64,000 bases of DNA, taken from positions 1,153 through 65,152 of the forward strand of contig JAGVHG010000106.1 of assembly GCA_020056715.1 (NCBI GenBank). Reading direction: 5' to 3'. The notes beneath the pieces were generated by a model. The model ran no database searches. It had not been told where the DNA came from and worked only from the letters and a program-made list of their open reading frames with translations. Positions 1 to 64,000 of this stretch are shown in pieces. The first letter of the stretch is position 1. The number at the start of each line of letters is the position of its first letter. The DNA is from Phycisphaerae bacterium. GTDB taxonomy: Bacteria > Planctomycetota > Phycisphaerae > UBA1845. A program made the translations under genes and the position numbers.

Positions 1-58
1 GGTGGAATCATTACGTTTTCTCGCTCGCTGCCGCCTTTAGGAATCACCCCTCACCCTA

Positions 59-80
59 CCTCTCCCCTCAAGGGGAGAGG
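59..80 (-). terminator. GC-rich stem-loop just downstream of the metK stop
   Basis: cctctcccc-tcaa-ggggagagg forms a 9-bp perfect stem, 16 nt after the metK stop codon (97-99). No U-tract follows, so it may be a REP-like hairpin. The cccctcaccc..cctctcccc motif recurs near 24084-24106. Confidence 0.3.
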
Positions 81-96
81 GGTATTGAGACACTGG

Positions 97-1395
97 CTAG
101 GCGGTTTGCAGGACGCCCACGGCCGCGCGAAGGTCGGCGGCGCGGTGAGTTTTTTCCCAGGTGAAGCCCGCGCCTTCGCGGCCGAAGTGGCCGTGGCGAG
201 CGGTCTCAAAGTAAATGGGACGACGCAAATCCAGGTATTTGATGATCTCGGCCGGTTTGAGAGGGAAAACCTCGCGAACGATCCGCTCCAGCGCGGTCGG
301 CGAAAGGTCGCTGGTGCCTTGGCAATCCACAGAAACGCTCACCGGGGCGGCCACGCCGATGGCGTAGGCTAACTGGACCTCGCATTGCCGGGCCAAACCG
401 GCAGCGACGATGTTCTTGGCGATGTGCCTGGCCATGTACGCGGCCGAGCGATCGACCTTACTAGGGTCCTTTCCGGAAAATGCTCCGCCGCCGTGGCGAC
501 CTCGCCCGCCGTAGGTGTCCACGATGATCTTGCGGCCCGTAAGCCCGCTGTCGCCGTGCGGCCCGCCGGTGACGAAACGACCGGTGGGGTTGATGTGCAC
601 GATGATGTCGTCCGACCAGAGCTGCGGACATTCACGCTCCACGACGGGACGGATCACTTTGGCGACGATTTCGTCTTTCGCCTTGGCACTCATCAACCGA
701 TCGTTTTTCGGGTCCAGCGCCTCCTCGGTGTGTTGAGTGGACACCACGACGGTGTGGAGACCGGTGGGCGCGCCGCCCTCGTAGGCCACGGTCACCTGCG
801 ATTTCGCATCGGGGCGTAGCCATCGGATTTGTCCGTTTTGGCGGAGGTCGGCCAACTGTTCCACGAGGCGATGGGCAAGCTGGATCGGCAAAGGCATGAG
901 CGACTCGGTCTCATCACAAGCGAACCCGAACATCAATCCCTGGTCCCCGGCACCCTGCTCTTTGTGCAGGCCTTCGCCTTCGGTGACGCCTTGACTGATA
1001 TCCGGCGATTGCGAATGGAGGGCGCGCAGAACGGCGCAACTTCGGTAGTCGAAGCCCCCCACCGGGTCGTCGTAACCAATTCGGCGAATGGTCTCCCGAA
1101 CGGTGTCCTCGGCTCGGCCCAGGGCGTCGTTGGCGGCCTGGTTGTGGACCGTCACCTCGCCGGCAACGACCACAAGACCGGTCGTCACCAGCGTTTCGAT
1201 CGCCGCCCGCGCGGCCGGATCGTGTTCGAGAAGGCTGTCCAGGAGTGCGTCCGATATCTGATCGGCCACCTTGTCCGGGTGGCCCATCGATACCGACTCT
1301 GAAGTGAAAAGGTTCGCTCCCAGTGAACTGCTCTTTCGCACAGGATGTCTCCTCAAACGGTCAACGGCCCGCTTTCCAGCACGGGATTGACGCAT
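97..1395 (-). CDS. metK: S-adenosylmethionine synthetase
   Basis: Motifs [32 protein letters not shown] and [19 protein letters not shown]. The first ATG is at 1395; the ORF-track start at 1422 is a TTG. Confidence 0.93.
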
Positions 1396-1411
1396 CTTAG
1401 GGGGCGCTGGG

Positions 1412-2392
1412 TCAGGTAGCAACGGCTGAAAAGTCGTCGTTTGTCGACCCGGGATGGTCGTCGGTTGGGGGAGTCAAGGCCATCGGGTCGATGAGGTTAG
1501 GCTCAATTCGAAATTGCGGCGCCAGGCCCATGACGGCTTCGACCATCGTTCGCTCTACCGGGATGCCGATCCGTTTCATCCGTCGGACCCGGCGGCGACG
1601 AACGCTCAGTTGCATCAGGGCCGAAGTGCCGTTGGGGTCTTCGCGCAGGAGAGGCGAACGGGGCCCATCGGTCAGGATCGACTGAATGCGGTCCAGGGAC
1701 TCGCTTCGATAACCGGCCATCAATTCCGGCGATAAATCCCACCGCGAAAGTCGACCCCACAGATGCACCGTTCGCCGGAAGCCTTGCCGAACGGTCACGG
1801 CGTTTATCCGGTCGAACAGCCGCCGGTTGAAATCATAGGGCAGAAACGTGTCGGTAATATGACGCCCCATGGCCGTGTGATGATCGCGGTGGTCGCCGGC
1901 GATGATCTGCTCGAGCAGCGCCCAAGTCGACTCCGACTGCGTGGCGTCCGCGCGAATCTCCCAATAGAAGTGGCCGAAGTTAACCGAACTGTCGCAAACC
2001 GCGATCTGGCGAGGAACGAACTTGCCGTGGGCAACCGTGTCGGCTGCGAGATGCGAAAGATAGCCATACGCGAAGGCTGCGGCCCGGTCATCTTCAGCGC
2101 TCTCCAGCAATCCAAACCCAGTCGACCAATGATGGCAGAATTGTTTGACGCGACTCCAGCGTTTAGCGAAGACGATGTCGGCGGCGATGTTGCCGTAGAT
2201 ATAGGCGATGCCGTTTCGAGCAAGGATCGCGGCAATCGCGGCGGGCATGATGGCGAGGCGCTCTAGGATTGAACCGGCAAGTTCGATATGCGTGGCCGGT
2301 CCCCATGCTAGGGCGAAGTCCGCGCAGCCCAACATGACGACCAGAAACAGGAAGACCGTCCGAAAACTTAGTCGCATTAGCCGTACATTCAT
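1412..2392 (-). CDS. Secreted zinc-dependent phospholipase C-like protein (family call from memory)
   Basis: Signal-like N-terminus [18 protein letters not shown], then AWGPATH and [13 protein letters not shown] His-rich motifs. In-frame ATGs at 2392 and 2377; the track start 2497 would add a non-signal leader. Confidence 0.5.
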
Positions 2393-2530
2393 TATCGGCA
2401 GCGCCAATCCGCCGCGCTCACGTAGGTATGGCCGAAACCAAAAGAACCTACACGTATTGTACGTAACGTCGACCGCTTGTGTCGCATGAAAACTCATATT
2501 TGATTGCCATAATCATCCCCCGCCATCGCC

Positions 2531-2558
2531 TTGACAGTGGGCATCGCACGCATAGACT
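2531..2558 (+). promoter_or_regulatory. Sigma70-like promoter candidate for the STAS/kinase pair
   Basis: TTGACA (2531-2536), 16-nt spacer, TAGACT (2553-2558), about 50 nt upstream of the 2610 start. GGGAG lies 8 nt before the ATG. Confidence 0.35.
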
Positions 2559-2609
2559 TTAATGCCTGGACTGTAGATTTCAAGCTCGGCGATCAATGGG
2601 AGCGGCGTC

Positions 2610-2966
2610 ATGGCGGATGAGAAACCTCGCATTTCCGTGAAGAACTCCGGCGGCGTTAACATCGTCGAGTTCGCGGATCGAAAAATCCTTGAGGAGCTTT
2701 CGATCTCCGAAATCGGTGAAGAACTCGCTAGGGTCGCGACGGGAATGGGTGACGTGAAGATGTTGCTCAGCTTCAAGAACGTGGAGCACTTGTCGAGCGC
2801 GGCCTTGGGGATGCTGATTAAGCTCAACAAGCAGGTGGCTGAGAAAAAGGGTCAACTGAAGCTCTCCGACATCAGTCCCCCGATTTACGAGGTGTTCAAG
2901 ATCACCCGGTTGTACAAGCTGTTTAGCATTTACGGCACAGCCAGGGAGGCTTTGGCCGACTTCTAG
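2610..2966 (+). CDS. STAS-domain anti-sigma-factor antagonist (SpoIIAA/RsbV-like)
   Basis: 118 aa of STAS-typical length. The conserved phospho-Ser context is [16 protein letters not shown], and the C-terminal [12 protein letters not shown] helix is present. Confidence 0.8.
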
Positions 2967-3018
2967 AGCGCTTTACGAAACATCCCGCCCGGCGCGACGG
3001 CGCAGCTTGATTCATGCC

Positions 3019-3750
3019 ATGACCGCAGTTAATCCCGACAACGAAGCGACGTTCATCGTGTGCGTCGTCAAGAGCGATCTGCGAGAGACGTGCGTCCCAA
3101 AACAGGCCATCATTACGGAACTAGAGCGGTGTTGTTACAGCGACGATGCGGTGTTCGCGGTCCAGCTCGCCCTCGAGGAAGCGTTAGCCAACGCCGTCAA
3201 GCATGGGAACCGTAACGACGCGGGCAAGAGTGTCACCGTCCGATACGCCGTGAACGAGGACAAAGCCGTCGTCGTGGTGCGTGATGAGGGCGGTGGGTTC
3301 CTGCCCTATGACGTCCCCGATTGCACCGCGCCTGATCGGCTCCCACTTCCCAACGGCCGGGGTATCATGCTGATCCGTGCCTATATGGATGAGGTGTGCT
3401 TCCGCGACCGTGGCCGCGAGGTGTACTTCGTGAAACGCCGCGCGTCGGCCACCCCGGCTGCCTTGACCAAGCGGGCACGTAACATCCGACGTACGATCTG
3501 CTTTTCAGGAACCGTACAGGGCGTGGGATTCCGCTACACCACCTGCGACATCGCCTCAAAGTTCCGCGTGAAGGGTTTCATCCGCAACCTGCCCGATGGC
3601 CGGGTCGAGCTGGTCGCCGAGGGACGCGAAATCGACCTTGACCGCTTCCAATGCGCGGTCGAGGAGGCGATGTGCGGCCATATCAGCGACGTCGCCGCTA
3701 CCGACAGCGCCGCAACCCACGAGTTCAAAAAGTTCGTAATCGCCTCGTAG
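3019..3750 (+). CDS. RsbW/SpoIIAB-type serine kinase (HATPase_c_2) fused to a C-terminal acylphosphatase domain
   Basis: Kinase N-box [13 protein letters not shown] and G-boxes RDEGGGF and NGRGIMLI. The C-terminal ~90 aa carry both acylphosphatase signatures, [10 protein letters not shown] and [20 protein letters not shown] at 3019; the track start 3007 is a TTG. Confidence 0.8.
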
Positions 3751-3777
3751 AAGCGATTCGATTCCCGCGTCACGCCC

Positions 3778-4722
3778 TTAAAAACGAACTTTGAAAACCG
3801 GTGCGAGAATCAACGCAGCGACCATGGACACGATGAAGAAGGTCACGACCCAATAATCCGCGCCGCGAACCCACGAATCCACGCTGGGATAAAGGATCTC
3901 GATGGATCGAACCGGCGCCCCAGCCGCTAGACGGCGCTCCACGGGATGGAACAACTGCTCGGTCCATCTCGCGTTCGGACGCAGCGCGCTCACCCGCTCG
4001 AACCCGTCGCCGACGACAAGCTCCTTCTCCAGGGTCTCGCCGGCGACATGAAATTTGAGAGTGTGTCGGCCGGGTACGCCGCCGTGAATTCGCCAGACCC
4101 ATAGATCCCCGCCCGGCACCGGGCCGACCTCAACTACCATACCCGGATGCGGTTCGATCGAAACTTCGACCGACTTTCCGGCGCCCGGTGCGAAAGACAT
4201 CTTGATGAGCGTCTGTTCGCCCGATCGAAGGGGCCGCCATTGATAGCGTATACCCATCTGCGCCAGGGCCAGCATCATGGGCAGCGCCATCACCAACACC
4301 GGCGTCAAAACGTATCGTTGTAGTCGTACGATCGCCCACAGAAGTCGGGCCTGCGATAGAAACGTGATCCGAAGCTCATCTTTGTAGAGCTTCAGAGCGA
4401 GCAGGTTGGCCTTGATGTCGTCTTTGACCTTGCCGATCGCCTTCTGGTTGGAGGTGTGGCGAAACGCGATCAACATCACCACGCCGGTTACGGCCGAAAT
4501 CACGGTGAGTCCGACCCAAACGGGAAACGGACTCAGCACGGCGTACACGACATCGCCGAGCCACGTGCAAATCGGGTTCAAGAACGCCAGGAGTGGTGAG
4601 AGAATGGGGTTCAGGATCGCGTCGAGCGAGCCCCAAAGCCATCCGAAAAACGTGGAGAGTATGTCCCAGACCCAAAGGACGACCTCGGCTCCGTAAATCA
4701 GCACCGAGTTGACGAAGTCCAT
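3778..4722 (-). CDS. Integral membrane protein, unknown function
   Basis: Several hydrophobic helices in the N-terminal half, a soluble-looking middle region and a C-terminal TM (YWVVTFFIVSMVAALILAPVF). It is the last gene of the 9184->3778 same-strand block. Confidence 0.6.
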   Translation of the reverse strand: MDFVNSVLIYGAEVVLWVWDILSTFFGWLWGSLDAILNPILSPLLAFLNPICTWLGDVVYAVLSPFPVWVGLTVISAVTGVVMLIAFRHTSNQKAIGKVKDDIKANLLALKLYKDELRITFLSQARLLWAIVRLQRYVLTPVLVMALPMMLALAQMGIRYQWRPLRSGEQTLIKMSFAPGAGKSVEVSIEPHPGMVVEVGPVPGGDLWVWRIHGGVPGRHTLKFHVAGETLEKELVVGDGFERVSALRPNARWTEQLFHPVERRLAAGAPVRSIEILYPSVDSWVRGADYWVVTFFIVSMVAALILAPVFKVRF

Positions 4723-4761
4723 GGCCGGTTCCTGAAACGATCGCCGCCGAAATCACGGTAA

Positions 4762-4956
4762 CTATTCGATGTAACCCAATCCGCGAAGCCGTTCGGTCAC
4801 GTCCGCGTCGGAATCCGCCGACTCCAAAACCGATAGCTCCTTCTCGATCACGTGAATCAAGAACTCCTCCGGTGAGGCGTATCCCGCTTTCTCGGAGATT
4901 TTCTTGACTCGTTCGTAAAGATTCGCCTCGATCTTGATCTTAGACATCGTCGTCAC
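4762..4956 (-). CDS. Small ribbon-helix-helix-like protein
   Basis: 64 aa. SKIKIEANLYERVKKISEKAGYASPEEFLIHVIEKEL fits a beta-alpha-alpha RHH pattern. Its start overlaps the upstream gene's stop by 4 nt. Confidence 0.5.
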   Translation of the reverse strand: MTTMSKIKIEANLYERVKKISEKAGYASPEEFLIHVIEKELSVLESADSDADVTERLRGLGYIE

Positions 4957-7007
4957 TCCTTAGCTGCGGCGTTCGTAACCCCTGCCGTCACGGGCTTGAA
5001 CAAGCTCTTCCCCTTCATCACCTCCGGAACCGGTATGGCAAACTCCTCGAGGATAGTAGGCGCGAGATCGATCAACGATGGAGCGCCATGAAGAATCGGT
5101 CGATTGCTGAAAATCACGCCTGGCACTTGATCGGCGGCGATGCAGTGGTCGGCGCTCCACTCCGAATCGTTTTTCGAGATCACCTCGTCCTCAAGGTCGC
5201 CCTGCGTAGTGGCCCACGAGGCACGGTATCCGCGGTTATAGCCGATGACGAGGTCCGGTCCCGTCGCGGCAAACGGACCACTGTACACCTTATCGCTACG
5301 ATAAACTTCCGCGATCACGGGTTGACCGTCCAGCGGATCGCGGACGGCCAACAGCTTGCCGCGAATCTCCTCCAACAAAGCCTCCCGTTCGCTCGGCTCG
5401 ACGATCCCATCCCGTTCGCGCCCCCGCAGGTTCAAATACAGACCGTTCAATCCCATCCCGTAGGCCCTCGTTCGCGCCCAGTCAACAAGACGTCCGGCAC
5501 CGGGATTGAGTAGACTTCCGCAATTGCCGGGGCCCAAATACCCTTGATCCCTTAACCACGTATTCACATTGAACTGCCGTCGGAAGTTGCAAAAACCATG
5601 ATCGGACATCACAAGAATGGTGGCCTTCGACCCATAGCGATCCACAACACTGCCTACCACTTTGTCCATTTCGACGTAGAGGTCCTCGATCACGCCGTTG
5701 AAACGCCGTGCGCTCTCCGGCGAACGAGTCGGATGTGGTTCGTCCCCTTCCCACCAGAACATGTGCGCTTGAAGGTCCGTGCTTGAAAAGTAAAAGAATA
5801 ACAGGCCATCGCGATAGTTTTCCATCGCATAGTGCAACAACTGCATCCGCTCCTTCAAAACATAGCGCACCTGTTGAAGATATTCTTCGTCCTGAAAAAC
5901 ATGATTGGACAAGGCTTTATGATCTTCCTGAAAGCCGGTTGTATAAAAGAGACCCAGGGCTTTCGTAAGTTTAGTGATAAAATCGGGAGGCTCCGTAATC
6001 CGTTGATCACCCGGATCGGATGGGTCGATGTTGATCGGCGTAACGTAGAGGCGGAATATCGGCCGCACTTGCTGCAGGTAAAAGCGACATATACCGCTCA
6101 CGTGGGTGTTGGGCAGGAATGACGGCATGTCTAACTCGTAGTCGACCTTGCACCAATCGCTCCATTCGCCCTCCTTGAGGACGATCACTTGGTCTTGAAG
6201 TTCAATCCGTGCATTCGGCTCCTGTGGGTGCCGGTAAACCTGGAACGGCACCGAGGCTTTCACAGACTTCATGAGTGCAGTGTTCTCCGGACCGATGAGG
6301 CTCGACTTGGCGAAGTTGTCTTGGAAGATGAGCGGCTTACGATACCCGCCCGGCTCTTCCAACGAGCGGATGGTATCGCTTACAAAATACTGATACGTGC
6401 CATATCCCCCAAGCAGGTCCGGCACACCCATTCCCGCAAGACAACACATGTGTCCGTGATGCGAGGGACTTGGCGGATAATTGGAGGGAATGTCATAGAT
6501 GCGTATGGGAATACCGGCCTCGTCCAGGTAATCCCAGAAGGGGGTCCCGTTACGTTTAAGGAGAGTCTGAGTGGGATTGTGACTGAACGGCCAGAAAGTG
6601 AGAGGGAGCTTATGCTTTCCGACCTCCCACCCATCATCACTGTGGATAGTCTCGGCGGCGGAGTAGTACGGCTCACACTGCTTCGCCGGGTTACGGTGGA
6701 TGAAATCGAAAATTCCGTGGACGCCCGCATCGGCGCCGGTGATGAAGTTCGACCATGCGACCGGACTTTGCGGCGGGATACTGGTGCCCAGGTGTCGATA
6801 GCCTCCCGCATCGCGTAATTGCGCCAAACGTGGGAGCCGGCCCTGATTCATAAGGCGTTCACACAGACGCGGGTCCATTCCATCAAATCCGAGGATGATC
6901 AGTTGGGGGTGCTCATTCGTGTTCCGGTGGCATGAGGAAAACGCTGCACCGGCTAGCAGTAGCGCCGCCGGGACGGAGGTTGCTTGTAGGAATCGGTAAC
7001 TTTTCAT
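4953..7007 (-). CDS. Alkaline-phosphatase-superfamily protein (type I phosphodiesterase/nucleotide pyrophosphatase family), probable lipoprotein
   Basis: Motifs ILGFDGMDPRL, PPQSPVAWSNFITGADAGVHGI and VMSDHGF. N-terminus is ...LLLAGAAFSSC. Paralog of the next gene. Confidence 0.8.
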   Translation of the reverse strand: MKSYRFLQATSVPAALLLAGAAFSSCHRNTNEHPQLIILGFDGMDPRLCERLMNQGRLPRLAQLRDAGGYRHLGTSIPPQSPVAWSNFITGADAGVHGIFDFIHRNPAKQCEPYYSAAETIHSDDGWEVGKHKLPLTFWPFSHNPTQTLLKRNGTPFWDYLDEAGIPIRIYDIPSNYPPSPSHHGHMCCLAGMGVPDLLGGYGTYQYFVSDTIRSLEEPGGYRKPLIFQDNFAKSSLIGPENTALMKSVKASVPFQVYRHPQEPNARIELQDQVIVLKEGEWSDWCKVDYELDMPSFLPNTHVSGICRFYLQQVRPIFRLYVTPINIDPSDPGDQRITEPPDFITKLTKALGLFYTTGFQEDHKALSNHVFQDEEYLQQVRYVLKERMQLLHYAMENYRDGLLFFYFSSTDLQAHMFWWEGDEPHPTRSPESARRFNGVIEDLYVEMDKVVGSVVDRYGSKATILVMSDHGFCNFRRQFNVNTWLRDQGYLGPGNCGSLLNPGAGRLVDWARTRAYGMGLNGLYLNLRGRERDGIVEPSEREALLEEIRGKLLAVRDPLDGQPVIAEVYRSDKVYSGPFAATGPDLVIGYNRGYRASWATTQGDLEDEVISKNDSEWSADHCIAADQVPGVIFSNRPILHGAPSLIDLAPTILEEFAIPVPEVMKGKSLFKPVTAGVTNAAAKE

Positions 7008-9184
7008 CCCGAAGTGATCGCGTCCGCCTTTATTACGCCGCGCCGCGCGATACGACCCTTGCCGTTCTTAGAGAAACCCGGCGCTTCCGCAACCGTCAGC
7101 GGCCGCCCGTCCATCACCGCGGGTATTTCCACGCCGAACATATCGAGCACGGTGGGACCGATGTCCATCAGGCGCGGCTGCGGACTGTCAATTTTACGAT
7201 TGCAGAATAGGACGCCCGGAACAAGCGATGGATCGATACAGTGATCTCCGCTCCAAGCCTTCGCATTGTCATGGAATACGCGATCGGTCGATTGCCCGAT
7301 CGCCGCCTCCCACGACACGCGGTAACCCCGGTTGTATCCGAGAATGATATCCGGCGCGTCCACAGTGTATGGACCATGGTAAATCTTGTGGGCATTGAAC
7401 GCACGATGCACTGCGATCTCCTTCTTCTCACCGTCCCGCAAGCCGGTCAGCTTCTCACACAGTTCATCGCGAAGCCTATCGGCGTCAGAAGGATCGACGA
7501 TACCCTGAGCTTCCCTGCCTTTGACGTTCAGCCAAATGCCCGCAAGACCCAAGCAAAAGGCTTTCGTCTTCGACCAGTCCACTCCGCCGAGATATTTCTT
7601 CCCCCGTCCATCTGGAAGCAGCGTCAAATACCCGTTCTGCTCAAGCCATACATTCCAGTCAATCCCCCTTCGAAATGAATTAAATCCATGATCGGAGATT
7701 ACCATGAGCACTGTGTCATTGCGCTCACATGCTTTCATCGTCCGCCCGACCAAATCATCCATGCGTACGTACAGTTCTTCGATGGCCTTGCGGTGTTGTC
7801 GGCCGGCCTGTCCGGTGTGCGCGGGATGCTCCGGATCAATGTAACGCCAGAACATATGTTGAATCCGGTCCGTCCCGTCGAACACACACACGCACAGTCC
7901 GCGGCTCACCTTGTCCAACGCGTCGAAGAACATGCGCTCGCGCTCAGAGTCGGCTTCGAGGCATTGATGCAGAAAGCCCTCATCGTCAAGGATTTTGGCA
8001 TTCAGTCCCCATGTATCCTCCGCCAGACCCAATGTCGCGTACAGTCCCTGCTTCTTCGACAAATACATGGAATACACCGACGGGTGGGAAATGGGCATGG
8101 CCGGCTTGTCCGGGTGTATCTGGATCGGTGTTACATACAGGTCGAACTCCGGCTCCGTGTCGATCAACAAGAATTCGCAGATACCTTTGATCTTAATCCC
8201 CGGTCCTGCCTTGAATTCGACGGTAACCCAGGGTGTGTAATTACCCTTTGTCAAAGATATCCGCTCGCCACAAATATCCAATGTCGCCCGGCCTTGACCG
8301 GTTACCGTAATCTCAAATGGGCAACGCATCGCCCCGCCGTTGTCGACCAGTTCATTAGGAGGCCCGACCAAATGGGACCGAATCCTGTTACCTTCACGAG
8401 CCACCCGGATCTGCTCGCCACCGATGTAGTCCTCCTCCACACTAGCGCGCGTCGAGTAATAAGAAAATGTCCCCTGACTGCCCCGCAAATCTGGGACGCA
8501 CATGGCCGACAACAATACCCCGCGAAAACTCTCTGGCGGGAACGTTATCGGAACACGAATCACATTACTGAAAATCCCATGCGCCCCAAGGGTGTTCCAA
8601 AATGGTTTCCCCTTTCGCAACAACCGGATATCCGGCTTTCCGATCGGTATCTTGTATCGACCGATCTTCCATACCCGCGACGCGCCGCGGATACTGACGG
8701 ACGACAACAGCGGCATGTAGGTCCGCTTATCGCGGGTGAGAAAATCAAAAATGTTATGCTTCCCTGGGTTGCAACCGGTCAGGAACGTCGACCAGGCGAC
8801 CGGGGAAAGCGGCGGCGCCGTGGTCGCAAGCCGCGAGTACGTCCCCGTCTCGGCCAACTTACGGAGGTTGGGCATTTTTCCCTCGGCCATGTACTTGTCG
8901 GCGAGCGTCGGCTCCATCCCATCCAAGCCGAGGATGACAAACCGTTTCACCCGTGCCCGCGCCAGGGCACGGCGACCGCGAATAAACCGAATCGTCCAGC
9001 GTAAGGGCCAAAGAAATATGGCCGCTAGGCCCGAAAGGAACGCCGCGAAGAAAGCGACGAGCGTAGTCCCCACCGCAAAGCCGGCGCCCGGACCGATGTA
9101 CGCCTGCGCCTCACCAGCAGCGAGCAGGAGTGCAAACGCCGCAAGCGCGACGATCCGCAGACCAGGATGTCGGTTCGGTAACAT
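7004..9184 (-). CDS. Alkaline-phosphatase-superfamily protein (phosphodiesterase/nucleotide pyrophosphatase family), membrane-anchored paralog
   Basis: Two N-terminal TM helices, then ILGLDGMEPTL, PPLSPVAWSTFLTGCNPGKHNI and VISDHGF. Overlaps the downstream paralog by 4 nt. Confidence 0.8.
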   Translation of the reverse strand: MLPNRHPGLRIVALAAFALLLAAGEAQAYIGPGAGFAVGTTLVAFFAAFLSGLAAIFLWPLRWTIRFIRGRRALARARVKRFVILGLDGMEPTLADKYMAEGKMPNLRKLAETGTYSRLATTAPPLSPVAWSTFLTGCNPGKHNIFDFLTRDKRTYMPLLSSVSIRGASRVWKIGRYKIPIGKPDIRLLRKGKPFWNTLGAHGIFSNVIRVPITFPPESFRGVLLSAMCVPDLRGSQGTFSYYSTRASVEEDYIGGEQIRVAREGNRIRSHLVGPPNELVDNGGAMRCPFEITVTGQGRATLDICGERISLTKGNYTPWVTVEFKAGPGIKIKGICEFLLIDTEPEFDLYVTPIQIHPDKPAMPISHPSVYSMYLSKKQGLYATLGLAEDTWGLNAKILDDEGFLHQCLEADSERERMFFDALDKVSRGLCVCVFDGTDRIQHMFWRYIDPEHPAHTGQAGRQHRKAIEELYVRMDDLVGRTMKACERNDTVLMVISDHGFNSFRRGIDWNVWLEQNGYLTLLPDGRGKKYLGGVDWSKTKAFCLGLAGIWLNVKGREAQGIVDPSDADRLRDELCEKLTGLRDGEKKEIAVHRAFNAHKIYHGPYTVDAPDIILGYNRGYRVSWEAAIGQSTDRVFHDNAKAWSGDHCIDPSLVPGVLFCNRKIDSPQPRLMDIGPTVLDMFGVEIPAVMDGRPLTVAEAPGFSKNGKGRIARRGVIKADAITSG

Positions 9185-9424
9185 AGGTCGTTAGTGCAAC
9201 CCCTAGCGACCCCCGCGAACGTCGCATAACCTCGATCCGTCGTTGTACTCGAACATGTTAGTCATGGTATGGCCGCAACTGACACCGTTCAAGTGATACC
9301 TGCAAATCAAACTGGCATGAAAAGAACCAAACCCATACAATCGCCTACGTCCGAAAGGATCGCCGATTGTCGGCATTCTCGGCTTTCGTTGCCCGTACGC
9401 AATACGAGAGGTATTAAAGCTCAC

Positions 9425-10861
9425 ATGACGATTTCATTGACCATGCTCACTCTGGCCTTGTTCGCGCCCGTGGATCCAGCGGCCTACCCGGAGACCGACA
9501 AGTCCAACGCCGTTTCCGTCGCCGATCGTTACCGCGAACCGGCCCAACGGATCATCACTGCGGCCCTCGCGGGCAACGACGCATATCGAAAGCTGGAAGA
9601 ACTCTGCACCCGCATCGGTCATCGCCTCAGCGGCTCGCCGCAACTCGAGAAAGCCATCGACTGGGCCGTCGACACCATGAAGAAAGACGGCCAGGAAAAT
9701 GTCCGCCGCGAGAAAGTGATGGTGCCTCATTGGGTCCGGGGCCGAGAATCCGTCACCCTGATCGAGCCGCGCAACGAACCCTTGGTCATGCTCGGCCTGG
9801 GCGGCTCGGTCGGGACGTCCCCCGAAGGCATCACCGCCCCGGTCGTCGTGGTCAGCGGCAAGGACGAGCTTGATAAGATCGGCGACCAGGCGAAGGGAAA
9901 AATCGTCCTCTTCAACAACATCATGCTCCCCTATGACCCTGAAAAAGGCGCCGGCTACGGCGCGGCGGTGCAGTATCGCGGCAGGGGCGCGAGTCTCGCC
10001 GCGGCGAAGGGTGCGGTTGCCTGCCTCATTCGCTCCGTGACGGCCAAGAGCTTGCGCAGCCCGCACACCGGTGCGATGCGCTACGCCGAGAATGACACAA
10101 AGATCCCCGCCGCCGCCCTTTCAATCGAGGACGCCGACACCATCGCCCGCTTGCAAGCCCACGGCATCCCGGTCGTCGTCAACATCAAGATGGAGGCCCA
10201 GACGCTCCCCGACGCGCCATCCGGGAATGTCATCGGCGAGCTTCGCGGCTCAACAAACCCGGATGAAGTCGTGGTCATCGGCGGTCACATCGACTCCTGG
10301 GACGTTGGCCAGGGCGCACACGACGACGGCGGCGGCTGCGTGATGGCCATGGAGGCGATCAACGTCCTCCGCAAGCTCAACATGATTCCTCGACGCACCA
10401 TCCGAGTGGTCCTTTTCACCAACGAGGAAAACGGCCTCTCCGGCGGCAAGACCTACGCCGCCGACCACGCCGACGAACTGCCCAAACATGTCGCCGCAAT
10501 CGAAGCGGACAGCGGCGTCTTCCGCCCCACCGGCTATTCCGTGGAGTGCGAAAACAAAGAACGCGAAAGCGCCGCTGCAGAGCGACTACACGACCTCGTC
10601 ACCCTCCTCTCCCCCATCGGATCGATGAAGGCAAGCGCGGGCCACTCCGGTGCCGACATCAGCCCGATGAAGTCCGGTGGAGTGATTCTCATGGGCCACG
10701 ACGTCGAAGGGGCCACCTATTTCGATTATCACCACACCCACGCCGACACCATCGACAAGATCGACCCCGAGGTTCTTTCCCAGAACGTCGCCGCCCTCGC
10801 CACGATGGCCTACATCCTGGCCGACATGCCCACGCGGATCGGCGAGCGCCTAAACCCGTAG
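9425..10861 (+). CDS. M28-family metallopeptidase with PA domain
   Basis: Motifs GGHIDSWDVGQGAHDDGGG and FTNEENGLSG. The signal-like start MTISLTMLTLALFAP is at the ATG at 9425; the track start 9269 adds a non-signal leader. Confidence 0.85.
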   Translation: MTISLTMLTLALFAPVDPAAYPETDKSNAVSVADRYREPAQRIITAALAGNDAYRKLEELCTRIGHRLSGSPQLEKAIDWAVDTMKKDGQENVRREKVMVPHWVRGRESVTLIEPRNEPLVMLGLGGSVGTSPEGITAPVVVVSGKDELDKIGDQAKGKIVLFNNIMLPYDPEKGAGYGAAVQYRGRGASLAAAKGAVACLIRSVTAKSLRSPHTGAMRYAENDTKIPAAALSIEDADTIARLQAHGIPVVVNIKMEAQTLPDAPSGNVIGELRGSTNPDEVVVIGGHIDSWDVGQGAHDDGGGCVMAMEAINVLRKLNMIPRRTIRVVLFTNEENGLSGGKTYAADHADELPKHVAAIEADSGVFRPTGYSVECENKERESAAAERLHDLVTLLSPIGSMKASAGHSGADISPMKSGGVILMGHDVEGATYFDYHHTHADTIDKIDPEVLSQNVAALATMAYILADMPTRIGERLNP

Positions 10862-11125
10862 CCCCGCCCGGCAGGTAGCGGAAAATCCGAACCCGGAGCG
10901 CGAGCGACGGGTCTACCAGAGCGTGGAGCCGCAGCGACAGGACCACATCCCCTCTTGCTAAGTCGAAGATCCGCCGTGGCGGAGGGGGGGCCGACTCCCG
11001 TCCCCCAATCCCCAATCCCGACCAACGACCCCCTCCCCGTACCAATTTCAGCGTTTCTGCGTTTCGCCCCCGACCCCCGACCCCAAAACCCCGAAATCGA
11101 GCGGGTTTTGTTGGGAGGCGGGGGC

Positions 11126-11154
11126 TTGTATCGGTCCAGCACCGACGGTATAAT
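11126..11154 (+). promoter_or_regulatory. Sigma70-like promoter candidate for the RCC1-repeat gene
   Basis: TTGTAT (11126-11131), 17-nt spacer, TATAAT (11149-11154). GGGAGGGA lies 5-6 nt before the ATG at 11203. Confidence 0.35.
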
Positions 11155-11202
11155 AGACCCCCGTTCCTAATTAAGTGCGGTGACCATCTTCGGGAGGGAT
11201 TT

Positions 11203-12807
11203 ATGAATCCGTCAATTCGAGGAAGCGCGCGTTGCGCCGCTGCAGGAATCCGAAGCGTTTTCGTCGTCCTTTGCACCTGCGTCATCACGACAATAACACC
11301 GGCAGGTATCGCGCGCGGAGTACCGCCTCAAGGCGCGATCGTGGCGTGGGGATGCGGTGATATCTACAACATCTACAACTACGGTCAATGCAACGTTCCC
11401 GCGCCGAACAGTGGTTTCACGGCCGTCGCCGCGGGCGGGTTTCACAATCTGGGTCTCAAGGCCGATGGGTCCATTGTGGCCTGGGGAAACAACGAGTTAG
11501 GTCAAACCAACGTCCCCGCGCCCAATGCCGATTTCATCGCCGTCGCCGCGGGCCGTTGGCACAGTACGGGTCTCATGGCCGACGGATCCATCGTGGCGTG
11601 GGGGGACAATAGCTACGATCAGACGAACGTTCCCCCGCCCAATGCCGATTTCATCGCCATCGCCGCGGACGGTTGGCACAGTCTAGGTCTCAAGGCCGAC
11701 GGCTCCATCGTGGCGTGGGGATGCAGCAGGATTGAATGCGACGGCTCAGGCTGTTGGTGCGCCGCGTCAGCGCCGGGATCCCCTTCGCCGAATACTGGTT
11801 TCGTTTCCGTCGCCGCGGGCGGGTTGCACAGTCTGGGCCTCAAGAACGACGGGGCCATCGTGGCGTGGGGATGTGAATTCCCCGGCGACTACGGTCAATG
11901 TAACGTCCCCGCGCCCAATGCCGATTTCATCAGCATTGCCGCGGGCGGGCGTTTCAGTCTGGGTCTCAAGGCCGACGGGTCCATCGTGGCGTGGGGATGG
12001 AACGCATACGGTCAAACCACCGTTCCCTCACCCAACACCGACTTCATCGGCATCGCCGCGGGCGGTGGGCACAGTCTAGGTCTCAGGGCCGACGGGTCCA
12101 TCGTGGCGTGGGGACTCGACCCCTCGGGTCAAACCAACGTCCCCGCGCCCAACACAAATTTCGTAGCCATCGCGGGGGGCGAGTACCACAGTCTCGCCGT
12201 TCAGAGGGTTGGCGCGTGTTGTGACCTACTCTACGGCAGTTGCGCGGAAGACATTGGCGCGAGCGCGTGTTTGGGAACGCACCAGGCGTGGACAGTTGAT
12301 GCGGCCTGCGTGGACGTGGTGTGCGAGGCCGCCACAGGCGCGTGCTGTAACCTACTTTCCGGAACATGCGCTGAGGACATACCGGTGAGTGAGTGTTCGG
12401 GAACGCAAGAGACGTGGACCAAGGGTGCTGCCTGCGTTGACGTGGTGTGTGATGCCGTCACCGGCGCGTGCTGTAACCTACTTTCCGGAACCTGCGCTGA
12501 AGACATACCGTCGAGCGCGTGTTTGGGAACGCACCAAGCGTGGACCAAGGCTGCGAACTGCGCGGACGTGGTGTGCGAGGCCGTAACCGGCGCGTGCTGC
12601 AACCACGATCCTTTCGGGGCTTGCACAGACAGCGTCACTCAGACGGCGTGCGCCTGCCCGACCTGCGATTGGGTCAAACTGGGTTCCTGTTCTGAATTGG
12701 ATTGCCCGCACACCACGATCCCGGCGGTGAGCAGTTGGGGACTCGCGATTCTGTCGCTCTTACTTATTACCGGCGCGAAGATCCGCTTCGGGCGGGTGTG
12801 GCAATGA
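11203..12807 (+). CDS. Secreted RCC1-like beta-propeller protein with Cys-rich modules and an IPTL-CTERM-like sorting tail
   Basis: Signal-like N-terminus. Seven blades of the form DGSIVAWG-x-N-x-x-GQTNVPAPNADFIAVAAG-x-HSLGL. Three to four 42-aa modules each start GACC. The C-terminus is TIPAVSSWGLAILSLLLITGAKIRFGR. Confidence 0.8.
   Translation: MNPSIRGSARCAAAGIRSVFVVLCTCVITTITPAGIARGVPPQGAIVAWGCGDIYNIYNYGQCNVPAPNSGFTAVAAGGFHNLGLKADGSIVAWGNNELGQTNVPAPNADFIAVAAGRWHSTGLMADGSIVAWGDNSYDQTNVPPPNADFIAIAADGWHSLGLKADGSIVAWGCSRIECDGSGCWCAASAPGSPSPNTGFVSVAAGGLHSLGLKNDGAIVAWGCEFPGDYGQCNVPAPNADFISIAAGGRFSLGLKADGSIVAWGWNAYGQTTVPSPNTDFIGIAAGGGHSLGLRADGSIVAWGLDPSGQTNVPAPNTNFVAIAGGEYHSLAVQRVGACCDLLYGSCAEDIGASACLGTHQAWTVDAACVDVVCEAATGACCNLLSGTCAEDIPVSECSGTQETWTKGAACVDVVCDAVTGACCNLLSGTCAEDIPSSACLGTHQAWTKAANCADVVCEAVTGACCNHDPFGACTDSVTQTACACPTCDWVKLGSCSELDCPHTTIPAVSSWGLAILSLLLITGAKIRFGRVWQ
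11332..12210 (+). repeat. Seven tandem ~40-aa RCC1-like blade repeats (coding)
   Basis: Recurrent ..IVAWG....GQ.NVP.PN..F..IAAG..HSLGL.ADGS across aa 44-336 of the ORF. Confidence 0.8.
12211..12711 (+). repeat. 42-aa (126-nt) six-cysteine modules: three near-identical copies plus one divergent copy (coding)
   Basis: GACC occurs at aa 337, 379, 421 and 463. The module is GACCNLLSGTCAEDIPxSxCxGTxxxWTxxAxCxDVVCEAxT. Confidence 0.8.
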
Positions 12808-12808
12808 A

Positions 12809-13210
12809 TCACGCTGTGGGTGTGCGCATCAAGCAGCGCATCGGCTCGTTGTCGGCGTAAACCCACCATTCGGCGATGAGGCCGTCGCGAACGACGGCCT
12901 TCCACGCGGCAGGCGTTTCCCAGCGGTTCTGCGTAAGCATTCGACCATCAGGCGAATAGGTGCCGCCCGCACGTCCGAACAGCGCCGTGACCGGCCCGCT
13001 CTCCAGATGATCCGTCACTGCGATGTGGTAATCGGGTACCATACCAAAATAGGCCCGCCAGCCCTCACGCATCGGCTCGCGGCCGCGGACCTCGATGCCC
13101 AGACTATCGACGAAAAGATGATCTGGCGTCATCAGTCGGCATAACCCCTCCATCCCGGCGCGCCGGGACCGATTGATGCACGCGATGAACTGCGCGACGG
13201 TTGGATTCAC
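12809..13210 (-). CDS. NTF2/SnoaL-like fold protein
   Basis: 133 aa with a pattern typical of SnoaL-like domains (..FVDSLG..V.G...M...W..YF..VPDY.I.V.......). The start overlaps the cyclophilin stop by 4 nt. Confidence 0.5.
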
Positions 13211-13767
13211 GACACGGGAGCCGCCGCCGCTTGCGTTCGAGGGAACCGCTCATCCAGCGTCTTATTCCATTTGGCCAACTGTTTGTCGTGTTTCTCGAAC
13301 AAAGCGGACGCATCGCCTTCGATGATGACGCCGGTCATCACGTCGCCCTGCTTAATGGCGTCGACCACTTCTTGCCCGGCGATCACCTTGCCGAACACCG
13401 AATGTTTCCGGTCCAACCACGACGTTTCCTTGTGCGTAATAAAGAATTGGCTGCCGTTACTGTCCGGGCCGCTGTTGGCCATCGACATGGTCCCCGGACC
13501 GTCATGCCGAAGTCGCGGGCTGAACTCATCCTTGAATTGATACCCCGGCCCGCTGGTGCCGGTGCCTGTGGGGTCGCCGCCTTGGACCATGAAGTCCGCA
13601 ATGACTCGGTGGAACTTGAGGCCGTCGTAATACCCGCGTTTGGCGAGATTCACGAAGTTAAGCACGCTAAGCGGGGCTTCATTCGGGAAAAGCCGGAGGC
13701 GGATCACACCCTTGGTGGTGTTCACCACGGCCACAAGCTCAGTCAATATTGCAGTTTCGTCTCCCAT
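13207..13767 (-). CDS. ppiB: Peptidyl-prolyl cis-trans isomerase, cyclophilin type
   Basis: Motifs [19 protein letters not shown] and [19 protein letters not shown] at 13767 is preceded by GGAGAG; the track start 13866 is a TTG. Confidence 0.9.
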
Positions 13768-13887
13768 CGTGCTCTCCAACGATCCAACGACGACCTTCAA
13801 CCCGGGTCGCGCGGACCCCGCCGCGGCCAACGCGGGTAGCGTACAACACCTTCCAAGCCGTTGCAAGTAATTTCCGCCCGCCCTGCA

Positions 13888-14910
13888 TCATTTCTTTTGA
13901 CTGTGAATTGTTGCGGCGTGGTGGCACGCCACGAGGCGCCCCGCCGCCGCGTCCGGCTCCGACTTCAGCGGCGGTGTCACCCGGCGGCACTCCTCAGTGG
14001 CAAACGGGCAGCGCGGATGAAACGCGCATCCGCTGGGGGGCGACAACGGACTCGGCGGTTCGCCGGTGACCGGCGAGCGTTCACGCCGACGCGCCGGGTC
14101 CGGCTCCGGCACGGAAGCGAGAAGCGCCATCGTGTAAGGGTGACTTGGCCGGGCGTAGAGGTCGGCCGCATCGGCAACTTCCACGATCTTCCCCAGGTAC
14201 ATGACCGCCACACGGTCGCTAAAGTGTTCGACAACCGCCAGGTTGTGGGCAATGAACAGGTAGGTCAGCTTCAGTTCGGCCTTAAGGTCGTTGAGTAGGT
14301 TCAGAATCTGGGCCTGGATCGACACGTCAAGGGCGCTGACTGGCTCGTCCAAAACCACGAACCGCGGGTTGAGTGCGATGGCTCGGGCGATCCCGATCCT
14401 CTGCCTCTGGCCTCCGGAGAATTCGTGGGGATAACGTCGAGCGTCGTCGCTACGAAGCCCGACCCGCGCGAGCAGTTCCGCGACCCGTTCACGACGCTCC
14501 CGCCCGTCGCCCACGGCGAATACGTCGAGCGGTTCCGCCACGATCCCCCCGACTTTCATGCGTGGATTCAGGCTGCCGAACGGATCCTGAAACACGATCT
14601 GCATATCCCGCCGTAGCGTCCGCAGCGTCCGCCCATCCGCCTTCAGAACGTCTACCCCGTCGAACGAAACGCTTCCCCCCGTCGCCTCAACGAGCCGCAA
14701 AATCGTCCGGCCCGCCGTCGTCTTGCCACAACCGCTCTCCCCCACCAGCCCCAACGTGGACCCGCGCAGAATGTCGAAGCTCACCCCGTCCACCGCGCGA
14801 ACGTACTCTGCGTTTCGCACGAATGCCCGACCCCGTGCCGAGAAATACGTTCGTAGATCACGGACTTGGACCAGAGATGGAGGCCGTATTTGCGTGGAAT
14901 CAACGACCAT
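13888..14910 (-). CDS. Oligopeptide/dipeptide-type ABC transporter ATP-binding protein (OppF/DppF-like), orphan
   Basis: Walker [10 protein letters not shown], signature [14 protein letters not shown], Walker [13 protein letters not shown], and a C-terminal Cys-rich tail [15 protein letters not shown]. No permease or binding protein is adjacent. Confidence 0.85.
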
Positions 14911-15382
14911 CGCCCCGACCCCAGAACCAGCGCGTTAACGTCGAAAGACCATACCTATGCCCGGCGACGAAGCGATAGACCGCCCGCGAAACCGGCGCGA
15001 ATCCGGGTACGTGCCGGTAGCACCACAAACTCCGACCCTTCCCTGGCACTTGTGCCAAGGCCCGAAAGACCGCCTCAGCGCCGCTGAAGATTTGACCATC
15101 GGTGTCAACGAGCTGGACCGCATTTACAAACTCTTGTTGAGATATTTTCGGGAATTGCTCCCCTACTTCCTGGTAGGGCGCGTAGTCGATCAGGTCCCCG
15201 GTCATCGACCGCCATCGTGTGATCCATCGCCGACAGAAACCGCACTCGCCGTCGAAAATCAGAAGAGGGGCCTGCGGCCAACCCGCCTCGGGCGGATTGT
15301 TTAGAATGGATTTCCCAGTCCCTTCGGCTGGTGCCGATGCGGTTTCGTTCGGCGACAGTGTCGGCTCCGGCGCGTCAGACAT
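14900..15382 (-). CDS. DCC-family thiol-disulfide oxidoreductase (DUF393-like)
   Basis: [15 protein letters not shown] motif, 160 aa. Confidence 0.7.
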
Positions 15383-15572
15383 GTTTTCATCGTAGCCGTC
15401 GTCCGTCCGGGCCGCGAGCCTTTCTTACTCTAAGCTTAGTAAACTACCTCTCGGTACCCGACTTAAACAAGCGTAGCTTGCGGACGACCATCCGCGTTCT
15501 GCACGGACGAATCTCGTCTCGCGTGGCATTAACTCAAGCCCGTCGCTATGCTCTCCGCAGTTCGGACTTGGA

Positions 15573-17525
<1,953 letters not shown>

Positions 17526-17613
17526 GACAGTCGTCGCCAATCCTCAAAAATCACCAGTGACCAAACTACCGAATAGACTCCAATTCCCTACCCAGATATA
17601 TTTAATTTTTTCG

Positions 17614-17642
17614 TTGACGGCGAAATTGACTATCTGTATCGT
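17614..17642 (+). promoter_or_regulatory. Sigma70-like promoter candidate in the AT-rich region upstream of the response regulator
   Basis: TTGACG (17614-17619), 17-nt spacer, TATCGT (17637-17642), about 75 nt upstream of the 17718 start. Confidence 0.25.
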
Positions 17643-17717
17643 ATGGGGAACATGGGGGGGATGGACAAATTGAGTAGCATCGGTGTGGTCAAGGATGGCT
17701 AGGCCAGAGGTAATTTC

Positions 17718-18302
17718 ATGGCGGATAACGGACAAGTAAAAACAGTCTTCACTACCGGCGAAGTCGCAAAAATCTGCAAAGTGAGTCAGCAGACGGTGAT
17801 CCGCTGTTTCGACAGTGGAAGGTTGCACGGCTTTCGCGTTCCCGGATCGCGATTCAGGCGCATCCCCCGCGAAGCTCTCATCACCTTCATGAAGAGCAAC
17901 CAGATTCCGATGGATCATCTCGAAACGGGGAAGAAGCGGGTCTTGGTTGTGGACGACGATGAGGCCGTCGTGGAAATGTTCAACGAGTTATTGGAACGCG
18001 ATGGTCGCTTCGACGTCCGCACCGCGTCCACCGGCTACGACGCGGGGATTATGACTGAGCAATTCCGACCCGACGTGTTGCTTCTCGATTTCAAGCTCCC
18101 CGACATCAACGGCAACGTCGTGTGTCGAACGATCCGCTCCAACCCGAATTACCAGCACATGCAAATCATCATCATCAGCGGCGTGGCCGACCCGGATGAG
18201 GTTGCGGAACTAAAGGCCGCCGGTGCGGATGAGTTCATCCGCAAACCGTTCGACATCAACGCGGTCATCAACCGCATCGCCGAGATGATGAAGGTCGGGT
18301 AG
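17718..18302 (+). CDS. Response regulator with N-terminal excisionase/MerR-type HTH and C-terminal receiver
   Basis: HTH is TTGEVAKICKVSQQTVIRCFDSGRLHGFRVPGSRFRRIP. Receiver motifs are VLVVDDDEA, DVLLLDFKLPDINGN and FIRKPF. Confidence 0.85.
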   Translation: MADNGQVKTVFTTGEVAKICKVSQQTVIRCFDSGRLHGFRVPGSRFRRIPREALITFMKSNQIPMDHLETGKKRVLVVDDDEAVVEMFNELLERDGRFDVRTASTGYDAGIMTEQFRPDVLLLDFKLPDINGNVVCRTIRSNPNYQHMQIIIISGVADPDEVAELKAAGADEFIRKPFDINAVINRIAEMMKVG

Positions 18303-18312
18303 ACGCAGCCGA

Positions 18313-20601
18313 TTGTCGGCGGTCCCCGCCGCTAACCCGGATGATGCGATGACCGTCGGCATCCAGCGAACCGCATCATCTCAAGCTCCGGCGCGAGAAC
18401 GCGTCGAGTTGATCCTCGGCCAATTGGACCAACTCCCCACGCTTCCGACCATGGTCGCGTGTCTTTTGGCTATCGCCGGGTCGGACGACTCCTCGGCCCG
18501 CGACTTGGTCCGAATCATCGAACCCGATCCGTCACTCACGGCCTGCATCCTTCGGATGGTCCGTCGCCCCGACCTCGGCGTGCGAAGCCAGGGGATGACC
18601 GTCGCCCGCGCGGTCTCGCTTCTCGGCATTCGAGCGGTTCGCAACGCCGCCTTATCCACCCAATTCTTCGAGACGTTGTCCGCACGAGGCGGGGATGAAT
18701 CCGCGACCGCGCGTCGCCGGGAATTGTGGAAACACAGCTTGGCCGTCGGTTGCGCAGCGGAATTGATCGCCGAACGAACCAGCGATCCCGCCACAGCCGG
18801 AGAGGCATTCGTCTGCGGCCTACTCCACGACATCGGCAAAATAGCCCTCGACACTTGCCTCCCCAAAAGCTACGCCCGTGTCCTCGAGCGAAGCGAACAT
18901 CGACCGGTTTGTGTTTGTGACCTTGAGCGGGAAATCCTCGGCCTCGATCATACCTCCGCCGGCAAACGCTTGGTCACGCGCTGGCGTCTCGGGCAAGCGA
19001 TCGTGGAAAGCGTCTGGCTACACCATCAGGATCCGGACGCACTGCCGTCAACCATTGCCTTCGCGCACCAGGTGCGGATCGTTCACCTCGCGGACGCCTT
19101 AATTCGCCGGACCGGGATCGGCGCTTCAGGCTCGAATCACGTGACCGATATCGAATCCGCCGCGTTGACGCTTGGCGTCGATCGAGCCGCGTTGGCCGAA
19201 ATCATCGAGCGCGTGCCGGAGAGGTTGAAACCGCTTCAAGAAGCGCTGGGACTCGACGACGCCGACGATAATGCGTCGTACCTCGAATCGTTGTCGGAGG
19301 CGAATCGCCGACTCGGTCAATCGAATACTCAACTGACGGAATCGAACCGGACCCTCAAACTACGCTCGGATTGCTTTGAAGCCCTAACCGCTTTCACGAC
19401 GCAATTAACCGAACACGATCGTATCGCCGATGTTTGCGCCGCCGCCGCCGACCTCTTATGTTCCCTTTTGCATATCGATCATGCACTCGCCTTCGTACGC
19501 ACACCCGAGCGCCTTTGCCTGTACGTCGGCGCCAGCGACAAGACCGGCGCCGCTTCACGCACAGCGATCCTGGAATGCGGTATCGCCGACTTCGCGGAAG
19601 CGAAAACGAATGGCAATGTCATCCCGGCCCCGGAAAGCTGCGACGCCCTATGGCAGCAAACCATCGGTTCACCGGCGGAATCTCCCCTTTGGTTGCTGCC
19701 GTTCCACACCGAAGCAGCAGCGGGCGGCGTGCTTTTCGTTGCCGACGACGACGTCGTTGATCCGTTACGCTCGGCGCAAGCGGAGTGCGTGTCTCTCTCG
19801 ACGGCGATCGGTCAAGCGGTATCGTCCGCCGCGACCAGGGTCGTTGGCGAGAAGACGGCCGAGGAACTTCTGGACCTCAACCGGCGGCTCCACACTGCCC
19901 AGAAACAGCTCGTCCGCATGCGCTCGATCTCGATGATTGCCCAGATGGCCGCCGGCGCTGCCCATGAACTGAACAACCCCCTTGCGGTGATCTCCGGTCG
20001 GGCCCAGATGGAACTAACGAAATGCGAAGATCCCGAACGACGCCGGGAATTTGAAATCATCGTCGAGCAAGCCCGGCGAGCGTCGGGGATTGTGTCTGAT
20101 CTGATGGTCTTCGCCAAGCCGGACGCACCGAGACCGGTCGTTCAATCGCTGGCCGAAGTGCTCGAATCGGCCTGTCAACACTGGCAAAGCGTATCCAGCC
20201 TCGGTCCAGACCGACTGATCCTCACCCAGCGCGACGCCGACTCCTCCGTCTACTGCGACGGCGATCAGCTTCGAGAAATCCTTCATGCGGTTTTTGCCAA
20301 CGCCCTAGAGGCCACCGATCACGCCGCGAGGTGCATCCAAATCAACTCACCCTCCCGCGCTTCCGATAAGACAGTCCGGATCGTGGTCGAGGACAACGGC
20401 GTCGGCATGACGCCCGACGTTTTGGAACATTGCCTCGACCCGTTTTTCTCCAGCCGACCTGCGGGTCGCGGACGAGGATTGGGACTTTCGCGGGCCTATC
20501 GACTCGCGGAGATCAATGGCGGAAGCCTGTGGCTCGAATCAAAACCCCAACTTGGAACCACGGTCACCATCGAGCTACCGGCCCGCGCGCCAACGGCCTA
20601 G
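18313..20601 (+). CDS. HDOD-domain sensor histidine kinase
   Basis: N-terminal HDOD (LPTLPTMVACLL...GLLHDIGK), H-box AAHELNNPLAVISG, and ATPase motifs VEDNGVGM and GRGRGLGLS. The start is TTG at 18313 or ATG at 18349. Confidence 0.85.
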   Translation: MSAVPAANPDDAMTVGIQRTASSQAPARERVELILGQLDQLPTLPTMVACLLAIAGSDDSSARDLVRIIEPDPSLTACILRMVRRPDLGVRSQGMTVARAVSLLGIRAVRNAALSTQFFETLSARGGDESATARRRELWKHSLAVGCAAELIAERTSDPATAGEAFVCGLLHDIGKIALDTCLPKSYARVLERSEHRPVCVCDLEREILGLDHTSAGKRLVTRWRLGQAIVESVWLHHQDPDALPSTIAFAHQVRIVHLADALIRRTGIGASGSNHVTDIESAALTLGVDRAALAEIIERVPERLKPLQEALGLDDADDNASYLESLSEANRRLGQSNTQLTESNRTLKLRSDCFEALTAFTTQLTEHDRIADVCAAAADLLCSLLHIDHALAFVRTPERLCLYVGASDKTGAASRTAILECGIADFAEAKTNGNVIPAPESCDALWQQTIGSPAESPLWLLPFHTEAAAGGVLFVADDDVVDPLRSAQAECVSLSTAIGQAVSSAATRVVGEKTAEELLDLNRRLHTAQKQLVRMRSISMIAQMAAGAAHELNNPLAVISGRAQMELTKCEDPERRREFEIIVEQARRASGIVSDLMVFAKPDAPRPVVQSLAEVLESACQHWQSVSSLGPDRLILTQRDADSSVYCDGDQLREILHAVFANALEATDHAARCIQINSPSRASDKTVRIVVEDNGVGMTPDVLEHCLDPFFSSRPAGRGRGLGLSRAYRLAEINGGSLWLESKPQLGTTVTIELPARAPTA

Positions 20602-20611
20602 ACCAAGCCGA

Positions 20612-20754
20612 ATGTCGGATGTCGGATGGCGGATGGCGGATGGCGGATGTGAAGCGGATCGAGAACACCTCCGACATCTCCCTTCCGACATCCCACATCC
20701 TACATCCCACTTCCCACATCCCACATCCGACATCCCACTTCCCACATCCCACAT
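20612..20754. repeat. Inverted heptanucleotide arrays (copy 1)
   Basis: Left arm is 5 x ATG(T/G)CGG (20612-20646). A 24-nt spacer follows. Right arm is 12 heptads of CC(G/C)ACAT or CCCACTT (20671-20754). It starts 11 nt after the kinase stop. Confidence 0.9.
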
Positions 20755-20791
20755 CCCCGCAACGCGCTACACGCCTCGAAGGATAATCCCC

Positions 20792-21349
20792 ATGTCGGAC
20801 CGTGCGCCAAAAATCTTGCTCGTCGAGCCTGACCCCGACATGGTCGACATGCTGGTCGGATTGCTGCGGCGACGCTTCGACGCCCAGGTGACTTGCGTGA
20901 GCAACGCCGAATCCTGCCTGAGCACCGACCTCTTCGATCCGCACGATTTGGTGATCGCGGAGTGGGAGTTGGACGACTCGGACGGCCTGCAACTCACGGA
21001 GCACCTAACGATCCTCAGCCCGCGGCCGATCATTTTGCTTGCCGACGAACCCACCAGCCGCGACGCCATAGAGGCCATGAGGCTCGGAGTACGAGATTTG
21101 TTCGTGAAACCATTCCCGTTTCAGGATTTGCTCGACGCTACGGAGCGCGCCGTCGCCGGCAATGAACTGAAGCGTCAACACACGGCCAAGTATCGCCGCA
21201 TGCGCGATCTAGTCCGTCATGTGATTCGAGAACGGCGCGATTTGAACCGCCGCACGGAGCTGGTCTGCCGCGACCTCGTCGAAGCCCACCGACGACTCGT
21301 CCACCGCGTGCTGGCCCACGAAGGCACGCGAGCCAAACAAATCACTTGA
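20792..21349 (+). CDS. Receiver-domain protein lacking the phospho-acceptor Asp, with coiled-coil tail
   Basis: ILLVEPDPDMV; DLVIAEWELDDSDG, where Glu sits at the CheY D57 position; IILLADEP, where Ala sits at the T87 position; LFVKPF keeps the conserved Lys. ATG at 20792; the track ORF start lies within the repeat. Confidence 0.7.
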   Translation: MSDRAPKILLVEPDPDMVDMLVGLLRRRFDAQVTCVSNAESCLSTDLFDPHDLVIAEWELDDSDGLQLTEHLTILSPRPIILLADEPTSRDAIEAMRLGVRDLFVKPFPFQDLLDATERAVAGNELKRQHTAKYRRMRDLVRHVIRERRDLNRRTELVCRDLVEAHRRLVHRVLAHEGTRAKQIT

Positions 21350-21446
21350 CGGAATTTTCGATTGTCGAATGGACGGAACAGGCACGAAGGCACTGAGGCA
21401 CGTAGGCTCGCAGGGGATGTCGGGTCGATGACCCAGGCTACGGGGC

Positions 21447-21926
21447 TCAGGCGGGCTTTTTCGGCGAGCGCGGGCGCCGTGATGAGAATAGAGAGGCGAA
21501 GAAGAATACCACCGACATCACCGTAGAGAAGGCTATGCCTCCGTTGAATGCCTCCCACCTCTGGGTAGTGTGTTCGCACCTGGTTTCGGCTTCGTGGCAT
21601 GCTTCCTCTGCCTGCGAGAGTGTTCTGGTTTCGGCTAAGTACCACTGTTTCCGCTCCTCCTTCCGCTCCTTGCGCCGGTCTTGCTCTTTGCGTATTAGCC
21701 TTCTGAGCGGGTTGTCAGGGCCTCCTACAAGGAGATCCGCGTTCTCGCTGGATTCGAAATTCACGCTGAGGCGGTCCTCTCTCTCGACCGAGTCTGTCTT
21801 GTCGCGGATCGTCTGCTTAATTCCGCTGACGCGACTGCCCAACTCGAAGAGTTCATCCCCACACCGTCGAAGCGAGTCTTCTCCACGCGCAACGTACAGC
21901 GCGATGGCTGCTGCTCCCGATATCAC
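21447..21926 (-). CDS. Hypothetical protein with charged coiled-coil centre and C-terminal TM
   Basis: Sits in a lower-GC stretch. GTG start at 21926. The upstream in-frame sequence (LVLVLLAV...) would complete an N-terminal TM but has no canonical start codon. Confidence 0.4.
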   Translation of the reverse strand: MISGAAAIALYVARGEDSLRRCGDELFELGSRVSGIKQTIRDKTDSVEREDRLSVNFESSENADLLVGGPDNPLRRLIRKEQDRRKERKEERKQWYLAETRTLSQAEEACHEAETRCEHTTQRWEAFNGGIAFSTVMSVVFFFASLFSSRRPRSPKKPA

Positions 21927-22012
21927 GGCCAGCAGGACCAGGACTAGGGATCGGATTCTCAGGGGCGTCTCCTGAAATCGACTCTAAATGATGAATGCGA
22001 GAGTCAGTAGAG

Positions 22013-22052
22013 TCTGCTGTGCGGACCAATCGTACGACGGTTGACCCTGAAA
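22013..22052. repeat. 40-bp direct repeat, copy A
   Basis: tctgctgtgcggaccaatcgtacgacggttgaccctgaaa, 39/40 identical to 22342-22381. Confidence 0.9.
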
Positions 22053-22070
22053 TGGTCCGCGGAGCGGACC

Positions 22071-22307
22071 CTACGGCTCTGGAAAGCCGTCAGGCCAGTT
22101 TTCATCGCATTGTCCACCCAAAAGGCTTAGGTCTGGGGTTCGCTCTTTGCGCGCAATGGCCCATGACATAAAAAAGTTGTTACGCATCTTATTGGACCCG
22201 AAGTCCTTGTTACATCGATTGCAAAAGAAGATCAGATAGGCGTCGGAACCTAATTCACCCGCCCGGTTTCCACACTTTATGCAAAGGCGTTGTCCAGTTT
22301 CGCTCAC
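22071..22307 (-). CDS. Small CxxC...CxxC zinc-ribbon-like protein
   Basis: 78 aa with CIKCGN...CNRCNK and a GTG start. The 22141-22260 stretch is 43-48% GC by hand count. Confidence 0.4.
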   Translation of the reverse strand: MSETGQRLCIKCGNRAGELGSDAYLIFFCNRCNKDFGSNKMRNNFFMSWAIARKERTPDLSLLGGQCDENWPDGFPEP

Positions 22308-22341
22308 TGCCTATGTCCCTTTTCCAACGTAGTCGGTAGCG

Positions 22342-22381
22342 TCCGCTGTGCGGACCAATCGTACGACGGTTGACCCTGAAA
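22342..22381. repeat. 40-bp direct repeat, copy B
   Basis: tccgctgtgcggaccaatcgtacgacggttgaccctgaaa. It lies 35 nt upstream of the 22307 start on the minus strand. Confidence 0.9.
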
Positions 22382-22413
22382 CTCAACCGGTGCCGAACCA
22401 TCCGAGCGGCGAT

Positions 22414-22704
22414 TCATTGCCATGCTCGCATTGCCCGGTCGAGTACCGGATAGGCCCACCTGTCCACTTCCCGTTGTGCCGCCTCAACGCTACCGTTCTT
22501 GGTGGCGTAAATCGGTGCATTCAAGATCAACTCAGTACAACAGCGTGCAATGCTCGCCGGGTCTCCCCGTCGAATCACCCACTCAAGCCTCGACAGGCCT
22601 AGTAGCCCAGTTATGCCCTCGGCAGTAAACCTTACCACTGCGGTGTCAGGTTGGTCGGTCGCGTAAATGTACTTGAACCCTTCTAACCGTGCTTTCGTTT
22701 TCAT
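22414..22704 (-). CDS. Hypothetical protein (96 aa)
   Basis: ATG-initiated ORF with protein-like composition. No recognisable motif. Confidence 0.4.
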   Translation of the reverse strand: MKTKARLEGFKYIYATDQPDTAVVRFTAEGITGLLGLSRLEWVIRRGDPASIARCCTELILNAPIYATKNGSVEAAQREVDRWAYPVLDRAMRAWQ

Positions 22705-22782
22705 CGTCTGACGATCCTATGACCAGCGTGTCGCACTGGTCTTCTGGCGATGAATCTTCGGACCAGCGAGTTAGAAACCACG

Positions 22783-23955
22783 TTAATCAATGCACAACGA
22801 ATCCATGATGCCGAGCATGAATGCGTCCGCCGCATCCGTGTAGGCATCTCCAGGGACGAATATTCCGAGGAAATACAGAAACCCGCCTGCAATCGAATCA
22901 AGGTTGTACACCACGGTGCCCGCGGGGTCCGTCGCTGTGGGTTCGATTGATACGGTCAGGAATGCGTTCGTTCCATCCGCAAGAGTGTACGGGAAAGAGT
23001 TAACGATGGTCGAACCAAAGTTGGTTTCCCTTTGCTGATTGCGGGAAGCAACGTAATCCTCCAAAGATTGAGGAGGAACATCCTCAACCAATGTGCCAAC
23101 CGCCATTACTCTGCTCCCGAACGCAAACGCCCATTGTGCGGAGAAAAGTCCGAGTCCGTCATCGTCCATCGATTCGGCGACGGCTGGTAAGTCGAAGCCA
23201 AAGTGGTAATCCGCGTTATAGAACGTCGTTTCGCAGAAGCTCGTGTATGGATCGTTGTCGCACGAGTTAGCGAGGGTCCGTTCATCGAAATCGGAACAGC
23301 CGTCGCCATCGGAATCGCGGACGTTGTTCGGGTTGTCCGTCGGATCGTTTGGATCGGTTCCGGGAGTGCTGTTGAGTTCCACATCGTCGGAGAAGCCATC
23401 CCCGTCCGAATCCACGGGCGTGTTCGGATCGTTGTCGCAGAAGTTGGGGAAGTTCAACTCGTCATAGTCAGAGCAGCCGTCACCGTCGGAATCGCGGACG
23501 TTGTTCGGATTGTCCGTTGGGTCGTGCGGGTCGGTTCCGGTTGTGCCGTTGATCTCTTTATCGTCGGAGAACCCATCCCCGTCAGAATCCACGGGCGTAT
23601 TCGGATCGTTGTCGCAGAAGCCATCGAAATTGAGTTCGTCGTAATCCGAGCAGCCGTCACCGTCGGAATCGCGGACGTTGTTCGGATTGTCCGTCGGGTC
23701 ATTCGGATCGGTGCCAGGCGTGCCGTTGATCTCTTTATCATCGGAGAACCCATCCCCGTCAGAATCCACAGGGGGGGCGGGTCGGGTTGGATTGGGTTCG
23801 CTTGAGTTGAGTTGAGTTGGGCCGGGAGCCGTGACCGTCGCCCCACAGCCGCCCGCCGATGACTGGCCGAGCGTAAGCGGAAGAAGTAATACGACGAACG
23901 ATAACCCCCACATCCAATTCAGACGATTCCGATTCAGGAAGCGCACCTGTGCCAT
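22783..23955 (-). CDS. Secreted protein with thrombospondin type-3-like calcium-binding repeats
   Basis: Signal peptide MAQVRFLNRNRLNWMWGLSFVVLLLPL. ATG at 23955 is preceded by GGAGA 7 nt upstream. Repeated DSDGDGFSDD and DSDGDGCSDYDE motifs are followed by a unique C-terminal domain. Confidence 0.75.
   Translation of the reverse strand: MAQVRFLNRNRLNWMWGLSFVVLLLPLTLGQSSAGGCGATVTAPGPTQLNSSEPNPTRPAPPVDSDGDGFSDDKEINGTPGTDPNDPTDNPNNVRDSDGDGCSDYDELNFDGFCDNDPNTPVDSDGDGFSDDKEINGTTGTDPHDPTDNPNNVRDSDGDGCSDYDELNFPNFCDNDPNTPVDSDGDGFSDDVELNSTPGTDPNDPTDNPNNVRDSDGDGCSDFDERTLANSCDNDPYTSFCETTFYNADYHFGFDLPAVAESMDDDGLGLFSAQWAFAFGSRVMAVGTLVEDVPPQSLEDYVASRNQQRETNFGSTIVNSFPYTLADGTNAFLTVSIEPTATDPAGTVVYNLDSIAGGFLYFLGIFVPGDAYTDAADAFMLGIMDSLCID
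23239..23769 (-). repeat. Three tandem 59-aa (177-nt) coding repeats
   Basis: VDSDGDGFSDDKEINGTPGTDPNDPTDNPNNVRDSDGDGCSDYDELNF..FCDNDPNTP occurs three times with few substitutions. Confidence 0.85.
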
Positions 23956-24063
23956 TGTCGGGTCTCCGTAAGTAATCCGCCCGACTCGTGACAAAGAACC
24001 GACTTTCGCCCTCTGTCGGGCACGCTTAACTATACATCACCATTGGGGGAGAGCAAATTCGGT

Positions 24064-24364
24064 TTGAGGTCATCCGAAAACCCCCTCACCCGGCCCTCTC
24101 CCCCTGTGTGGGAGTACGTGTTTAGCGTAGCGTTTGGCAGTATGGAGTTCGTGTACACGCCGAAGGCGTGTCGGCCCGCAGCCCAGGGTTGTCCCGGCAC
24201 GCCGGGACTACCCTGGGATCACGGGGTATCAAGCCATACAACCCCAACGGGGTTGTGTCCGCGGAAGCCGTAACCCCGATGGGGTATTTGGCGTTCGTCG
24301 CCGTTGACCCAGGGTAGCGCCTTCGGCGCAACCCTGGGCTTGAGGTCATGACCCCGTTGGGGTC
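24064..24364. repeat. Cluster of GC-rich hairpins (REP-like) bounded by a 10-bp direct repeat
   Basis: ttgaggtcat occurs at 24064-24073 and 24340-24349. Hairpins: acacgcc-gaa-ggcgtgt, cccaggg..tgtcccggc-ac-gccgggac..ccctggg, acaacccc-aa-cggggttgt, accccgatggggt, cccaggg..gcgcc-ttcg-gcgc..ccctggg, gaccccgttggggtc. Confidence 0.8.
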
Positions 24365-24390
24365 GATCGCTTGTGCACACTTCAAATGGC

Positions 24391-24774
24391 TTAGAAGAGT
24401 CTCGCGGCGAGATCATACAGGACGATGGCCGCGGTAAGCGCGATGGCGGCCTTGACGGGGAGGGGCATCGTTTTGGGCGGCGGCTCGACCAGACGCAAGG
24501 CGTGATAGATTTCTTCGGGGTCTTCGCTTTCGAGTGCCTCATCGCGGCACTCGGCGATCAGCCGTCCGGTCTCCACCGCAGATAGATGGAACTGCGCCGC
24601 ATAACGCACCATGCGCCGACGGCGGCTCGGCGTAAGCCGACCCGAACGCAACTCTTGGGAGATCATCGCCCGAAAGATTTCTTTGGTGTCGATGCGCCGC
24701 GTATAGTCGTGGGGAGAGTATCCACCCGTGAAACCGCCCCCGTCGTCACGATCGAATTCGTGCACGTTTTCCAT
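24391..24774 (-). CDS. Hypothetical tail-anchored protein (127 aa)
   Basis: Protein-like composition with a single C-terminal TM (LPVKAAIALTAAIVLYDLAA). No known motif. Confidence 0.45.
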   Translation of the reverse strand: MENVHEFDRDDGGGFTGGYSPHDYTRRIDTKEIFRAMISQELRSGRLTPSRRRRMVRYAAQFHLSAVETGRLIAECRDEALESEDPEEIYHALRLVEPPPKTMPLPVKAAIALTAAIVLYDLAARLF

Positions 24775-24876
24775 CCCCTTCCACCAATAATAGCGCGGCC
24801 GCGAAGCGATTTCAGCTTAGTTACGCCCCCATACGTCCGAACGCACCAAGGGCCGATATTATGGGAATCCCGAATT

Positions 24877-24901
24877 TCGTAACTCGTAACTCGTAACTCG
24901 T
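24877..24901. repeat. Heptanucleotide tandem repeat (TCGTAAC) x 3.5
   Basis: tcgtaactcgtaactcgtaactcgt, 6 nt downstream of the ABC permease stop on the minus strand. Confidence 0.9.
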
Positions 24902-24906
24902 CCGCG

Positions 24907-26601
24907 TTAGACTTCGACGCGATTGAAATGCCTTGCCCCGACCCAGAGCGCCAACACCCCGGCCGCAATGGCGACCAGCGCCGCGACCGCACAGAGCATG
25001 AGTGATCGGGCGTCGGGCAAGGTATTGGCGGCAAGATATCGCGACTGCCAAGTCGCCAGGCCCACGCCCGTCAGCACGATTGCGACCAACGCCACCGAAG
25101 CCAGCAGGTTCGTCGTACCTCCCAACCCGCTGGCAATGCGGGCGACGTTGCTTTGCCCGAACATGGGAAGACGCGCCCCGATCCCCACCGAAAAACCGCA
25201 CAATCCGAAACAAATCGCCATCGTCACGACCAAGTGAATCGCGGTCCAAACCATGTCCAGATTGAGCATGAACGCGGCCAAGCTCATCGCCCCCACCGCC
25301 ACCAGCACCGTCACGGTCATCGAGAAGGCGAACTTCGCGAGCAGCACTCGCCCTCGCGCCAGCGGCAAAACGCCCATCAGCCAAAGTTTCTGTCCCTCGA
25401 GTGACACCAACGGAAACACAAACCGGCAGGTGAAAGTCGCCAGGATCAGGCTTACCGCGCACAGGTTCAGGAACGGGATAAACAAAAACCACCCCGACGC
25501 GGAAAACTCCATACGCAGGGTCGGCATGTTCGTCAGATACAAGACCAGCAACCCGAACAGGATCGTAAGTTGGCTCCATTGCGCCGGATCGCGAAAGAAC
25601 GTGCGGAGGTCCTTGGCCGCGATCAGTCGCAAAGGGAGCGGCAGATAAAAGAACACCCAGCCCGCCGGCCCACCCGACGCCTCCGCCGCGGGCCTCCGTC
25701 CGCCGCCGCGGCTCGACGAAGCCCGATCGTACGCCCCGTCGAAGTACCCTGAGACGATCCGAACGCCTAACCAACTCAGAAAGAAGGCGTTCGCCAGGGT
25801 GACACCGAGATAGCGAAAAGATACGGGAAATTGCCCGTGGATCGCATTGTCGATCCCGGCGGCGACCCAGTTGTTGGGAAGCAATGCGGACTGCACGAAG
25901 CTCATTCGCGTCAAGAACGCACGCAACCACACTTCCGTCGCCGTCTCGCCCAGTTGAATGGAACGCAACGCGGTAACAATGACCACGACCAGCGCCAAGG
26001 CCGTCAGCAGCGTCACCGCTCGCGTCGCCCGACGCGGAAAGAACCGCGCCACGCCCCATGCGAGCAGCAATCCGATGGCCCCCGGGATGGGAATGAACGC
26101 CAGGAAGAATGCAAGGAAAAACAGATAGAACATCGGTTCTTCAGAAGTGGCCGCCATCGCGAACATCATCGGAAGCCCCAACAGAACCAGCGACCAACTC
26201 GACAATACAAGACATTCCAGGTACTTGAACGTCACCACGTCGAGCGGCGCGATCGGTAGGGTCAACAAATAGGGCGACTCCGATTTCCCGAACAGCGCCC
26301 CATAAGCAATGATCGCGTTCGAGAAGGTCAGCAGAGCCAGCATGGCCACGAAAAAGAAATTGAACACGAGCGGAATCGCGACGGTGGCTTCGAGCGGTGT
26401 TCGCGAAAGCTGCAAGAACACCAATCGAAACAACCCGTACAATCCCACCCAGATCAGCCCGATTAACACCACTGCCGCGGCGAGGCGCACCGGCGCATCG
26501 TGAACCGCCTGAGCGATACGGTTCGTCACTATCCTTCCGCGAACGGAAAGCAGCAACCCCAACTTGGCTCCTATGCCATCGAGCGCGGGCGTCTCACTCA
26601 T
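24907..26601 (-). CDS. Large polytopic ABC exporter permease-like membrane protein
   Basis: More than 12 predicted hydrophobic helices. ATG at 26601 overlaps the ATPase stop by 8 nt (ATGAGTGA), implying translational coupling. Confidence 0.7.
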   Translation of the reverse strand: MSETPALDGIGAKLGLLLSVRGRIVTNRIAQAVHDAPVRLAAAVVLIGLIWVGLYGLFRLVFLQLSRTPLEATVAIPLVFNFFFVAMLALLTFSNAIIAYGALFGKSESPYLLTLPIAPLDVVTFKYLECLVLSSWSLVLLGLPMMFAMAATSEEPMFYLFFLAFFLAFIPIPGAIGLLLAWGVARFFPRRATRAVTLLTALALVVVIVTALRSIQLGETATEVWLRAFLTRMSFVQSALLPNNWVAAGIDNAIHGQFPVSFRYLGVTLANAFFLSWLGVRIVSGYFDGAYDRASSSRGGGRRPAAEASGGPAGWVFFYLPLPLRLIAAKDLRTFFRDPAQWSQLTILFGLLVLYLTNMPTLRMEFSASGWFLFIPFLNLCAVSLILATFTCRFVFPLVSLEGQKLWLMGVLPLARGRVLLAKFAFSMTVTVLVAVGAMSLAAFMLNLDMVWTAIHLVVTMAICFGLCGFSVGIGARLPMFGQSNVARIASGLGGTTNLLASVALVAIVLTGVGLATWQSRYLAANTLPDARSLMLCAVAALVAIAAGVLALWVGARHFNRVEV

Positions 26602-27346
26602 CACTCGCCTCGGTGAGTTGGAGGAAAACATCCTCCAGCGAATGTTCCCGCTGCGCCTGGGTCTTGAGTTGATCGAGTGTACCCAAGGCGATCAATTCCC
26701 CGCGATGGATGATACCGATGCGGTCGGCCAGGGTCTCGGCGATTTCGAGGGTGTGGGTGCTCATGAAGATTGTGCCGCCGCCGCGAGTGTGTTCGGTGAA
26801 GAGGTTCTTGACCGACCGAACCGTGCGCGGATCCAATCCGACCATCGGCTCGTCGATGACTAGCACCACCGGCTCGTGCAACAACGCCGCCGCCAGCACC
26901 ACCTTCTGCTTCATCCCGTGACTGTAGCTCTCCGTGAGGTGGTCCAAGAACTCTCCGATGTCCAATCGCCGGATGAGCGTGTTGAGCTTGCGGTCCCGTT
27001 GTTGCGTAGTGATGCCGAACATCTCGGCCACAAAGTAGAGAAACTCCCGGCCGGTCAGTTTGTCATAAATGAACGGTTGATCCGGTACGTAAGCCAGTCG
27101 GGCCTTGGCCGCTACGCCGTTGGAACCGATCGCGTGGCCGCAAACCGCAACGTAACCTTCGTCCGGCCGCAACAACCCCACGATCATCTTGATCGTGGTC
27201 GTCTTTCCGGCCCCGTTGGGACCGAGGAATGCGAACAACTCGCCTCGCGGAATTTCCAACGACAAGTTCCGCACCGCCAGCGTTCGTCCGTACGATTTCC
27301 GAACCCCGGCCAAGACGATCGCCGGCTCGCCGACGAAATCGGTCAT
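26594..27346 (-). CDS. ABC transporter ATP-binding protein (ABC-2 type)
   Basis: Walker A GPNGAGKTT, signature YSHGMKQKVVLAAAL, Walker B VLVIDEPMVGLD. Confidence 0.9.
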   Translation of the reverse strand: MTDFVGEPAIVLAGVRKSYGRTLAVRNLSLEIPRGELFAFLGPNGAGKTTTIKMIVGLLRPDEGYVAVCGHAIGSNGVAAKARLAYVPDQPFIYDKLTGREFLYFVAEMFGITTQQRDRKLNTLIRRLDIGEFLDHLTESYSHGMKQKVVLAAALLHEPVVLVIDEPMVGLDPRTVRSVKNLFTEHTRGGGTIFMSTHTLEIAETLADRIGIIHRGELIALGTLDQLKTQAQREHSLEDVFLQLTEASDE

Positions 27347-28170
27347 CGTTGCCTCGTCCTCCTCCCGCTCAGCGACTCCCGCCGCGCCTTTACCCGCTCA
27401 GTCTCATCGAAACCGGCCTGGCGAACGATCCGCAACGAGCCTACCACCGGAAGCGTAACTTCCTGCACCTGCACCCGACCATCGGCGTCGACCCACGCCT
27501 TGGCGCTGGGTGATTCCACCACCAAACAGTTCTTCACGCCCTCCGGCGTGGCGATTCGCTCCTCGCCGGTGACCTCGACGAGCAGCGGGATGAACCGGTT
27601 CCCCACGCCCGTCAGCATGGCCACGGGGTTGACCACCTGCATCCGCCACTTCGTCCCCACTTGCAGGTTGCTAAGCTCCGAGAATGGGTTGAAGGCCCCG
27701 GTGAACAGTCCCCCGCTGCTTAGCGGGATCTTAAAGGCCTTGTCGATCGGACCGCTCTCGAAGGTGAACGAAAAGTCCGAGGGAAACCGTTCACCGTGGA
27801 GCTTCAGGTCGGCCTCCTCCGTTTCTAGCCGTAGCGTAAACTCATCGAGAACGCCCTCCACCGTGTAGTCCGAGTTGACCGTCACGCGTAGCGGCGTGAT
27901 CTCCACCGGCAAGCGCTCAACCCAGATTAAATCTTCGCGGCGGATGGCCGTCTCGTCGATTTGATACGTAGTCCAGACCGTCCCCACCTTGCCAAAGTCG
28001 CCGGAAATCGTGAATTGTGCTCGGCTTTCGTTTTTCCCTTGCCGGTGCAAGATTCGCAACGGAGGCGGGTCCATCGCCGTCCATGTCGGCCAAACGTCAT
28101 GCGCGACCAGCCAACTCATCGCCGCCAACCACGCGGGTACGATCAACAATCCCGTTGTACGTGTAAACAA
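27343..28170 (-). CDS. Hypothetical N-terminally anchored protein, first gene of the ABC exporter operon
   Basis: N-terminal TM GLLIVPAWLAAMSWLVA followed by a beta-rich-looking domain. Its stop overlaps the ATPase start by 4 nt. Confidence 0.6.
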   Translation of the reverse strand: MFTRTTGLLIVPAWLAAMSWLVAHDVWPTWTAMDPPPLRILHRQGKNESRAQFTISGDFGKVGTVWTTYQIDETAIRREDLIWVERLPVEITPLRVTVNSDYTVEGVLDEFTLRLETEEADLKLHGERFPSDFSFTFESGPIDKAFKIPLSSGGLFTGAFNPFSELSNLQVGTKWRMQVVNPVAMLTGVGNRFIPLLVEVTGEERIATPEGVKNCLVVESPSAKAWVDADGRVQVQEVTLPVVGSLRIVRQAGFDETERVKARRESLSGRRTRQR

Positions 28171-28270
28171 TACCCAAGCCCCCTGAACTGCCGCTTCCGT
28201 ATGCGAACCGCTGATTGTAGGGCCAATTCAAGAGTACGGTCAATCCTCATCTTCTGTCTATCTTGAGTCG

Positions 28271-28305
28271 CAATCGACAATCGACATTCGACAATCGACA
28301 ATCCG
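28271..28305. repeat. Heptanucleotide tandem repeat (CAATCGA) x 5
   Basis: caatcga caatcga cattcga caatcga caatccg, in the divergent intergenic region between 28170 (-) and 28348 (+). Confidence 0.9.
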
Positions 28306-28347
28306 CCGTCTGTGCTGACTCAAGGCTTGAAAAGCAAGTTCCGACGA

Positions 28348-29052
28348 ATGGCGAGGCGTGCGGCGCTCTTCGGGGCGATCCTCGCGCCGGTCACATTAGT
28401 CGGACTTTGGCTGGCCTTCCAACACAAACCGGCGTGGTATCAGCCTGCCCGATTGGATGAACAAGGCTACCAGCTTGCCCGTCGTGACTCCGTGGCGACG
28501 GCCGACTCCATCAGCGATCAGCTTGTCCAGGGGAAGGAATTCGAATTGGTTCTCACCGACCGGTTGGTGAACGAATGGCTTGCCGCCCTACCCAGCATTT
28601 GGCCGGAGGCGAAGCAGACCTTGCCCGATGAACTCCGCGATCCCGCCGTGCGATTCGCGGAGGACCGCATTCGCTTCGCTGCGCACTTTGACAAAAACGG
28701 CTGGCAGGCGATCGTCAGTGTCGATCTGTTCGTCCGAGTGCCAGACGACGGTACGAGCGTAACCATCGCCTTGGCCGGTGCTCGCGGCGGGTCGCTGCCC
28801 GTGCCCCGCACGATAATCGAACGCCTTCTACGGCCGTTGATCGAACATTCGCAAAGCGGCGGTAAGAACCACGATGCCGACGCGATCTCGCCGTGGGATG
28901 CCGCGGTCAAAAGTGTTCGATCCGTGGATCAACTCTTTGCCGGTGTGACCTCCCGCAACCGCTTCGTCTGGCCCAACGGCAAGCGTCCCTTCCGGATCGC
29001 CTCGATCCGCGCTACCAACGGCGAGCTTCGTATCCGTCTGCAACCTCTCTAA
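28348..29052 (+). CDS. Hypothetical membrane-anchored protein
   Basis: MARRAALFGAILAPVTLVGLWLAF N-terminal anchor. ATG at 28348; the track start 28312 is a GTG. Confidence 0.55.
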   Translation: MARRAALFGAILAPVTLVGLWLAFQHKPAWYQPARLDEQGYQLARRDSVATADSISDQLVQGKEFELVLTDRLVNEWLAALPSIWPEAKQTLPDELRDPAVRFAEDRIRFAAHFDKNGWQAIVSVDLFVRVPDDGTSVTIALAGARGGSLPVPRTIIERLLRPLIEHSQSGGKNHDADAISPWDAAVKSVRSVDQLFAGVTSRNRFVWPNGKRPFRIASIRATNGELRIRLQPL

Positions 29053-29066
29053 ACCATGGACACGCG

Positions 29067-29939
29067 TCAACCGGACGTGCTCTTGACCCTGATCGAGCCG
29101 TTATGCGTCACCACGTCGAGCGACGGACCTCCGGCTCCGAGCTTCCCCCTCAACTCACCCCTTGCCTTTTGCGACTCGGAGAGCGGCGCGTCGCAATCGA
29201 TCCCGCCGTTATGAGTCTGACATTTCAATGTCGCCGCGGTGCTCTTTCCTACATCGATCCGCACTCCGCCGTTATGCGTGGTAATGTTCCCCGCCACCGA
29301 CCCGCACTTTGACAGGTCCGCCGACACCTCGCCGTTGTACGAGCTGAGGTTCACCACCGGTCCGGCGTAAGTCGCATCCACTTCGCCGTTGTGCGTCTCC
29401 GCATGGAGTTTGCCGGTGCTCGATCGCACCTTCACCTTACCGTTGTGCGAAACGACCCTGACGTCCCCGCTTACCTCCGCAACCGCCACGGCCCCATTGT
29501 GCGTCTCCGCGTCCAGATTGAGGTTGCCTGGTGCGCGAATGACGAAGCTCACGTCCCCGCTCCACCGCGCCTTCTTCGGCACACTCCATTTCCAGTCGAT
29601 CCGCGTCTTGACATTCCCCGCCCGTTCGACAAACACGTTGATCGCCGCCAACGCCTCTTCCGCGTCCTCCTTGCTGGTCCCACCGGCCCTCTTCTTAATC
29701 GTTGCCGAGGCGTCCACGCCCGCCGCTTGACTTTGGAAATCAATGGACCCGTTGTGGGTGCGCACTTCCAACGCGGTCAACCCCGTCGCGTCGATCGGGC
29801 GTTCCTCGATAGCCTCCGTCCACACCAACGGCCCGCCCCAAGACCAACATCCGCCGTCCACCCCGACAATCATGCACCCCGATACAAAAAACGGAATACA
29901 CATCGAACAAGCAAAGAAAAGTGTGGTCCGCGTTTTCAT
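29067..29939 (-). CDS. DUF4097-like all-beta lipoprotein (putative adhesin fold)
   Basis: Lipobox MKTRTTLFFACSMCIPFFVSGC and periodic (T/S)HNG(x)(V/I) motifs: HNGSIDF, HNGAVAV, HNGKVKV, HNGEVDA, HNGGVRI, HNGGIDC, HNGSIRV. Confidence 0.7.
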   Translation of the reverse strand: MKTRTTLFFACSMCIPFFVSGCMIVGVDGGCWSWGGPLVWTEAIEERPIDATGLTALEVRTHNGSIDFQSQAAGVDASATIKKRAGGTSKEDAEEALAAINVFVERAGNVKTRIDWKWSVPKKARWSGDVSFVIRAPGNLNLDAETHNGAVAVAEVSGDVRVVSHNGKVKVRSSTGKLHAETHNGEVDATYAGPVVNLSSYNGEVSADLSKCGSVAGNITTHNGGVRIDVGKSTAATLKCQTHNGGIDCDAPLSESQKARGELRGKLGAGGPSLDVVTHNGSIRVKSTSG

Positions 29940-30105
29940 GTTTCGCCTACGCTCCATACGAGAACCTGTAACTCCGCTGCCCCTCTTCCACCGTTCGATC
30001 GGGACGAGGGATGCCAACAAGGTACTATTCTCGAATTGTGAGCCGATATTGCAACCGAACCGCAGCATTTATAAACAACTTTGTCGGCTGCATGTAATCC
30101 GCAAT

Positions 30106-30133
30106 TCGTAACTGGTAACTGGTAACTCGTAAC
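30106..30133. repeat. Heptanucleotide tandem repeat (T[C/G]GTAAC) x 4
   Basis: tcgtaac tggtaac tggtaac tcgtaac, 3 nt downstream of the hisS stop on the minus strand. The unit is the same as at 24877. Confidence 0.9.
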
Positions 30134-30136
30134 TCC

Positions 30137-31630
30137 TTACCGTGTATAGCGCAGAAGGACTTTCTTGACCGCCTCGGTGAGTTGAGAGCGCGGGGCGGAG
30201 AACTGGGCGGGTTGTTGTTCGAGCCATTTCTTGCGGTCGGCGCCGATCTCTTTCGATAACTCGACGCCCAGACGCAGATCCTTGATCGAAACGGACTCGG
30301 ATTTGATCTCATCCTCCCCGACGACGATGGCCACAATCTTGCCTGAATCCCCAGCATATTTGAATTGCTTTCCGATGCCCTGCGTACCGACGTACAGCTC
30401 GGTGTTGACGCCGGACCCGCGCAATTCAGAGGCGATCGCCTGGTAGTGTGCGGTAAGATTCTTGTCGAGGCGCGTAACGAGAACCCAGGCCGTCGAAGAG
30501 GTCGCATCGACTTTTCCGATCGCCTTAAGGGCGGCGAGAAGTCGATCAACACCGAGCGAGGAACCGGTCGCGGGCATTTTCTGGCCGGTAAACCGCTCCA
30601 CGAGGTCGTCGTAGCGCCCCCCGCCGAAAACACTTCCGAACGGACGCTTCGTTCCCTCTTCATCAACGATGTCGAAGGTCAGTACGCCCTCGAACACCGG
30701 TCCGGTGTAATACGCGAGGCCGCGGACGACAGTCGGCTCGATGACTACTCGCCGATCATCGTAGCCGGCAGCGTTCAAGGCCGCATCGATCTGCCGCAAT
30801 TCGTCCACCCCCTCTCGACCGATGGCGCTGGATCCCACGAGACGTTCAAGCTCGTCGCACACGTTGGATCGCGTAGAAGCCTTGATACTAAGATACGCCA
30901 GAACCAAGTCTATCTGCGCCGGACGCAGGCCGACGCCCTTGGTGAAGTCCCCGGACTCGTCCTTGCGTCCCGGCCCCAGCAGAGCCTTCACTCCGTCGAG
31001 TCCGACGCGGTCGAGCTTGTCGATGGAACGAAGGACGTTGGACGCAAGCTCAGGTGGAAGCGGCTCGCCGGGACCGGCCATCGACTCCAGCACCCCGTTG
31101 AGCACCTTCCGGTCATTTATTCGTACTACAAAGTCCTTGGCCGATACGCCCAGTGCCGTCATCGTGTCACACATGACCATGCAGGCTTCGGCGTCGGCGA
31201 GCATGGACCCCGTGCCCACGGAGTCGAAATCGCATTGCTGGAACTCGCGAAACCGCCCCGGCCCGGGTTTTTCGACCCGCCACACGGGTCCGATCTGATA
31301 ACGTCGGAACGGCTTGGGCAGCTCCGGATTCATGGCCACATATCGCGACAGGGGAGCGGTGAGGTCATAACGCAGGCCGACCCACTCGTCGTCCTCGTTC
31401 TTGAAGGCGAAGATGCCGCCGTCGGGTTGGTCGGCCTCCGGCAGGAACTTGCCGAGGCAGTCCACGTATTCCAGCGCCGGCGTTTCCAGCGGAACGTAGC
31501 CGTACCGCTCGTACACGCCCCGGATCGCCACGATCATACGATCGCGGGCGAGCACGTCAGCGGCGGCGATGTCCCGGAAGCCCTTAAGGCGACGGGAAAC
31601 CACGCGGCTCAGTTTGTCTCTTGCGGCCAA
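30137..31630 (-). CDS. hisS: Histidine--tRNA ligase
   Basis: Motifs RYDLTAPLSRY, FRRYQIGPVWR and GRFREFQQCDFD, with a C-terminal anticodon-binding-like region. Confidence 0.9.
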   Translation of the reverse strand: MAARDKLSRVVSRRLKGFRDIAAADVLARDRMIVAIRGVYERYGYVPLETPALEYVDCLGKFLPEADQPDGGIFAFKNEDDEWVGLRYDLTAPLSRYVAMNPELPKPFRRYQIGPVWRVEKPGPGRFREFQQCDFDSVGTGSMLADAEACMVMCDTMTALGVSAKDFVVRINDRKVLNGVLESMAGPGEPLPPELASNVLRSIDKLDRVGLDGVKALLGPGRKDESGDFTKGVGLRPAQIDLVLAYLSIKASTRSNVCDELERLVGSSAIGREGVDELRQIDAALNAAGYDDRRVVIEPTVVRGLAYYTGPVFEGVLTFDIVDEEGTKRPFGSVFGGGRYDDLVERFTGQKMPATGSSLGVDRLLAALKAIGKVDATSSTAWVLVTRLDKNLTAHYQAIASELRGSGVNTELYVGTQGIGKQFKYAGDSGKIVAIVVGEDEIKSESVSIKDLRLGVELSKEIGADRKKWLEQQPAQFSAPRSQLTEAVKKVLLRYTR

Positions 31631-31721
31631 ATAAGAGCCTCCTGAAAACAGGTCGCCGCATGTGTGCCACTGCTGTGTCAGCAGTGGTCATCTGCAACAT
31701 TGTCGGCGGGCGGAGTACACC

Positions 31722-32666
31722 CTACGCTTTCAAAAACCCCTCCGCGACGCCGACGAGTTCCTTCACGTGCGAAACGCTGGTGGCGAAGAGCCGCTTTTCA
31801 TCGTCGTTGAGCTTAACTTCGATCACTTTCTCTACGCCCTTTGCGCCAAGCACACAAGGCACGCCGACGAAGTACCCGCCCACGCCGTACTCCTTGTTGC
31901 AATAGGCCGCACAGGGCAGGATGCGTTTCTTGTCCTTGATGATCGCCTCGGCTATCTGGATGGTGCCCGCCGCCGGAGCGTAGTAGGCACTGGTTCCCAT
32001 CAGCTTGACGATCTCCCCGCCGCCCATCTTGGCCCGCTCGATGATGGCGCTGAGTCGATCGGGAGGAATAAGCTGCGTGACAGGGATGCCCGCGACCGAC
32101 GTGTACGCAGGCAGCGGCACCATGTCGTCGCCGTGTCCGCCGAGGAGCAACGCGGTGATATCCTCAACGCTGCAACCCAGCTCCATCGCAATGAACGTGC
32201 GATAACGGGCGATATCCAGGCAACCCGCCTGGCCCACGACGCGATTCGTGGGGAAACCCGTTTTCTTCCACGCGGTATACACCATCGCGTCAAGCGGATT
32301 CGACACCACGATCAACACCGCGTTGGGTGCGACCTTAGCGATCTGCGTCGAGACCGCGCCCACAATCTTGACGTTGGTCGCCACAAGGTCGTCGCGGCTC
32401 ATGCCCGGTTTGCGGGGAATGCCCGCCGTGATGATGACCACGTCGCTGTCCTTGGCGTGGGCATAATCCGACGTGCCGACGATGTTACAATCAAAGCGTT
32501 CGATAGGTCCGCACTGCAAAAGGTCGAGCGCCTTGCCCGCCGTCTTGTCCGAAAACTCAGGGATATCAATCAAGACGATGTCGCCTAGCTCCTTTTGCGC
32601 CGTCAAAACAGCACAGCTCGCTCCGACGTTCCCTGCTCCGACGATGGTAATCTTCGCACGTTTCAT
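31722..32666 (-). CDS. mdh: Malate dehydrogenase (LDH-like type)
   Basis: Motifs ITIVGAGNVGAS, IPRKPGMSRDDL, NPLDAM and GGHGD. Confidence 0.92.
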   Translation of the reverse strand: MKRAKITIVGAGNVGASCAVLTAQKELGDIVLIDIPEFSDKTAGKALDLLQCGPIERFDCNIVGTSDYAHAKDSDVVIITAGIPRKPGMSRDDLVATNVKIVGAVSTQIAKVAPNAVLIVVSNPLDAMVYTAWKKTGFPTNRVVGQAGCLDIARYRTFIAMELGCSVEDITALLLGGHGDDMVPLPAYTSVAGIPVTQLIPPDRLSAIIERAKMGGGEIVKLMGTSAYYAPAAGTIQIAEAIIKDKKRILPCAAYCNKEYGVGGYFVGVPCVLGAKGVEKVIEVKLNDDEKRLFATSVSHVKELVGVAEGFLKA

Positions 32667-32742
32667 ATCGGTTTCCCTTTGTTGTACTCTCTCCGACGTC
32701 GAACCTCCCGCATATGCGTCATCTTACGAGCAACGGGTGCAA

Positions 32743-34149
32743 ATGCAACCGTTGATCCCTCACTTGCGTACGCCACCAGCGCCGATTACGGTCTCGCCGA
32801 TGGACGGATCATCGGACCCGGCATCGTCCAAACCGACGCACCGCTGGAAAGATTGGCTGGGGCTGAACACTTCCACGCTTGCCCTGCTGGGAACCATCCT
32901 ATTGGTCACGGCCGCTACGGAGCTGTGGGCCCCGTTGATCCCGCAATACCTCAAGGCCCTTCGCACACGGGCCGGCTCCGGAGAGGCAGGCCTGATCCTC
33001 CTCGTCGGATTGTACGGCTTCTACCGCGATGCTTTGGAGGCGATCAATTACTACGCCGGCGGCGCGATCGCCGGACGATTCAACACCCGGCGGTCGCTTC
33101 TTTTCTTCAATTTCCTTCCCTTGGTCGGGTTGTGCATCCTGTTGGCATGGGATTCCACGGTCGCCGTGTTCGTCGCCATCCCCTTTGTATTCGCCTGGGA
33201 CAGCATCGCCGGACCGGCCACGATCACCGTGGTGGGCGACTCCCTGCCGCCCGATCGGCGAACCATGGCCTTCTCCCTCCAGTCCATCTTCCGCCGCGTC
33301 TCGCGGATTCTCGCCTACTGCATCAGCGCTCCCCTGATCTGGTGGTTGGGGCGTATCAACGGCGTTCGAGCGGACGCCGTCATCGCACTTGGCCTGGTAC
33401 TGGCCGCGGCAGCAATTCAAATTCGGTTCATGCGCACCGCCAGCCGTGACACGGTGATGGCACTCAAGCGCCCGCGGCACTTGCTCCGGCAGTTCAGTCC
33501 CGACCTCAAACGATTGCTCGCCGCCGACGTCTTCGCCCGCTGGGCCGAAGGACTGGCCGGGCCGCTCGTCATTCTCTACTGCGTGCCCATCCTGGCCGGG
33601 GACCACGAAAAGGGAACTTCGCTGTATCAGTCGATCCTGCTCAACATCCAGGCCGTTACCAACATCTTGCTCTATATCGTCATCGGCCCGCTGGCCAGCC
33701 GCGAGGGGCTGGCGAAAAAACCGTACATCGGCCTGACGTTCGTGTTCTTCGCGTTGTTCCCGCTCAGTCTGATCGTCCTGGGACCGACGCTCGGCGCTTT
33801 CGGCCTGGCCCTGGCCTTCGTGATCGGCGGGCTGCGCGAGATCGGCGAGCCGGCGCGTAAGGCGATGGTGGCCGACCTTGTGCCGCCCGACGTACGCACC
33901 CAAGCAATCGGCTTGTATTGGAGCGTTCGGAGCCTGGCCGTGATGTGGGCGTCGCCCGTCGGGGCCGTTCTCTGGATCCTCGGGAATTACTGGCGAGAAG
34001 GTTCCGGACCGATCCTTACGTTCAGTGCAGCCGGTCTCGCGGGCTTGATCGGCGTCATCGCCTTCTACACCCGCTTCGGCAGCGGAACGAGCGTGCATTT
34101 ATCAGAGCCGGGAGCGGAAGCGACCGGACAATCCCAGCCGCGATCCTAA
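32743..34149 (+). CDS. MFS-type transporter
   Basis: About 12 hydrophobic helices. The first ATG not overlapping mdh is at 32743 (alternative at 32800); the track start 32473 lies antisense within mdh. Confidence 0.7.
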   Translation: MQPLIPHLRTPPAPITVSPMDGSSDPASSKPTHRWKDWLGLNTSTLALLGTILLVTAATELWAPLIPQYLKALRTRAGSGEAGLILLVGLYGFYRDALEAINYYAGGAIAGRFNTRRSLLFFNFLPLVGLCILLAWDSTVAVFVAIPFVFAWDSIAGPATITVVGDSLPPDRRTMAFSLQSIFRRVSRILAYCISAPLIWWLGRINGVRADAVIALGLVLAAAAIQIRFMRTASRDTVMALKRPRHLLRQFSPDLKRLLAADVFARWAEGLAGPLVILYCVPILAGDHEKGTSLYQSILLNIQAVTNILLYIVIGPLASREGLAKKPYIGLTFVFFALFPLSLIVLGPTLGAFGLALAFVIGGLREIGEPARKAMVADLVPPDVRTQAIGLYWSVRSLAVMWASPVGAVLWILGNYWREGSGPILTFSAAGLAGLIGVIAFYTRFGSGTSVHLSEPGAEATGQSQPRS

Positions 34150-34503
34150 ACGACCGGTCAATCAGAGCGTGGAGCGGGAACGACACGACTGATCCGAGCC
34201 GCGGGATTCATCCCGCGCGACCACGCCATCCGCGCCGCGCCCATTCTGAAATCTCAAATCTTAAATCCCTGCCTACCCCACCCCTTCAACCCCTTCTCAC
34301 CCTTCAACCCCCTGAACTCTTCAACTCCCAATCTGATCCCCTCGCGTTCACCATCGATATCAGTATCAGAAACCACAGTTCGCCTGATCGTGTGCGTGCA
34401 ACGGCTACTCCCAACCTCACGTCCGCTGTTGAGCACCCAATCGACGTCCCGATATCTACTCTTTATAGACGATATTCGTAGAGATCGGAGTTTGGCCCAC
34501 GAC

Positions 34504-35562
34504 ATGCGAAACAGCACAGCCCTAACCTTCCTTTTGGCCGTCGTCGCGTCGATCACGACCTCCGCGCACGCGGTGGAAGACCCTGGCTCGTTGCGGGTGA
34601 AGCTCGCCTGGCAGATCGCACTGGAGCGGGTGGGCTTCTCGCCGGGCGTCATCGACGGCGGCATCGGGCGTAAAACCGAACTCGCCACGCGAGAGTTCCA
34701 GCGCGTTCGCGGTCTCTCGATTACGGGAAAGTTGGACGCAGCGACGGCGGCCGCGTTGGGAGTGGACACGGGAGGCGTCGTCACAAGCTACACCGTGCAG
34801 GCCGACGATCACACCCAGATCGGCCCCCTCCCCAAAAGCTGGCTGGAAAAAAGTCGTCTCTCACGGCTCGGCTACGAAAACCTGGCCACGCTGATCGCGG
34901 AGAAGTTCCATTGCACAACCGGGCTGCTCGCTCGTCTAAATCCAGGGCGAGACCTAAACCGGCTTCAGGCCGGCGACAGCGTAATCGTCCCCGCAGTCGG
35001 CGAAAGCCCGACGGGTTTGCGCGGTACGCACATGGAGATCGACCTTTCCGAAAAAGTGGTCCGCGTCCTGGATCGCGAGCGAAAACTCGTCGGCTTGTTC
35101 CACTGCTCCATCGCCAAGGATCGCGAGAAACTTCCCTCGGGCGAGGCCTCCGTCGTAGTCATCACCGAGAACCCCAAGTACACCTTCGATCCCAAGATGT
35201 GGCCGGAGGTAAAGGGCGTGGATCGGAAACTGCTCATTCCGCCGGGTCCGCGCAATCCCGTGGGACGATGTTGGATCGGGCTGAGCCTGCCGGGCTACGG
35301 CATCCACGGCAGCCCTAATCCGGAAATGATCGGCAAGACCGGATCGCACGGCTGCTTTCGCCTGACCAACTGGGACGCGATTCGATTGGGCGGAATGATT
35401 CGGGTGGGAACCAGTGTTCGTTTCAGCGGCCACGGTTCTTTGGCCTACTCCGAATCCGTCAAGTCGCCTCGGAATCCTCGCTCCCCAATGGCGGCGGATC
35501 ATTCTTCAATCCTCGCCGTCGCCGGATCGCCTCGCGGAGGACGAATTCAATCTGGGCGTTGA
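34504..35562 (+). CDS. L,D-transpeptidase (YkuD) with peptidoglycan-binding domain
   Basis: Signal MRNSTALTFLLAVVASITTSAHA, PG-binding GVIDGGIGRKTELATREFQ, and catalytic GIHGSPNPEMIGKTGSHGCFRL. Confidence 0.85.
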   Translation: MRNSTALTFLLAVVASITTSAHAVEDPGSLRVKLAWQIALERVGFSPGVIDGGIGRKTELATREFQRVRGLSITGKLDAATAAALGVDTGGVVTSYTVQADDHTQIGPLPKSWLEKSRLSRLGYENLATLIAEKFHCTTGLLARLNPGRDLNRLQAGDSVIVPAVGESPTGLRGTHMEIDLSEKVVRVLDRERKLVGLFHCSIAKDREKLPSGEASVVVITENPKYTFDPKMWPEVKGVDRKLLIPPGPRNPVGRCWIGLSLPGYGIHGSPNPEMIGKTGSHGCFRLTNWDAIRLGGMIRVGTSVRFSGHGSLAYSESVKSPRNPRSPMAADHSSILAVAGSPRGGRIQSGR

Positions 35563-35650
35563 GGCTGCGCAGGTCGTCCTTCGCCCAGCGGGCGAGTTCA
35601 TCCAGCAGATCCGACGGGATCCGCAGCAGATACGGCTTTCGCTCGGGCAT
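35459..35650 (-). CDS. Arc/MetJ-type ribbon-helix-helix DNA-binding protein
   Basis: YLLRIPSDLLDELARWAKDDLRSLNAQIEFVLREAI. It starts 15 nt downstream of the SPFH gene. Confidence 0.6.
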   Translation of the reverse strand: MPERKPYLLRIPSDLLDELARWAKDDLRSLNAQIEFVLREAIRRRRGLKNDPPPLGSEDSEAT

Positions 35651-35664
35651 TGCCGTGTCCGCCC

Positions 35665-36555
35665 CTACGTGTAGAGCGTGCCCGTGTTGACCACCGGATG
35701 GACGGCCTTATCGCCGCAAAGCACGACGAGCAGATTGCTGACCATCGCGGCCTTGCGTTCTTCATCAAGATGCACGGTCCCATGCGCCTCCAGCTTCTCC
35801 AGGGCCATTTCCACCATGCCCACGGCGCCGTCGACGATGCGACTCCGCGCCGCAATGATCGCCTCGGCCTGTTGGCGTTGCAGCATCACCCCCGCGATCT
35901 CCGCGGCGTATGCGAGGTGACTCAAACGAGCTTCATCGACCACGACCCCGGCCTTGGACACGCGTTCCTGAAGTTCGCGCTGCAAGGCCACGGAGACCTC
36001 GTCCATGCTTCCCCGCAAAGACAGCTCCCCCTCATGCGTCGTGTCGTACGGATACGCGCTGGCCATGTGGCGGAGGGCGGACTCGCTCTGAATGGCGACG
36101 TAACTGCTGAAGTCCTCAACGTCGAAGACGGCCTGGGCCGTATTGGACACCCGCCACACGAGCACGGCCGCGATCTCAATCGGGTTGCCGCGATTGTCGT
36201 TGACCTTGATCGTCTGACCGTTGAGGTTGTGGGCCCGCAGCGAGACCTTCTTCTTAAGCAGCAACGGGTTTGCCCATTTGAATCCGCTGTCCTTCACCGT
36301 CCCGGTGTACTTTCCGAAGAGGAGCAGCACCGCGGCGACGTTGGGCTGCAGCATGAAGAAACCAAACCAAAGAAAAAGCCACAGGAGCGACAAGAGTGCT
36401 CCAAGGACGATCCGCCATGTATCAGGCTGGTTATGCGGCAACCAGGGCAACTTGACCCAGTACACGGCAAGGGCTGCACCGGCGATCAACAAGAGCGTCA
36501 CAACCAACCAACCGTTCCATGTCCGAGTTTCAATCTCACGCGTTTGCATGTTCAT
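35665..36555 (-). CDS. SPFH/Band-7 (stomatin/prohibitin-like) membrane protein
   Basis: Two N-terminal TMs, then SPFH-like [32 protein letters not shown]...[18 protein letters not shown] lies 5 nt before the ATG. Confidence 0.8.
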
Positions 36556-36582
36556 TTACTCCTTCCATGCTAAGATATTTAT

Positions 36583-36611
36583 ATTATATCACATTGATAG
36601 CAGTTCTGCAA
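36583..36611 (-). promoter_or_regulatory. Near-consensus sigma70-type promoter for the SPFH gene
   Basis: On the minus strand: TTGCAG (36611-36606), 17-nt spacer, TG-A-TATAAT (extended -10; TATAAT at 36588-36583). It lies within a ~126-bp stretch of about 31% GC (hand count). Confidence 0.45.
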
Positions 36612-36681
36612 GCGACATAACATTAGTATTTACAGGTACTTATATCTTCACACAATAACATACAGGTGAATTCAATGGTGC

Positions 36682-37482
36682 TCATGAGCTGCCGAGCATG
36701 TGTGCGAGGGCGTCGCGTGCCGCCCGAAGGTCAACGATCGGCTGGGCTGAGTCACAACGCCGGACGATGAATGCGCCCCGATATTCGGCGGCATCGAGCA
36801 TGGCCAGGATACTAACGAAATCGACTTCGCCTTCGCCGAAGCGTGTTTCCCGACCAGGCCGATCGGTCAAACCGGCGGTCGCATCTCGCGCGTGCAGAAT
36901 TGCGACCCGGCCCGCGAGTCGCTCCAAGACGTTAGAGGGATTCACTCCGCTCATCACCATCGCCGCAGGGTCCAACCCAATCTGGATCGACGGGCAGCGA
37001 AGTTCGTCCAACACGCCAACGACCCGATCGCCGACGTCGTGCGACGGCCGGATCGCGTAGACCGCCCTGCGGGCCTCGGCGTATTCGCCGATTCGATGCA
37101 ACGCCTCAGCCGCCAACGGAGAGGGTTCGCCGGTCTCGGGATGTGTGAGCGCTCCGACCGAAGCGGTCACAATCCGCACTTTCAGATCTTTCGCAAGATC
37201 GATGATCTCGCAGGTTCGCGCCACACGTTCGTCGACGGTACTCGAATCGGTGAGCCGTAAAGCGGGCATGTCCGCCGCCAACGCGGCCACCCCTAATCCC
37301 AAGCCTTCGACGTACCGGGCAAGATGGCGGCGACCGCTCGAGGAGAGGTTTCGCGGCGCCGCTTCACCCATCGCGGCAGGGAGTTCCACGACGTGAAACT
37401 TGAGTTCGGCGGCTTTGCGAATGGCATCCTTGATGGGCAGGCTCAAGTCGTCCACATCGACCCCGATAAGGTGTGATTGCAT
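36682..37482 (-). CDS. Sugar phosphate isomerase/epimerase (xylose isomerase-like TIM barrel)
   Basis: Pattern typical of the AP_endonuc_2 fold: ...VELPAA.., ..RIVTASVG.., GLDPAAMVMSG, HARD, GEGEVDFVSILAMLDAAEYRGAFIV. Confidence 0.7.
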   Translation of the reverse strand: MQSHLIGVDVDDLSLPIKDAIRKAAELKFHVVELPAAMGEAAPRNLSSSGRRHLARYVEGLGLGVAALAADMPALRLTDSSTVDERVARTCEIIDLAKDLKVRIVTASVGALTHPETGEPSPLAAEALHRIGEYAEARRAVYAIRPSHDVGDRVVGVLDELRCPSIQIGLDPAAMVMSGVNPSNVLERLAGRVAILHARDATAGLTDRPGRETRFGEGEVDFVSILAMLDAAEYRGAFIVRRCDSAQPIVDLRAARDALAHMLGSS

Positions 37483-37601
37483 AGCCGTCCGCTCAACGTG
37501 AAAAGAACCGTGAAAGCATCCGGCAGCCTAACGACATGTGAGTCATTTGGCGAGACGATCACCGCCAACAACGTAGCCTGAAATGAACACCACTCACCCG
37601 C

Positions 37602-38213
37602 CTAAAACTCGATTTGGAGTCGGCGAACTTCTGCGATCTGATAGAAACAACTCATAACCGTCGGAACAAGCACGAGGAACGGCACAACGATGACGCTCCA
37701 AGCAGCCATCGACCGGAAGGTACCCAACACACCCGGCACGTTCATCGCCCAGGAGGTCAGCCCCGATAGCAGCAACAACGCCCCCAGGAACGCCGTGACA
37801 ATGATGACGACATGACGGCGATTGATGACGGCGAAGGCCGTACAGGCGACGAATGCCGCTCCAACCCCGCCCCAGAGCGTTCCACTGCTCAACTTCATGC
37901 TATCGAGATAGAAATGGGTCACACCCGCTCCAATGACTCCACCGAGGACGGCGACGGAAAAGTGCCCAGGCCAATAACTCAACAATCCCAGAACAGCTCC
38001 GCACACGAGGGCGTAGGTCATCTGGTCGTCACTGGGGCCGACGAGTTGGGCACCGATCAGCGTGCCGATCAGGCCGAACGCGAGAACGACGCAGACCTTC
38101 CACAGCCGCCACCCAAAGAGCATCAGGCTCAGCCCGCCCACGATCAACGGGAAGCCGGCGGCGCTGTGCCCATCTCGTAGGAGCGAAATCCAATCCTGGA
38201 TGGAAACAGTCAT
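37602..38213 (-). CDS. Polytopic Gly-rich membrane protein, unknown function (paralog-like to 38309-39133)
   Basis: About 6-7 TM helices. ATG at 38213 is preceded by AGGGGA. The N-terminal helices align with the neighbouring gene (VGGLSLMLFGWRLWKVCVVLAFGLIGTLIGAQL vs VAGIGLSVLGAKLARFGVTSAFVVLGGVYGARF). Confidence 0.6.
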   Translation of the reverse strand: MTVSIQDWISLLRDGHSAAGFPLIVGGLSLMLFGWRLWKVCVVLAFGLIGTLIGAQLVGPSDDQMTYALVCGAVLGLLSYWPGHFSVAVLGGVIGAGVTHFYLDSMKLSSGTLWGGVGAAFVACTAFAVINRRHVVIIVTAFLGALLLLSGLTSWAMNVPGVLGTFRSMAAWSVIVVPFLVLVPTVMSCFYQIAEVRRLQIEF

Positions 38214-38308
38214 GTTGAGTCCCCTAAGACGCAGCTTCGACGACAAACGGTGCGTCCCCACGGGCGCGCATTCCGGAAGCCGACTTCGCATCCAAGGTAC
38301 GATATCGT

Positions 38309-39133
38309 TCAGGATTTGGCGGTGGATTCACCCTTCGCCGACGGCGATTTACGGGAAAGCATCGTCTGGAGGATCAGCGAGGTCACCAGAAACCCACCGA
38401 CCCCGACGCCGACTAGGCTGGGGTTGTTTTGGAAGGCCTGATAAGATTCCGGTACAGAGTGCGTCAGCAGCGTCGCCGCCGCCGTAGTCACCAGCACCGT
38501 CCCAACCAATGAGGTCGCCAGAATCAGCGCAATGCGTACGGCCACAATTCCCAGGCATAGACCGGTAAGTAGCGCCACAGTCGCAAGCGCCTTGGTGTTG
38601 CGCGCGACGTTCACGTCTCGTTGGGTGACGAACGCCCAGAACTCCTCCGCCCACTGCCGTGGAGTTCGGTCGCGATAGGATTGCTGCTCTATAGGAGTGG
38701 GAACAGCGAAGGTGATCGGACTTTGGATCGCGGGTTGTTGCGCTCCTTGCTCAAACTCCGCGACGTAGGGCACAACCTGATGGTAGCCGAAGGTACCCAA
38801 GACCAGTGATGAAAATACAACCGCCGCGCCCAGCCCCACCCATAGACGGAAAGTCTGGTAGGCGATCATGCCGATCAAGAAGGCGCCCACAAGCCCACAC
38901 ATCAGAGGATGGAAACCCAACTCCTTACCGAATCGCGCCCCATAAACACCGCCCAACACGACAAACGCGCTGGTAACTCCAAACCGGGCCAACTTCGCTC
39001 CGAGGACACTGAGGCCGATGCCGGCCACTAGGAAGATCAGGGCGGCCGGGACTGCCCCTCGCAAGGCATCGGTCGGAGCGTGCTGCACGACGAAAAGACG
39101 CGCCTGTTCGAGGATGGTTTCGACTTCGTTCAT
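38309..39133 (-). CDS. Polytopic Gly-rich membrane protein, unknown function
   Basis: About 7 TM helices with a soluble loop of about 60 aa. First gene downstream of ftsQ on the same strand. Confidence 0.6.
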   Translation of the reverse strand: MNEVETILEQARLFVVQHAPTDALRGAVPAALIFLVAGIGLSVLGAKLARFGVTSAFVVLGGVYGARFGKELGFHPLMCGLVGAFLIGMIAYQTFRLWVGLGAAVVFSSLVLGTFGYHQVVPYVAEFEQGAQQPAIQSPITFAVPTPIEQQSYRDRTPRQWAEEFWAFVTQRDVNVARNTKALATVALLTGLCLGIVAVRIALILATSLVGTVLVTTAAATLLTHSVPESYQAFQNNPSLVGVGVGGFLVTSLILQTMLSRKSPSAKGESTAKS

Positions 39134-39270
39134 AGTGACACCACTTTAACCTCCCCCATTATTCTACCTTCTCATTCGGCCACGGTGGCGTAATATTCTG
39201 TATCCCTTTTCCCCCCGGCAATGCCGTAACCCCAGTATTAGCACGGCTAAGCCGATTTCCGAAGCATGGG

Positions 39271-40203
39271 TTAACCGGGGATCGTGTAACGGTCGGGGAA
39301 CGTGGAGACGTCGATCACCGCATGGCGGGCATCCACCCGTCCCGTCTTGCTGAAGTTCTCACGCAGTAAAGCTAATTTTTGCTGGACGCCATTTTCCTCT
39401 AATTCCGATCCTGGGGCCGATCCCCAACGAATTCGCCCACCGGCTTGATCGGTCATCAGCTCGATATGGCAAGCCCTCGTGTCGCGGCGTCCGCCGAAGT
39501 TGGCGACCGCAACACCGACGATTTGCCGTCCGAAGGGTTCGTCCTTCACGGCCGAAAGGACGGCCAAGGCAGCGCGGACATCCTCGCCGTCCCACGGCGC
39601 GCCTGCTTGCGGCGCAGGTTTGGCGACGCCGTCGATCAAACGCCAAGCGGGGGTATGGACGTAGACCCCGGGCAAGCGGACGGCCTCCGCATCCGATAGA
39701 AAGAACTTGTCACCGTGCTGGACCAACGCGGCAGGAACGCGATAACGACAACTGATTTCAAATCGCCCGCCTCCGGTTCGCCGTACGAAATTCACCCGTG
39801 AGACCCATCCGACCCCGGCGATTCGCGTAGCCATCTCGCCACAAAGGCGATCGTCCGTCCATTCTCGTCCGAGCAGGTCGAACAGGCTGCTGTGCAGGTC
39901 GTAGTTTGCGAGGGTCACAAGCTCCTTGGGCAAGTCGACAAACTCGACGACGGGGTCGGGCCGATCGTGGAGAAGCAGTTCATCAACATGGGCGTCGAGT
40001 CGCCCCAAGGCCATCCATCCGCCGGACAGCATCACAACAACAGACACAGCGATCCCACCCACGACGGCGGTCCGCCGCCAGGGCAGGTGCGCCGCCCAGG
40101 ACCACCATCCTCGCTTCGCCGATCGCGTCAGCCGAACGACCCGTGAGTCGTTCGGCGAGGACAACGACCCCTTGCTCTTGTTCCTGCGTCGTTTTCGTCG
40201 CAT
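39271..40203 (-). CDS. ftsQ: Cell division protein FtsQ/DivIB-like (POTRA)
   Basis: Basic cytoplasmic tail MRRKRRRNKSKG, a single TM AVVGGIAVSVVVMLSGGWMAL, and a POTRA-like region. It sits directly after ddl. ATG at 40203; the track TTG at 40227 lies inside a palindrome. Confidence 0.65.
   Translation of the reverse strand: MRRKRRRNKSKGSLSSPNDSRVVRLTRSAKRGWWSWAAHLPWRRTAVVGGIAVSVVVMLSGGWMALGRLDAHVDELLLHDRPDPVVEFVDLPKELVTLANYDLHSSLFDLLGREWTDDRLCGEMATRIAGVGWVSRVNFVRRTGGGRFEISCRYRVPAALVQHGDKFFLSDAEAVRLPGVYVHTPAWRLIDGVAKPAPQAGAPWDGEDVRAALAVLSAVKDEPFGRQIVGVAVANFGGRRDTRACHIELMTDQAGGRIRWGSAPGSELEENGVQQKLALLRENFSKTGRVDARHAVIDVSTFPDRYTIPG
40127..40155 (-). repeat. dcw palindromic element, copy d
   Basis: gtcagccgaacgac-ccgtga-gtcgttcgg with a 9-bp stem. 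It lies inside the ftsQ N-terminal tail coding region. Confidence 0.85.
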
Positions 40204-40218
40204 GGTCGGGGACTCTGG

Positions 40219-40247
40219 GTCAGCCAAACGACCCGTGAGTCGTTTGG
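40219..40247 (-). repeat. dcw palindromic element, copy e
   Basis: gtcagccaaacgac-ccgtga-gtcgtttgg with a 9-bp stem, in the ddl-ftsQ intergenic region. Confidence 0.85.
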
Positions 40248-40265
40248 CGAATGATTAACTAACAC

Positions 40266-41225
40266 TCAGCCGTTTTTCATCGACAGTTCGACGATCCTCT
40301 GGCAGAGGCGGTCGAAGGTGAGGCCGATCCGAGCAGCGGCCTTGGGCAACAGAGAATGGCTGGTGAAGCCGGGGATGGTGTTCACTTCCAGGAAGTAAGG
40401 CTCCATGCTGGCGGCGTCGACCATGCAGTCGACACGGGAAAACACGCGGCATCCCAGCGCCCGATGAGCGGCAAGGCTAAACCGTTGGACCCCTACGAGC
40501 AGTTCAGGCGGCAGGTCGAGGTCGAATAGGTACTGCGTGTTGTCGTCGAGATACTTGGCCTGATAGTCGTAGAACTCTCTTTGGGTGCGGATTTCGCACA
40601 CCGGCAAAGCATCGTCGCCGAGGACGCCGACCGTAAGCTCAGGCCCGGCGATATATTTCTCCACCAAAGCCTTCCCGTACTTCGCTACGACCGCGTTCGC
40701 TGCTTCCTCCAGGGCCTTCGGAGTACGGGCGATGCTCGTATCGACGCTGCTGCCGGAAGAAACGGGTTTCACAACCACAGGTAGCTTGATGCGTGTGGCA
40801 AGCCCCGCGAGTCCCGCCCTTGTGACCAGTTCATAGGGAGGCGTCGGCACACCTGCCCGCTCGAAACATTGCTTAGACTCGGCCTTGTCCATGGCGAGCC
40901 GCGAGGCCGCCGCGCCGGTGCCGCTGTAGCGTAACCCGCGGGCATCGAGTTCGGCCTGTAAGGCCCCGTCCTCACCGAACTCACCATGCAGAGCGATGAA
41001 TACAAAATCAGCGGGGCGATCCAGGGCCGAAAGATCAGTCGGCCCAATATCACACAACTCAACTCGGTGTCCAACCCGGCGAAGGGCGTCGCAGACGGCG
41101 CGGCCGCTGCTGAGGCTCACTTCCCGCTCCACGCCGGGACCGCCGGCGAGGACGGTGATATCCAACAGTTCGACATTGGGTCGAGTTCGCTCGCCGCGCG
41201 TCGTCTTTGACAAAGCCACAGCCAT
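40266..41225 (-). CDS. ddl: D-alanine--D-alanine ligase
   Basis: Motifs ALHGEFGEDGALQ and EVNTIPGFT. Confidence 0.92.
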   Translation of the reverse strand: MAVALSKTTRGERTRPNVELLDITVLAGGPGVEREVSLSSGRAVCDALRRVGHRVELCDIGPTDLSALDRPADFVFIALHGEFGEDGALQAELDARGLRYSGTGAAASRLAMDKAESKQCFERAGVPTPPYELVTRAGLAGLATRIKLPVVVKPVSSGSSVDTSIARTPKALEEAANAVVAKYGKALVEKYIAGPELTVGVLGDDALPVCEIRTQREFYDYQAKYLDDNTQYLFDLDLPPELLVGVQRFSLAAHRALGCRVFSRVDCMVDAASMEPYFLEVNTIPGFTSHSLLPKAAARIGLTFDRLCQRIVELSMKNG

Positions 41226-41230
41226 CCGAC

Positions 41231-42130
41231 TTACCTCCGTACCCCCATCGGTCGCCAGATGTCGATTTCGACCTCCAGCTCCGTGCTAAAGGCGCTACGC
41301 ACCCGCTCGCGGATCAAGTCGATCAAGTGCAATACGTCGGACGCGGTCGCACCACGGCGGGCCACGATGAAATTCGCGTGACGTTCCGAAACCCGGGCCG
41401 CGCCCCACTGCGCACCCTTCAGTCCGGCCTGGTCGATCAGCGCGCCGGCGGATCGGCCGACTGGGTTTTTGAAGATGCAACCCGCGCTGCGGTCGCCGAG
41501 CGGCTGCGAGTCGCGCTTTTGTGCGAAAGACTCCTCAAACGCGAGTCGAACCTTGGCTGGATCGTCCTCAACCAGTTCCAGTTGCGCGGAAAGCACGATG
41601 TTGTCACCTAGCTCGCAGTGACGATAGCCGAATCCGCAGCGCTCTTTGGACCAAGTTTCCGTGTCTCCCTCCGGACGAAGTACCCGCACGTTCTTTACCA
41701 CATTCCCGAACTCGCCGGATCGCCCACCGGCATTCATCCGAATCGCCCCGCCGATCGTCGAGGGGATGCCGGCCATGCACTCCAGACCGGACAAGCCCAG
41801 CGCACTGCAGGCACGGGCAAAGGGCATCAAATCCACGCCCGCCCCGACGTCCACCTGCGAACCTCGGCGTTCCACACGACGGAAGGAGGCATGATCGAGG
41901 CGCACCACCACCCCGTCAAAGCCGTCGTCGCTGACCAGCACATTGGCCCCACGTCCGAGCACCTTCAGCGGGACTTCCTGCTCCCGTGCTCGAACCGCCA
42001 GAGCGGCTAACTGCTCAGCGCTATGCGGCTGGAACAAATACCGGGCACGTCCACCCAGGCGAAACCACGTCCTTCGCCCCAGTGGAGCATCGCACACGAT
42101 CCGATCCGCAAAGTCGTTCCACCAATTCAT
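41231..42130 (-). CDS. murB: UDP-N-acetylenolpyruvoylglucosamine reductase
   Basis: Motifs TWFRLGGRARY, GRGANVLV and SGLECMAGIPSTIGGA. Confidence 0.9.
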   Translation of the reverse strand: MNWWNDFADRIVCDAPLGRRTWFRLGGRARYLFQPHSAEQLAALAVRAREQEVPLKVLGRGANVLVSDDGFDGVVVRLDHASFRRVERRGSQVDVGAGVDLMPFARACSALGLSGLECMAGIPSTIGGAIRMNAGGRSGEFGNVVKNVRVLRPEGDTETWSKERCGFGYRHCELGDNIVLSAQLELVEDDPAKVRLAFEESFAQKRDSQPLGDRSAGCIFKNPVGRSAGALIDQAGLKGAQWGAARVSERHANFIVARRGATASDVLHLIDLIRERVRSAFSTELEVEIDIWRPMGVRR

Positions 42131-43592
42131 CCGCTACTTTCCAAACATCTCCCGCGCCCATGGTTAGCACCAGATCACCCTCCGCAAGCTGAGGCATCAA
42201 GTGGTCAACAACGCCGGCCAACGTCGGGATGTAATGCGCCCGACCGCCGGCACGACGAATCCGTAAGGCAAGCTCGGCGGAACCGGCCTGCCCCAGAGGG
42301 TCGCCCGAATCCCGCGCCCGATACACCTCGGGAACGATCACCTCATCCGCCTGCCCGAACGACTCGGCGAACTGGTCCATAAAATGCCGAGTTCGTGAAT
42401 CTTGGTGAGGTTGGAAGACCACCCACAACCGCCGTGGACGGTACCTGTCTCGCGCCGCCTCAATGGTAACCCGAATCTCGGTCGGATGATGGGCGTAGTC
42501 GTCCACAATGGTGACGCCGCGACCCTCCGCCCGCCAGCTCAGACGCCGGTCAACCCCAGAGAACGTGAACAGCGCCTCGGCGATGCGTTCAGGCTCGGCC
42601 CCCGCGTGGTACGCAAGGGCGATGGCGGCGAGGGCGTTGGCCACATTGTGCCGACCGGGAATAGATAAACCGGTCGAGAATAGTCGTGCGCCCCGAAGGT
42701 TAACATCGAAGCCGTATCGACCGCGGTCGATGCGAAGATTGCATGCCTGCCAGTCAGCGCCATCCGAAAAACCGAAGGTCTCCACCGGGCACCGCGCGGC
42801 GGAGGCGGCGGCTAAAGGCATTGTCTCGGTCCAACACTCATCCGCCGACGGCGGATTGGCCCTGACGGCCCGTCGGTCCTCGGCGTTGCAGAGTAGCACA
42901 CCGTCAGGGGCAACGTTCTCCGCGAATCGCGAGAAGGCGTCCACGATGTCGTCCAGATCGCGATAGCAGTCCAGGTGGTCCGACTCGATATTCAGTATGG
43001 CTGCGAGATGGGGCTGGAGGTACAAGAAAGAGCGGTCGAACTCGCACGATTCGACGATGAAGTGCGGCCCGCCGCCGACCCCGCTGCTCCCGCCTAGTTG
43101 TGCCGACCTCGCCCCGATGATAAACGAGGGCGATAGCCCGGCTTCGCGAAAAAGATGCACGCACATGCCCGTCGTGGTGCTTTTGCCGTGGGTGCCGGCG
43201 ATGGCGACCGCCTTACGAATCTTAGTCAACTCGCCTAGAAGTTGTGCATACTTGACCACGGGCAGGCCGCGCCGACGGGCGGCGGTCAACTCCGGGTTCG
43301 TATCCGGGACCGCGGCGCTGACGACCACAAGTTCGACATGGGTACTCAACTGCGTCTCGTGATGTCCAATGGCGACGCGGACCCCGCTTTGTACCAGCGG
43401 GCCAAGTCCGTCGAAGGCCGCTAGGTCGGAACCGCTCACCACGGCGCCCAGATCACGAAGCAGTGCGGCGGCGCCGCTCATACCGCAGCCGCCGATGCCG
43501 ATCATGTGAACGTGACGTCCGTTGAAGTTCTTCGGATGCGTGGTTGCCGGCGACGGGCGATCGGCGAAGGCTCCTTCGATCTTCGTGTGCAT
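42021..43592 (-). CDS. murC: UDP-N-acetylmuramate--L-alanine ligase
   Basis: Motifs GIGGCGMSG and GTHGKSTTT. The 3' end overlaps murB by 110 nt. Confidence 0.92.
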   Translation of the reverse strand: MHTKIEGAFADRPSPATTHPKNFNGRHVHMIGIGGCGMSGAAALLRDLGAVVSGSDLAAFDGLGPLVQSGVRVAIGHHETQLSTHVELVVVSAAVPDTNPELTAARRRGLPVVKYAQLLGELTKIRKAVAIAGTHGKSTTTGMCVHLFREAGLSPSFIIGARSAQLGGSSGVGGGPHFIVESCEFDRSFLYLQPHLAAILNIESDHLDCYRDLDDIVDAFSRFAENVAPDGVLLCNAEDRRAVRANPPSADECWTETMPLAAASAARCPVETFGFSDGADWQACNLRIDRGRYGFDVNLRGARLFSTGLSIPGRHNVANALAAIALAYHAGAEPERIAEALFTFSGVDRRLSWRAEGRGVTIVDDYAHHPTEIRVTIEAARDRYRPRRLWVVFQPHQDSRTRHFMDQFAESFGQADEVIVPEVYRARDSGDPLGQAGSAELALRIRRAGGRAHYIPTLAGVVDHLMPQLAEGDLVLTMGAGDVWKVADELVERLCGSDRVRCSTGAKDVVSPGWTCPVFVPAA

Positions 43593-43699
43593 GGCGATCC
43601 CTCAAGTGCGTATAATGAAGCTCAGCGCGAGGGGGTAAGCCGATCGAGACCACAGCGTCCGGCGTACACGCCGCGCCCTCGTCTCATTTATCGGGTGTG

Positions 43700-44968
43700 T
43701 TAGCACGTTGCCTCCACCGATTCGCACGCTCGGTCCGAGCTGGGTTTCTCCGCAAGACGAAGCACCTGCTCCGCGATGACGACTGCGGCGTTGCCGCGGC
43801 CCATGGACCGTGCGGCTGAGGACATTACCTCTCGCGCAACGTCTCCGGTCAGCAACTCTTCCAACACGCTTCGCAGCGCCGGGCCGTTGATCGCCGGGTC
43901 GATCGCATCGCGCACAATCCGCGCGGCTGATAGGCGGGCCAGACATTTCGCGTTCGCAAACTGATGCTGATCGCGGTGGTAGGGATAAGGCATGAGGATC
44001 GAAGGCTTGCCCGCCGCGGTAATCTCCGCCAGTGTTGAGGCGCCGGCTCGGGAGATCACTAAATCGGCGGCACGGAGGGCATCGGCCATGTGGTCCGTGT
44101 AGGGCTGTACGCACCAACTTTTCGCACAAACACCCAAGGGTGTTTGTGCTGACTGGGCGGCGATCGACCGGGTTCGATAGGCGGCGACCGTATCGGCGTG
44201 GTCTCTTTCGCCGGTCAGGTGCAGAATTTGCCAGTTGGGAAGCAACTCGACCAAATCCAGGTTGGCAATCACGGCCTCATTGATGGACTTTGAGCCTTGC
44301 GAAGCTCCAGTCACCAGTAGAGTCTTGCGATCCGATCGAAGCCCGAACCGTGCGATCCCGCTTTCTCGCTCCGTCGAGTCGAACCCCGGTCGGATCGGGC
44401 ATCCCAGAACCCGGACATCCGTGCCTCGCGGGTAGTGATCCACGGTATCCTCCCATTGGGCGAAAACGACATCGGCGATGCCCGCGAGATGCCGGTTGGC
44501 CCGGCCGGGAAGGGCGTCGGGATTGAGAATGGCGGTGGGAATACCCAGCCGATGGGCCTCGCGGACTGCCGGCACCGAAGCCATACCGCCGGTTCCAATG
44601 ACCACCACAGGTGGATCAAATTCAAAGCGGGTGCGGCACAAGCCGGAGGATCGTCGTAACCCAAGATAGATGCTCGGCCAGCGCCACGGCATCGACGAAA
44701 GAGCAGGCAAGGTCTGGCGGACGATATCGCAATCAACCCGGCTGAGGATTCGGTCGTCAATGGGTCGCTGTGTGCCGAAAAAGACGAACCGGGCATCTGG
44801 TACATGTCGGCGGATGGCGTCGGCTATAGCAATCGCCGGGTACAAGTGGCCGCCTGTACCGCCGCCGGCAAAGGCAATCAACGGACCAGTGCCACGGGCA
44901 TCCTTTTCGTGATCCACCGGCTGGAAGCCGGTGCTACAGAAAGGCGATCGTGGGCCTTCTGCAATCAC
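43700..44968 (-). CDS. murG: UDP-GlcNAc:lipid I N-acetylglucosaminyltransferase
   Basis: GGTGGHLYPA and ISRAGASTLAEI. Contains an in-frame 26-nt palindrome (see findings). Confidence 0.9.
   Translation of the reverse strand: MIAEGPRSPFCSTGFQPVDHEKDARGTGPLIAFAGGGTGGHLYPAIAIADAIRRHVPDARFVFFGTQRPIDDRILSRVDCDIVRQTLPALSSMPWRWPSIYLGLRRSSGLCRTRFEFDPPVVVIGTGGMASVPAVREAHRLGIPTAILNPDALPGRANRHLAGIADVVFAQWEDTVDHYPRGTDVRVLGCPIRPGFDSTERESGIARFGLRSDRKTLLVTGASQGSKSINEAVIANLDLVELLPNWQILHLTGERDHADTVAAYRTRSIAAQSAQTPLGVCAKSWCVQPYTDHMADALRAADLVISRAGASTLAEITAAGKPSILMPYPYHRDQHQFANAKCLARLSAARIVRDAIDPAINGPALRSVLEELLTGDVAREVMSSAARSMGRGNAAVVIAEQVLRLAEKPSSDRACESVEATC
44124..44153 (+). repeat. dcw palindromic element, copy c (inside murG)
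   Basis: gcacaaacaccc-aa-gggtgtttgtgc forms a 12-bp perfect stem, followed by tgac. Confidence 0.85.
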
Positions 44969-46131
44969 GAGGTCACCCCGTCCGCATCCTCAAGCATGGC
45001 GCGATGCGCAATCGCAGCCAAAAGTCCAACCGCCGCGCAAACCGTAAACAGGCCGCTGCCGCCTGCGGAAAGCATCGGAAGCGGTACTCCTGTGGTCGGC
45101 ATCATGACCGTGACGACGGCGACGTTCATCGCCGCCTGTATGGCGACTAGGAAGGTCAACCCGAACGCCAAGAGCCGCTCAAACCGCGTTCTGGCAGAAA
45201 GCATGGTGCGGATTCCCATCCACACAAAAGCGCAGAACAACAAGATCACCAGCGCCCCGCCGAACACTCCCAGCTCTTCGCACAGTACGGCGAAGACAAA
45301 ATCGGTATGGCTCTCCGGAAGATAGCCGTACTTTTGCACGCCCGATCCCAGGCCCGTACCCCACCATCCGCCCGAAGCGACGGTGACCAACGACTGCAAG
45401 GGTTGATAGCCGTTACCCCGGGGATCGCCCCAAAAGTCCTGGTAGGCCGCGATTCGCGCCAAGCGATATGGGGCCGCAAACAGCAAAACGGTCAATCCGG
45501 CGGCGCCGAGGCCGACGATCAGCAGTAAGTGATGCAAGCGGCAACCCGCGACAAAAAGAATCGCCCCAGCCGCACATGCCAGCAGCGCCGCCGTCCCGAA
45601 GTTTTCCTTGCCCACCAGGCCGACGCAAAGGCCGATGGCGAGCGCGGCGGGGAGGAATGCCCGTCCAAAAGACCGGGGGTTGGCGTTTCGTTCTCCCAGC
45701 AACGAAGCCAAGAAGGCAACCAACGCCAGCTTGGCAAGCTCCGAGGGTTGAAAGCCGACGCCGATCCCAAATCGCCCCAAATGGAGCCAACGCTGGGACC
45801 CGTGATGCGGGTCAGCTAGCCCCGGCACCAAGGCCGCCGCCAGCAACGCGACGGCCAGCACGAACAGAATTTTCGGAAGGCGGGCGCGAACGGACGGAGA
45901 TGCAAGCAGTGGTATGCCCAACCGTGCGGTCAGCAACATGATGGCCAGGCCGATGAGCATGAAGATCGCCTGCCGACCGAAGGGGGTGGTCCAGATACGC
46001 GGGGCCAGCAGCGATCGGTCGAGCGAGGCGGTCGCCGATCCGACCATCACCAAGCCAATGGACATCAACATGACCGCGATGAGGATCACCGCGGCAGGTC
46101 GAACGGGAGTGGTGCGATCTAGGGCAACCAT
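44965..46131 (-). CDS. ftsW: SEDS-family peptidoglycan glycosyltransferase FtsW
   Basis: Motifs FQPSELAKLAL and LPESHTDFVFA, with about 10 TMs. Overlaps the murG start by 4 nt. Confidence 0.88.
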   Translation of the reverse strand: MVALDRTTPVRPAAVILIAVMLMSIGLVMVGSATASLDRSLLAPRIWTTPFGRQAIFMLIGLAIMLLTARLGIPLLASPSVRARLPKILFVLAVALLAAALVPGLADPHHGSQRWLHLGRFGIGVGFQPSELAKLALVAFLASLLGERNANPRSFGRAFLPAALAIGLCVGLVGKENFGTAALLACAAGAILFVAGCRLHHLLLIVGLGAAGLTVLLFAAPYRLARIAAYQDFWGDPRGNGYQPLQSLVTVASGGWWGTGLGSGVQKYGYLPESHTDFVFAVLCEELGVFGGALVILLFCAFVWMGIRTMLSARTRFERLLAFGLTFLVAIQAAMNVAVVTVMMPTTGVPLPMLSAGGSGLFTVCAAVGLLAAIAHRAMLEDADGVTS

Positions 46132-46173
46132 GCTATGTCATCCTTGACATTCATTATCATTGGAAACTTGTGC

Positions 46174-47310
46174 TCAACGCAGCTTGATCGACGCCAGGGC
46201 CAAGCCCGCGAACATCGCCGCCACCAACCAAAACCGCACCACGGTCTGCGGCTCGCTCCAGCCGCCCAGGTGAAAATGATGATGAATCGGCGCACAGCGG
46301 AGGATCCGCCGGCCCGCGCTCCATTTGAAATAGCCGATCTGCACCATCACGGAGACCGCCTCGATCACGAAGACGCCGCCGGCAAGCAGAAGCATCAACT
46401 CCTGCCGCGTGACGACGGCGACAAACCCGATCAACCCGCCCAGAGGAAGCGACCCGGTATCGCCCATGAAAACCCGCGCTGGGTGACAGTTATACCACAA
46501 AAATCCTAAACAGGAACCCAAAATCGCCCCGCAAAGAACGACCAATTCGCCGCTCCTGGGCACATGGGGCAACAGCAGCTTTGCCGCCAGATCCTCGGTA
46601 CCAACGATGTAGGTCAGAATCACGAATACCAGGGCGCACAATGCGACGCAGCCAGAGGCCAGGCCGTCCATCCCGTCGGTAAGGTTGACCGCGTTCGAGG
46701 TCCCCGTCATCACCAAGACAGTGAGGACCATGAACGTCAGCGCCCCAAGCTGCAGGCCGGGCTTGTAGAACGGGACGCTCAAGATGTTGTAGGCCGGCAC
46801 CATCTCGACGGGTGGGTTGAGTACGACGAAGTTGCTCCGCCCGTGGTTGTAGATATAGAACCCAAGGACCACGCCCAGGCCGATCTGAAAGAGCAGCTTC
46901 TCGTGCATCTTCAAACCGTCGCGCGAGGTTGCCCGCCTTTGGGAGGTCAGCTTGAGCCAGTCGTCGATCGCCCCGAGTGCCCCCAGCCAGAATAAGCAGA
47001 CCAATCCCATCCGCACATAGAAGTTCGTCAGATCGGATAGAAGTAATACCGCAAGAGCAATGGACCCGAGGATCATCATCCCGCCCATCGTGGGGACGTT
47101 ATTCTTGTCGCGGGTCAGTTCGTTGAGCGAGGCATGATCGAACTCCGGTCGATCACCGAGCTTCCATTTCACAAGCTGCCGAATCATCCGCGGCAGCAGG
47201 ATTAAGGTGAAAAGGAAACAGAAAAGGGCCGCACAGGTTCCTCGGAAAAGGGTGTTCTCGTAGGCGTAATGTCGGCCCTCCGACCATTCCTGAAGAAGGT
47301 GATACAGCAC
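46174..47310 (-). CDS. mraY: Phospho-N-acetylmuramoyl-pentapeptide transferase
   Basis: Motifs NNVPTMGG, NAVNLTDGMDGLA and GDTGSLPLGG. Confidence 0.93.
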   Translation of the reverse strand: MLYHLLQEWSEGRHYAYENTLFRGTCAALFCFLFTLILLPRMIRQLVKWKLGDRPEFDHASLNELTRDKNNVPTMGGMMILGSIALAVLLLSDLTNFYVRMGLVCLFWLGALGAIDDWLKLTSQRRATSRDGLKMHEKLLFQIGLGVVLGFYIYNHGRSNFVVLNPPVEMVPAYNILSVPFYKPGLQLGALTFMVLTVLVMTGTSNAVNLTDGMDGLASGCVALCALVFVILTYIVGTEDLAAKLLLPHVPRSGELVVLCGAILGSCLGFLWYNCHPARVFMGDTGSLPLGGLIGFVAVVTRQELMLLLAGGVFVIEAVSVMVQIGYFKWSAGRRILRCAPIHHHFHLGGWSEPQTVVRFWLVAAMFAGLALASIKLR

Positions 47311-47328
47311 GCTTCGCCGCTTTCCGTC

Positions 47329-48858
47329 TCAACACCCAGGCGATGTCGGATGGGGGATGGCGGATGGAGGATGGGAAGTGGATGGCGAACTCCTCCGACA
47401 TCCCACTTCCGACATCCGACATCGAAGGTGCCGGACCACCCCATCGAGCTGCATGCCCCTGGACCCTTTAATCCAAACCGTATCCCCATCCACGACGAGA
47501 CCGTCCAATAGAACGTTAGTGGAGAGAACATCCGCGCAACAATGAACCTCGGTGCCGAATCGGTCGGGCGTTTGCGCGCGGGCTGCTGCGATCGTTGCGG
47601 GGCCTACCGCGACCAATACTTCAATTCCCGCCTCGAACGCCTCGCGGATGACTCGGCCATGGGAGGCCGCACTGTCCACGCCGAGTTCGAGCATATCGCC
47701 CAACACTAGCACCCGACGTCCGTTCTCCGCGGCTCGTAGCGTCTCAACCGCCGCATGGACGCTCGAAGGGTTGGCGTTGTAAGCGTCATCCACGATCTTC
47801 ACGCCGCCGACTTCCTCCAACTCCGTTCGGCCCTGCGGCGGGCGGAACGAACGAAGTCGCTCGACGATCCGCTCGGGCGCCACACCGAACCACCGGGCCA
47901 CGGCAAACGCCGCAGCCGCGTTGGTCGCGTGGTGCGCTCCGGGCATGGGAAGCTCGATCTGGTGGCGACCTTCCAGCTCGAACGCGGTCCCGTAGAGGTT
48001 CGCCCGGCGACGAGTGACAAACAGTTTGGCGCTCTGCTCCACTCCGAAGGTCAGCAAACGAGTGCCACTGTTGGCACAACAGTGCCCCCCATCGGCATCC
48101 TGATTGCGTGTCCGTGCTATTGCTGTGCCAACAGTGCCACTCGTGACTGCAAGGTACGGAAGAATCTCCGGTCGGTCGACGTTGACTACGGCAAACCCCG
48201 CGGGCCGCACAAATCGCAAAAGCGAAGTCTTTTCCGCCGCAACGGCGTGAAGGTCGCCCAGGCCTTCCAAATGCGCCTCGCCAATGGAGGTAATCACGGC
48301 GACGTTGGGCGAGACCAAGGCCGCGAGCGCCGCCACCTCACCGGGCGAGTTTGAGCCAATTTCCACGACCAGGTAGCGGTCGTCCGCGTCGGCGGAAAGC
48401 AATGTAAGCGGAACGCCGATCGCGTTGTTGAAGCTCTTGGGTGAGGCCCGCCCCTTGAATTCGCCGGAGAGAATGTGGTCGATCATGCACTTCGTGGTCG
48501 TTTTGCCGTTGCTGCCCGTCACGGCGATGACCACGGTGCTAACCGGCAACACAGTGTGGCGATAGTGCTTCGCCAGGTGACCCAGGGCCGCAAGAGTATC
48601 GTCAACCGACAGCAATGGACCGGACTCTATCGCCGCGTCGAGCCTGCGATCACAAACACACGCGACCGCCCCCTTCGCCAACGCCTGTGTCGTAAACTGA
48701 TGTCCGTCGAATCGCGGACCCCGCAGAGCAAAGAAAAGGTCTCCGGGTTGAACGTCGCGCGAATCGGTCGTGACGCGGCGGATGACAGTTTGAGAAATGC
48801 GCGGATGACAAACAGCACCGACGGCGGCCGCGACATCTCCCAAGGACATCGGGATCAT
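47329..48858 (-). CDS. murF: UDP-MurNAc-tripeptide--D-Ala-D-Ala ligase
   Basis: Motifs TGSNGKTTT and IKGSRGMQLD. ATG at 48858 overlaps the murE stop (ATGA). The last ~30 codons are encoded by the heptamer element. Confidence 0.9.
   Translation of the reverse strand: MIPMSLGDVAAAVGAVCHPRISQTVIRRVTTDSRDVQPGDLFFALRGPRFDGHQFTTQALAKGAVACVCDRRLDAAIESGPLLSVDDTLAALGHLAKHYRHTVLPVSTVVIAVTGSNGKTTTKCMIDHILSGEFKGRASPKSFNNAIGVPLTLLSADADDRYLVVEIGSNSPGEVAALAALVSPNVAVITSIGEAHLEGLGDLHAVAAEKTSLLRFVRPAGFAVVNVDRPEILPYLAVTSGTVGTAIARTRNQDADGGHCCANSGTRLLTFGVEQSAKLFVTRRRANLYGTAFELEGRHQIELPMPGAHHATNAAAAFAVARWFGVAPERIVERLRSFRPPQGRTELEEVGGVKIVDDAYNANPSSVHAAVETLRAAENGRRVLVLGDMLELGVDSAASHGRVIREAFEAGIEVLVAVGPATIAAARAQTPDRFGTEVHCCADVLSTNVLLDGLVVDGDTVWIKGSRGMQLDGVVRHLRCRMSEVGCRRSSPSTSHPPSAIPHPTSPGC
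47343..47422. repeat. Inverted heptanucleotide arrays (copy 2)
   Basis: Left arm atgtcgg atggggg atggcgg atggagg atgggaa, a 17-nt spacer, and right arm ccgacat cccactt ccgacat ccgacat. Same polarity and spacer core (gaacNcct) as 20612-20754. Confidence 0.9.
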
Positions 48859-50390
48859 GCCACTTCCTCCGTGAGAGCAGCGGCGTTCATCCACTTTCGC
48901 GCAACCTCAAGGTCATCGAAGGGTAGCACCCGCTCACCCAGAAGCTGGTACGTCTCGTGTCCCTTCCCCGCGATCAGCACCGTATCGCCCGCTTCGGAAT
49001 CAACCAGCGCCGCTTCGATCGCCCGTTTACGATCCACGTCCACGACGATCCGGCAAGCGTGCGAAGGGCTAAACCCGTGGAGGATTTCATCAATAATCGT
49101 ATGCGGCTCTTCCGTCCGCGGGTTGTCGCTGGTGACGTAGGCGACGTCGGCGAGCTTGCCGACGACGGCGGCCATGCGCGGCCGCTTGGTTCGGTCGCGA
49201 TCACCACCGCAGCCGAACACGCACCGCAGCGTCCCCGTCGTCAAGGGTCGTAGCGTCCGCAACACATTTCCGAGCGCATCGTCGGTATGAGCGTAGTCAA
49301 TAAAGACAGAGTAAGGCCAGCCCGGAGGCTCGGCGCGTTGCAGGCGACCGGGAACGCCGCTCACGTGCTCGAGGCCGCTACGAATCGCCTCTGGTGGAAC
49401 TCCGATAGCCGCAGCCGTGGCCGCGGCCGCGAGCGCGTTGAGGACGTTATGACGTCCGATGAGCGGAGTGCGGATCGACAATTCCAGCGCACGACCGCGT
49501 AACAAATACTCGGTCCCACAGCGATCCATTCCCTCGATGTCCGCACGCACTTGCGCGGACGGTGAGTCGATCCCGTAGGTCACCACCCGCGCGGTAGTGC
49601 CGCGTGCAAGCAATGCGCCCATCGGGTCGTCAACGTTCACGACGGCGACGGCGGAAGGAGCGAGCATTTCAAACAAGCGCCGTTTGGCCGAAAAGTACGC
49701 GTCCATCGTACGGTGGTAATCGAGGTGGTCGCCGGTGAGGTTGGTGAACACACCCGCCGCGAAGGTCAGACCGTCGCAGCGCCGTTGATCCAACGCGTGC
49801 GACGACACTTCCAACACCGCATGAGTCGCGCCCGCGTCGCGTGCCGACGCCAGGTTCCGGCAAAGCTCGATCGACCCCGGCGTGGTGAGCGGAGAGGGCC
49901 GTCGCTTGCCGACCAAGTCGTATTCCACCGTTCCCAGCATCGCCGTGCGATGGTGGGCCGCTTGGAGTATGGAGCGCAACAACCACACGACAGTTGTCTT
50001 CCCGTTGGTCCCGGTGACGCCGATGATGCGCAGCGTTGGCTCGACGCCGCCCAAAAGGCCGTAAAACGCCGGCGCGAGCTTCGCCAGTGCGCTACGAGTA
50101 TCGGCTACGCGCACAACCGCGACGCCGGACGGAGCCGGTCCGTCGCGATCCACGACGATCGCCGCCGCGCCGGATGCTACGGCCGCCGGAACATAATCGT
50201 GCCCGTCGTGCCCGACGCCTCGAACTGCTACAAAACACGCGCCGGGATGAACCGATCGCGAATCGTCGATCAGCGATGAGATGGGGACAGTCGGAATCTT
50301 ACCGCTGTCGCTTGCGAAAACGCCCGCGCGAGCGAACAACTCCGGCAGTGTCCAATGAGTTTCGCGCGAAGATAATTGAGGGTTCCTCAT
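48855..50390 (-). CDS. murE: UDP-MurNAc-L-Ala-D-Glu--2,6-diaminopimelate ligase
   Basis: Motifs GVTGTNGKTT and TSDNPRTEEP. The first ATG is at 50390; the track start 50441 is a GTG. Confidence 0.92.
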   Translation of the reverse strand: MRNPQLSSRETHWTLPELFARAGVFASDSGKIPTVPISSLIDDSRSVHPGACFVAVRGVGHDGHDYVPAAVASGAAAIVVDRDGPAPSGVAVVRVADTRSALAKLAPAFYGLLGGVEPTLRIIGVTGTNGKTTVVWLLRSILQAAHHRTAMLGTVEYDLVGKRRPSPLTTPGSIELCRNLASARDAGATHAVLEVSSHALDQRRCDGLTFAAGVFTNLTGDHLDYHRTMDAYFSAKRRLFEMLAPSAVAVVNVDDPMGALLARGTTARVVTYGIDSPSAQVRADIEGMDRCGTEYLLRGRALELSIRTPLIGRHNVLNALAAAATAAAIGVPPEAIRSGLEHVSGVPGRLQRAEPPGWPYSVFIDYAHTDDALGNVLRTLRPLTTGTLRCVFGCGGDRDRTKRPRMAAVVGKLADVAYVTSDNPRTEEPHTIIDEILHGFSPSHACRIVVDVDRKRAIEAALVDSEAGDTVLIAGKGHETYQLLGERVLPFDDLEVARKWMNAAALTEEVA

Positions 50391-50569
50391 TCTTATCCTT
50401 GTGTCCGCATTGTAAGTGGAAACGCGGAAAGAATCATCCACGCGAGCCGCGGCCTTCAGGCCGCGCGGTCGTACAAATCTCTACACCTATCCCTGTACCG
50501 AGGATCCGCCCAGGGTAAAACATGCGGCTCGTATCGTGCGGGTTCTGTGATATCTTCAACCGCATCCCC

Positions 50570-52318
50570 TCACGGCGTCGCCGCGGCCACCTGGTCTTTG
50601 TCCGGTGGAACACCCAGATATGGCAACGCCTGTCCAAGAATTTCCCCGACCGCCGGCGCCGCAACCGCGCTGCCGTAATAGGCCAAGCGATGGTTTGGGC
50701 GACGGATCATCACCATCGCTACCAACGCCGGACGCTCCACCGGCGCGGCTCCCACGAAAGTGCCGAGGTAAGCGTCCGGTTCGTAGATCTTTCCGTTCCG
50801 AGAGATCAACTTGGTCGTGCCTGTCTTCCCCAGAACGCTGTAGTGTTCGAGCTTGGCTCCCTTGCCGCTGCCGTTTTCGACCACGGAAACCAGCAATTCC
50901 TCGGTGACGTAGTGTGCGATCCGCGAGGAAACGACTCGGCCAACGATCTGCGGCGATTCAGAATCCCCGACCGCCTCCCCACCCGGCCCGAGGAGTCTCT
51001 TTACAATCCGCGGCCTCAGCATCACTCCGTCGTTGATGATCGTGGCGAATCCGTTAATTAGTTGCAGCGGGCTGACCAGGACCTCGTAGCCCATCCCGAC
51101 CGATGCCGTGGAGAGCTTGGACCACTTTTTCAGCGGATAGACCCGACCGTCGGCCTCGCCCGGACACTCGATCCCCGTCTTGGTCCCAAACCCGAAACGG
51201 CGGATGGTGTTGTGCAATGCGGGGTTGCCCATGCGATCCGCGATCATGCTCATCCCGATGTTGCTGCTATGGGTGATGATGCCCTTCACGTCCATCATCC
51301 CGTGCGGCTTGACATCTTTTATGGTGCGGCTGCCGATCATCCGCACTCCCATGTGGCAGTCGAACTGCTCGGTCGCGGAGATATGCGACCCGTCCAATGC
51401 CCCGCAAACAATGAAAGGCTTGAAGGTGCTTCCCGGCTCCACGGGGTCGGTCACCGCCCGGTTGCGGCGCACATCGGTTGGGACCGATCCAGGATCGTTG
51501 GGATCGAAGGTCGGATAGCAGGCCATCGCCAGAATCTCGCCGGTCTGGGGCGACATGACGATGGCTATACCGCTCTCGGCCTCAACCCGGTTGACACTCT
51601 CGGCGAGCGCTTGCTCCGCGATGCGTTGAATCTCGGCGTCGATGGTGAGCACCACGTGCCCGCCGTCTTTGGGCGGAATCATCTCTTCGTCGGACGATCG
51701 AAGGGCACGGCGGCGGGCGTCGTGGATCGTTCCACGCCAGCCGTCTTTTCCACGAAGGTGGCTGTCGAACGCCGCTTCGATCCCCTCCAGACCGGCTCCG
51801 TCGCGCCCGACCCATCCCAAAACATGGGCGATTGACTCCCCCAGCGGATACGTGCGGACTGATCGCTCATCGAGGTTGACGGCCGGGTCGTGCATAGCCC
51901 GGACGGCCTCGGCAGTGATGTCGTCCACACCGGAGGCGATCACCACAAACCGCGATTGGGGACGACGACGAATCTTCTCCGCGATGTTGGCCGCAGGGAT
52001 GTTCACCCGCGGGCTGAGCCGATTGGCGAATTCATCGACATCACCCTCAACCCGCGAGGGATCAACGAACACGTCGGGGCGCTGCTCCGTGGCCGCCAAT
52101 ACTCGACCGCGAGCGTCGAGGATAATCCCGCGCCGGGCCGGCATAGTGGCGCCGCCCTGTTGTTGCCGCTCGGCGTAGTTAAGCAGGCGATCTCGCAGCG
52201 TTGTGTTGATATAAACAAGACGCCCGCCGAGGCCTAAGAGAACGACCGCTGAGCAGAGAAGCAGAACCACCCCGGATCGTCGTTGGAACTGATCGATCGA
52301 GGCGGCGGGGGAGGACAT
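50570..52318 (-). CDS. ftsI: Penicillin-binding protein (class B transpeptidase, FtsI-like)
   Basis: N-terminal TM, with the SxxK (STFKP), SxN (SSN) and KTG(T) motifs. Confidence 0.9.
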   Translation of the reverse strand: MSSPAASIDQFQRRSGVVLLLCSAVVLLGLGGRLVYINTTLRDRLLNYAERQQQGGATMPARRGIILDARGRVLAATEQRPDVFVDPSRVEGDVDEFANRLSPRVNIPAANIAEKIRRRPQSRFVVIASGVDDITAEAVRAMHDPAVNLDERSVRTYPLGESIAHVLGWVGRDGAGLEGIEAAFDSHLRGKDGWRGTIHDARRRALRSSDEEMIPPKDGGHVVLTIDAEIQRIAEQALAESVNRVEAESGIAIVMSPQTGEILAMACYPTFDPNDPGSVPTDVRRNRAVTDPVEPGSTFKPFIVCGALDGSHISATEQFDCHMGVRMIGSRTIKDVKPHGMMDVKGIITHSSNIGMSMIADRMGNPALHNTIRRFGFGTKTGIECPGEADGRVYPLKKWSKLSTASVGMGYEVLVSPLQLINGFATIINDGVMLRPRIVKRLLGPGGEAVGDSESPQIVGRVVSSRIAHYVTEELLVSVVENGSGKGAKLEHYSVLGKTGTTKLISRNGKIYEPDAYLGTFVGAAPVERPALVAMVMIRRPNHRLAYYGSAVAAPAVGEILGQALPYLGVPPDKDQVAAATP

Positions 52319-52436
52319 GGGTGGCTCGTATTCCGTTGTTGATCAAGTGAGGGGTGGCCATGCCAGCGCCCGGTTGCCCTGGGCTTGGGCATACCACCCA
52401 CCACCCACCATGTCATCCATGACGGAACGATAGCTT

Positions 52437-52724
52437 CTAAGGCTTCCGAGAGGCTAGCCGTTCCGTCCGCCTCGATACCTCATCGAACCCGGGGGGCACC
52501 AGACCGGTCTGGAACGCCGCCACCCGGTCATGAATCCGTTCCGGGGCTTTTAATCGCGCAATCCGCGTCTGCAAGCCCCAAAGATCACGCCGCAATCGCA
52601 CCCAGTCGGCGTCGATCGCGACCATCCGCGCCGCACATCGCGTCTGTTCGGCGCGAAGATGAACGACCGTAAGAGCGATCGCCGCGAACGCAACCGATAG
52701 GGCGAACCCCCGAGCGACCGTCAA
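52437..52724 (-). CDS. FtsL-like small bitopic protein
   Basis: 95 aa with TM FALSVAFAAIALTVVHL followed by a helical segment. It occupies the ftsL position upstream of ftsI. Sequence similarity is not verifiable by eye. Confidence 0.45.
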   Translation of the reverse strand: MTVARGFALSVAFAAIALTVVHLRAEQTRCAARMVAIDADWVRLRRDLWGLQTRIARLKAPERIHDRVAAFQTGLVPPGFDEVSRRTERLASRKP

Positions 52725-53791
52725 CGTCGCCCCTCCATCGAAGCAAGCACTTTGGCCGCCGGAAGCTTGATACGCACCCCCTCGCGGATGGACTGCGGGT
52801 TCGGGAACTTGTCCTTGTTCAACTCGTGCAGTTCACGCCACCGCCCGGCGTCGCCCAATTGTTCTCGGGCGATGCTCGCATAGCGGTCGTTCTTTTTCAC
52901 CTGATACCAGCGATAGGTCGCCGACGGCGGTTCGGTGGATTTCTTGGCCGGATGTTTCTTCGCCTCCTCCGTATTGGATGGCGCCGGAGCATTCGCTTTG
53001 GACGGCTCCGGTTTCACCGACCGGACCGTGCCCTCCACAATCGGCAGCGATAACACCAACCCGGCTTTTAGGTCATCAGGGCTGGCAAGCGTCGACCGAT
53101 TAAGGTCGAAGATGGTGTTGACCGAATTCCGTGACTTGTTACCGAAATGGGCCAGAGCTATCTTGGACAAGGTGTCGCCCGGCGCAACCGTGTATGGCAC
53201 GGATTTTGTCGTCGATATCGGCTGCGGCAGCGACCCGGGTAGTGGATTCGTACCACGGGTCGTCGCAGAATCAGCTCCGGGGATGCCCAAATGCCGCTCA
53301 AGCTCCTGTCGTCGGACAACATCGTCCTGGGTACGTGAAGTCAGCGCCCGCTCAGCCGCTTGATTTTCAGCGATCGCACCCCCGTCGATAATGTTTCCCA
53401 CGATTGGACTAATTCTTCCGCCTCCAGACTCGGGCAGAAACAAATCCGCGCCGCTCGTAGCCGGAGGATTCGATGTCGGTCGGTCCAGCCGCGCGACAGC
53501 CGCTTCGGGTGGTGTCGATGTCGGCGGAACGAGGCGTCCGTTGGTAGATTGCCGCTGGTGCTCCGAAGGATTGGGTCCGACCCTAGTGGCCGTCTGTTGG
53601 ACCGCGCCGGGCACGTTCGCCCCACCGTCGGTCAGTTGAGAACGCGGCGGAGCGGGCGGATCTTGCCGCCCTCGGTTCGCTAGAATGATGGCAAAACAGA
53701 TGATGAACGCCAACCCGGCGAGCAGTCCGACCTTGGTTTCCCGCGCCATCCTTGGCAACCCTCCCGAAGATTGTGCCGTCATTTCATCCAT
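52721..53791 (-). CDS. Membrane-anchored protein with two LysM domains
   Basis: TM VGLLAGLAFIICFAIILA, a Pro/Ser-rich linker, and LysM motifs YTVAPGDTLSKIA and YQVKKNDRYASIA. Its stop overlaps the ftsL-like start by 4 nt. Confidence 0.75.
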   Translation of the reverse strand: MDEMTAQSSGGLPRMARETKVGLLAGLAFIICFAIILANRGRQDPPAPPRSQLTDGGANVPGAVQQTATRVGPNPSEHQRQSTNGRLVPPTSTPPEAAVARLDRPTSNPPATSGADLFLPESGGGRISPIVGNIIDGGAIAENQAAERALTSRTQDDVVRRQELERHLGIPGADSATTRGTNPLPGSLPQPISTTKSVPYTVAPGDTLSKIALAHFGNKSRNSVNTIFDLNRSTLASPDDLKAGLVLSLPIVEGTVRSVKPEPSKANAPAPSNTEEAKKHPAKKSTEPPSATYRWYQVKKNDRYASIAREQLGDAGRWRELHELNKDKFPNPQSIREGVRIKLPAAKVLASMEGRR

Positions 53792-53800
53792 GACTCAGCA

Positions 53801-54796
53801 CTAGTCGCTCGCTAACCGTACCGCGACGCGAAGCTTGGCGCTACGCGACCGGGGGTTTGTTCTTCGTTCGTCCTCATCGGCGACAACCGGTTTTTTCGTC
53901 GCAATCCGGTAGATTTCCTCGTTTTTCCGCCGCCGGAAGTCCGTCTTGACCGCCTTGTCCTCGACACTATGAAACGAGATCACGCCCACGCGCCCATCGG
54001 GTTTCATCAGGCTCGGCGCCGCCTCGAGCAGCGCTTGGAGGTTCGCAGTCTCCTCGTTGACGGCCATCCGCAACGCTAAGAACGTTCGCGTCGCGGGGTG
54101 AATCTTGCTCTTTCGCGAACTCGGGTCAACCCCCACCGCCCCGGCGACGACATCCGCCAACCGTGTCGTGGTGGTGATCCGTCCCTCTCGGCGTACTTCG
54201 CAAATCCGCCGGGCAATCCTTCGACCGGCGAACTCCTGGGCGTTGTAGTACAGCAGATCGCCGAGTTCCTTCTCGCTTAATCGGTTGACGAGGTCCGCCG
54301 CCTTCACCGTCCTTCGCGGATCCATCCGCATATCCAGCGGTCCTTCGCGCTGGAACGAAAAGCCGCGTTGCGCTTCGTCCAACTGAGTCGAGCTTACCCC
54401 CAAGTCCGCGAGCAGCACATCGATCGAGTCTACGCCGATGGACGCCAGCGCCTCCGGCAGCTCCGCGAAGTTCGCGTGGATCAACTCCACGCGGGGCTGC
54501 ACGTCGGCGAGATTCCGCCGCGCCAGCTCAAGATTGGCCGGGTCCATGTCCAGCCCGATCAGCGTTCCGTCCGGCCCCAGGGCCTCCGCGAACAACCTTG
54601 CATGGCCGCCGAGGCCCACCGTGGCGTCGACCACCACTTCGCCCCGGCGCACCGCGAGCAACTCACCCACCGCACGCACCAACACGGGAGTGTGACCGGG
54701 GGGTTCGACCAGCAATACGGAATCCTCACCCAAACGCTCACGGGCGTTTGGGCTGACGCCAGCCTTCCGAGTCAGCACCACGGCCCGCGAGCCCAT
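53801..54796 (-). CDS. rsmH: 16S rRNA (cytosine1402-N4)-methyltransferase
   Basis: Motifs HTPVLV, DATVGLGGH, DLGVSS and SFHSVEDK. ATG at 54796; the first ~30 codons cover a palindromic element, so the true start is uncertain. Confidence 0.88.
   Translation of the reverse strand: MGSRAVVLTRKAGVSPNARERLGEDSVLLVEPPGHTPVLVRAVGELLAVRRGEVVVDATVGLGGHARLFAEALGPDGTLIGLDMDPANLELARRNLADVQPRVELIHANFAELPEALASIGVDSIDVLLADLGVSSTQLDEAQRGFSFQREGPLDMRMDPRRTVKAADLVNRLSEKELGDLLYYNAQEFAGRRIARRICEVRREGRITTTTRLADVVAGAVGVDPSSRKSKIHPATRTFLALRMAVNEETANLQALLEAAPSLMKPDGRVGVISFHSVEDKAVKTDFRRRKNEEIYRIATKKPVVADEDERRTNPRSRSAKLRVAVRLASD
54729..54757 (+). repeat. dcw palindromic element, copy a
   Basis: cccaaacgc-tcacgg-gcgtttggg + ctgac with a 9-bp stem, within the annotated 5' end of rsmH. 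Confidence 0.85.
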
Positions 54797-54821
54797 CAGC
54801 CCCAAAGCCCGTGAGCGTTGG
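54796..54821 (-). repeat. dcw palindromic element, copy f (degenerate)
   Basis: tcagccccaaagc-ccgtga-gcgttgg, with one stem mismatch. It overlaps the rsmH start region. Confidence 0.6.
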
Positions 54822-55212
54822 TGCGACAGATAGCAAGGAAATCAACTTAACCGACAAATCAGGGGGTGGTCACACCTCCGTGGCGACGCACTCACCCCCA
54901 ACGCGGACGGGTACACGGGTCGCGCCGCTCAGAGCGACCTCATGGGAAAGTCTGACCTGGCCGTATTGTAGGCCAAGGGCATGCAGCCGTCGCACCCGAT
55001 CCTCCAACTCCGCGATTTCTCGTGGGGTCGCAGGATCCGTTCGGACAATCCCGGCCCCCCGAGATTGCTGCCGCCGCTGGATACGCCTTACTAAGCGATC
55101 CCGGCCGCCTGCCATACCAGACTCCCTTGCTCCGTCCGCGCACCGCAACCCGGCGAATCCTTTCGCTTCAAAGGCCGCAGTGCCGCCGGCTCAGTTACTC
55201 ATCATGTTCTCG

Positions 55213-55241
55213 CCCAAACGCTCAAGGGCGTTTGTGCTGAC
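55213..55241 (+). repeat. dcw palindromic element, copy b
   Basis: cccaaacgc-tcaagg-gcgtttgtgctgac, in the mraZ-rsmH gap. Confidence 0.8.
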
Positions 55242-55342
55242 GGCTGCTACCTATCGCCGCTTTTCGCTTCTACCCCGCCAACTTCCCTGTTCCACTCGCT
55301 GCGACACCCGGATCCGTCCAGGGTCGGTACTTCACTTGAGGC

Positions 55343-55813
55343 CTAAGTCTCAGTTCGCGGCCTCATCCGCAAAAAGCCCTGCCAATCGGGCCACTTGTCA
55401 CCTTCCCAATCGATACCCATCGAGCGATCCAACTCCGCCCGGCTCCAGAGGTCGATTCGGTTCTTTCGTCCCACCAGGAACACGTCAGAACCCACTTTGG
55501 CTTTCTTGACCAGCCGGTCGGGTAGTACGAATCGGCCTTGTTTGTCGATATCCACATGCGACGCCAGGGCGTAGAACTGAAGTTCGAACTTCGCGGAGTC
55601 CGGACCGGGTATAAACTCAGTTTCGATCCGACTGGCGAGATCCTCGAACCCTCGCTCCGTGAAAATGGAGAGAGTTCCTGGGTCTTCCCCCAGGGTGATG
55701 TATAAGCCGGCTCCGTCCCGCTCCGGATCGATCGCGCTGCGGAGCTGCGATGGAAGCTGGATACGCTTCTTTTCGTCGATGGTGCGATCATACTGGCCTG
55801 TGAAAAACCGCAT
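55343..55813 (-). CDS. mraZ: Transcriptional regulator MraZ
   Basis: Two SpoVT/AbrB-like halves with DEKKRIQLP and DKQGRFVLP. First gene of the dcw cluster. Confidence 0.9.
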   Translation of the reverse strand: MRFFTGQYDRTIDEKKRIQLPSQLRSAIDPERDGAGLYITLGEDPGTLSIFTERGFEDLASRIETEFIPGPDSAKFELQFYALASHVDIDKQGRFVLPDRLVKKAKVGSDVFLVGRKNRIDLWSRAELDRSMGIDWEGDKWPDWQGFLRMRPRTET

Positions 55814-55867
55814 GGTTCATCAAACGTCACCACTTCTAGCATCCCACTTCGTGGGTCTGATAGACAA

Positions 55868-55895
55868 AATCTACCACACTCAACCACGCCGTCAA
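55868..55895 (-). promoter_or_regulatory. Candidate Pmra promoter with overlapping GTGGT direct repeats (MraZ-box-like)
   Basis: On the minus strand: TTGACG (55895-55890), 16-nt spacer, TAGATT (55873-55868). GTGGT occurs at 55887-55883 and 55877-55873, exactly 10 nt apart, inside the spacer and -10 region. Confidence 0.35.
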
Positions 55896-56036
55896 GGAAA
55901 AACTAAAGAATTTTTATGGGAGTTGTGAGTTTCGTTTCGATTTGGTTGGCGTCTTACCAACAGCTTGTAGCGCGAGGGACACCACCTACCACTGATCGAG
56001 TATACCCCAAAAAGGCAATTATTGCGCGTAGGCAGG

Positions 56037-57164
56037 TCAAGCGTCACGGGCTTCGTCGTATAGCGCCGCGTAGGCTTCGTAGGTTTGACGAATGTTCCAT
56101 TCGGTCCTGGCAACCTCGGAGGCCTTGGCACCCAGCCGAGCGGCGAAGGCTCGGTCGCGGAGGAGACGACGCATGGCGGCGGCGAGCGATGGAGTGTCAC
56201 CATATGGCACTATTAGACCGGTCTGTCCGTTCATGATGAGATCACGACAACCGGGAACGTCCGTCGTCACGATGGGGCAAGCGGCGGCCATCGCTTCGAG
56301 CAGCGCATTGGGAAGACCTTCCGTGCGCGACGGGAACACGAACACATCGGCCGCTTGGAGTAGCGCCGCAACATCCGTACGCGGGCCTAGGAAGTGAACG
56401 CAATGGACGAGTTGCAGCCCTCGAACTTGTCGCTCGAGTTGTTCACGAATCGTTCCGACCCCTGCGAGGCATAGATGCGCATTCGCCTCTTCGTGAATCA
56501 ACCGGAACGACTCGATCAAAATCGAAAGCCCCTTCACGGGATCGAGTCGGCCCACCCATAAGACCATCGCCGAATCGTGGGGCATCCCGATCGACGAACG
56601 GTCGATCGGCTTAGCGGCCTGAATGGGAGCAGGATCGATTCCGCCGCGCACAAGACGCAATCGGTCACGGGGGATCCTCGCGTGGACGGCGAGATGCTCG
56701 ATGACCGATGGCGAGTTGCCGATGGTGAAGCGGCATCCATCGTAGGTCACGCGGTCCACCCAGAGGTGCCAACGCCGTTCGACCTCCACGGTCTGGATTT
56801 CGCAAAGCACGCGACTCGTCGAATACCCCACCGTGGTCGCTGCCCAACGGGTGGCAAGATTCGCATGGAATAGCAAGGAGTGAACTAGTCCGGGTTGGAT
56901 CGCTTGGATGATCTTTGCGAGCCTTGCAATGACGCGAAAATCCCAACCGCCCCGCCCTTCGCAGGAATAGACTGTTACCCCGTCGGCCTCCAACATCTTC
57001 CCCACCGGCCCGGCCGGAACAAGCGATACCACCGCTGCCTCCAGCCCACGAGCGCGCATCGCCCGAACCAGACGCTGCAAATGCAAGGGCACCCCGCCGA
57101 GCTCAAGATCGGTGATGACGTAAAGGATGTCGATCGAGATTTCGCCCACGCCTGAAGATACCAC
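56037..57164 (-). CDS. Glycosyltransferase family 4 (GT-B fold)
   Basis: FPSRTEGLPNALLEAMAAACPIV (E-x7-E region). Confidence 0.8.
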   Translation of the reverse strand: MVSSGVGEISIDILYVITDLELGGVPLHLQRLVRAMRARGLEAAVVSLVPAGPVGKMLEADGVTVYSCEGRGGWDFRVIARLAKIIQAIQPGLVHSLLFHANLATRWAATTVGYSTSRVLCEIQTVEVERRWHLWVDRVTYDGCRFTIGNSPSVIEHLAVHARIPRDRLRLVRGGIDPAPIQAAKPIDRSSIGMPHDSAMVLWVGRLDPVKGLSILIESFRLIHEEANAHLCLAGVGTIREQLERQVRGLQLVHCVHFLGPRTDVAALLQAADVFVFPSRTEGLPNALLEAMAAACPIVTTDVPGCRDLIMNGQTGLIVPYGDTPSLAAAMRRLLRDRAFAARLGAKASEVARTEWNIRQTYEAYAALYDEARDA

Positions 57165-57167
57165 AGG

Positions 57168-58271
57168 TCACCGAATAGGCTGGATGCCGTTTTTCGATCT
57201 CCCCGTTTCATTATCTTCTGAATCTTCACGCAGACCAGCTTTCTCGATTTTGGCCGCCGCACTTACTATCCATGCGAGCACTGCATCCACTTGCTTGTCC
57301 GTCAGAGGGCGTGAAATAGTGCACTTTAACTCGTTCCCGGCAGGTACGAAAAGACCTGTTAATTTCGCGTCCGTCGCGAGTTCACGCGCGACGGTCTCGC
57401 CGGAGTTGACGCGGGTAAGAAAGCTTGAGTCGAACAGGCGCGTGTAGAGGGACTGCCCATATACCGCTTGCGGGGGATACCCATAGCAGAACTTGAAATG
57501 CACGCCGTTGAAGTCGACATTCACAGAAAAACCCTTTACGCCCCAGTGGATGGGCAGCGAACGCTCCTCTGCTAAAGCCAATACCTTGGAGAAGATCAAC
57601 GCGCCGTTGGCATCGAGCGATTTCATGAAATCCTTTTTCGTGGTCTTGGTCCGTGAGCCTGACGCCACTGGTCTTTCATCTCGGACGTCGTTCGAGACCA
57701 CGATATCTCCCGCCAGGAGGCGCTTGCCATCGTCTGTCTGGAAGAAGGAGAACTCCAAGCAGGTCACACGGAGGCCATTGGCGTTGAGAAACGACGCCGT
57801 TTCTCGTATCTCTCGCGTGATTGTCTCGCCAACAACTACTATGCGCTGGTTCTTGTTGAAGGACACGCCTTCCTCGGGCATAAGCGCGAAGTACTCTCGA
57901 TGGGCTTCAACTAGGCTCAGGCCCTCGTCGTCGTGGTACTGGCGGGCAACTGTCTCGATCTGGACATAATCAAGTTGCGCGGCATAGGCCGCGTACTCAA
58001 GAGCCTGCGCGATCGTTTCTCTCGGGGTTCGTCCTCGTTTGAGTTCGATGACAACCAAGTCGCCGTGTCGATCAAGGGCGAGAAGATCTAAAGCTCCGCC
58101 GAGACTCGTCTGCACTTGTCGGCCAATCATGAGAAGTTTGCTATCCTCGACGACGCCGTCGGGGTTCTTTTCAAGCCAGTCTTCGAGCACTGCTTCCTGG
58201 TGCTCGTGGCCGAAGCCCGTTCTCACGTACTCGGCGGAGTCGCCATCTTGTGATACGCCAAAAAGTCGCAT
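57168..58271 (-). CDS. NucS/PD-(D/E)xK-like nuclease domain protein with an uncharacterised C-terminal domain
   Basis: GGALDLLALDRHGDLVVIELKRGR core and EYAAY. The C-terminal ~170 aa are unassigned. GC is visibly lower (53-55% in two hand-counted lines). Confidence 0.6.
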   Translation of the reverse strand: MRLFGVSQDGDSAEYVRTGFGHEHQEAVLEDWLEKNPDGVVEDSKLLMIGRQVQTSLGGALDLLALDRHGDLVVIELKRGRTPRETIAQALEYAAYAAQLDYVQIETVARQYHDDEGLSLVEAHREYFALMPEEGVSFNKNQRIVVVGETITREIRETASFLNANGLRVTCLEFSFFQTDDGKRLLAGDIVVSNDVRDERPVASGSRTKTTKKDFMKSLDANGALIFSKVLALAEERSLPIHWGVKGFSVNVDFNGVHFKFCYGYPPQAVYGQSLYTRLFDSSFLTRVNSGETVARELATDAKLTGLFVPAGNELKCTISRPLTDKQVDAVLAWIVSAAAKIEKAGLREDSEDNETGRSKNGIQPIR

Positions 58272-58476
58272 GAGTATCCTCTGCTTATCTGGCCGAACAT
58301 TGTTTATATTGATCCGTATAATACCTCAAATGCCGCCATGAGTGCCGTGTAAGTTGCCAGATAGAAGGCAGAGTATGGCGCTTGGCCCGCTCCGGCAATC
58401 CTGCCCCGGCGACGGCATCTCTTACGGTCGCGCCTCGGGTTTACGACCCGCCTCTTGGAAGGAAGAGGGACAGTCC

Positions 58477-59412
58477 TCAATAGTCCCTTCTCGAGAACTT
58501 CCACATGGCCGCGAGGACGATTGCGGCCTCGAACAACAAGGACGATCCGATGATCGCGAGCGGATTCATCTCGCGCCTAGCAATTTCAACCTTCGTCGCC
58601 CAATCGACCATTTCGCGGTCATCGTCGTTGTCGGCATGCACGAGGACGCTGGCGTTTGCGGCACGGCTCCATTTTTTGGCGAGGTAGATGATGTCCTGCG
58701 TCTTGGGCACGATCCAACGGGCCGCATGAACTCCCTCGTACACGAGCTTATTCTCTTGCCATTTGGGGTACTTGGAGGTGAACAGGTCATCAACCGATTG
58801 GACGCCGGTAAAGGCCATCCACGCCAGCATGGTCAACAGCACGGCCGCGACTGTGCTGCGAGTCACAACCGCGACGAGCGCGGAGATGCAATACAAGTAG
58901 CTGAACAACAAGACCACCAGAGGAATCGCCAGAAGATATCCCGGCAGCCAAACGCCCCATCGAAGACCGACGACCAGAAACGTCAACACCACAAAAATCG
59001 TCGCCTGTACGCCCATGAAAACCATTCCGCCGACGTAGCGGCCAAGAAATAGCTTCCACCGCGGCATCGGCTTGCACAGAACGACGTCAATGGCCCCGCG
59101 ATCGAGGAACGTCGGGAAGAAACTCGCCGTGGCGATAATGCTCAGCAAGACGCCCATCCCCCCAAGGGCCGTATCCATAATCCCGTCGACAACGAGTGCC
59201 GCGATCACGTCCGTCTTAATGCCCGTGATACCCGTGAAATAGTCGGTCTCGATGACCCACATCCCGAACAGCACATTCACTTTGCCCTGTTCAAAGCTGA
59301 AGCAGAACATGACCGCGGCCACGAGTACCGACAGGACCAGCATGACCCAGAAGATCTTGCGATCTCGGGATTCACGGAAGCTATCGACGATCAAGGCCCA
59401 GAATTGCATCAT
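58477..59412 (-). CDS. ABC-2-type transporter permease
   Basis: Six or more hydrophobic helices, directly downstream of the ABC ATPase. Confidence 0.7.
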   Translation of the reverse strand: MMQFWALIVDSFRESRDRKIFWVMLVLSVLVAAVMFCFSFEQGKVNVLFGMWVIETDYFTGITGIKTDVIAALVVDGIMDTALGGMGVLLSIIATASFFPTFLDRGAIDVVLCKPMPRWKLFLGRYVGGMVFMGVQATIFVVLTFLVVGLRWGVWLPGYLLAIPLVVLLFSYLYCISALVAVVTRSTVAAVLLTMLAWMAFTGVQSVDDLFTSKYPKWQENKLVYEGVHAARWIVPKTQDIIYLAKKWSRAANASVLVHADNDDDREMVDWATKVEIARREMNPLAIIGSSLLFEAAIVLAAMWKFSRRDY

Positions 59413-59436
59413 GTGTATGCCGATCAGCCGTGGATT

Positions 59437-60408
59437 TTAGCTCGCTTTGTCCGCTCGCTGCCGCTCGCGGCTCTGAGGTTGCGGCGCGGTTCCACCCATC
59501 GCTTCGACCAGAATGTCCTCCAGACTGAATCGATGCGGCTGCACGGACTCGATCAGCAACCCCTGACCGCGGAGGAGGTCGATCACCGCGTTCACCTTCG
59601 CGGGATCATGTCCGGAAAGTACGACGAGGTCGCCGTCCACGGTCGCCCGAAGGGCAGCCAGCTTGCTCCGAATCGGCTGCGCATCACCGGAAAAGGTAAT
59701 GCGATATTCGACGGTATGCTCGGTCAACTCCGATAGCGTACCCTGCCGGGCGACCAAACCATCGACCAGGATGGCCACGCGATCGCATACCATCTCCAAC
59801 TCGCTGAGCAGATGGGAGTTGAGAAAGACGGTTTTGCCCGCGCGGCGCAACTCCAAAAGCAGTTGACGAACGTCACGGCGTCCGACGGGATCGAGGCCGT
59901 CGGTCGGTTCGTCGAGGACAATCAACTCCGGATCGTTCATCAACGCCTGGGCGATGCCTAGCCGCTGCATCATTCCCTTGGAGTACTTGTCGATTCGGGT
60001 CTCGCCCCATTTGGACAGGCCGAGCTGGTCGAGCAGCTTCGGCGCACTTGCCCGTCGAGCGGCCCGTGGAACCTTGGCGAGTGCCGCGTAGTAATCGAGT
60101 AATTGCAAACCGGTCAGATAGCCCGGAAATCTGTGATTCTCCGGCAGGTAGCCCGTTTTAGCGAGCTTGCCACGGTGTCCGATGGGGCGGCCCATGATGG
60201 TTCCCATGGCGCGAGTCGGCTTCACCACGGTCATCATAATTTTAACGAGGGTAGTCTTGCCGGCCCCGTTGGGACCGAGCAACCCGAAGATCTCACCGCG
60301 GCCGACTTGGATGTTGACCCCGCGCAGGGCGTGGATGTTCTTGGCGTAGGTCTTACGGACGTCGATGAGGTCGACGGCCAAGTTGGTCATTTCGGTCAGG
60401 GCGACCAT
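59437..60408 (-). CDS. ABC transporter ATP-binding protein
   Basis: Walker A GPNGAGKTT, signature YSKGMMQRLGIAQAL, Walker B LIVLDEPTDGLD. An alternative ATG is at 60390. Confidence 0.9.
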   Translation of the reverse strand: MVALTEMTNLAVDLIDVRKTYAKNIHALRGVNIQVGRGEIFGLLGPNGAGKTTLVKIMMTVVKPTRAMGTIMGRPIGHRGKLAKTGYLPENHRFPGYLTGLQLLDYYAALAKVPRAARRASAPKLLDQLGLSKWGETRIDKYSKGMMQRLGIAQALMNDPELIVLDEPTDGLDPVGRRDVRQLLLELRRAGKTVFLNSHLLSELEMVCDRVAILVDGLVARQGTLSELTEHTVEYRITFSGDAQPIRSKLAALRATVDGDLVVLSGHDPAKVNAVIDLLRGQGLLIESVQPHRFSLEDILVEAMGGTAPQPQSRERQRADKAS

Positions 60409-61334
60409 AGCGAGCCTCGACGTTCGATCAGTTGGTCCGCAAGGTCAGCCGCATCGGCATCCGCGGGGAGGTCGATCCACTCCACCGGGGCGAACCGCTT
60501 AAACCAGGTCCGCTGGGCCTTGGCGAACTGCCGGGTATTGATTTTGATCATTTCAACCGCGTCCGCAAGACTATAGCTGCCCTCTAGGTGTTTGATAATC
60601 TCGGCGTAACCCAACGCTTGCCGGGCGGCCGTGCTGAGCGGCTCCTTCTCCGCCAGCAGTGACTTTACTTCATCGACCAAACCCTCCGCGATCATTCGAC
60701 GAACTCGCTCCTTGATACGGCGGGCCAGGTCCTCACGTTCTCGACGCAGGCCGATGAAGACGCAGTCGTGTCGCGTCCCATCCCGGTCCCATTGAGCCTG
60801 AAGCGAACTGATGGGCTGACCGGTCAATTCAAACACTTCGAGGGCGCGGACGAGGCGTCGCAGGTCGTTGGGGTGGATTCGCTCCGCGGCGATAGGGTCA
60901 ACGCGGCGTAACTGCTCGGACAGGGCGTGGCGGCCTTCACGTTCCGCCGTCGCGGTGAGCCGGGCGCGGATGGTCGGATCGGCGCCAGGCCCCTCAAAAA
61001 TACCTTCACTCAGGGCCTTCATGTACAGCGGCGTGCCGCCGACGACGAACACCGGGTGACGCCGACTTTGGATCTCGAAGATGGCCCGCTCAGCGCGTTC
61101 AACGTACTCGGCGACGGAGAACTCCTCTGAGGGTTCGACGATATCAATCAGGTGATGCGGGATCAGACGACGGATTTCGAGCGAGGGTTTGGCGGTCCCG
61201 ATGTCCATCCGCCGGTAGACTTTCATGGAGTCGATGCTGATGATCTCCCCCCCGGTTCGGCGGGCCAGCTCGCGGCCAAGCCCGCCCTTCCCGGACCCGG
61301 TGCAACCGAGGATGAAAGTCAGCTTGAGTGACAT
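60396..61334 (-). CDS. miaA: tRNA dimethylallyltransferase
   Basis: P-loop GCTGSGKG, MKVYRRMDIGTAKP and VGGTPLYMKAL. ATG at 61334 (alternative at 61361); the track start 61481 adds an implausible leader. Confidence 0.9.
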   Translation of the reverse strand: MSLKLTFILGCTGSGKGGLGRELARRTGGEIISIDSMKVYRRMDIGTAKPSLEIRRLIPHHLIDIVEPSEEFSVAEYVERAERAIFEIQSRRHPVFVVGGTPLYMKALSEGIFEGPGADPTIRARLTATAEREGRHALSEQLRRVDPIAAERIHPNDLRRLVRALEVFELTGQPISSLQAQWDRDGTRHDCVFIGLRREREDLARRIKERVRRMIAEGLVDEVKSLLAEKEPLSTAARQALGYAEIIKHLEGSYSLADAVEMIKINTRQFAKAQRTWFKRFAPVEWIDLPADADAADLADQLIERRGSLWSP

Positions 61335-61560
61335 TACCGCAGAGTGTATCGGACTTCGCATGGCTTGGCTGTGAAGACCGTGATCGGCTGACGACGCGGA
61401 TTCTCCGCACGCTGGTACGCAGGGGCATGACGGAATTCGTGGGTTACACCGAGACGTGGGCTCGGTCGTCCAACGACTCAACTCCTAATCTCTTTCGTTC
61501 CCCAAATGAGGAATTCGGCTCGAAGGATATAGGGGTGGTCTGCGTTGTTCGACAATGGCG

Positions 61561-62541
61561 TCAGGTCGCGGTCACCGGTTCGGTCTGATTGACGCAGTTG
61601 ATCACCCGTCCCGTTTCCACATAGGTCCGCACGATCTTCACGACCTCGTCGGCGACGGCATCTTGAGCTTGGTCCGTTGAGGCCCCGACATGATGCGTTC
61701 CATAAATGCGCGAGACGGTGCGGATCGGGTCCTTGAACTCCGTATCGGACGCCCCAGGCTCGATCTCGAACACGTCCAGCGCTGCCCCGGCGATCGTGCC
61801 GGCCTGGACCGCTTGGGCAAGAGCGGTTTCGTCCACGATCCCGCCGCGGCTGCAGTTGATGATGAACGCGGTCGGCTTCATTCGCGCGAGCTGGTCGTGG
61901 CCGATCAGATGCTCGGTCTTCGTTCCGCCCGGCACGTGCAGCGTCACAAAGTCGGACTCCGCCAGCAACGTCTCGAAACCGACCCGGCGAATGCCCAACT
62001 CCTTCTCAATCTTCTCGTTGGCGATCACGTCCTGATACATCAAGTTCATGTCGAAAGCCTTGGCGCGTACGGCGACTTCATATCCGATGCGGCCCAAGCC
62101 GACGATGCCCAGCGTGCGGCCCTTGAGGCCCCGCGCTTTGCTGTATTCCTTCTTGTTCCAGACCCCGCGGCGAAGGTCATTGGTCTCGTCAACGATCCGC
62201 CGATCGAGGGCGATCATCAGCCCGAAGGTCAACTCCGCTACGGCCACCGCGTTCTTACCGGGACAATTGCTGACCCGGATGCCGCGAGCGGTGGCCGCGT
62301 CAACGGCGATCGTGTCGTACCCCGACCCGGCGCGGATCACCACCTTCAGGTGCGACGAAGCGGCCAGGATGTCCGGCGTCACCTTCGTGCTTCGCACCAC
62401 CAGGACGTTACAACCGCTCTCGCGCACCGCATCCGCAAGAGCGGCATCCTTCAGACCGGGTTTGACGGCCACCTGACATCCTGCCTCGCGCAGGCCCACC
62501 ATTCCACGATCCTCAAACTTGTCCGCGATCAGAACTTTCAT
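61561..62541 (-). CDS. D-isomer-specific 2-hydroxyacid dehydrogenase (SerA-like, short form)
   Basis: Starts MKVLIADKF, with NAD motif GLGRIGYEVA and NCSRGGIVDE. ATG at 62541. Confidence 0.85.
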   Translation of the reverse strand: MKVLIADKFEDRGMVGLREAGCQVAVKPGLKDAALADAVRESGCNVLVVRSTKVTPDILAASSHLKVVIRAGSGYDTIAVDAATARGIRVSNCPGKNAVAVAELTFGLMIALDRRIVDETNDLRRGVWNKKEYSKARGLKGRTLGIVGLGRIGYEVAVRAKAFDMNLMYQDVIANEKIEKELGIRRVGFETLLAESDFVTLHVPGGTKTEHLIGHDQLARMKPTAFIINCSRGGIVDETALAQAVQAGTIAGAALDVFEIEPGASDTEFKDPIRTVSRIYGTHHVGASTDQAQDAVADEVVKIVRTYVETGRVINCVNQTEPVTAT

Positions 62542-62775
62542 TGCCAATACCTCTGTTTCAGGATGCAAACCCCCCAATGATGTAGCAAGGCATGTGCCGC
62601 GCAACCACGGGAGATCACCGAGATTGCCAATCTCGCCCATGCAATCCCGCAAGGTTCACTCAAGAGCCTTCACGACGGGTGCGTTCAGGAGCGTACCCGG
62701 ACCGTGCGTTCTTGTGAAATACCGCCGAGGATCCGAGCTGGAAGAGCCAGCGATCACTCGCCGCACCCGCCGCCG

Positions 62776-63084
62776 TCAGTCGAGCGTATCGAGAAGGGCG
62801 CGCATCTCGCTTGCGGTATGCAGGTCACCGCTCGCATTGGCCGCGGCGATGCCGGCGGCAAGCGCCGCACTGGCCTCTGGAACTCGTCCGGAGGCAATCA
62901 GGGCGTTGCCCTTCTGGAAGTAGGCCGTCAGGTAGGACGGATCGATCTGTAACACGCGGTCGAATTGGGCGAGAGCGTCCTCGGTCAGCCCTTCTTTGGC
63001 CAGCTCCATCGCCAAGCCGAAGTTCAAGAACGTATCTTGCGGGCTCTTTTCGAGCATCTGCTCGAGTTTTGCGCGTCGCGTCAT
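62776..63084 (-). CDS. Small TPR-repeat protein
   Basis: Two to three TPR-like helix pairs (FNLGLAMELAKEG..EDALAQFDRVLQIDPSYLTAYFQKGNALI). ATG at 63084. Confidence 0.55.
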   Translation of the reverse strand: MTRRAKLEQMLEKSPQDTFLNFGLAMELAKEGLTEDALAQFDRVLQIDPSYLTAYFQKGNALIASGRVPEASAALAAGIAAANASGDLHTASEMRALLDTLD

Positions 63085-63313
63085 GCTCAACGTCCTTTGC
63101 CGGATTCCGTGGTCAACCGAGCCGAACACACTGTAGCTTACCAGGCTCGCTACGGTCAACGCGGCTTCGTTGATCGGAACGCACCCCGGTGATAGAATTG
63201 GATCAGCACAAACGCCCTTAAGTCCGCCTTCGGCGGAGGCGAAGAGCTGCTACGACACAATCGAGCGTAAGCGCGTTCCGCTGTTGGTATGTTACGCACA
63301 GGAGAATCTGAGC

Positions 63314-64000
63314 GTGGAGAAAGCAACATTGTGGGCCCGCGTGGGACATTGGTTACGGCCGTCGGCCCGTCCCGGCGATCCTGACCGCTTTGCCACGACC
63401 GACCCCCCCCTGGGTCCAATTGGCGGCGGAGGCATGGCCCCTACGGATATAGGAATCATCACCTCGGACGGTTCCAGTGTTGGTCCGAAGTTTCGCCTGG
63501 CGCGGACAGGATCGGCCATCGACCGACTGGAGGAGGAGTACGCCAGGGTCATCAAAATCGTTGAATCGGTGGAGAAGCACCTGGAACTTCAGAGCGAGCG
63601 GGGCGAATCGATGGCCGGCTCGATGAACCGCTTGGCCGAAAGCCTGGAGCATTTGCCGGAGACCTCCAAGGCGCAAGTGGACCTTCTTACCACAATGAAT
63701 CACCAGATGGGCGTTGATGGCGCCGGCGTCAAACGCGTGGAGGAGAACCTTTCCCAGCTTCCCCGCCTTGCCGACGCTCAACGTGAAACGATGGTGTCGA
63801 TCGGACGGCAGCTCGATGTCTCGCGGCAGACGAACGACCGGGTCGTGACGACGTTGGAAGGGTTCCACCAGGCGGTGACGCTCCTCGGAGAGGCGACGGG
63901 CGCCTCCGCCAAGGCGCTGGAGGAGATGCGCTGGAATGCGACAGCGCGGGAGGAACGTGTCGCTACCCTTCTCCAGGAACAAACGCGAAGGCTCACCTTC
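63314..64000 (+). CDS. Coiled-coil protein, 3'-truncated by the window end
   Basis: The frame is open for 229 codons to the window edge. It is absent from the ORF track because no stop is reached. GTG at 63314 has GGAGA 8 nt upstream. E/L/R-rich heptad-like sequence; the antisense 209-aa ORF looks like a shadow. Confidence 0.5.
   Translation, partial: MEKATLWARVGHWLRPSARPGDPDRFATTDPPLGPIGGGGMAPTDIGIITSDGSSVGPKFRLARTGSAIDRLEEEYARVIKIVESVEKHLELQSERGESMAGSMNRLAESLEHLPETSKAQVDLLTTMNHQMGVDGAGVKRVEENLSQLPRLADAQRETMVSIGRQLDVSRQTNDRVVTTLEGFHQAVTLLGEATGASAKALEEMRWNATAREERVATLLQEQTRRLTF

Follow-up and report, generated by a model that had tools for sequence, protein, structure and literature searches.

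An RsbW/SpoIIAB-type kinase fused to an acylphosphatase beside a STAS-domain gene in Phycisphaerae

Within the window, that is, the whole stretch of 64,000 nucleotides analyzed here, we identified a gene encoding an RsbW/SpoIIAB-type serine kinase fused to an acylphosphatase (AcP), located beside a gene for a STAS-domain antagonist. This architecture had been proposed from the DNA sequence in the original prediction and is borne out by all three Pfam matches, each of which lies above its cut-off and far from anything expected by chance. The fusion is a member of a conserved family, and in related genomes kinase and AcP are also encoded as separate genes of one operon. Together, the fused family and the operon strengthen the case that partner switching and an acylphosphatase are truly linked in function. 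The locus comprises the following features, in which residue numbers of the kinase and AcP domains are those of a 247-aa open reading frame (ORF) read from an upstream TTG.

1412..2497, minus strand: Zn-dependent phospholipase-C-like (PLPC-like) protein, 361-aa ORF (Pfam Zn_dep_PLPC, 1.8e-15)
2531..2558, plus strand: sigma-70-like promoter match TTGACA-16-TAGACT, 10/12 (consensus match only)
2610..2966, plus strand: STAS-domain protein, 118 aa, kinase antagonist/substrate (Pfam STAS, 5.9e-10)
2796-2798, plus strand: codon of the putative phospho-site Ser63 of the STAS protein, in HLSSAALG
3019..3750, plus strand: RsbW/SpoIIAB-type serine kinase and acylphosphatase fusion, 243 aa (Pfam, ortholog starts)
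3124..3435, plus strand: HATPase_c_2 kinase domain, residues 40-143 (Pfam, 2.3e-22)
3436..3486, plus strand: flexible inter-domain linker (low pLDDT; variable among orthologs)
3496..3741, plus strand: AcP domain, residues 164-245 (Pfam, 9.1e-18)
3532-3534, plus strand: codon of catalytic Arg176 in the P-loop GTVQGVGFR (alignment)
3586-3588, plus strand: codon of catalytic Asn194, in FIRN (alignment)
3778..4722, minus strand: convergent downstream gene

The frame of the fusion gene is open from the TTG at 3007 (3007-3750, plus strand, 247 aa). M5 corresponds to the first residue of each of the 76 fused orthologs, and the ATG at 3019 is therefore the most likely gene start. It lies 52 nt past the stop codon of the STAS gene, in line with the distance of about 50 nt that had been predicted. 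Neither a frameshift nor a stop splits the ORF, and the same fused frame is present in independent assemblies. A sequencing or assembly artifact is likewise rejected, as the fused frame recurs in 76 independently sourced clusters and five further genomes of the family.

The kinase half scores 79.8 bits on HATPase_c_2 (PF13581; cut-off, 27.4; E value, 2.3e-22). On the NCBIfam RsbW equivalog models it reaches only 37 to 41 bits, far under their cut-offs of 145 to 155, and we therefore regard it as a member of the HATPase_c_2 family and not as an RsbW ortholog. The N-box and G-boxes that had been read from the sequence are present and constant: in an alignment of 32 fused orthologs (49 to 93% identity), residues E57, E58, N62, H66, G67, and N68 of the N-box, D93, G95, G97, and F98 of the G1 box, and G117, R118, and G119 of the G2 box are all unchanged. 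Foldseek searches with the AlphaFold2 (AF2) model of the N-terminal domain retrieve RsbW (6m36 and 6m37) and SpoIIAB (1til and 1l0o), with TM scores of 0.85 to 0.9 on the target.

The STAS protein scores 39.3 bits on PF01740 (cut-off, 22.6) and 45.9 bits on TIGR00377, the latter under the cut-off of 53.45; PDB chains of SpoIIAA and RsbV match it as well. The predicted phosphoserine context HLSSAALG is retained, with S62 and S63 unchanged in 80 of 80 aligned orthologs and embedded in a near-constant motif, F-x-N-V-[ED]-H-L-S-S-A-A-L-G. In alignments with TM1442, SpoIIAA, and RsbV chains, S63 takes the phosphoserine position; in TM1442 it falls on the serine of “DSAGLG,” the residue phosphorylated in that protein. 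Among the best 80 of 441 related loci, the STAS gene is found upstream of the kinase in 79.

For the C-terminal half, the match to Acylphosphatase (PF00708) amounts to 64.8 bits (cut-off, 22.5; E value, 9.1e-18), and the scores on the NCBIfam acylphosphatase equivalog models (36 to 58 bits) are under the cut-offs of 89 to 131. Both acylphosphatase signatures that had been noticed in this part of the protein are confirmed: G168, V170, Q171, G172, V173, F175, and R176 of the loop, as well as N194, are constant in 70 fused or operon-linked AcPs, and these loop and Asn residues align with identical counterparts in the Bacillus subtilis and Pyrococcus horikoshii enzymes. The AF2 model of this domain shows the secondary structure E-H-E-E-H-E-E of a ferredoxin-like fold at pLDDT >90, and Foldseek returns the acylphosphatases 4ojh, 3br8, and 2bjd with TM scores of 0.85 to 0.89 and an rmsd of about 1.6 Å. 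The original prediction had also considered that the AcP fold might serve for dimerization or as a purely structural module. This idea is disfavored, because the catalytic residues are all constant and because the free-standing AcP of sister families is orthologous to it. Judged by conserved residues and predicted folds, the STAS protein, the kinase, and the AcP all look catalytically competent.

AF2 modeling of the complete fusion from a 77-sequence alignment yields a pLDDT of 88.4, with two well-folded domains (both >90) and a pTM of 0.57. The domains are joined by a poorly defined span at about residues 141 to 155, where the pLDDT of the linker is at most 62 and drops below 50 at model residues 149 to 152. 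Among orthologs, the linker measures 16 to 35 aa and is variable in sequence. A fixed intramolecular docking of the AcP onto the kinase is thus unsupported by AF2, given the pTM and the disordered linker, and Foldseek finds no solved structure spanning both domains.

In a search of 5.8 billion proteins, we recovered 76 clusters that contain both Pfam domains, at 47 to 93% identity and about 243 aa in length. The next matches are kinases of about 142 aa that carry no AcP and are about 70% identical over the kinase half. Database labels of the fused proteins read only “ATP-binding protein” or “serine/threonine-protein kinase RsbW.” Among 1.84 billion representatives at 50% identity, the full-length fused architecture is held by one cluster only, which places the fusion in one fairly narrow lineage.

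The surroundings of related kinases were surveyed by scanning loci from species-representative genomes with HMMs of both halves. The best 80 of 441 loci, 78 of them labeled as Phycisphaerae or Planctomycetota MAGs, comprise 13 fused loci, 56 split loci, and 11 with a kinase without a nearby AcP, in a set that is biased toward AcP-linked loci since it was ranked by the fused query. At the split loci, kinase and AcP are encoded on one strand by two genes, the second with an ATG of its own, and the linker of the fusion corresponds to the kinase stop, the spacer, and the AcP N-terminus. Kinase stop and AcP start are typically close together (median distance, 21 nt), with no more than 15 nt between them at 24 of the 56 loci and an overlap at 10. 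A second STAS gene lies between kinase and AcP in six of the 80 loci. At many split loci, a single point mutation at the stop would exchange the split and the fused form. These comparisons of gene order and spacing show that the fusion is derived from a STAS-kinase-(STAS2)-AcP operon, present in several Phycisphaerae families, through loss of the stop codon between closely spaced genes. Selenocysteine insertion or programmed readthrough at the split loci was considered and rejected: the stops are a mixture of TGA, TAA, and TAG, no relative frame among the three clearly predominates (20, 17, and 19 of 56), and the AcP ATG follows a few codons past the stop.

Fused kinases sit within one 28-member subclade of the kinase tree, where they are interleaved with split forms. 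This tree, based on 142 columns and poorly resolved, suggests up to six fused/split changes, and its supported branches force no more than one. Two related kinases with other C-terminal fusions (P0151 and P0203) are joined to STAS, a known kinase partner, and thus fit the rule that fusions join interacting proteins.

We extended the survey to an unbiased sample of 151 genomes of the order. Of these, 149 contain an ortholog of the kinase and 143 one of the AcP; the coordinates of both could be compared in 141. The AcP is found downstream of the kinase in 31 of these 141 genomes, across five families. Genomes with a linked AcP, relative to those in which both genes were found, are distributed as follows.

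Family f1 (the family of this genome): 20/31
Family f108: 4/4
Family f110: 4/27
Family f113: 1/1
Family f114: 2/2
Family f105: 0/31
Family f106: 0/7
Family f107: 0/1
Family f109: 0/31
Family f111: 0/1
Family f112: 0/3

Linkage persists across the five families at kinase identities down to about 45 to 50%. Offsets between linked kinase and AcP are mainly about 455 to 530 nt, corresponding to adjacent or fused genes, or about 800 to 900 nt, with one at 627 nt; the larger offset matches what a gene inserted between the two, for instance a second STAS, would produce. Unbroken fused frames are limited, within the order sample, to the family of this genome, where they occur in 6 of 33 sampled genomes (its own and G474, G486, G498, G502, and G506). 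None was detected among 400 sampled genomes of the phylum. In the remaining 110 of the 141 genomes the AcP is unlinked, a free-standing gene of about 100 aa, and we found no conserved gene context around it, the surroundings being variable. Unlinked AcPs score as well on the AcP model as linked copies do, so that no obvious specialization of the latter is seen.

The ORF map confirms that the flanking genes are divergent (1412-2497, minus strand) and convergent (3778-4722, minus strand), as had been described, and the ORFs and Pfam matches of the neighbors agree with the statement that no sigma factor or PP2C phosphatase is adjacent. The divergent ORF at 1412-2497, which has a hydrophobic N-terminal segment, belongs to a gene type that co-varies with AcP linkage: a PLPC-like gene lies divergently 5′ of STAS in 45 of the 60 AcP-linked loci with enough upstream sequence versus 0 of 11 kinase-only loci (Fisher, 3e-6, a value that ignores kinship among the loci). 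It is uncertain whether the PLPC-like gene is a functional part of the module.

The source genome (3.83 Mb, 98% complete) encodes one RsbW-type kinase, its other HATPase_c_2 matches being histidine kinases, and three single-domain STAS proteins. Five PP2C phosphatases are present (one GAF-PP2C, three FHA-GAF-PP2C, and one small protein), none of them near the locus. Two AcP domains were found, one in the fusion and one in HypF (contig C43), and there is no free AcP. The sigma factors are RpoD, one group-2 RpoS/RpoD-like protein, and about 25 ECF proteins. The group-2-like factor scores 120.8 bits on the SigBFG model, against a cut-off of 234, and the model search found no sigma factor of the SigB/F/G family in the genome.

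The locus resembles the Bacillus RsbV-RsbW-SigB and SpoIIAA-SpoIIAB-SigF systems, in which a STAS protein with a phosphorylatable Ser is likewise followed by a GHKL kinase that shares the N, G1, and G2 boxes and the fold. The order of antagonist, kinase, and third partner is also the same. Here, however, the third gene is an acylphosphatase, fused to the kinase, the phosphatases are unlinked, and no SigB/F/G-type sigma factor was found. Partner switches without a sigma factor have been described as Bordetella BtrU/BtrW/BtrV, Vibrio fischeri SypE/SypA, Chlamydia RsbU/RsbW/RsbV, and Pseudomonas HsbR/HsbA (PMC8256260). These likewise consist of a STAS/kinase pair without a dedicated adjacent sigma factor as output, yet none of them includes an acylphosphatase. 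Multidomain fusions of switch components are common, among them kinase-STAS, PP2C-kinase, and REC-PP2C-kinase proteins, whereas we found no partner-switch kinase fused to a small-molecule hydrolase in the literature searched.

Stand-alone AcPs, such as B. subtilis YflL (2fhm and 3br8), Escherichia coli YccX (2gv1), and those of P. horikoshii (1w2i) and Sulfolobus solfataricus (2bjd), share with the fusion the ferredoxin-like fold of about 90 residues, the VxGxVQGVxFR loop, and the catalytic Asn. They are single-domain proteins, in contrast to the AcP described here, which is tethered to or co-translated with a signaling kinase, and we know of no regulator or partner of the stand-alone bacterial and archaeal enzymes. 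The one well-known instance in which an AcP domain is joined to ATP-using domains is HypF, whose substrate in hydrogenase maturation is carbamoyl phosphate. There, the AcP domain forms the N-terminus, ahead of zinc fingers, a YrdC-like domain, and a Kae1-like domain, whereas the present fusion holds only HATPase_c_2 and AcP. A full-text literature search linking acylphosphatase with RsbW, STAS, anti-sigma factors, or partner switching found no match, in agreement with the original view that the fusion is not a described architecture.

Adjacency in several families, tight or overlapping spacing, fused forms below 50% identity with intact sites, and a co-varying neighbor together argue that the AcP works with the STAS/kinase pair. 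We tentatively favor, as plausible but short of probable, that the AcP is the enzymatic partner or output of a sigma-less partner switch. The kinase would phosphorylate Ser63 of the STAS protein and thereby inactivate it, and at least one of the unlinked FHA/GAF-PP2Cs would dephosphorylate it upon signals. The STAS protein without phosphate would then bind the kinase, for which the AcP would be an alternative partner. AcP activity, or its access to substrate, might be held back for as long as the kinase dimer binds or tethers the AcP, and be freed once STAS docks, so that the switch would set the level of an acyl phosphate, for instance acetyl phosphate, carbamoyl phosphate, 1,3-bisphosphoglycerate, or aspartyl phosphate. 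We propose the AcP as the alternative partner because it holds the operon position that the sigma factor has in rsbV-rsbW-sigB and spoIIAA-spoIIAB-sigF, a likeness that is only an analogy. Several observations count against the AcP being the output. AF2 predicts no fixed docking, the gene is unlinked in 110 of 141 genomes of the order, and linked copies are not specialized; furthermore, there is no evident energetic logic for freeing an acyl-phosphate hydrolase upon STAS-kinase binding. For other partner switches, sigma factors not belonging to the SigB/F/G family have been suggested as targets, and with a group-2 sigma factor in the genome, such a target is conceivable here too.

The same linkage and fusion could instead reflect an AcP that acts as an input, a reading that we consider rather unlikely. 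Binding or turnover of an acyl phosphate (or phosphate) would then alter the activity of the kinase toward STAS, and the switch would report carbon overflow or phosphate status to a downstream target of the kinase or STAS protein. The group-2 sigma factor and the two further STAS proteins of the genome could lie downstream in such a scheme, and the PLPC-like gene hints at a phosphate theme, as do the AP-superfamily genes present in only 3 of the 80 loci. However, loss of catalytic residues is frequent in enzymes co-opted purely for sensing, whereas the catalytic residues of this AcP are all constant and identical to those of free-standing orthologs. Sensor domains of signaling kinases are moreover usually N-terminal, whereas the AcP is C-terminal or encoded downstream of the kinase, and the AF2 prediction contains no contact between the domains. 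Also unlikely, and somewhat more so, is that co-expression is all that unites the genes: a single-copy housekeeping AcP gene would have landed behind the STAS-kinase pair in one lineage and become fused in a neutral or near-neutral manner, with halves that act independently, leaving an ordinary STAS/kinase pair plus a passenger gene. Such an origin is consistent with the unlinked AcP ortholog of most order genomes, the similarity of linked and unlinked AcPs, the variable and disordered linker with its low pTM, and the confinement of the fused form to a single 50%-identity cluster. It accounts less readily for adjacency kept across five families at kinase identities to about 45 to 50%, for tight or overlapping kinase-AcP spacing, and for fused ORFs whose two active sites remain intact down to 47% identity. 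The repeated fused/split changes that the kinase tree suggests (six at most, with no more than one forced by supported branches) and the PLPC-like gene that co-varies with AcP linkage also speak against it.

A further role, which we regard as very improbable, is that the AcP replaces the missing adjacent phosphatase and dephosphorylates phospho-STAS. It would fit a locus without an adjacent PP2C gene in which the AcP is a member of the operon and, at some loci, comes right behind the second STAS gene. Yet acylphosphatases cleave carboxyl-phosphate anhydrides and not phosphoserine esters, and the STAS site is a constant Ser rather than Asp or Glu. The genome also has five PP2Cs, four of which have the FHA or GAF sensor domains that inputs of partner switches typically carry. 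Dephosphorylation of a REC-PP2C by the AcP is likewise unsupported in this genome, whose PP2Cs carry FHA/GAF and not receiver domains.

Returning to the AcP as an output, it is possible, if rather doubtful, that the locus encodes the first regulated bacterial acylphosphatase, gated post-translationally by a partner switch with FHA/GAF-PP2C inputs, such that stress or nutrient signals would directly reset acyl-phosphate pools. The same STAS/kinase-AcP pairing might act in trans in the many Phycisphaerae in which the genes are unlinked. Acylphosphatases are among the best-studied small enzymes with regard to folding and structure; to our knowledge, neither their role in bacteria nor any regulation of them has been established, and the locus provides the first genomic hint of a possible mode of regulation for a bacterial acylphosphatase. 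Partner switches with outputs other than sigma factors are being recognized in growing numbers. An operon that is conserved, that is repeatedly or durably fused, and that ties the sole RsbW-type kinase of a lineage to its sole free acylphosphatase turns this hint into a concrete hypothesis. It bears on how levels of acetyl phosphate and of other high-energy acyl phosphates are controlled, compounds that fuel the phosphorylation of response regulators and the acetylation of proteins.

Regarding the wider surroundings, MetK is encoded beyond the PLPC-like gene in 14 loci, and AP-superfamily genes lie near the present locus. The promoter-like match at 2531-2558 falls in the 112-nt divergent intergenic region 5′ of the STAS gene, and the interval 2300-4000 contains four promoter-like sites versus 0.6 expected.

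The window's own genome (3.83 Mb, 98% complete) contains one RsbW-type kinase, that of the kinase-acylphosphatase (AcP) fusion, against three single-domain STAS proteins and five PP2C phosphatases, the latter comprising three FHA-GAF-PP2C proteins, one GAF-PP2C protein, and one small protein. The PP2C and STAS loci listed are C23:34564-36399, C60:28511-30250, C103:3901-5520, C100:3897-5639, and C201:34379-35212; C40:70897-71229; and C81:2673-3287 (contig:positions). Because a single kinase faces three STAS and five PP2C proteins, these counts suggest that the kinase-AcP protein is a point at which several inputs and antagonists converge. If the kinase has a sigma target at all, the candidate would be a group-2-like alternative sigma factor (RpoS/RpoD-like, 245 aa; C129:43208-43942), besides which no non-ECF alternative sigma factor was found in this genome.

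A four-gene variant of the operon, with the order STAS-kinase-STAS2-AcP, occurs across several families. Here a second STAS gene, whose product carries the motif FICSLGLG, precedes the AcP gene; this position between kinase and AcP was read directly in six related loci (L057, L062, L063, L065, L082, and L089). Judging only from kinase-to-AcP distances of approximately 800 to 900 nt, we infer the same arrangement in the sampled genomes G404, G415, G430, G437, G417, G485, G493, G509, G410, and G411. The four-gene order may represent the older form of the operon.

The STAS and kinase-AcP genes are flanked in the window by the following features:

1412-2497, (-), Zn-dependent phospholipase-C-like protein, hydrophobic at its N-terminus, divergent from the STAS gene
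3778-9184, (-), downstream block made up of a polytopic membrane protein and the three ORFs below
4762-4956, (-), 64-aa ORF
4953-7007, (-), large ORF
7004-9184, (-), large ORF

Among the best 80 of 441 related loci, the phospholipase-C-like gene is present in 45 of 60 AcP-linked loci with enough upstream sequence versus none of the 11 kinase-only loci, with MetK on its far side in 14 loci. The downstream block is kept, within the same 80 loci, in the closest relatives only (L011 and L012), with a weak match to both large ORFs also observed in L050. Its polytopic membrane protein gave no Pfam matches.

A cysteine cluster (CC, CCC, CxC, or CCxC) occurs in the inter-domain linker of 18 of 77 fused orthologs (P0018-P0022, P0025, P0026, P0028, P0029, P0033, P0036, P0043, P0053, P0058, P0061, P0066, P0070, and P0076), the linker being variable elsewhere; that of the window's own protein is without such a cluster. 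Within one kinase dimer, two cysteine-bearing linkers might together provide a site for metal binding or redox chemistry.

One STAS-kinase-AcP locus, L090, lies on a 666-kb contig labelled "Alphaproteobacteria bacterium" (JANQQE010000021.1), but in the kinase tree it is nested with L087 and L088, both from Phycisphaerae. A wrong label or a binning error is probable for this MAG. Finally, a 444-aa protein from the representative search (P0150) joins a related RsbW-like kinase to a C-terminal FNR-like oxidoreductase module (NAD_binding_1 plus a DHODB Fe-S binding domain), possibly a second enzyme-coupled partner-switch kinase or else a gene-calling merge.

Follow-up and report, generated by a model that had tools for sequence, protein, structure and literature searches.

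In the stretch of Phycisphaerae DNA analyzed here (64,000 nucleotides, referred to as the window), the dcw cluster runs as far as a very divergent ftsQ and is followed by two further genes, A and B, which close the cluster at the place where other bacteria carry ftsA and ftsZ. Both genes are real, conserved and specific to the Phycisphaerae, and together they extend the dcw cluster in a lineage-specific manner that has apparently not been described before. The genes and elements concerned are as follows.

55343-55813, minus strand: mraZ (ORF list and translations)
53801-54805, minus strand: rsmH (ORF list and translations)
52721-53791, minus strand: LysM/transmembrane (TM) protein gene in the ftsL slot (Pfam match)
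50570-52318, minus strand: ftsI (ORF list and translations)
40266-55813, minus strand: rest of the dcw cluster, from mraZ to ddl (ORFs, Pfam, and the Pfam labels of related loci)
40266-41225, minus strand: ddl (Pfam match)
39271-40227, minus strand: divergent ftsQ (predicted fold)
39161-39198, minus strand: conserved noncoding element upstream of A
38309-39133, minus strand: gene A (ORF A), 274 aa
38298-38306, minus strand: 9-mer GATATCGTA in the A-B gap, beginning 2 nt past the stop codon of A
37602-38291, minus strand: mechanical ORF of gene B (ORF B), likely 37602-38213, 203 aa from the revised start
36682-37482, minus strand: xylose-isomerase-like TIM-barrel gene (PF01261, E = 8e-21)

Read along the minus strand, the cluster has the order mraZ, rsmH, the LysM gene, ftsI, murE, murF, mraY, ftsW, murG, murC, murB, and ddl, continuing with ftsQ, A, B, and the TIM-barrel gene. 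This order confirms the original prediction that the cluster stops at ftsQ without ftsA or ftsZ, and the distance of 137 nt that it gave between ftsQ and A is exact. None of ftsA, ftsZ, and murD is present in the dcw cluster of the window (40266-55813), and no fourth Mur ligase was found in the window as a whole. For FtsZ, neither a tubulin signature (GGGTGT/SG) nor a tblastn match was identified in the window or in the related loci that were fetched, and a scan of the ORFs of 220 aa or more in the remainder of the window revealed no division genes. According to published surveys, ftsZ and ftsB are missing from all Planctomycetota and ftsA from most of them, the mechanism of division is unknown, and the Phycisphaerae otherwise retain the dcw set (PMC12673574; PMC12283558). 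Thus, a dcw cluster ending at ftsQ is to be anticipated in this class and is in itself nothing new.

Judging from its predicted fold, the only means by which it can be recognized, the gene at 39271-40227 is a genuine but very divergent ftsQ. The window protein had no significant match among Pfam, NCBIfam, or PDB sequences (the NCBIfam FtsQ model gave an E value of 0.088), and matched neither the POTRA_1 and FtsQ_DivIB_C models nor solved FtsQ chains. The family profile likewise retrieved nothing relevant from the PDB sequences, and two of 24 relatives matched PF03799 (E = 0.011). When the AlphaFold model (pLDDT 88.2), in which a long N-terminal helix is followed by alpha/beta domains, was compared with the PDB using Foldseek, the best eight matches were all FtsQ proteins from E. 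coli and Yersinia, including the FtsQLB complex (8hhf_Q, E = 3.1e-7), with E values from 3e-7 to 3e-5, a probability of 1.0, and target TM-scores of 0.45 to 0.57. The protein is predicted to be bitopic, with a basic N terminus, one TM helix, and POTRA and beta domains. In the window and in every evaluable locus having ftsQ, the gene is directly preceded by ddl. Translation probably begins at the ATG at 40203 (residue M9), yielding a protein of approximately 310 aa, as M9 is near-invariant and many of the full-length homologs among the matches listed are 293 to 297 aa.

The product of A is most readily interpreted as a 7-TM inner-membrane protein with an N-out/C-in topology. Seven TM segments were recognized from hydropathy and from the helices of an all-helical AlphaFold model (pLDDT 79.7), and across the family the number of K and R residues was 8.0 on the cytoplasmic side versus 3.1 outside. 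An amphipathic helix is located at the N terminus, and a conserved periplasmic loop of approximately 64 aa separates TM4 from TM5, with P145, Q150, R156, P158, W161, and W166 near-invariant. For B, hydropathy likewise indicates seven TM segments, and application of the positive-inside rule to the family suggests that it is also an inner-membrane protein arranged N-out/C-in. The original prediction of about seven and six TM segments therefore stands for A and requires correction for B, as both proteins have approximately seven by hydropathy, with AlphaFold helices; its description of the two as Gly-rich agrees with glycine contents of 9.5% in A and 11.8% in B. The start of B is most likely the ATG at 38213, giving 203 aa instead of 229, since most homologs among the matches listed are 203 aa and begin at this position, with a Shine-Dalgarno-like AGGGGA upstream.

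A total of 186 homologs of A and 215 homologs of B were found, with mean column identities of 57% and 58%, respectively, versus 50% for FtsQ; the conservation of A and B is at a level similar to that of FtsQ. The window copy of A had no Pfam match and no usable NCBIfam match, and that of B had no usable match in either collection. Profiles of both families retrieved nothing relevant from the PDB sequences, and a Foldseek comparison of the A model with the PDB gave no match below an E value of 1. By sequence comparison, A and B are distant paralogs sharing the predicted 7-TM N-out/C-in topology. The paralogy had been proposed from the N-terminal helices, and alignment with hhalign (89% probability, E = 2.2e-6) extended it beyond these helices, across TM1 to TM4 and TM5 to TM6. 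BLASTP alone gave an E value of 0.044 between the two proteins, and the A-family HMM also matched a B protein (E = 2.4e-5).

A profile search against DUF4203/TMEM198-like proteins had also been suggested, and it supported a family relation at a level below the threshold for membership. PF13886 (TM7S3/TMEM198-like, formerly DUF4203), which comprises eukaryotic TMEM198 and TM7SF3 together with uncharacterized bacterial proteins, was matched at an E value of ≤0.01 by 22 of 33 members of the B family and by three of 33 members of the A family. The best B homologs scored 24.6 to 26.0 bits (E = 8.7e-6 to 2e-5), with all A- and B-family scores lying below the gathering score of 29.2 bits, and the window copy of B had no match at an E value of ≤0.1. 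One B homolog (P0187) aligned to profile positions 4 to 197 of 199. Members of PF13886 are approximately 200 aa with seven TM segments, like B, and the tested A and B proteins have seven TM segments across approximately 200 residues. The relation would therefore appear to be a remote one rather than formal membership, with A connected to PF13886 via B and differing from it in its periplasmic insert and its N-terminal amphipathic helix. The literature searched contained nothing relevant on genes downstream of ftsQ in Planctomycetes, on DUF4203, which was not mentioned, or on PF13886, and no molecular function was found there for the bacterial proteins. TMEM198 has a described role in Wnt/LRP6 signaling, which cannot be transferred to A and B, and we know of no PF13886 protein that is a demonstrated transporter.

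The A family is small: from 1.84 billion representatives, 482 clusters at 50% identity were assigned to it (E < 1e-3). Named members of the A and B families all derive from Phycisphaerae or Planctomycetota metagenome-assembled genomes (MAGs), and no cultured host was found in the 30 clusters looked up, their sources being only metagenomes or MAGs. Source annotations are nearly all "hypothetical protein."

The position of the pair was compared across 45 evaluable loci, of which 35 represent GTDB species and 10 were reached via distant A-family proteins. In 41 of these (91%), comprising 31 of the 35 species representatives and all 10 distant loci, A is immediately preceded by ftsQ in the same orientation, so that the synteny after ftsQ, which the original prediction had proposed to test in relatives, is strongly conserved. 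The adjacency persists for members of the A family with profile-only similarity (E = 1e-19 to 1e-25). A and B adjoin in 40 of 44 loci, with B missing beside A in L032, L043, L044, and L046, and the median ftsQ-A and A-B gaps are 143 and 153 nt. In four of the 35 species representatives (L007, L012, L025, and L036) the A-B pair lies apart from the dcw cluster, and in three of these the TIM-barrel gene still adjoins it. This gene, which the original prediction had correctly named a sugar-phosphate isomerase gene, encodes a member of the sugar-phosphate isomerase/epimerase family (PF01261, E = 7.8e-21; weak NCBIfam matches) and follows B in 19 loci, approximately half, including the distant loci L040, L045, and L049. 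The gene after B is otherwise variable, with AddAB, DUF456, DUF4920, and others found there. As ddl-ftsQ is universal in these loci, in contrast to the changing neighbors beyond B, the conserved block ends after A and B. A gene encoding an SPFH/band-7 protein is present nearby in the window and in L004, L005, L007, L029, and L036.

A mirror-tree analysis, in which the distance matrices of FtsQ, A, B, and enzymes were compared (22 loci and the window), gave a partial r of 0.32 for FtsQ and A, with controls ranging from approximately 0 to 0.59. The covariation of A with FtsQ is no stronger than that of the controls.

Conserved DNA elements were identified upstream of both genes. The element preceding A consists of GAATATTAC (39190-39198), 10 nt, CCGAAT, 7 nt, and TAGAAT (39161-39179), followed by 27 nt and the ATG of A, and can be read as a putative -10-like box with GAAT direct repeats; in relatives, an extended -10 TGn is frequent. 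The pattern CCGAAT-N6-9-TAGAAT occurs once in the window versus 0.02 expected, and at 14 loci, always in the ftsQ-A gap and 25 to 130 nt before the start of A. Many loci have relaxed forms, among them L007, in which A and ftsQ are not neighbors. A generic sigma-70 scan called no minus-strand promoter in the ftsQ-A or A-B gap, the element upstream of A included, and a scan for terminators found no terminator-like site in the ftsQ-A gap, with weak ones only within coding sequence. The 9-mer GATATCGTA has a single occurrence in the window and a single one per locus in 23 loci, in every case within the A-B gap. L026 has a 1.46-kb insertion, and a variant, GATATCTTA, lies beyond it, immediately before B, which indicates that the element travels with B; it is probably a promoter or operator element for this gene. 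A role for GATATCGTA as RNA structure was rejected, as RNAalifold returned zero conserved pairs for the A-B gap, and an Rfam search of 35000-41000 gave merely two subthreshold chance matches. Since each of the two genes is preceded by a conserved element of its own, cotranscription with ftsQ is not required and, with gaps of approximately 140 to 150 nt, may be absent.

The original prediction regarded A and B as candidate envelope or division factors. The findings it had named as evidence against this, namely ftsA and ftsZ elsewhere together with a lack of linkage to ftsQ in related genomes, or an established unrelated function, were not encountered in the window, the related loci, or the annotations and literature searched, and the function itself continues to be argued from position. 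A division or envelope role is plausible given the gene order and the lineage distribution. As the best explanation we tentatively favor, at somewhat less than an even chance, a membrane platform acting alongside the FtsQ-FtsW-FtsI module. Under this proposal A, usually together with B, would form a platform cooperating with these proteins in peptidoglycan synthesis; the POTRA and beta domains of FtsQ would lie opposite the conserved periplasmic loop of A, and the platform could supply part of the anchoring or recruiting role vacated by FtsA/FtsZ and by FtsB, the usual partner of FtsQ. Expression of A and B would probably be driven, at least partly, by the dedicated upstream elements, beyond read-through from ftsQ. 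As the TM helices are essentially without charged residues, and the invariant positions are mostly small packing residues (GxxxG-like G61/G65 and G191/G195 in A; G92-G93, G145-A146, and G152 in B), with some Pro, Trp, Arg, and Gln also among them, the proteins may act as a helix-packing scaffold more than as an enzyme or an ion-coupled transporter.

Accessory membrane proteins encoded in dcw clusters include YlmG/YggT, of Actinobacteria, Firmicutes, and cyanobacteria, and YlxW/YlxX (DUF881), encoded between divIB and ftsA in Bacillus. Like A and B, these are poorly known small membrane proteins, polytopic or bitopic, with lineage-specific places near ftsQ or ftsZ; however, A and B have no Pfam match to the YGGT or DUF881 families, and FtsA and FtsZ are present alongside YlmG/YggT and YlxW/YlxX but missing from the lineage in which A and B occur. 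FtsA and ZipA are the membrane tethers of the Z ring, and ftsA normally follows ftsQ, whereas FtsQ has two bitopic coiled-coil partners, FtsB and FtsL, with which it forms the FtsQLB complex. A shares with ftsA its genomic place directly after ftsQ, and a comparable function for A and B, in which late divisome proteins would assemble on a platform at the membrane, would be an extrapolation from this. They have no sequence or fold similarity to FtsA and are integral, all-helical membrane proteins, neither actin-like ATPases nor tubulin-like GTPases. As with FtsB and FtsL, they are membrane proteins that would be expected to contact the periplasmic domain of FtsQ, but they are polytopic rather than bitopic, and no coiled coil is predicted in their periplasmic parts. 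FtsZ, the partner of FtsA and ZipA, is absent from the phylum Planctomycetota, and FtsB is missing in all of its members, which leaves the FtsQ partner role vacant (PMC12673574).

The evolution of dcw clusters has been reconstructed as mainly gene loss or delocalization, with likely no gain (PMC8871954), and a family inserted at the former ftsA/ftsZ position in approximately 90% of sampled Phycisphaerae loci would counter this view. It also narrows the question of division in Phycisphaerae to two testable candidate genes. A stronger version of the platform proposal, in which A and B are the core of an FtsZ-independent binary-fission machinery, gained at the ftsA-ftsZ locus and recruiting or activating FtsQ-FtsW-FtsI at the division site, is unlikely. 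If true, it would provide the first lineage-specific division protein for free-living FtsZ-less bacteria, and a regulatory circuit dedicated to it would be signaled by the GAAT-repeat and GATATCGTA operators.

Linkage to dcw genes does not guarantee a role in division, as ftsQ and most dcw genes are nonessential in the budding planctomycete Planctopirus (PMC10632474). A and B could instead be lineage-specific housekeeping membrane proteins, serving for instance membrane organization or homeostasis and taking no direct part in division or peptidoglycan synthesis. Their position after ftsQ would then be a historical accident, kept because there is little pressure to rearrange the end of a highly conserved cluster or because of shared growth-rate regulation; this reading is only slightly less probable than the platform. 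It is consistent with the promoter-like elements and long intergenic gaps of the pair, with its evident retention where it has left the dcw cluster (L007, L012, L025, and L036), with the SPFH/band-7 gene near it in the window and a few relatives, and with the absence of specific A-FtsQ covariation in the mirror-tree analysis. There is also precedent for conserved nondivision genes at dcw ends, such as lpxC after ftsZ in E. coli. However, inertia alone hardly accounts for adjacency to ftsQ in 91% of loci when the downstream neighbors have been reshuffled repeatedly. The family is also restricted to a lineage in which ftsA and ftsZ disappeared from precisely this point of the dcw cluster. Should A and B prove unrelated to division, bacterial DUF4203-like proteins would still have been placed in a genomic context for the first time, and two regulatory DNA motifs with unusually strong conservation would have been found.

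The recurrence of the TIM-barrel gene after B in about half of the loci, including three of the four detached from the dcw cluster and the distant L040, L045, and L049, raises the alternative of a metabolic or transport module, in which A and B would move a sugar or a compound resembling a sugar phosphate into or out of the cell, and the isomerase/epimerase would convert this compound, which might be an envelope precursor. This is improbable, as unrelated genes replace the TIM-barrel gene in the other half of the loci, the TM helices of A and B lack conserved charged or polar substrate-binding residues, and no similarity to transporter families was found in Pfam, NCBIfam, or the PDB. A replacement lipid II flippase was also considered and rejected, since the window contains ftsW, A and B are without transporter-like conserved polar residues, and the Phycisphaerae dcw set, in a list that includes murJ and ftsW, is reported to be nearly completely conserved. 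That A and B are chance ORFs or decaying pseudogenes, for which only the general abundance of spurious ORFs in DNA of 60% GC can be cited, is a negligible prospect already refuted by their conservation, with hundreds of full-length homologs of constant length, invariant residues, a conserved topology, and a confident AlphaFold model of A.

The window, with a GC content of approximately 60%, carries a long dcw cluster on the minus strand of its 64 kb, in the order mraZ, rsmH, a LysM/TM protein gene, ftsI, murE, murF, mraY, ftsW, murG, murC, murB, ddl and an ORF in the ftsQ position. According to the original prediction, the cluster ends at ftsQ and is followed by two related membrane proteins, here called A and B; the ORFs of the window, the FtsQ fold and the match between the A and B profiles confirmed this, and the predicted coordinates, 137-nt gap and identity of the next gene agreed with the window ORFs and Pfam (PF01261).

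[quoted passage not shown]
39271-40227, minus strand: ORF in the ftsQ position, between ddl and A (318-aa mechanical ORF)
39161-39198, minus strand: tripartite element upstream of A (GAATATTAC, 10 nt, CCGAAT, 7 nt, TAGAAT)
38309-39133, minus strand: ORF A, 274 aa, exactly 137 nt after the ftsQ ORF
38298-38306, minus strand: exact 9-mer GATATCGTA in the A-B gap, beginning 2 nt after the stop codon of A
37602-38291, minus strand: ORF B (mechanical ORF), directly after A
36682-37482, minus strand: xylose-isomerase-like TIM-barrel gene (PF01261), after B
35665-36555, minus strand: SPFH/band-7 protein gene, beyond the TIM-barrel gene, just past the cluster end
34390-35562, plus strand: YkuD L,D-transpeptidase gene with a PG_binding_1 domain, just past the cluster end

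All Planctomycetota lack ftsZ and ftsB and most lack ftsA; Phycisphaerae are stated to have lost only those genes, with unknown consequences for division (PMC12673574), and a study from 2025 on the PVC superphylum (Planctomycetota-Verrucomicrobiota-Chlamydiota) agrees (PMC12283558). A dcw cluster stopping at ftsQ is therefore expected for the class. Using an approximate FtsZ query, no FtsZ-like sequence was found in the window or in any fetched locus, and the remaining window ORFs of at least 220 aa have housekeeping functions. No description of the A/B pair was found in the literature; its placement after ftsQ is a real and apparently undescribed dcw cluster variant. One reconstruction of dcw evolution concluded that there was 'likely no gene gain' (PMC8871954); against that background, a gain of A and B in this lineage is notable.

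The protein in the ftsQ position has no Pfam match and matches the NCBIfam FtsQ model only at an E value of 0.088, and profile searches of its family against PDB sequences found nothing. An AlphaFold model built from a 38-sequence alignment of its homologs was confident (pLDDT 88.2). In a Foldseek search of the PDB, each of its eight best matches was an FtsQ structure, one of them from the FtsQLB complex (E values of 3e-7 to 3e-5, probability 1.0); the gene therefore encodes a genuine but very divergent FtsQ. The mechanical ORF begins at a TTG (40203-40227); because many of the full-length homologs listed are 293 to 297 aa long and almost all sequences keep M9, translation probably begins at M9, the ATG at 40203.

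Neither A nor B of the window matches a Pfam or NCBIfam family. Most of the B homologs listed are 203 aa, with a start matching the ATG at 38213, which is almost certainly the start of B, giving 203 aa. Approximately seven TM helices were identified in each protein; seven had been predicted for A, but only six for B. Profile-profile comparison of the two families gave 89% probability (E value of 2.2e-6), pairing TM1-4 and TM5-6 and leaving an insert of approximately 64 residues in A unaligned, and the A-family HMM cross-matches one B protein, in agreement with the predicted paralogy. PF13886 (TM7S3/TMEM198-like, formerly DUF4203) was matched by 22 of the 33 aligned B-family members, at only 24.6 to 26.0 bits and thus under its gathering score of 29.2, and by 3 of 33 A-family members. 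On these profile matches, A and B are remote paralogs and remote DUF4203-like proteins; the suggested DUF4203/TMEM198 relationship holds at this distance, but not as formal Pfam membership. Counts of K+R across both alignments (cytoplasmic versus other side, 8.0 versus 3.1 for A and 6.2 versus 3.3 for B) indicate the same N-out/C-in topology, which would place a conserved loop of A with near-invariant P145, Q150, R156, P158, W161 and W166 in the periplasm. As the TM helices are essentially without charged residues and the invariant positions are mostly Gly, Ala, Ser and Thr packing motifs, A and B look more like scaffolds than like enzymes or ion-coupled transporters. AlphaFold predicts an all-helical structure for A (pLDDT 79.7), for which no significant structural neighbour was found in the PDB.

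Scanning a single genome from each GTDB species for the gene pattern identified 36 loci, all from Phycisphaerae or Planctomycetota MAGs, which were checked by tblastn and HMMs of the three families. An exhaustive representative search of 1.84 billion proteins returned 482 A-family clusters (E < 1e-3), nearly all of approximately 270 to 300 aa, and ten further loci were reached through distant A-family proteins, some of them similar to A at profile level only. The predicted position proved conserved: ftsQ lies directly upstream of A on the same strand in 31 of 35 evaluable species representatives and all 10 distant loci (41/45), and B directly follows A in 33 of 34 and 7 of 10, respectively (40/44). 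The latter count includes L026, a MAG locus where a 1.46-kb insertion splits the two genes; a 141-aa ORF on the opposite strand within it (10895-11320, minus strand) resembles, by eye, a Fic/Doc-type toxin (...GGASGIRDHGLLESAV...). In the four exceptions to ftsQ-A adjacency (L007, L012, L025 and L036), A-B is found elsewhere in the genome. The gene after B differs, being the TIM barrel in 19 loci and AddAB, DUF456, DUF4920 or others elsewhere; thus, the conserved block ends after A/B and not after ftsQ. The SPFH gene also adjoins A-B-TIM in L004, L005, L007, L029 and L036.

Alignment of the ftsQ-A gaps revealed an element of the general form GAATATTAC, spacer, CCGAAT, 6 to 9 nt, TAGAAT, with GAAT as a direct repeat in three copies and a -10-like box. 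The element lies approximately 27 nt upstream of the ATG of A in the window and 25 to 130 nt upstream in relatives, many of which carry it and where a TGn extended -10 often precedes it. In its strict form it occurs only once in the window (0.02 expected) and was found in 14 loci, in every case between ftsQ and A and upstream of A. L007, in which A does not adjoin ftsQ, has a relaxed version, so the element belongs to A. In the A-B gap, GATATCGTA occurs once per locus in 23 loci (e.g., L004:2167-2175 and L012:10822-10830), across which A and B share approximately 34% to 84% identity with the window proteins, so that conservation of the 9-mer exceeds that of the coding sequence. It is often followed, 30 to 45 nt on, by a TGCGCGC-like block. 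A variant of the 9-mer moved with B across the L026 insertion, and RNAalifold found no conserved RNA structure in the gap. Dedicated promoters or operators for A and for B are therefore probable, which weakens the argument from co-transcription, although internal promoters are also normal in E. coli ftsQAZ.

The proposal that A and B are envelope or division candidates is partly supported, on conserved position and restricted distribution, with these upstream elements counting against it. We tentatively lean toward A(-B) being a membrane module, specific to the lineage, that has a functional attachment to the FtsQ-FtsW-FtsI part of the dcw system. That they are unrelated housekeeping membrane proteins held at ftsQ by history is possible, if somewhat doubtful. 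Mirror-tree analysis yielded no discriminating signal. The strongest novel reading, suggested by position and distribution, makes A/B core parts of the FtsZ-independent division machinery and is unlikely. It is quite improbable that the TIM-barrel enzyme, which is kept beside the detached pair in three of the four exceptions, joins the two in a metabolic or transport module. A few hundred highly conserved homologs, uniform in length, were found for each protein, with a mean column identity of 57 to 58%, and it is barely conceivable that the ORFs are not functional genes. The variant thus provides two candidate genes that can be tested directly, along with two noncoding motifs of unusually high conservation.

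Several other features of the cluster were observed. The ftsL slot between rsmH and ftsI (52721-53791, minus strand) is occupied by a protein of 356 aa in which a TM helix at the N-terminus is joined through a Pro-rich linker to a LysM domain (PF01476, E value of 6e-12), and which shows no obvious FtsL-like coiled coil. At the mraY-ftsW junction (44965-47310), where murD would normally lie, that gene is absent, as in related loci such as L002, L040 and L044, and tblastn with murC, murE and murF found no fourth Mur ligase across the 64 kb. The last approximately 110 nt of murC are shared, in a different frame, with the beginning of murB (42021-42130), and tblastn coordinates place an overlap of roughly 70 to 130 nt in most related loci carrying both genes. 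In L040, which comes from a complete Phycisphaerae genome of 5.4 Mb, the interval from murC to ddl lacks murB, which may have been relocated; murC is called there as two ORFs of 276 and 213 aa (6433-7868), which could reflect a frameshift or an assembly error.
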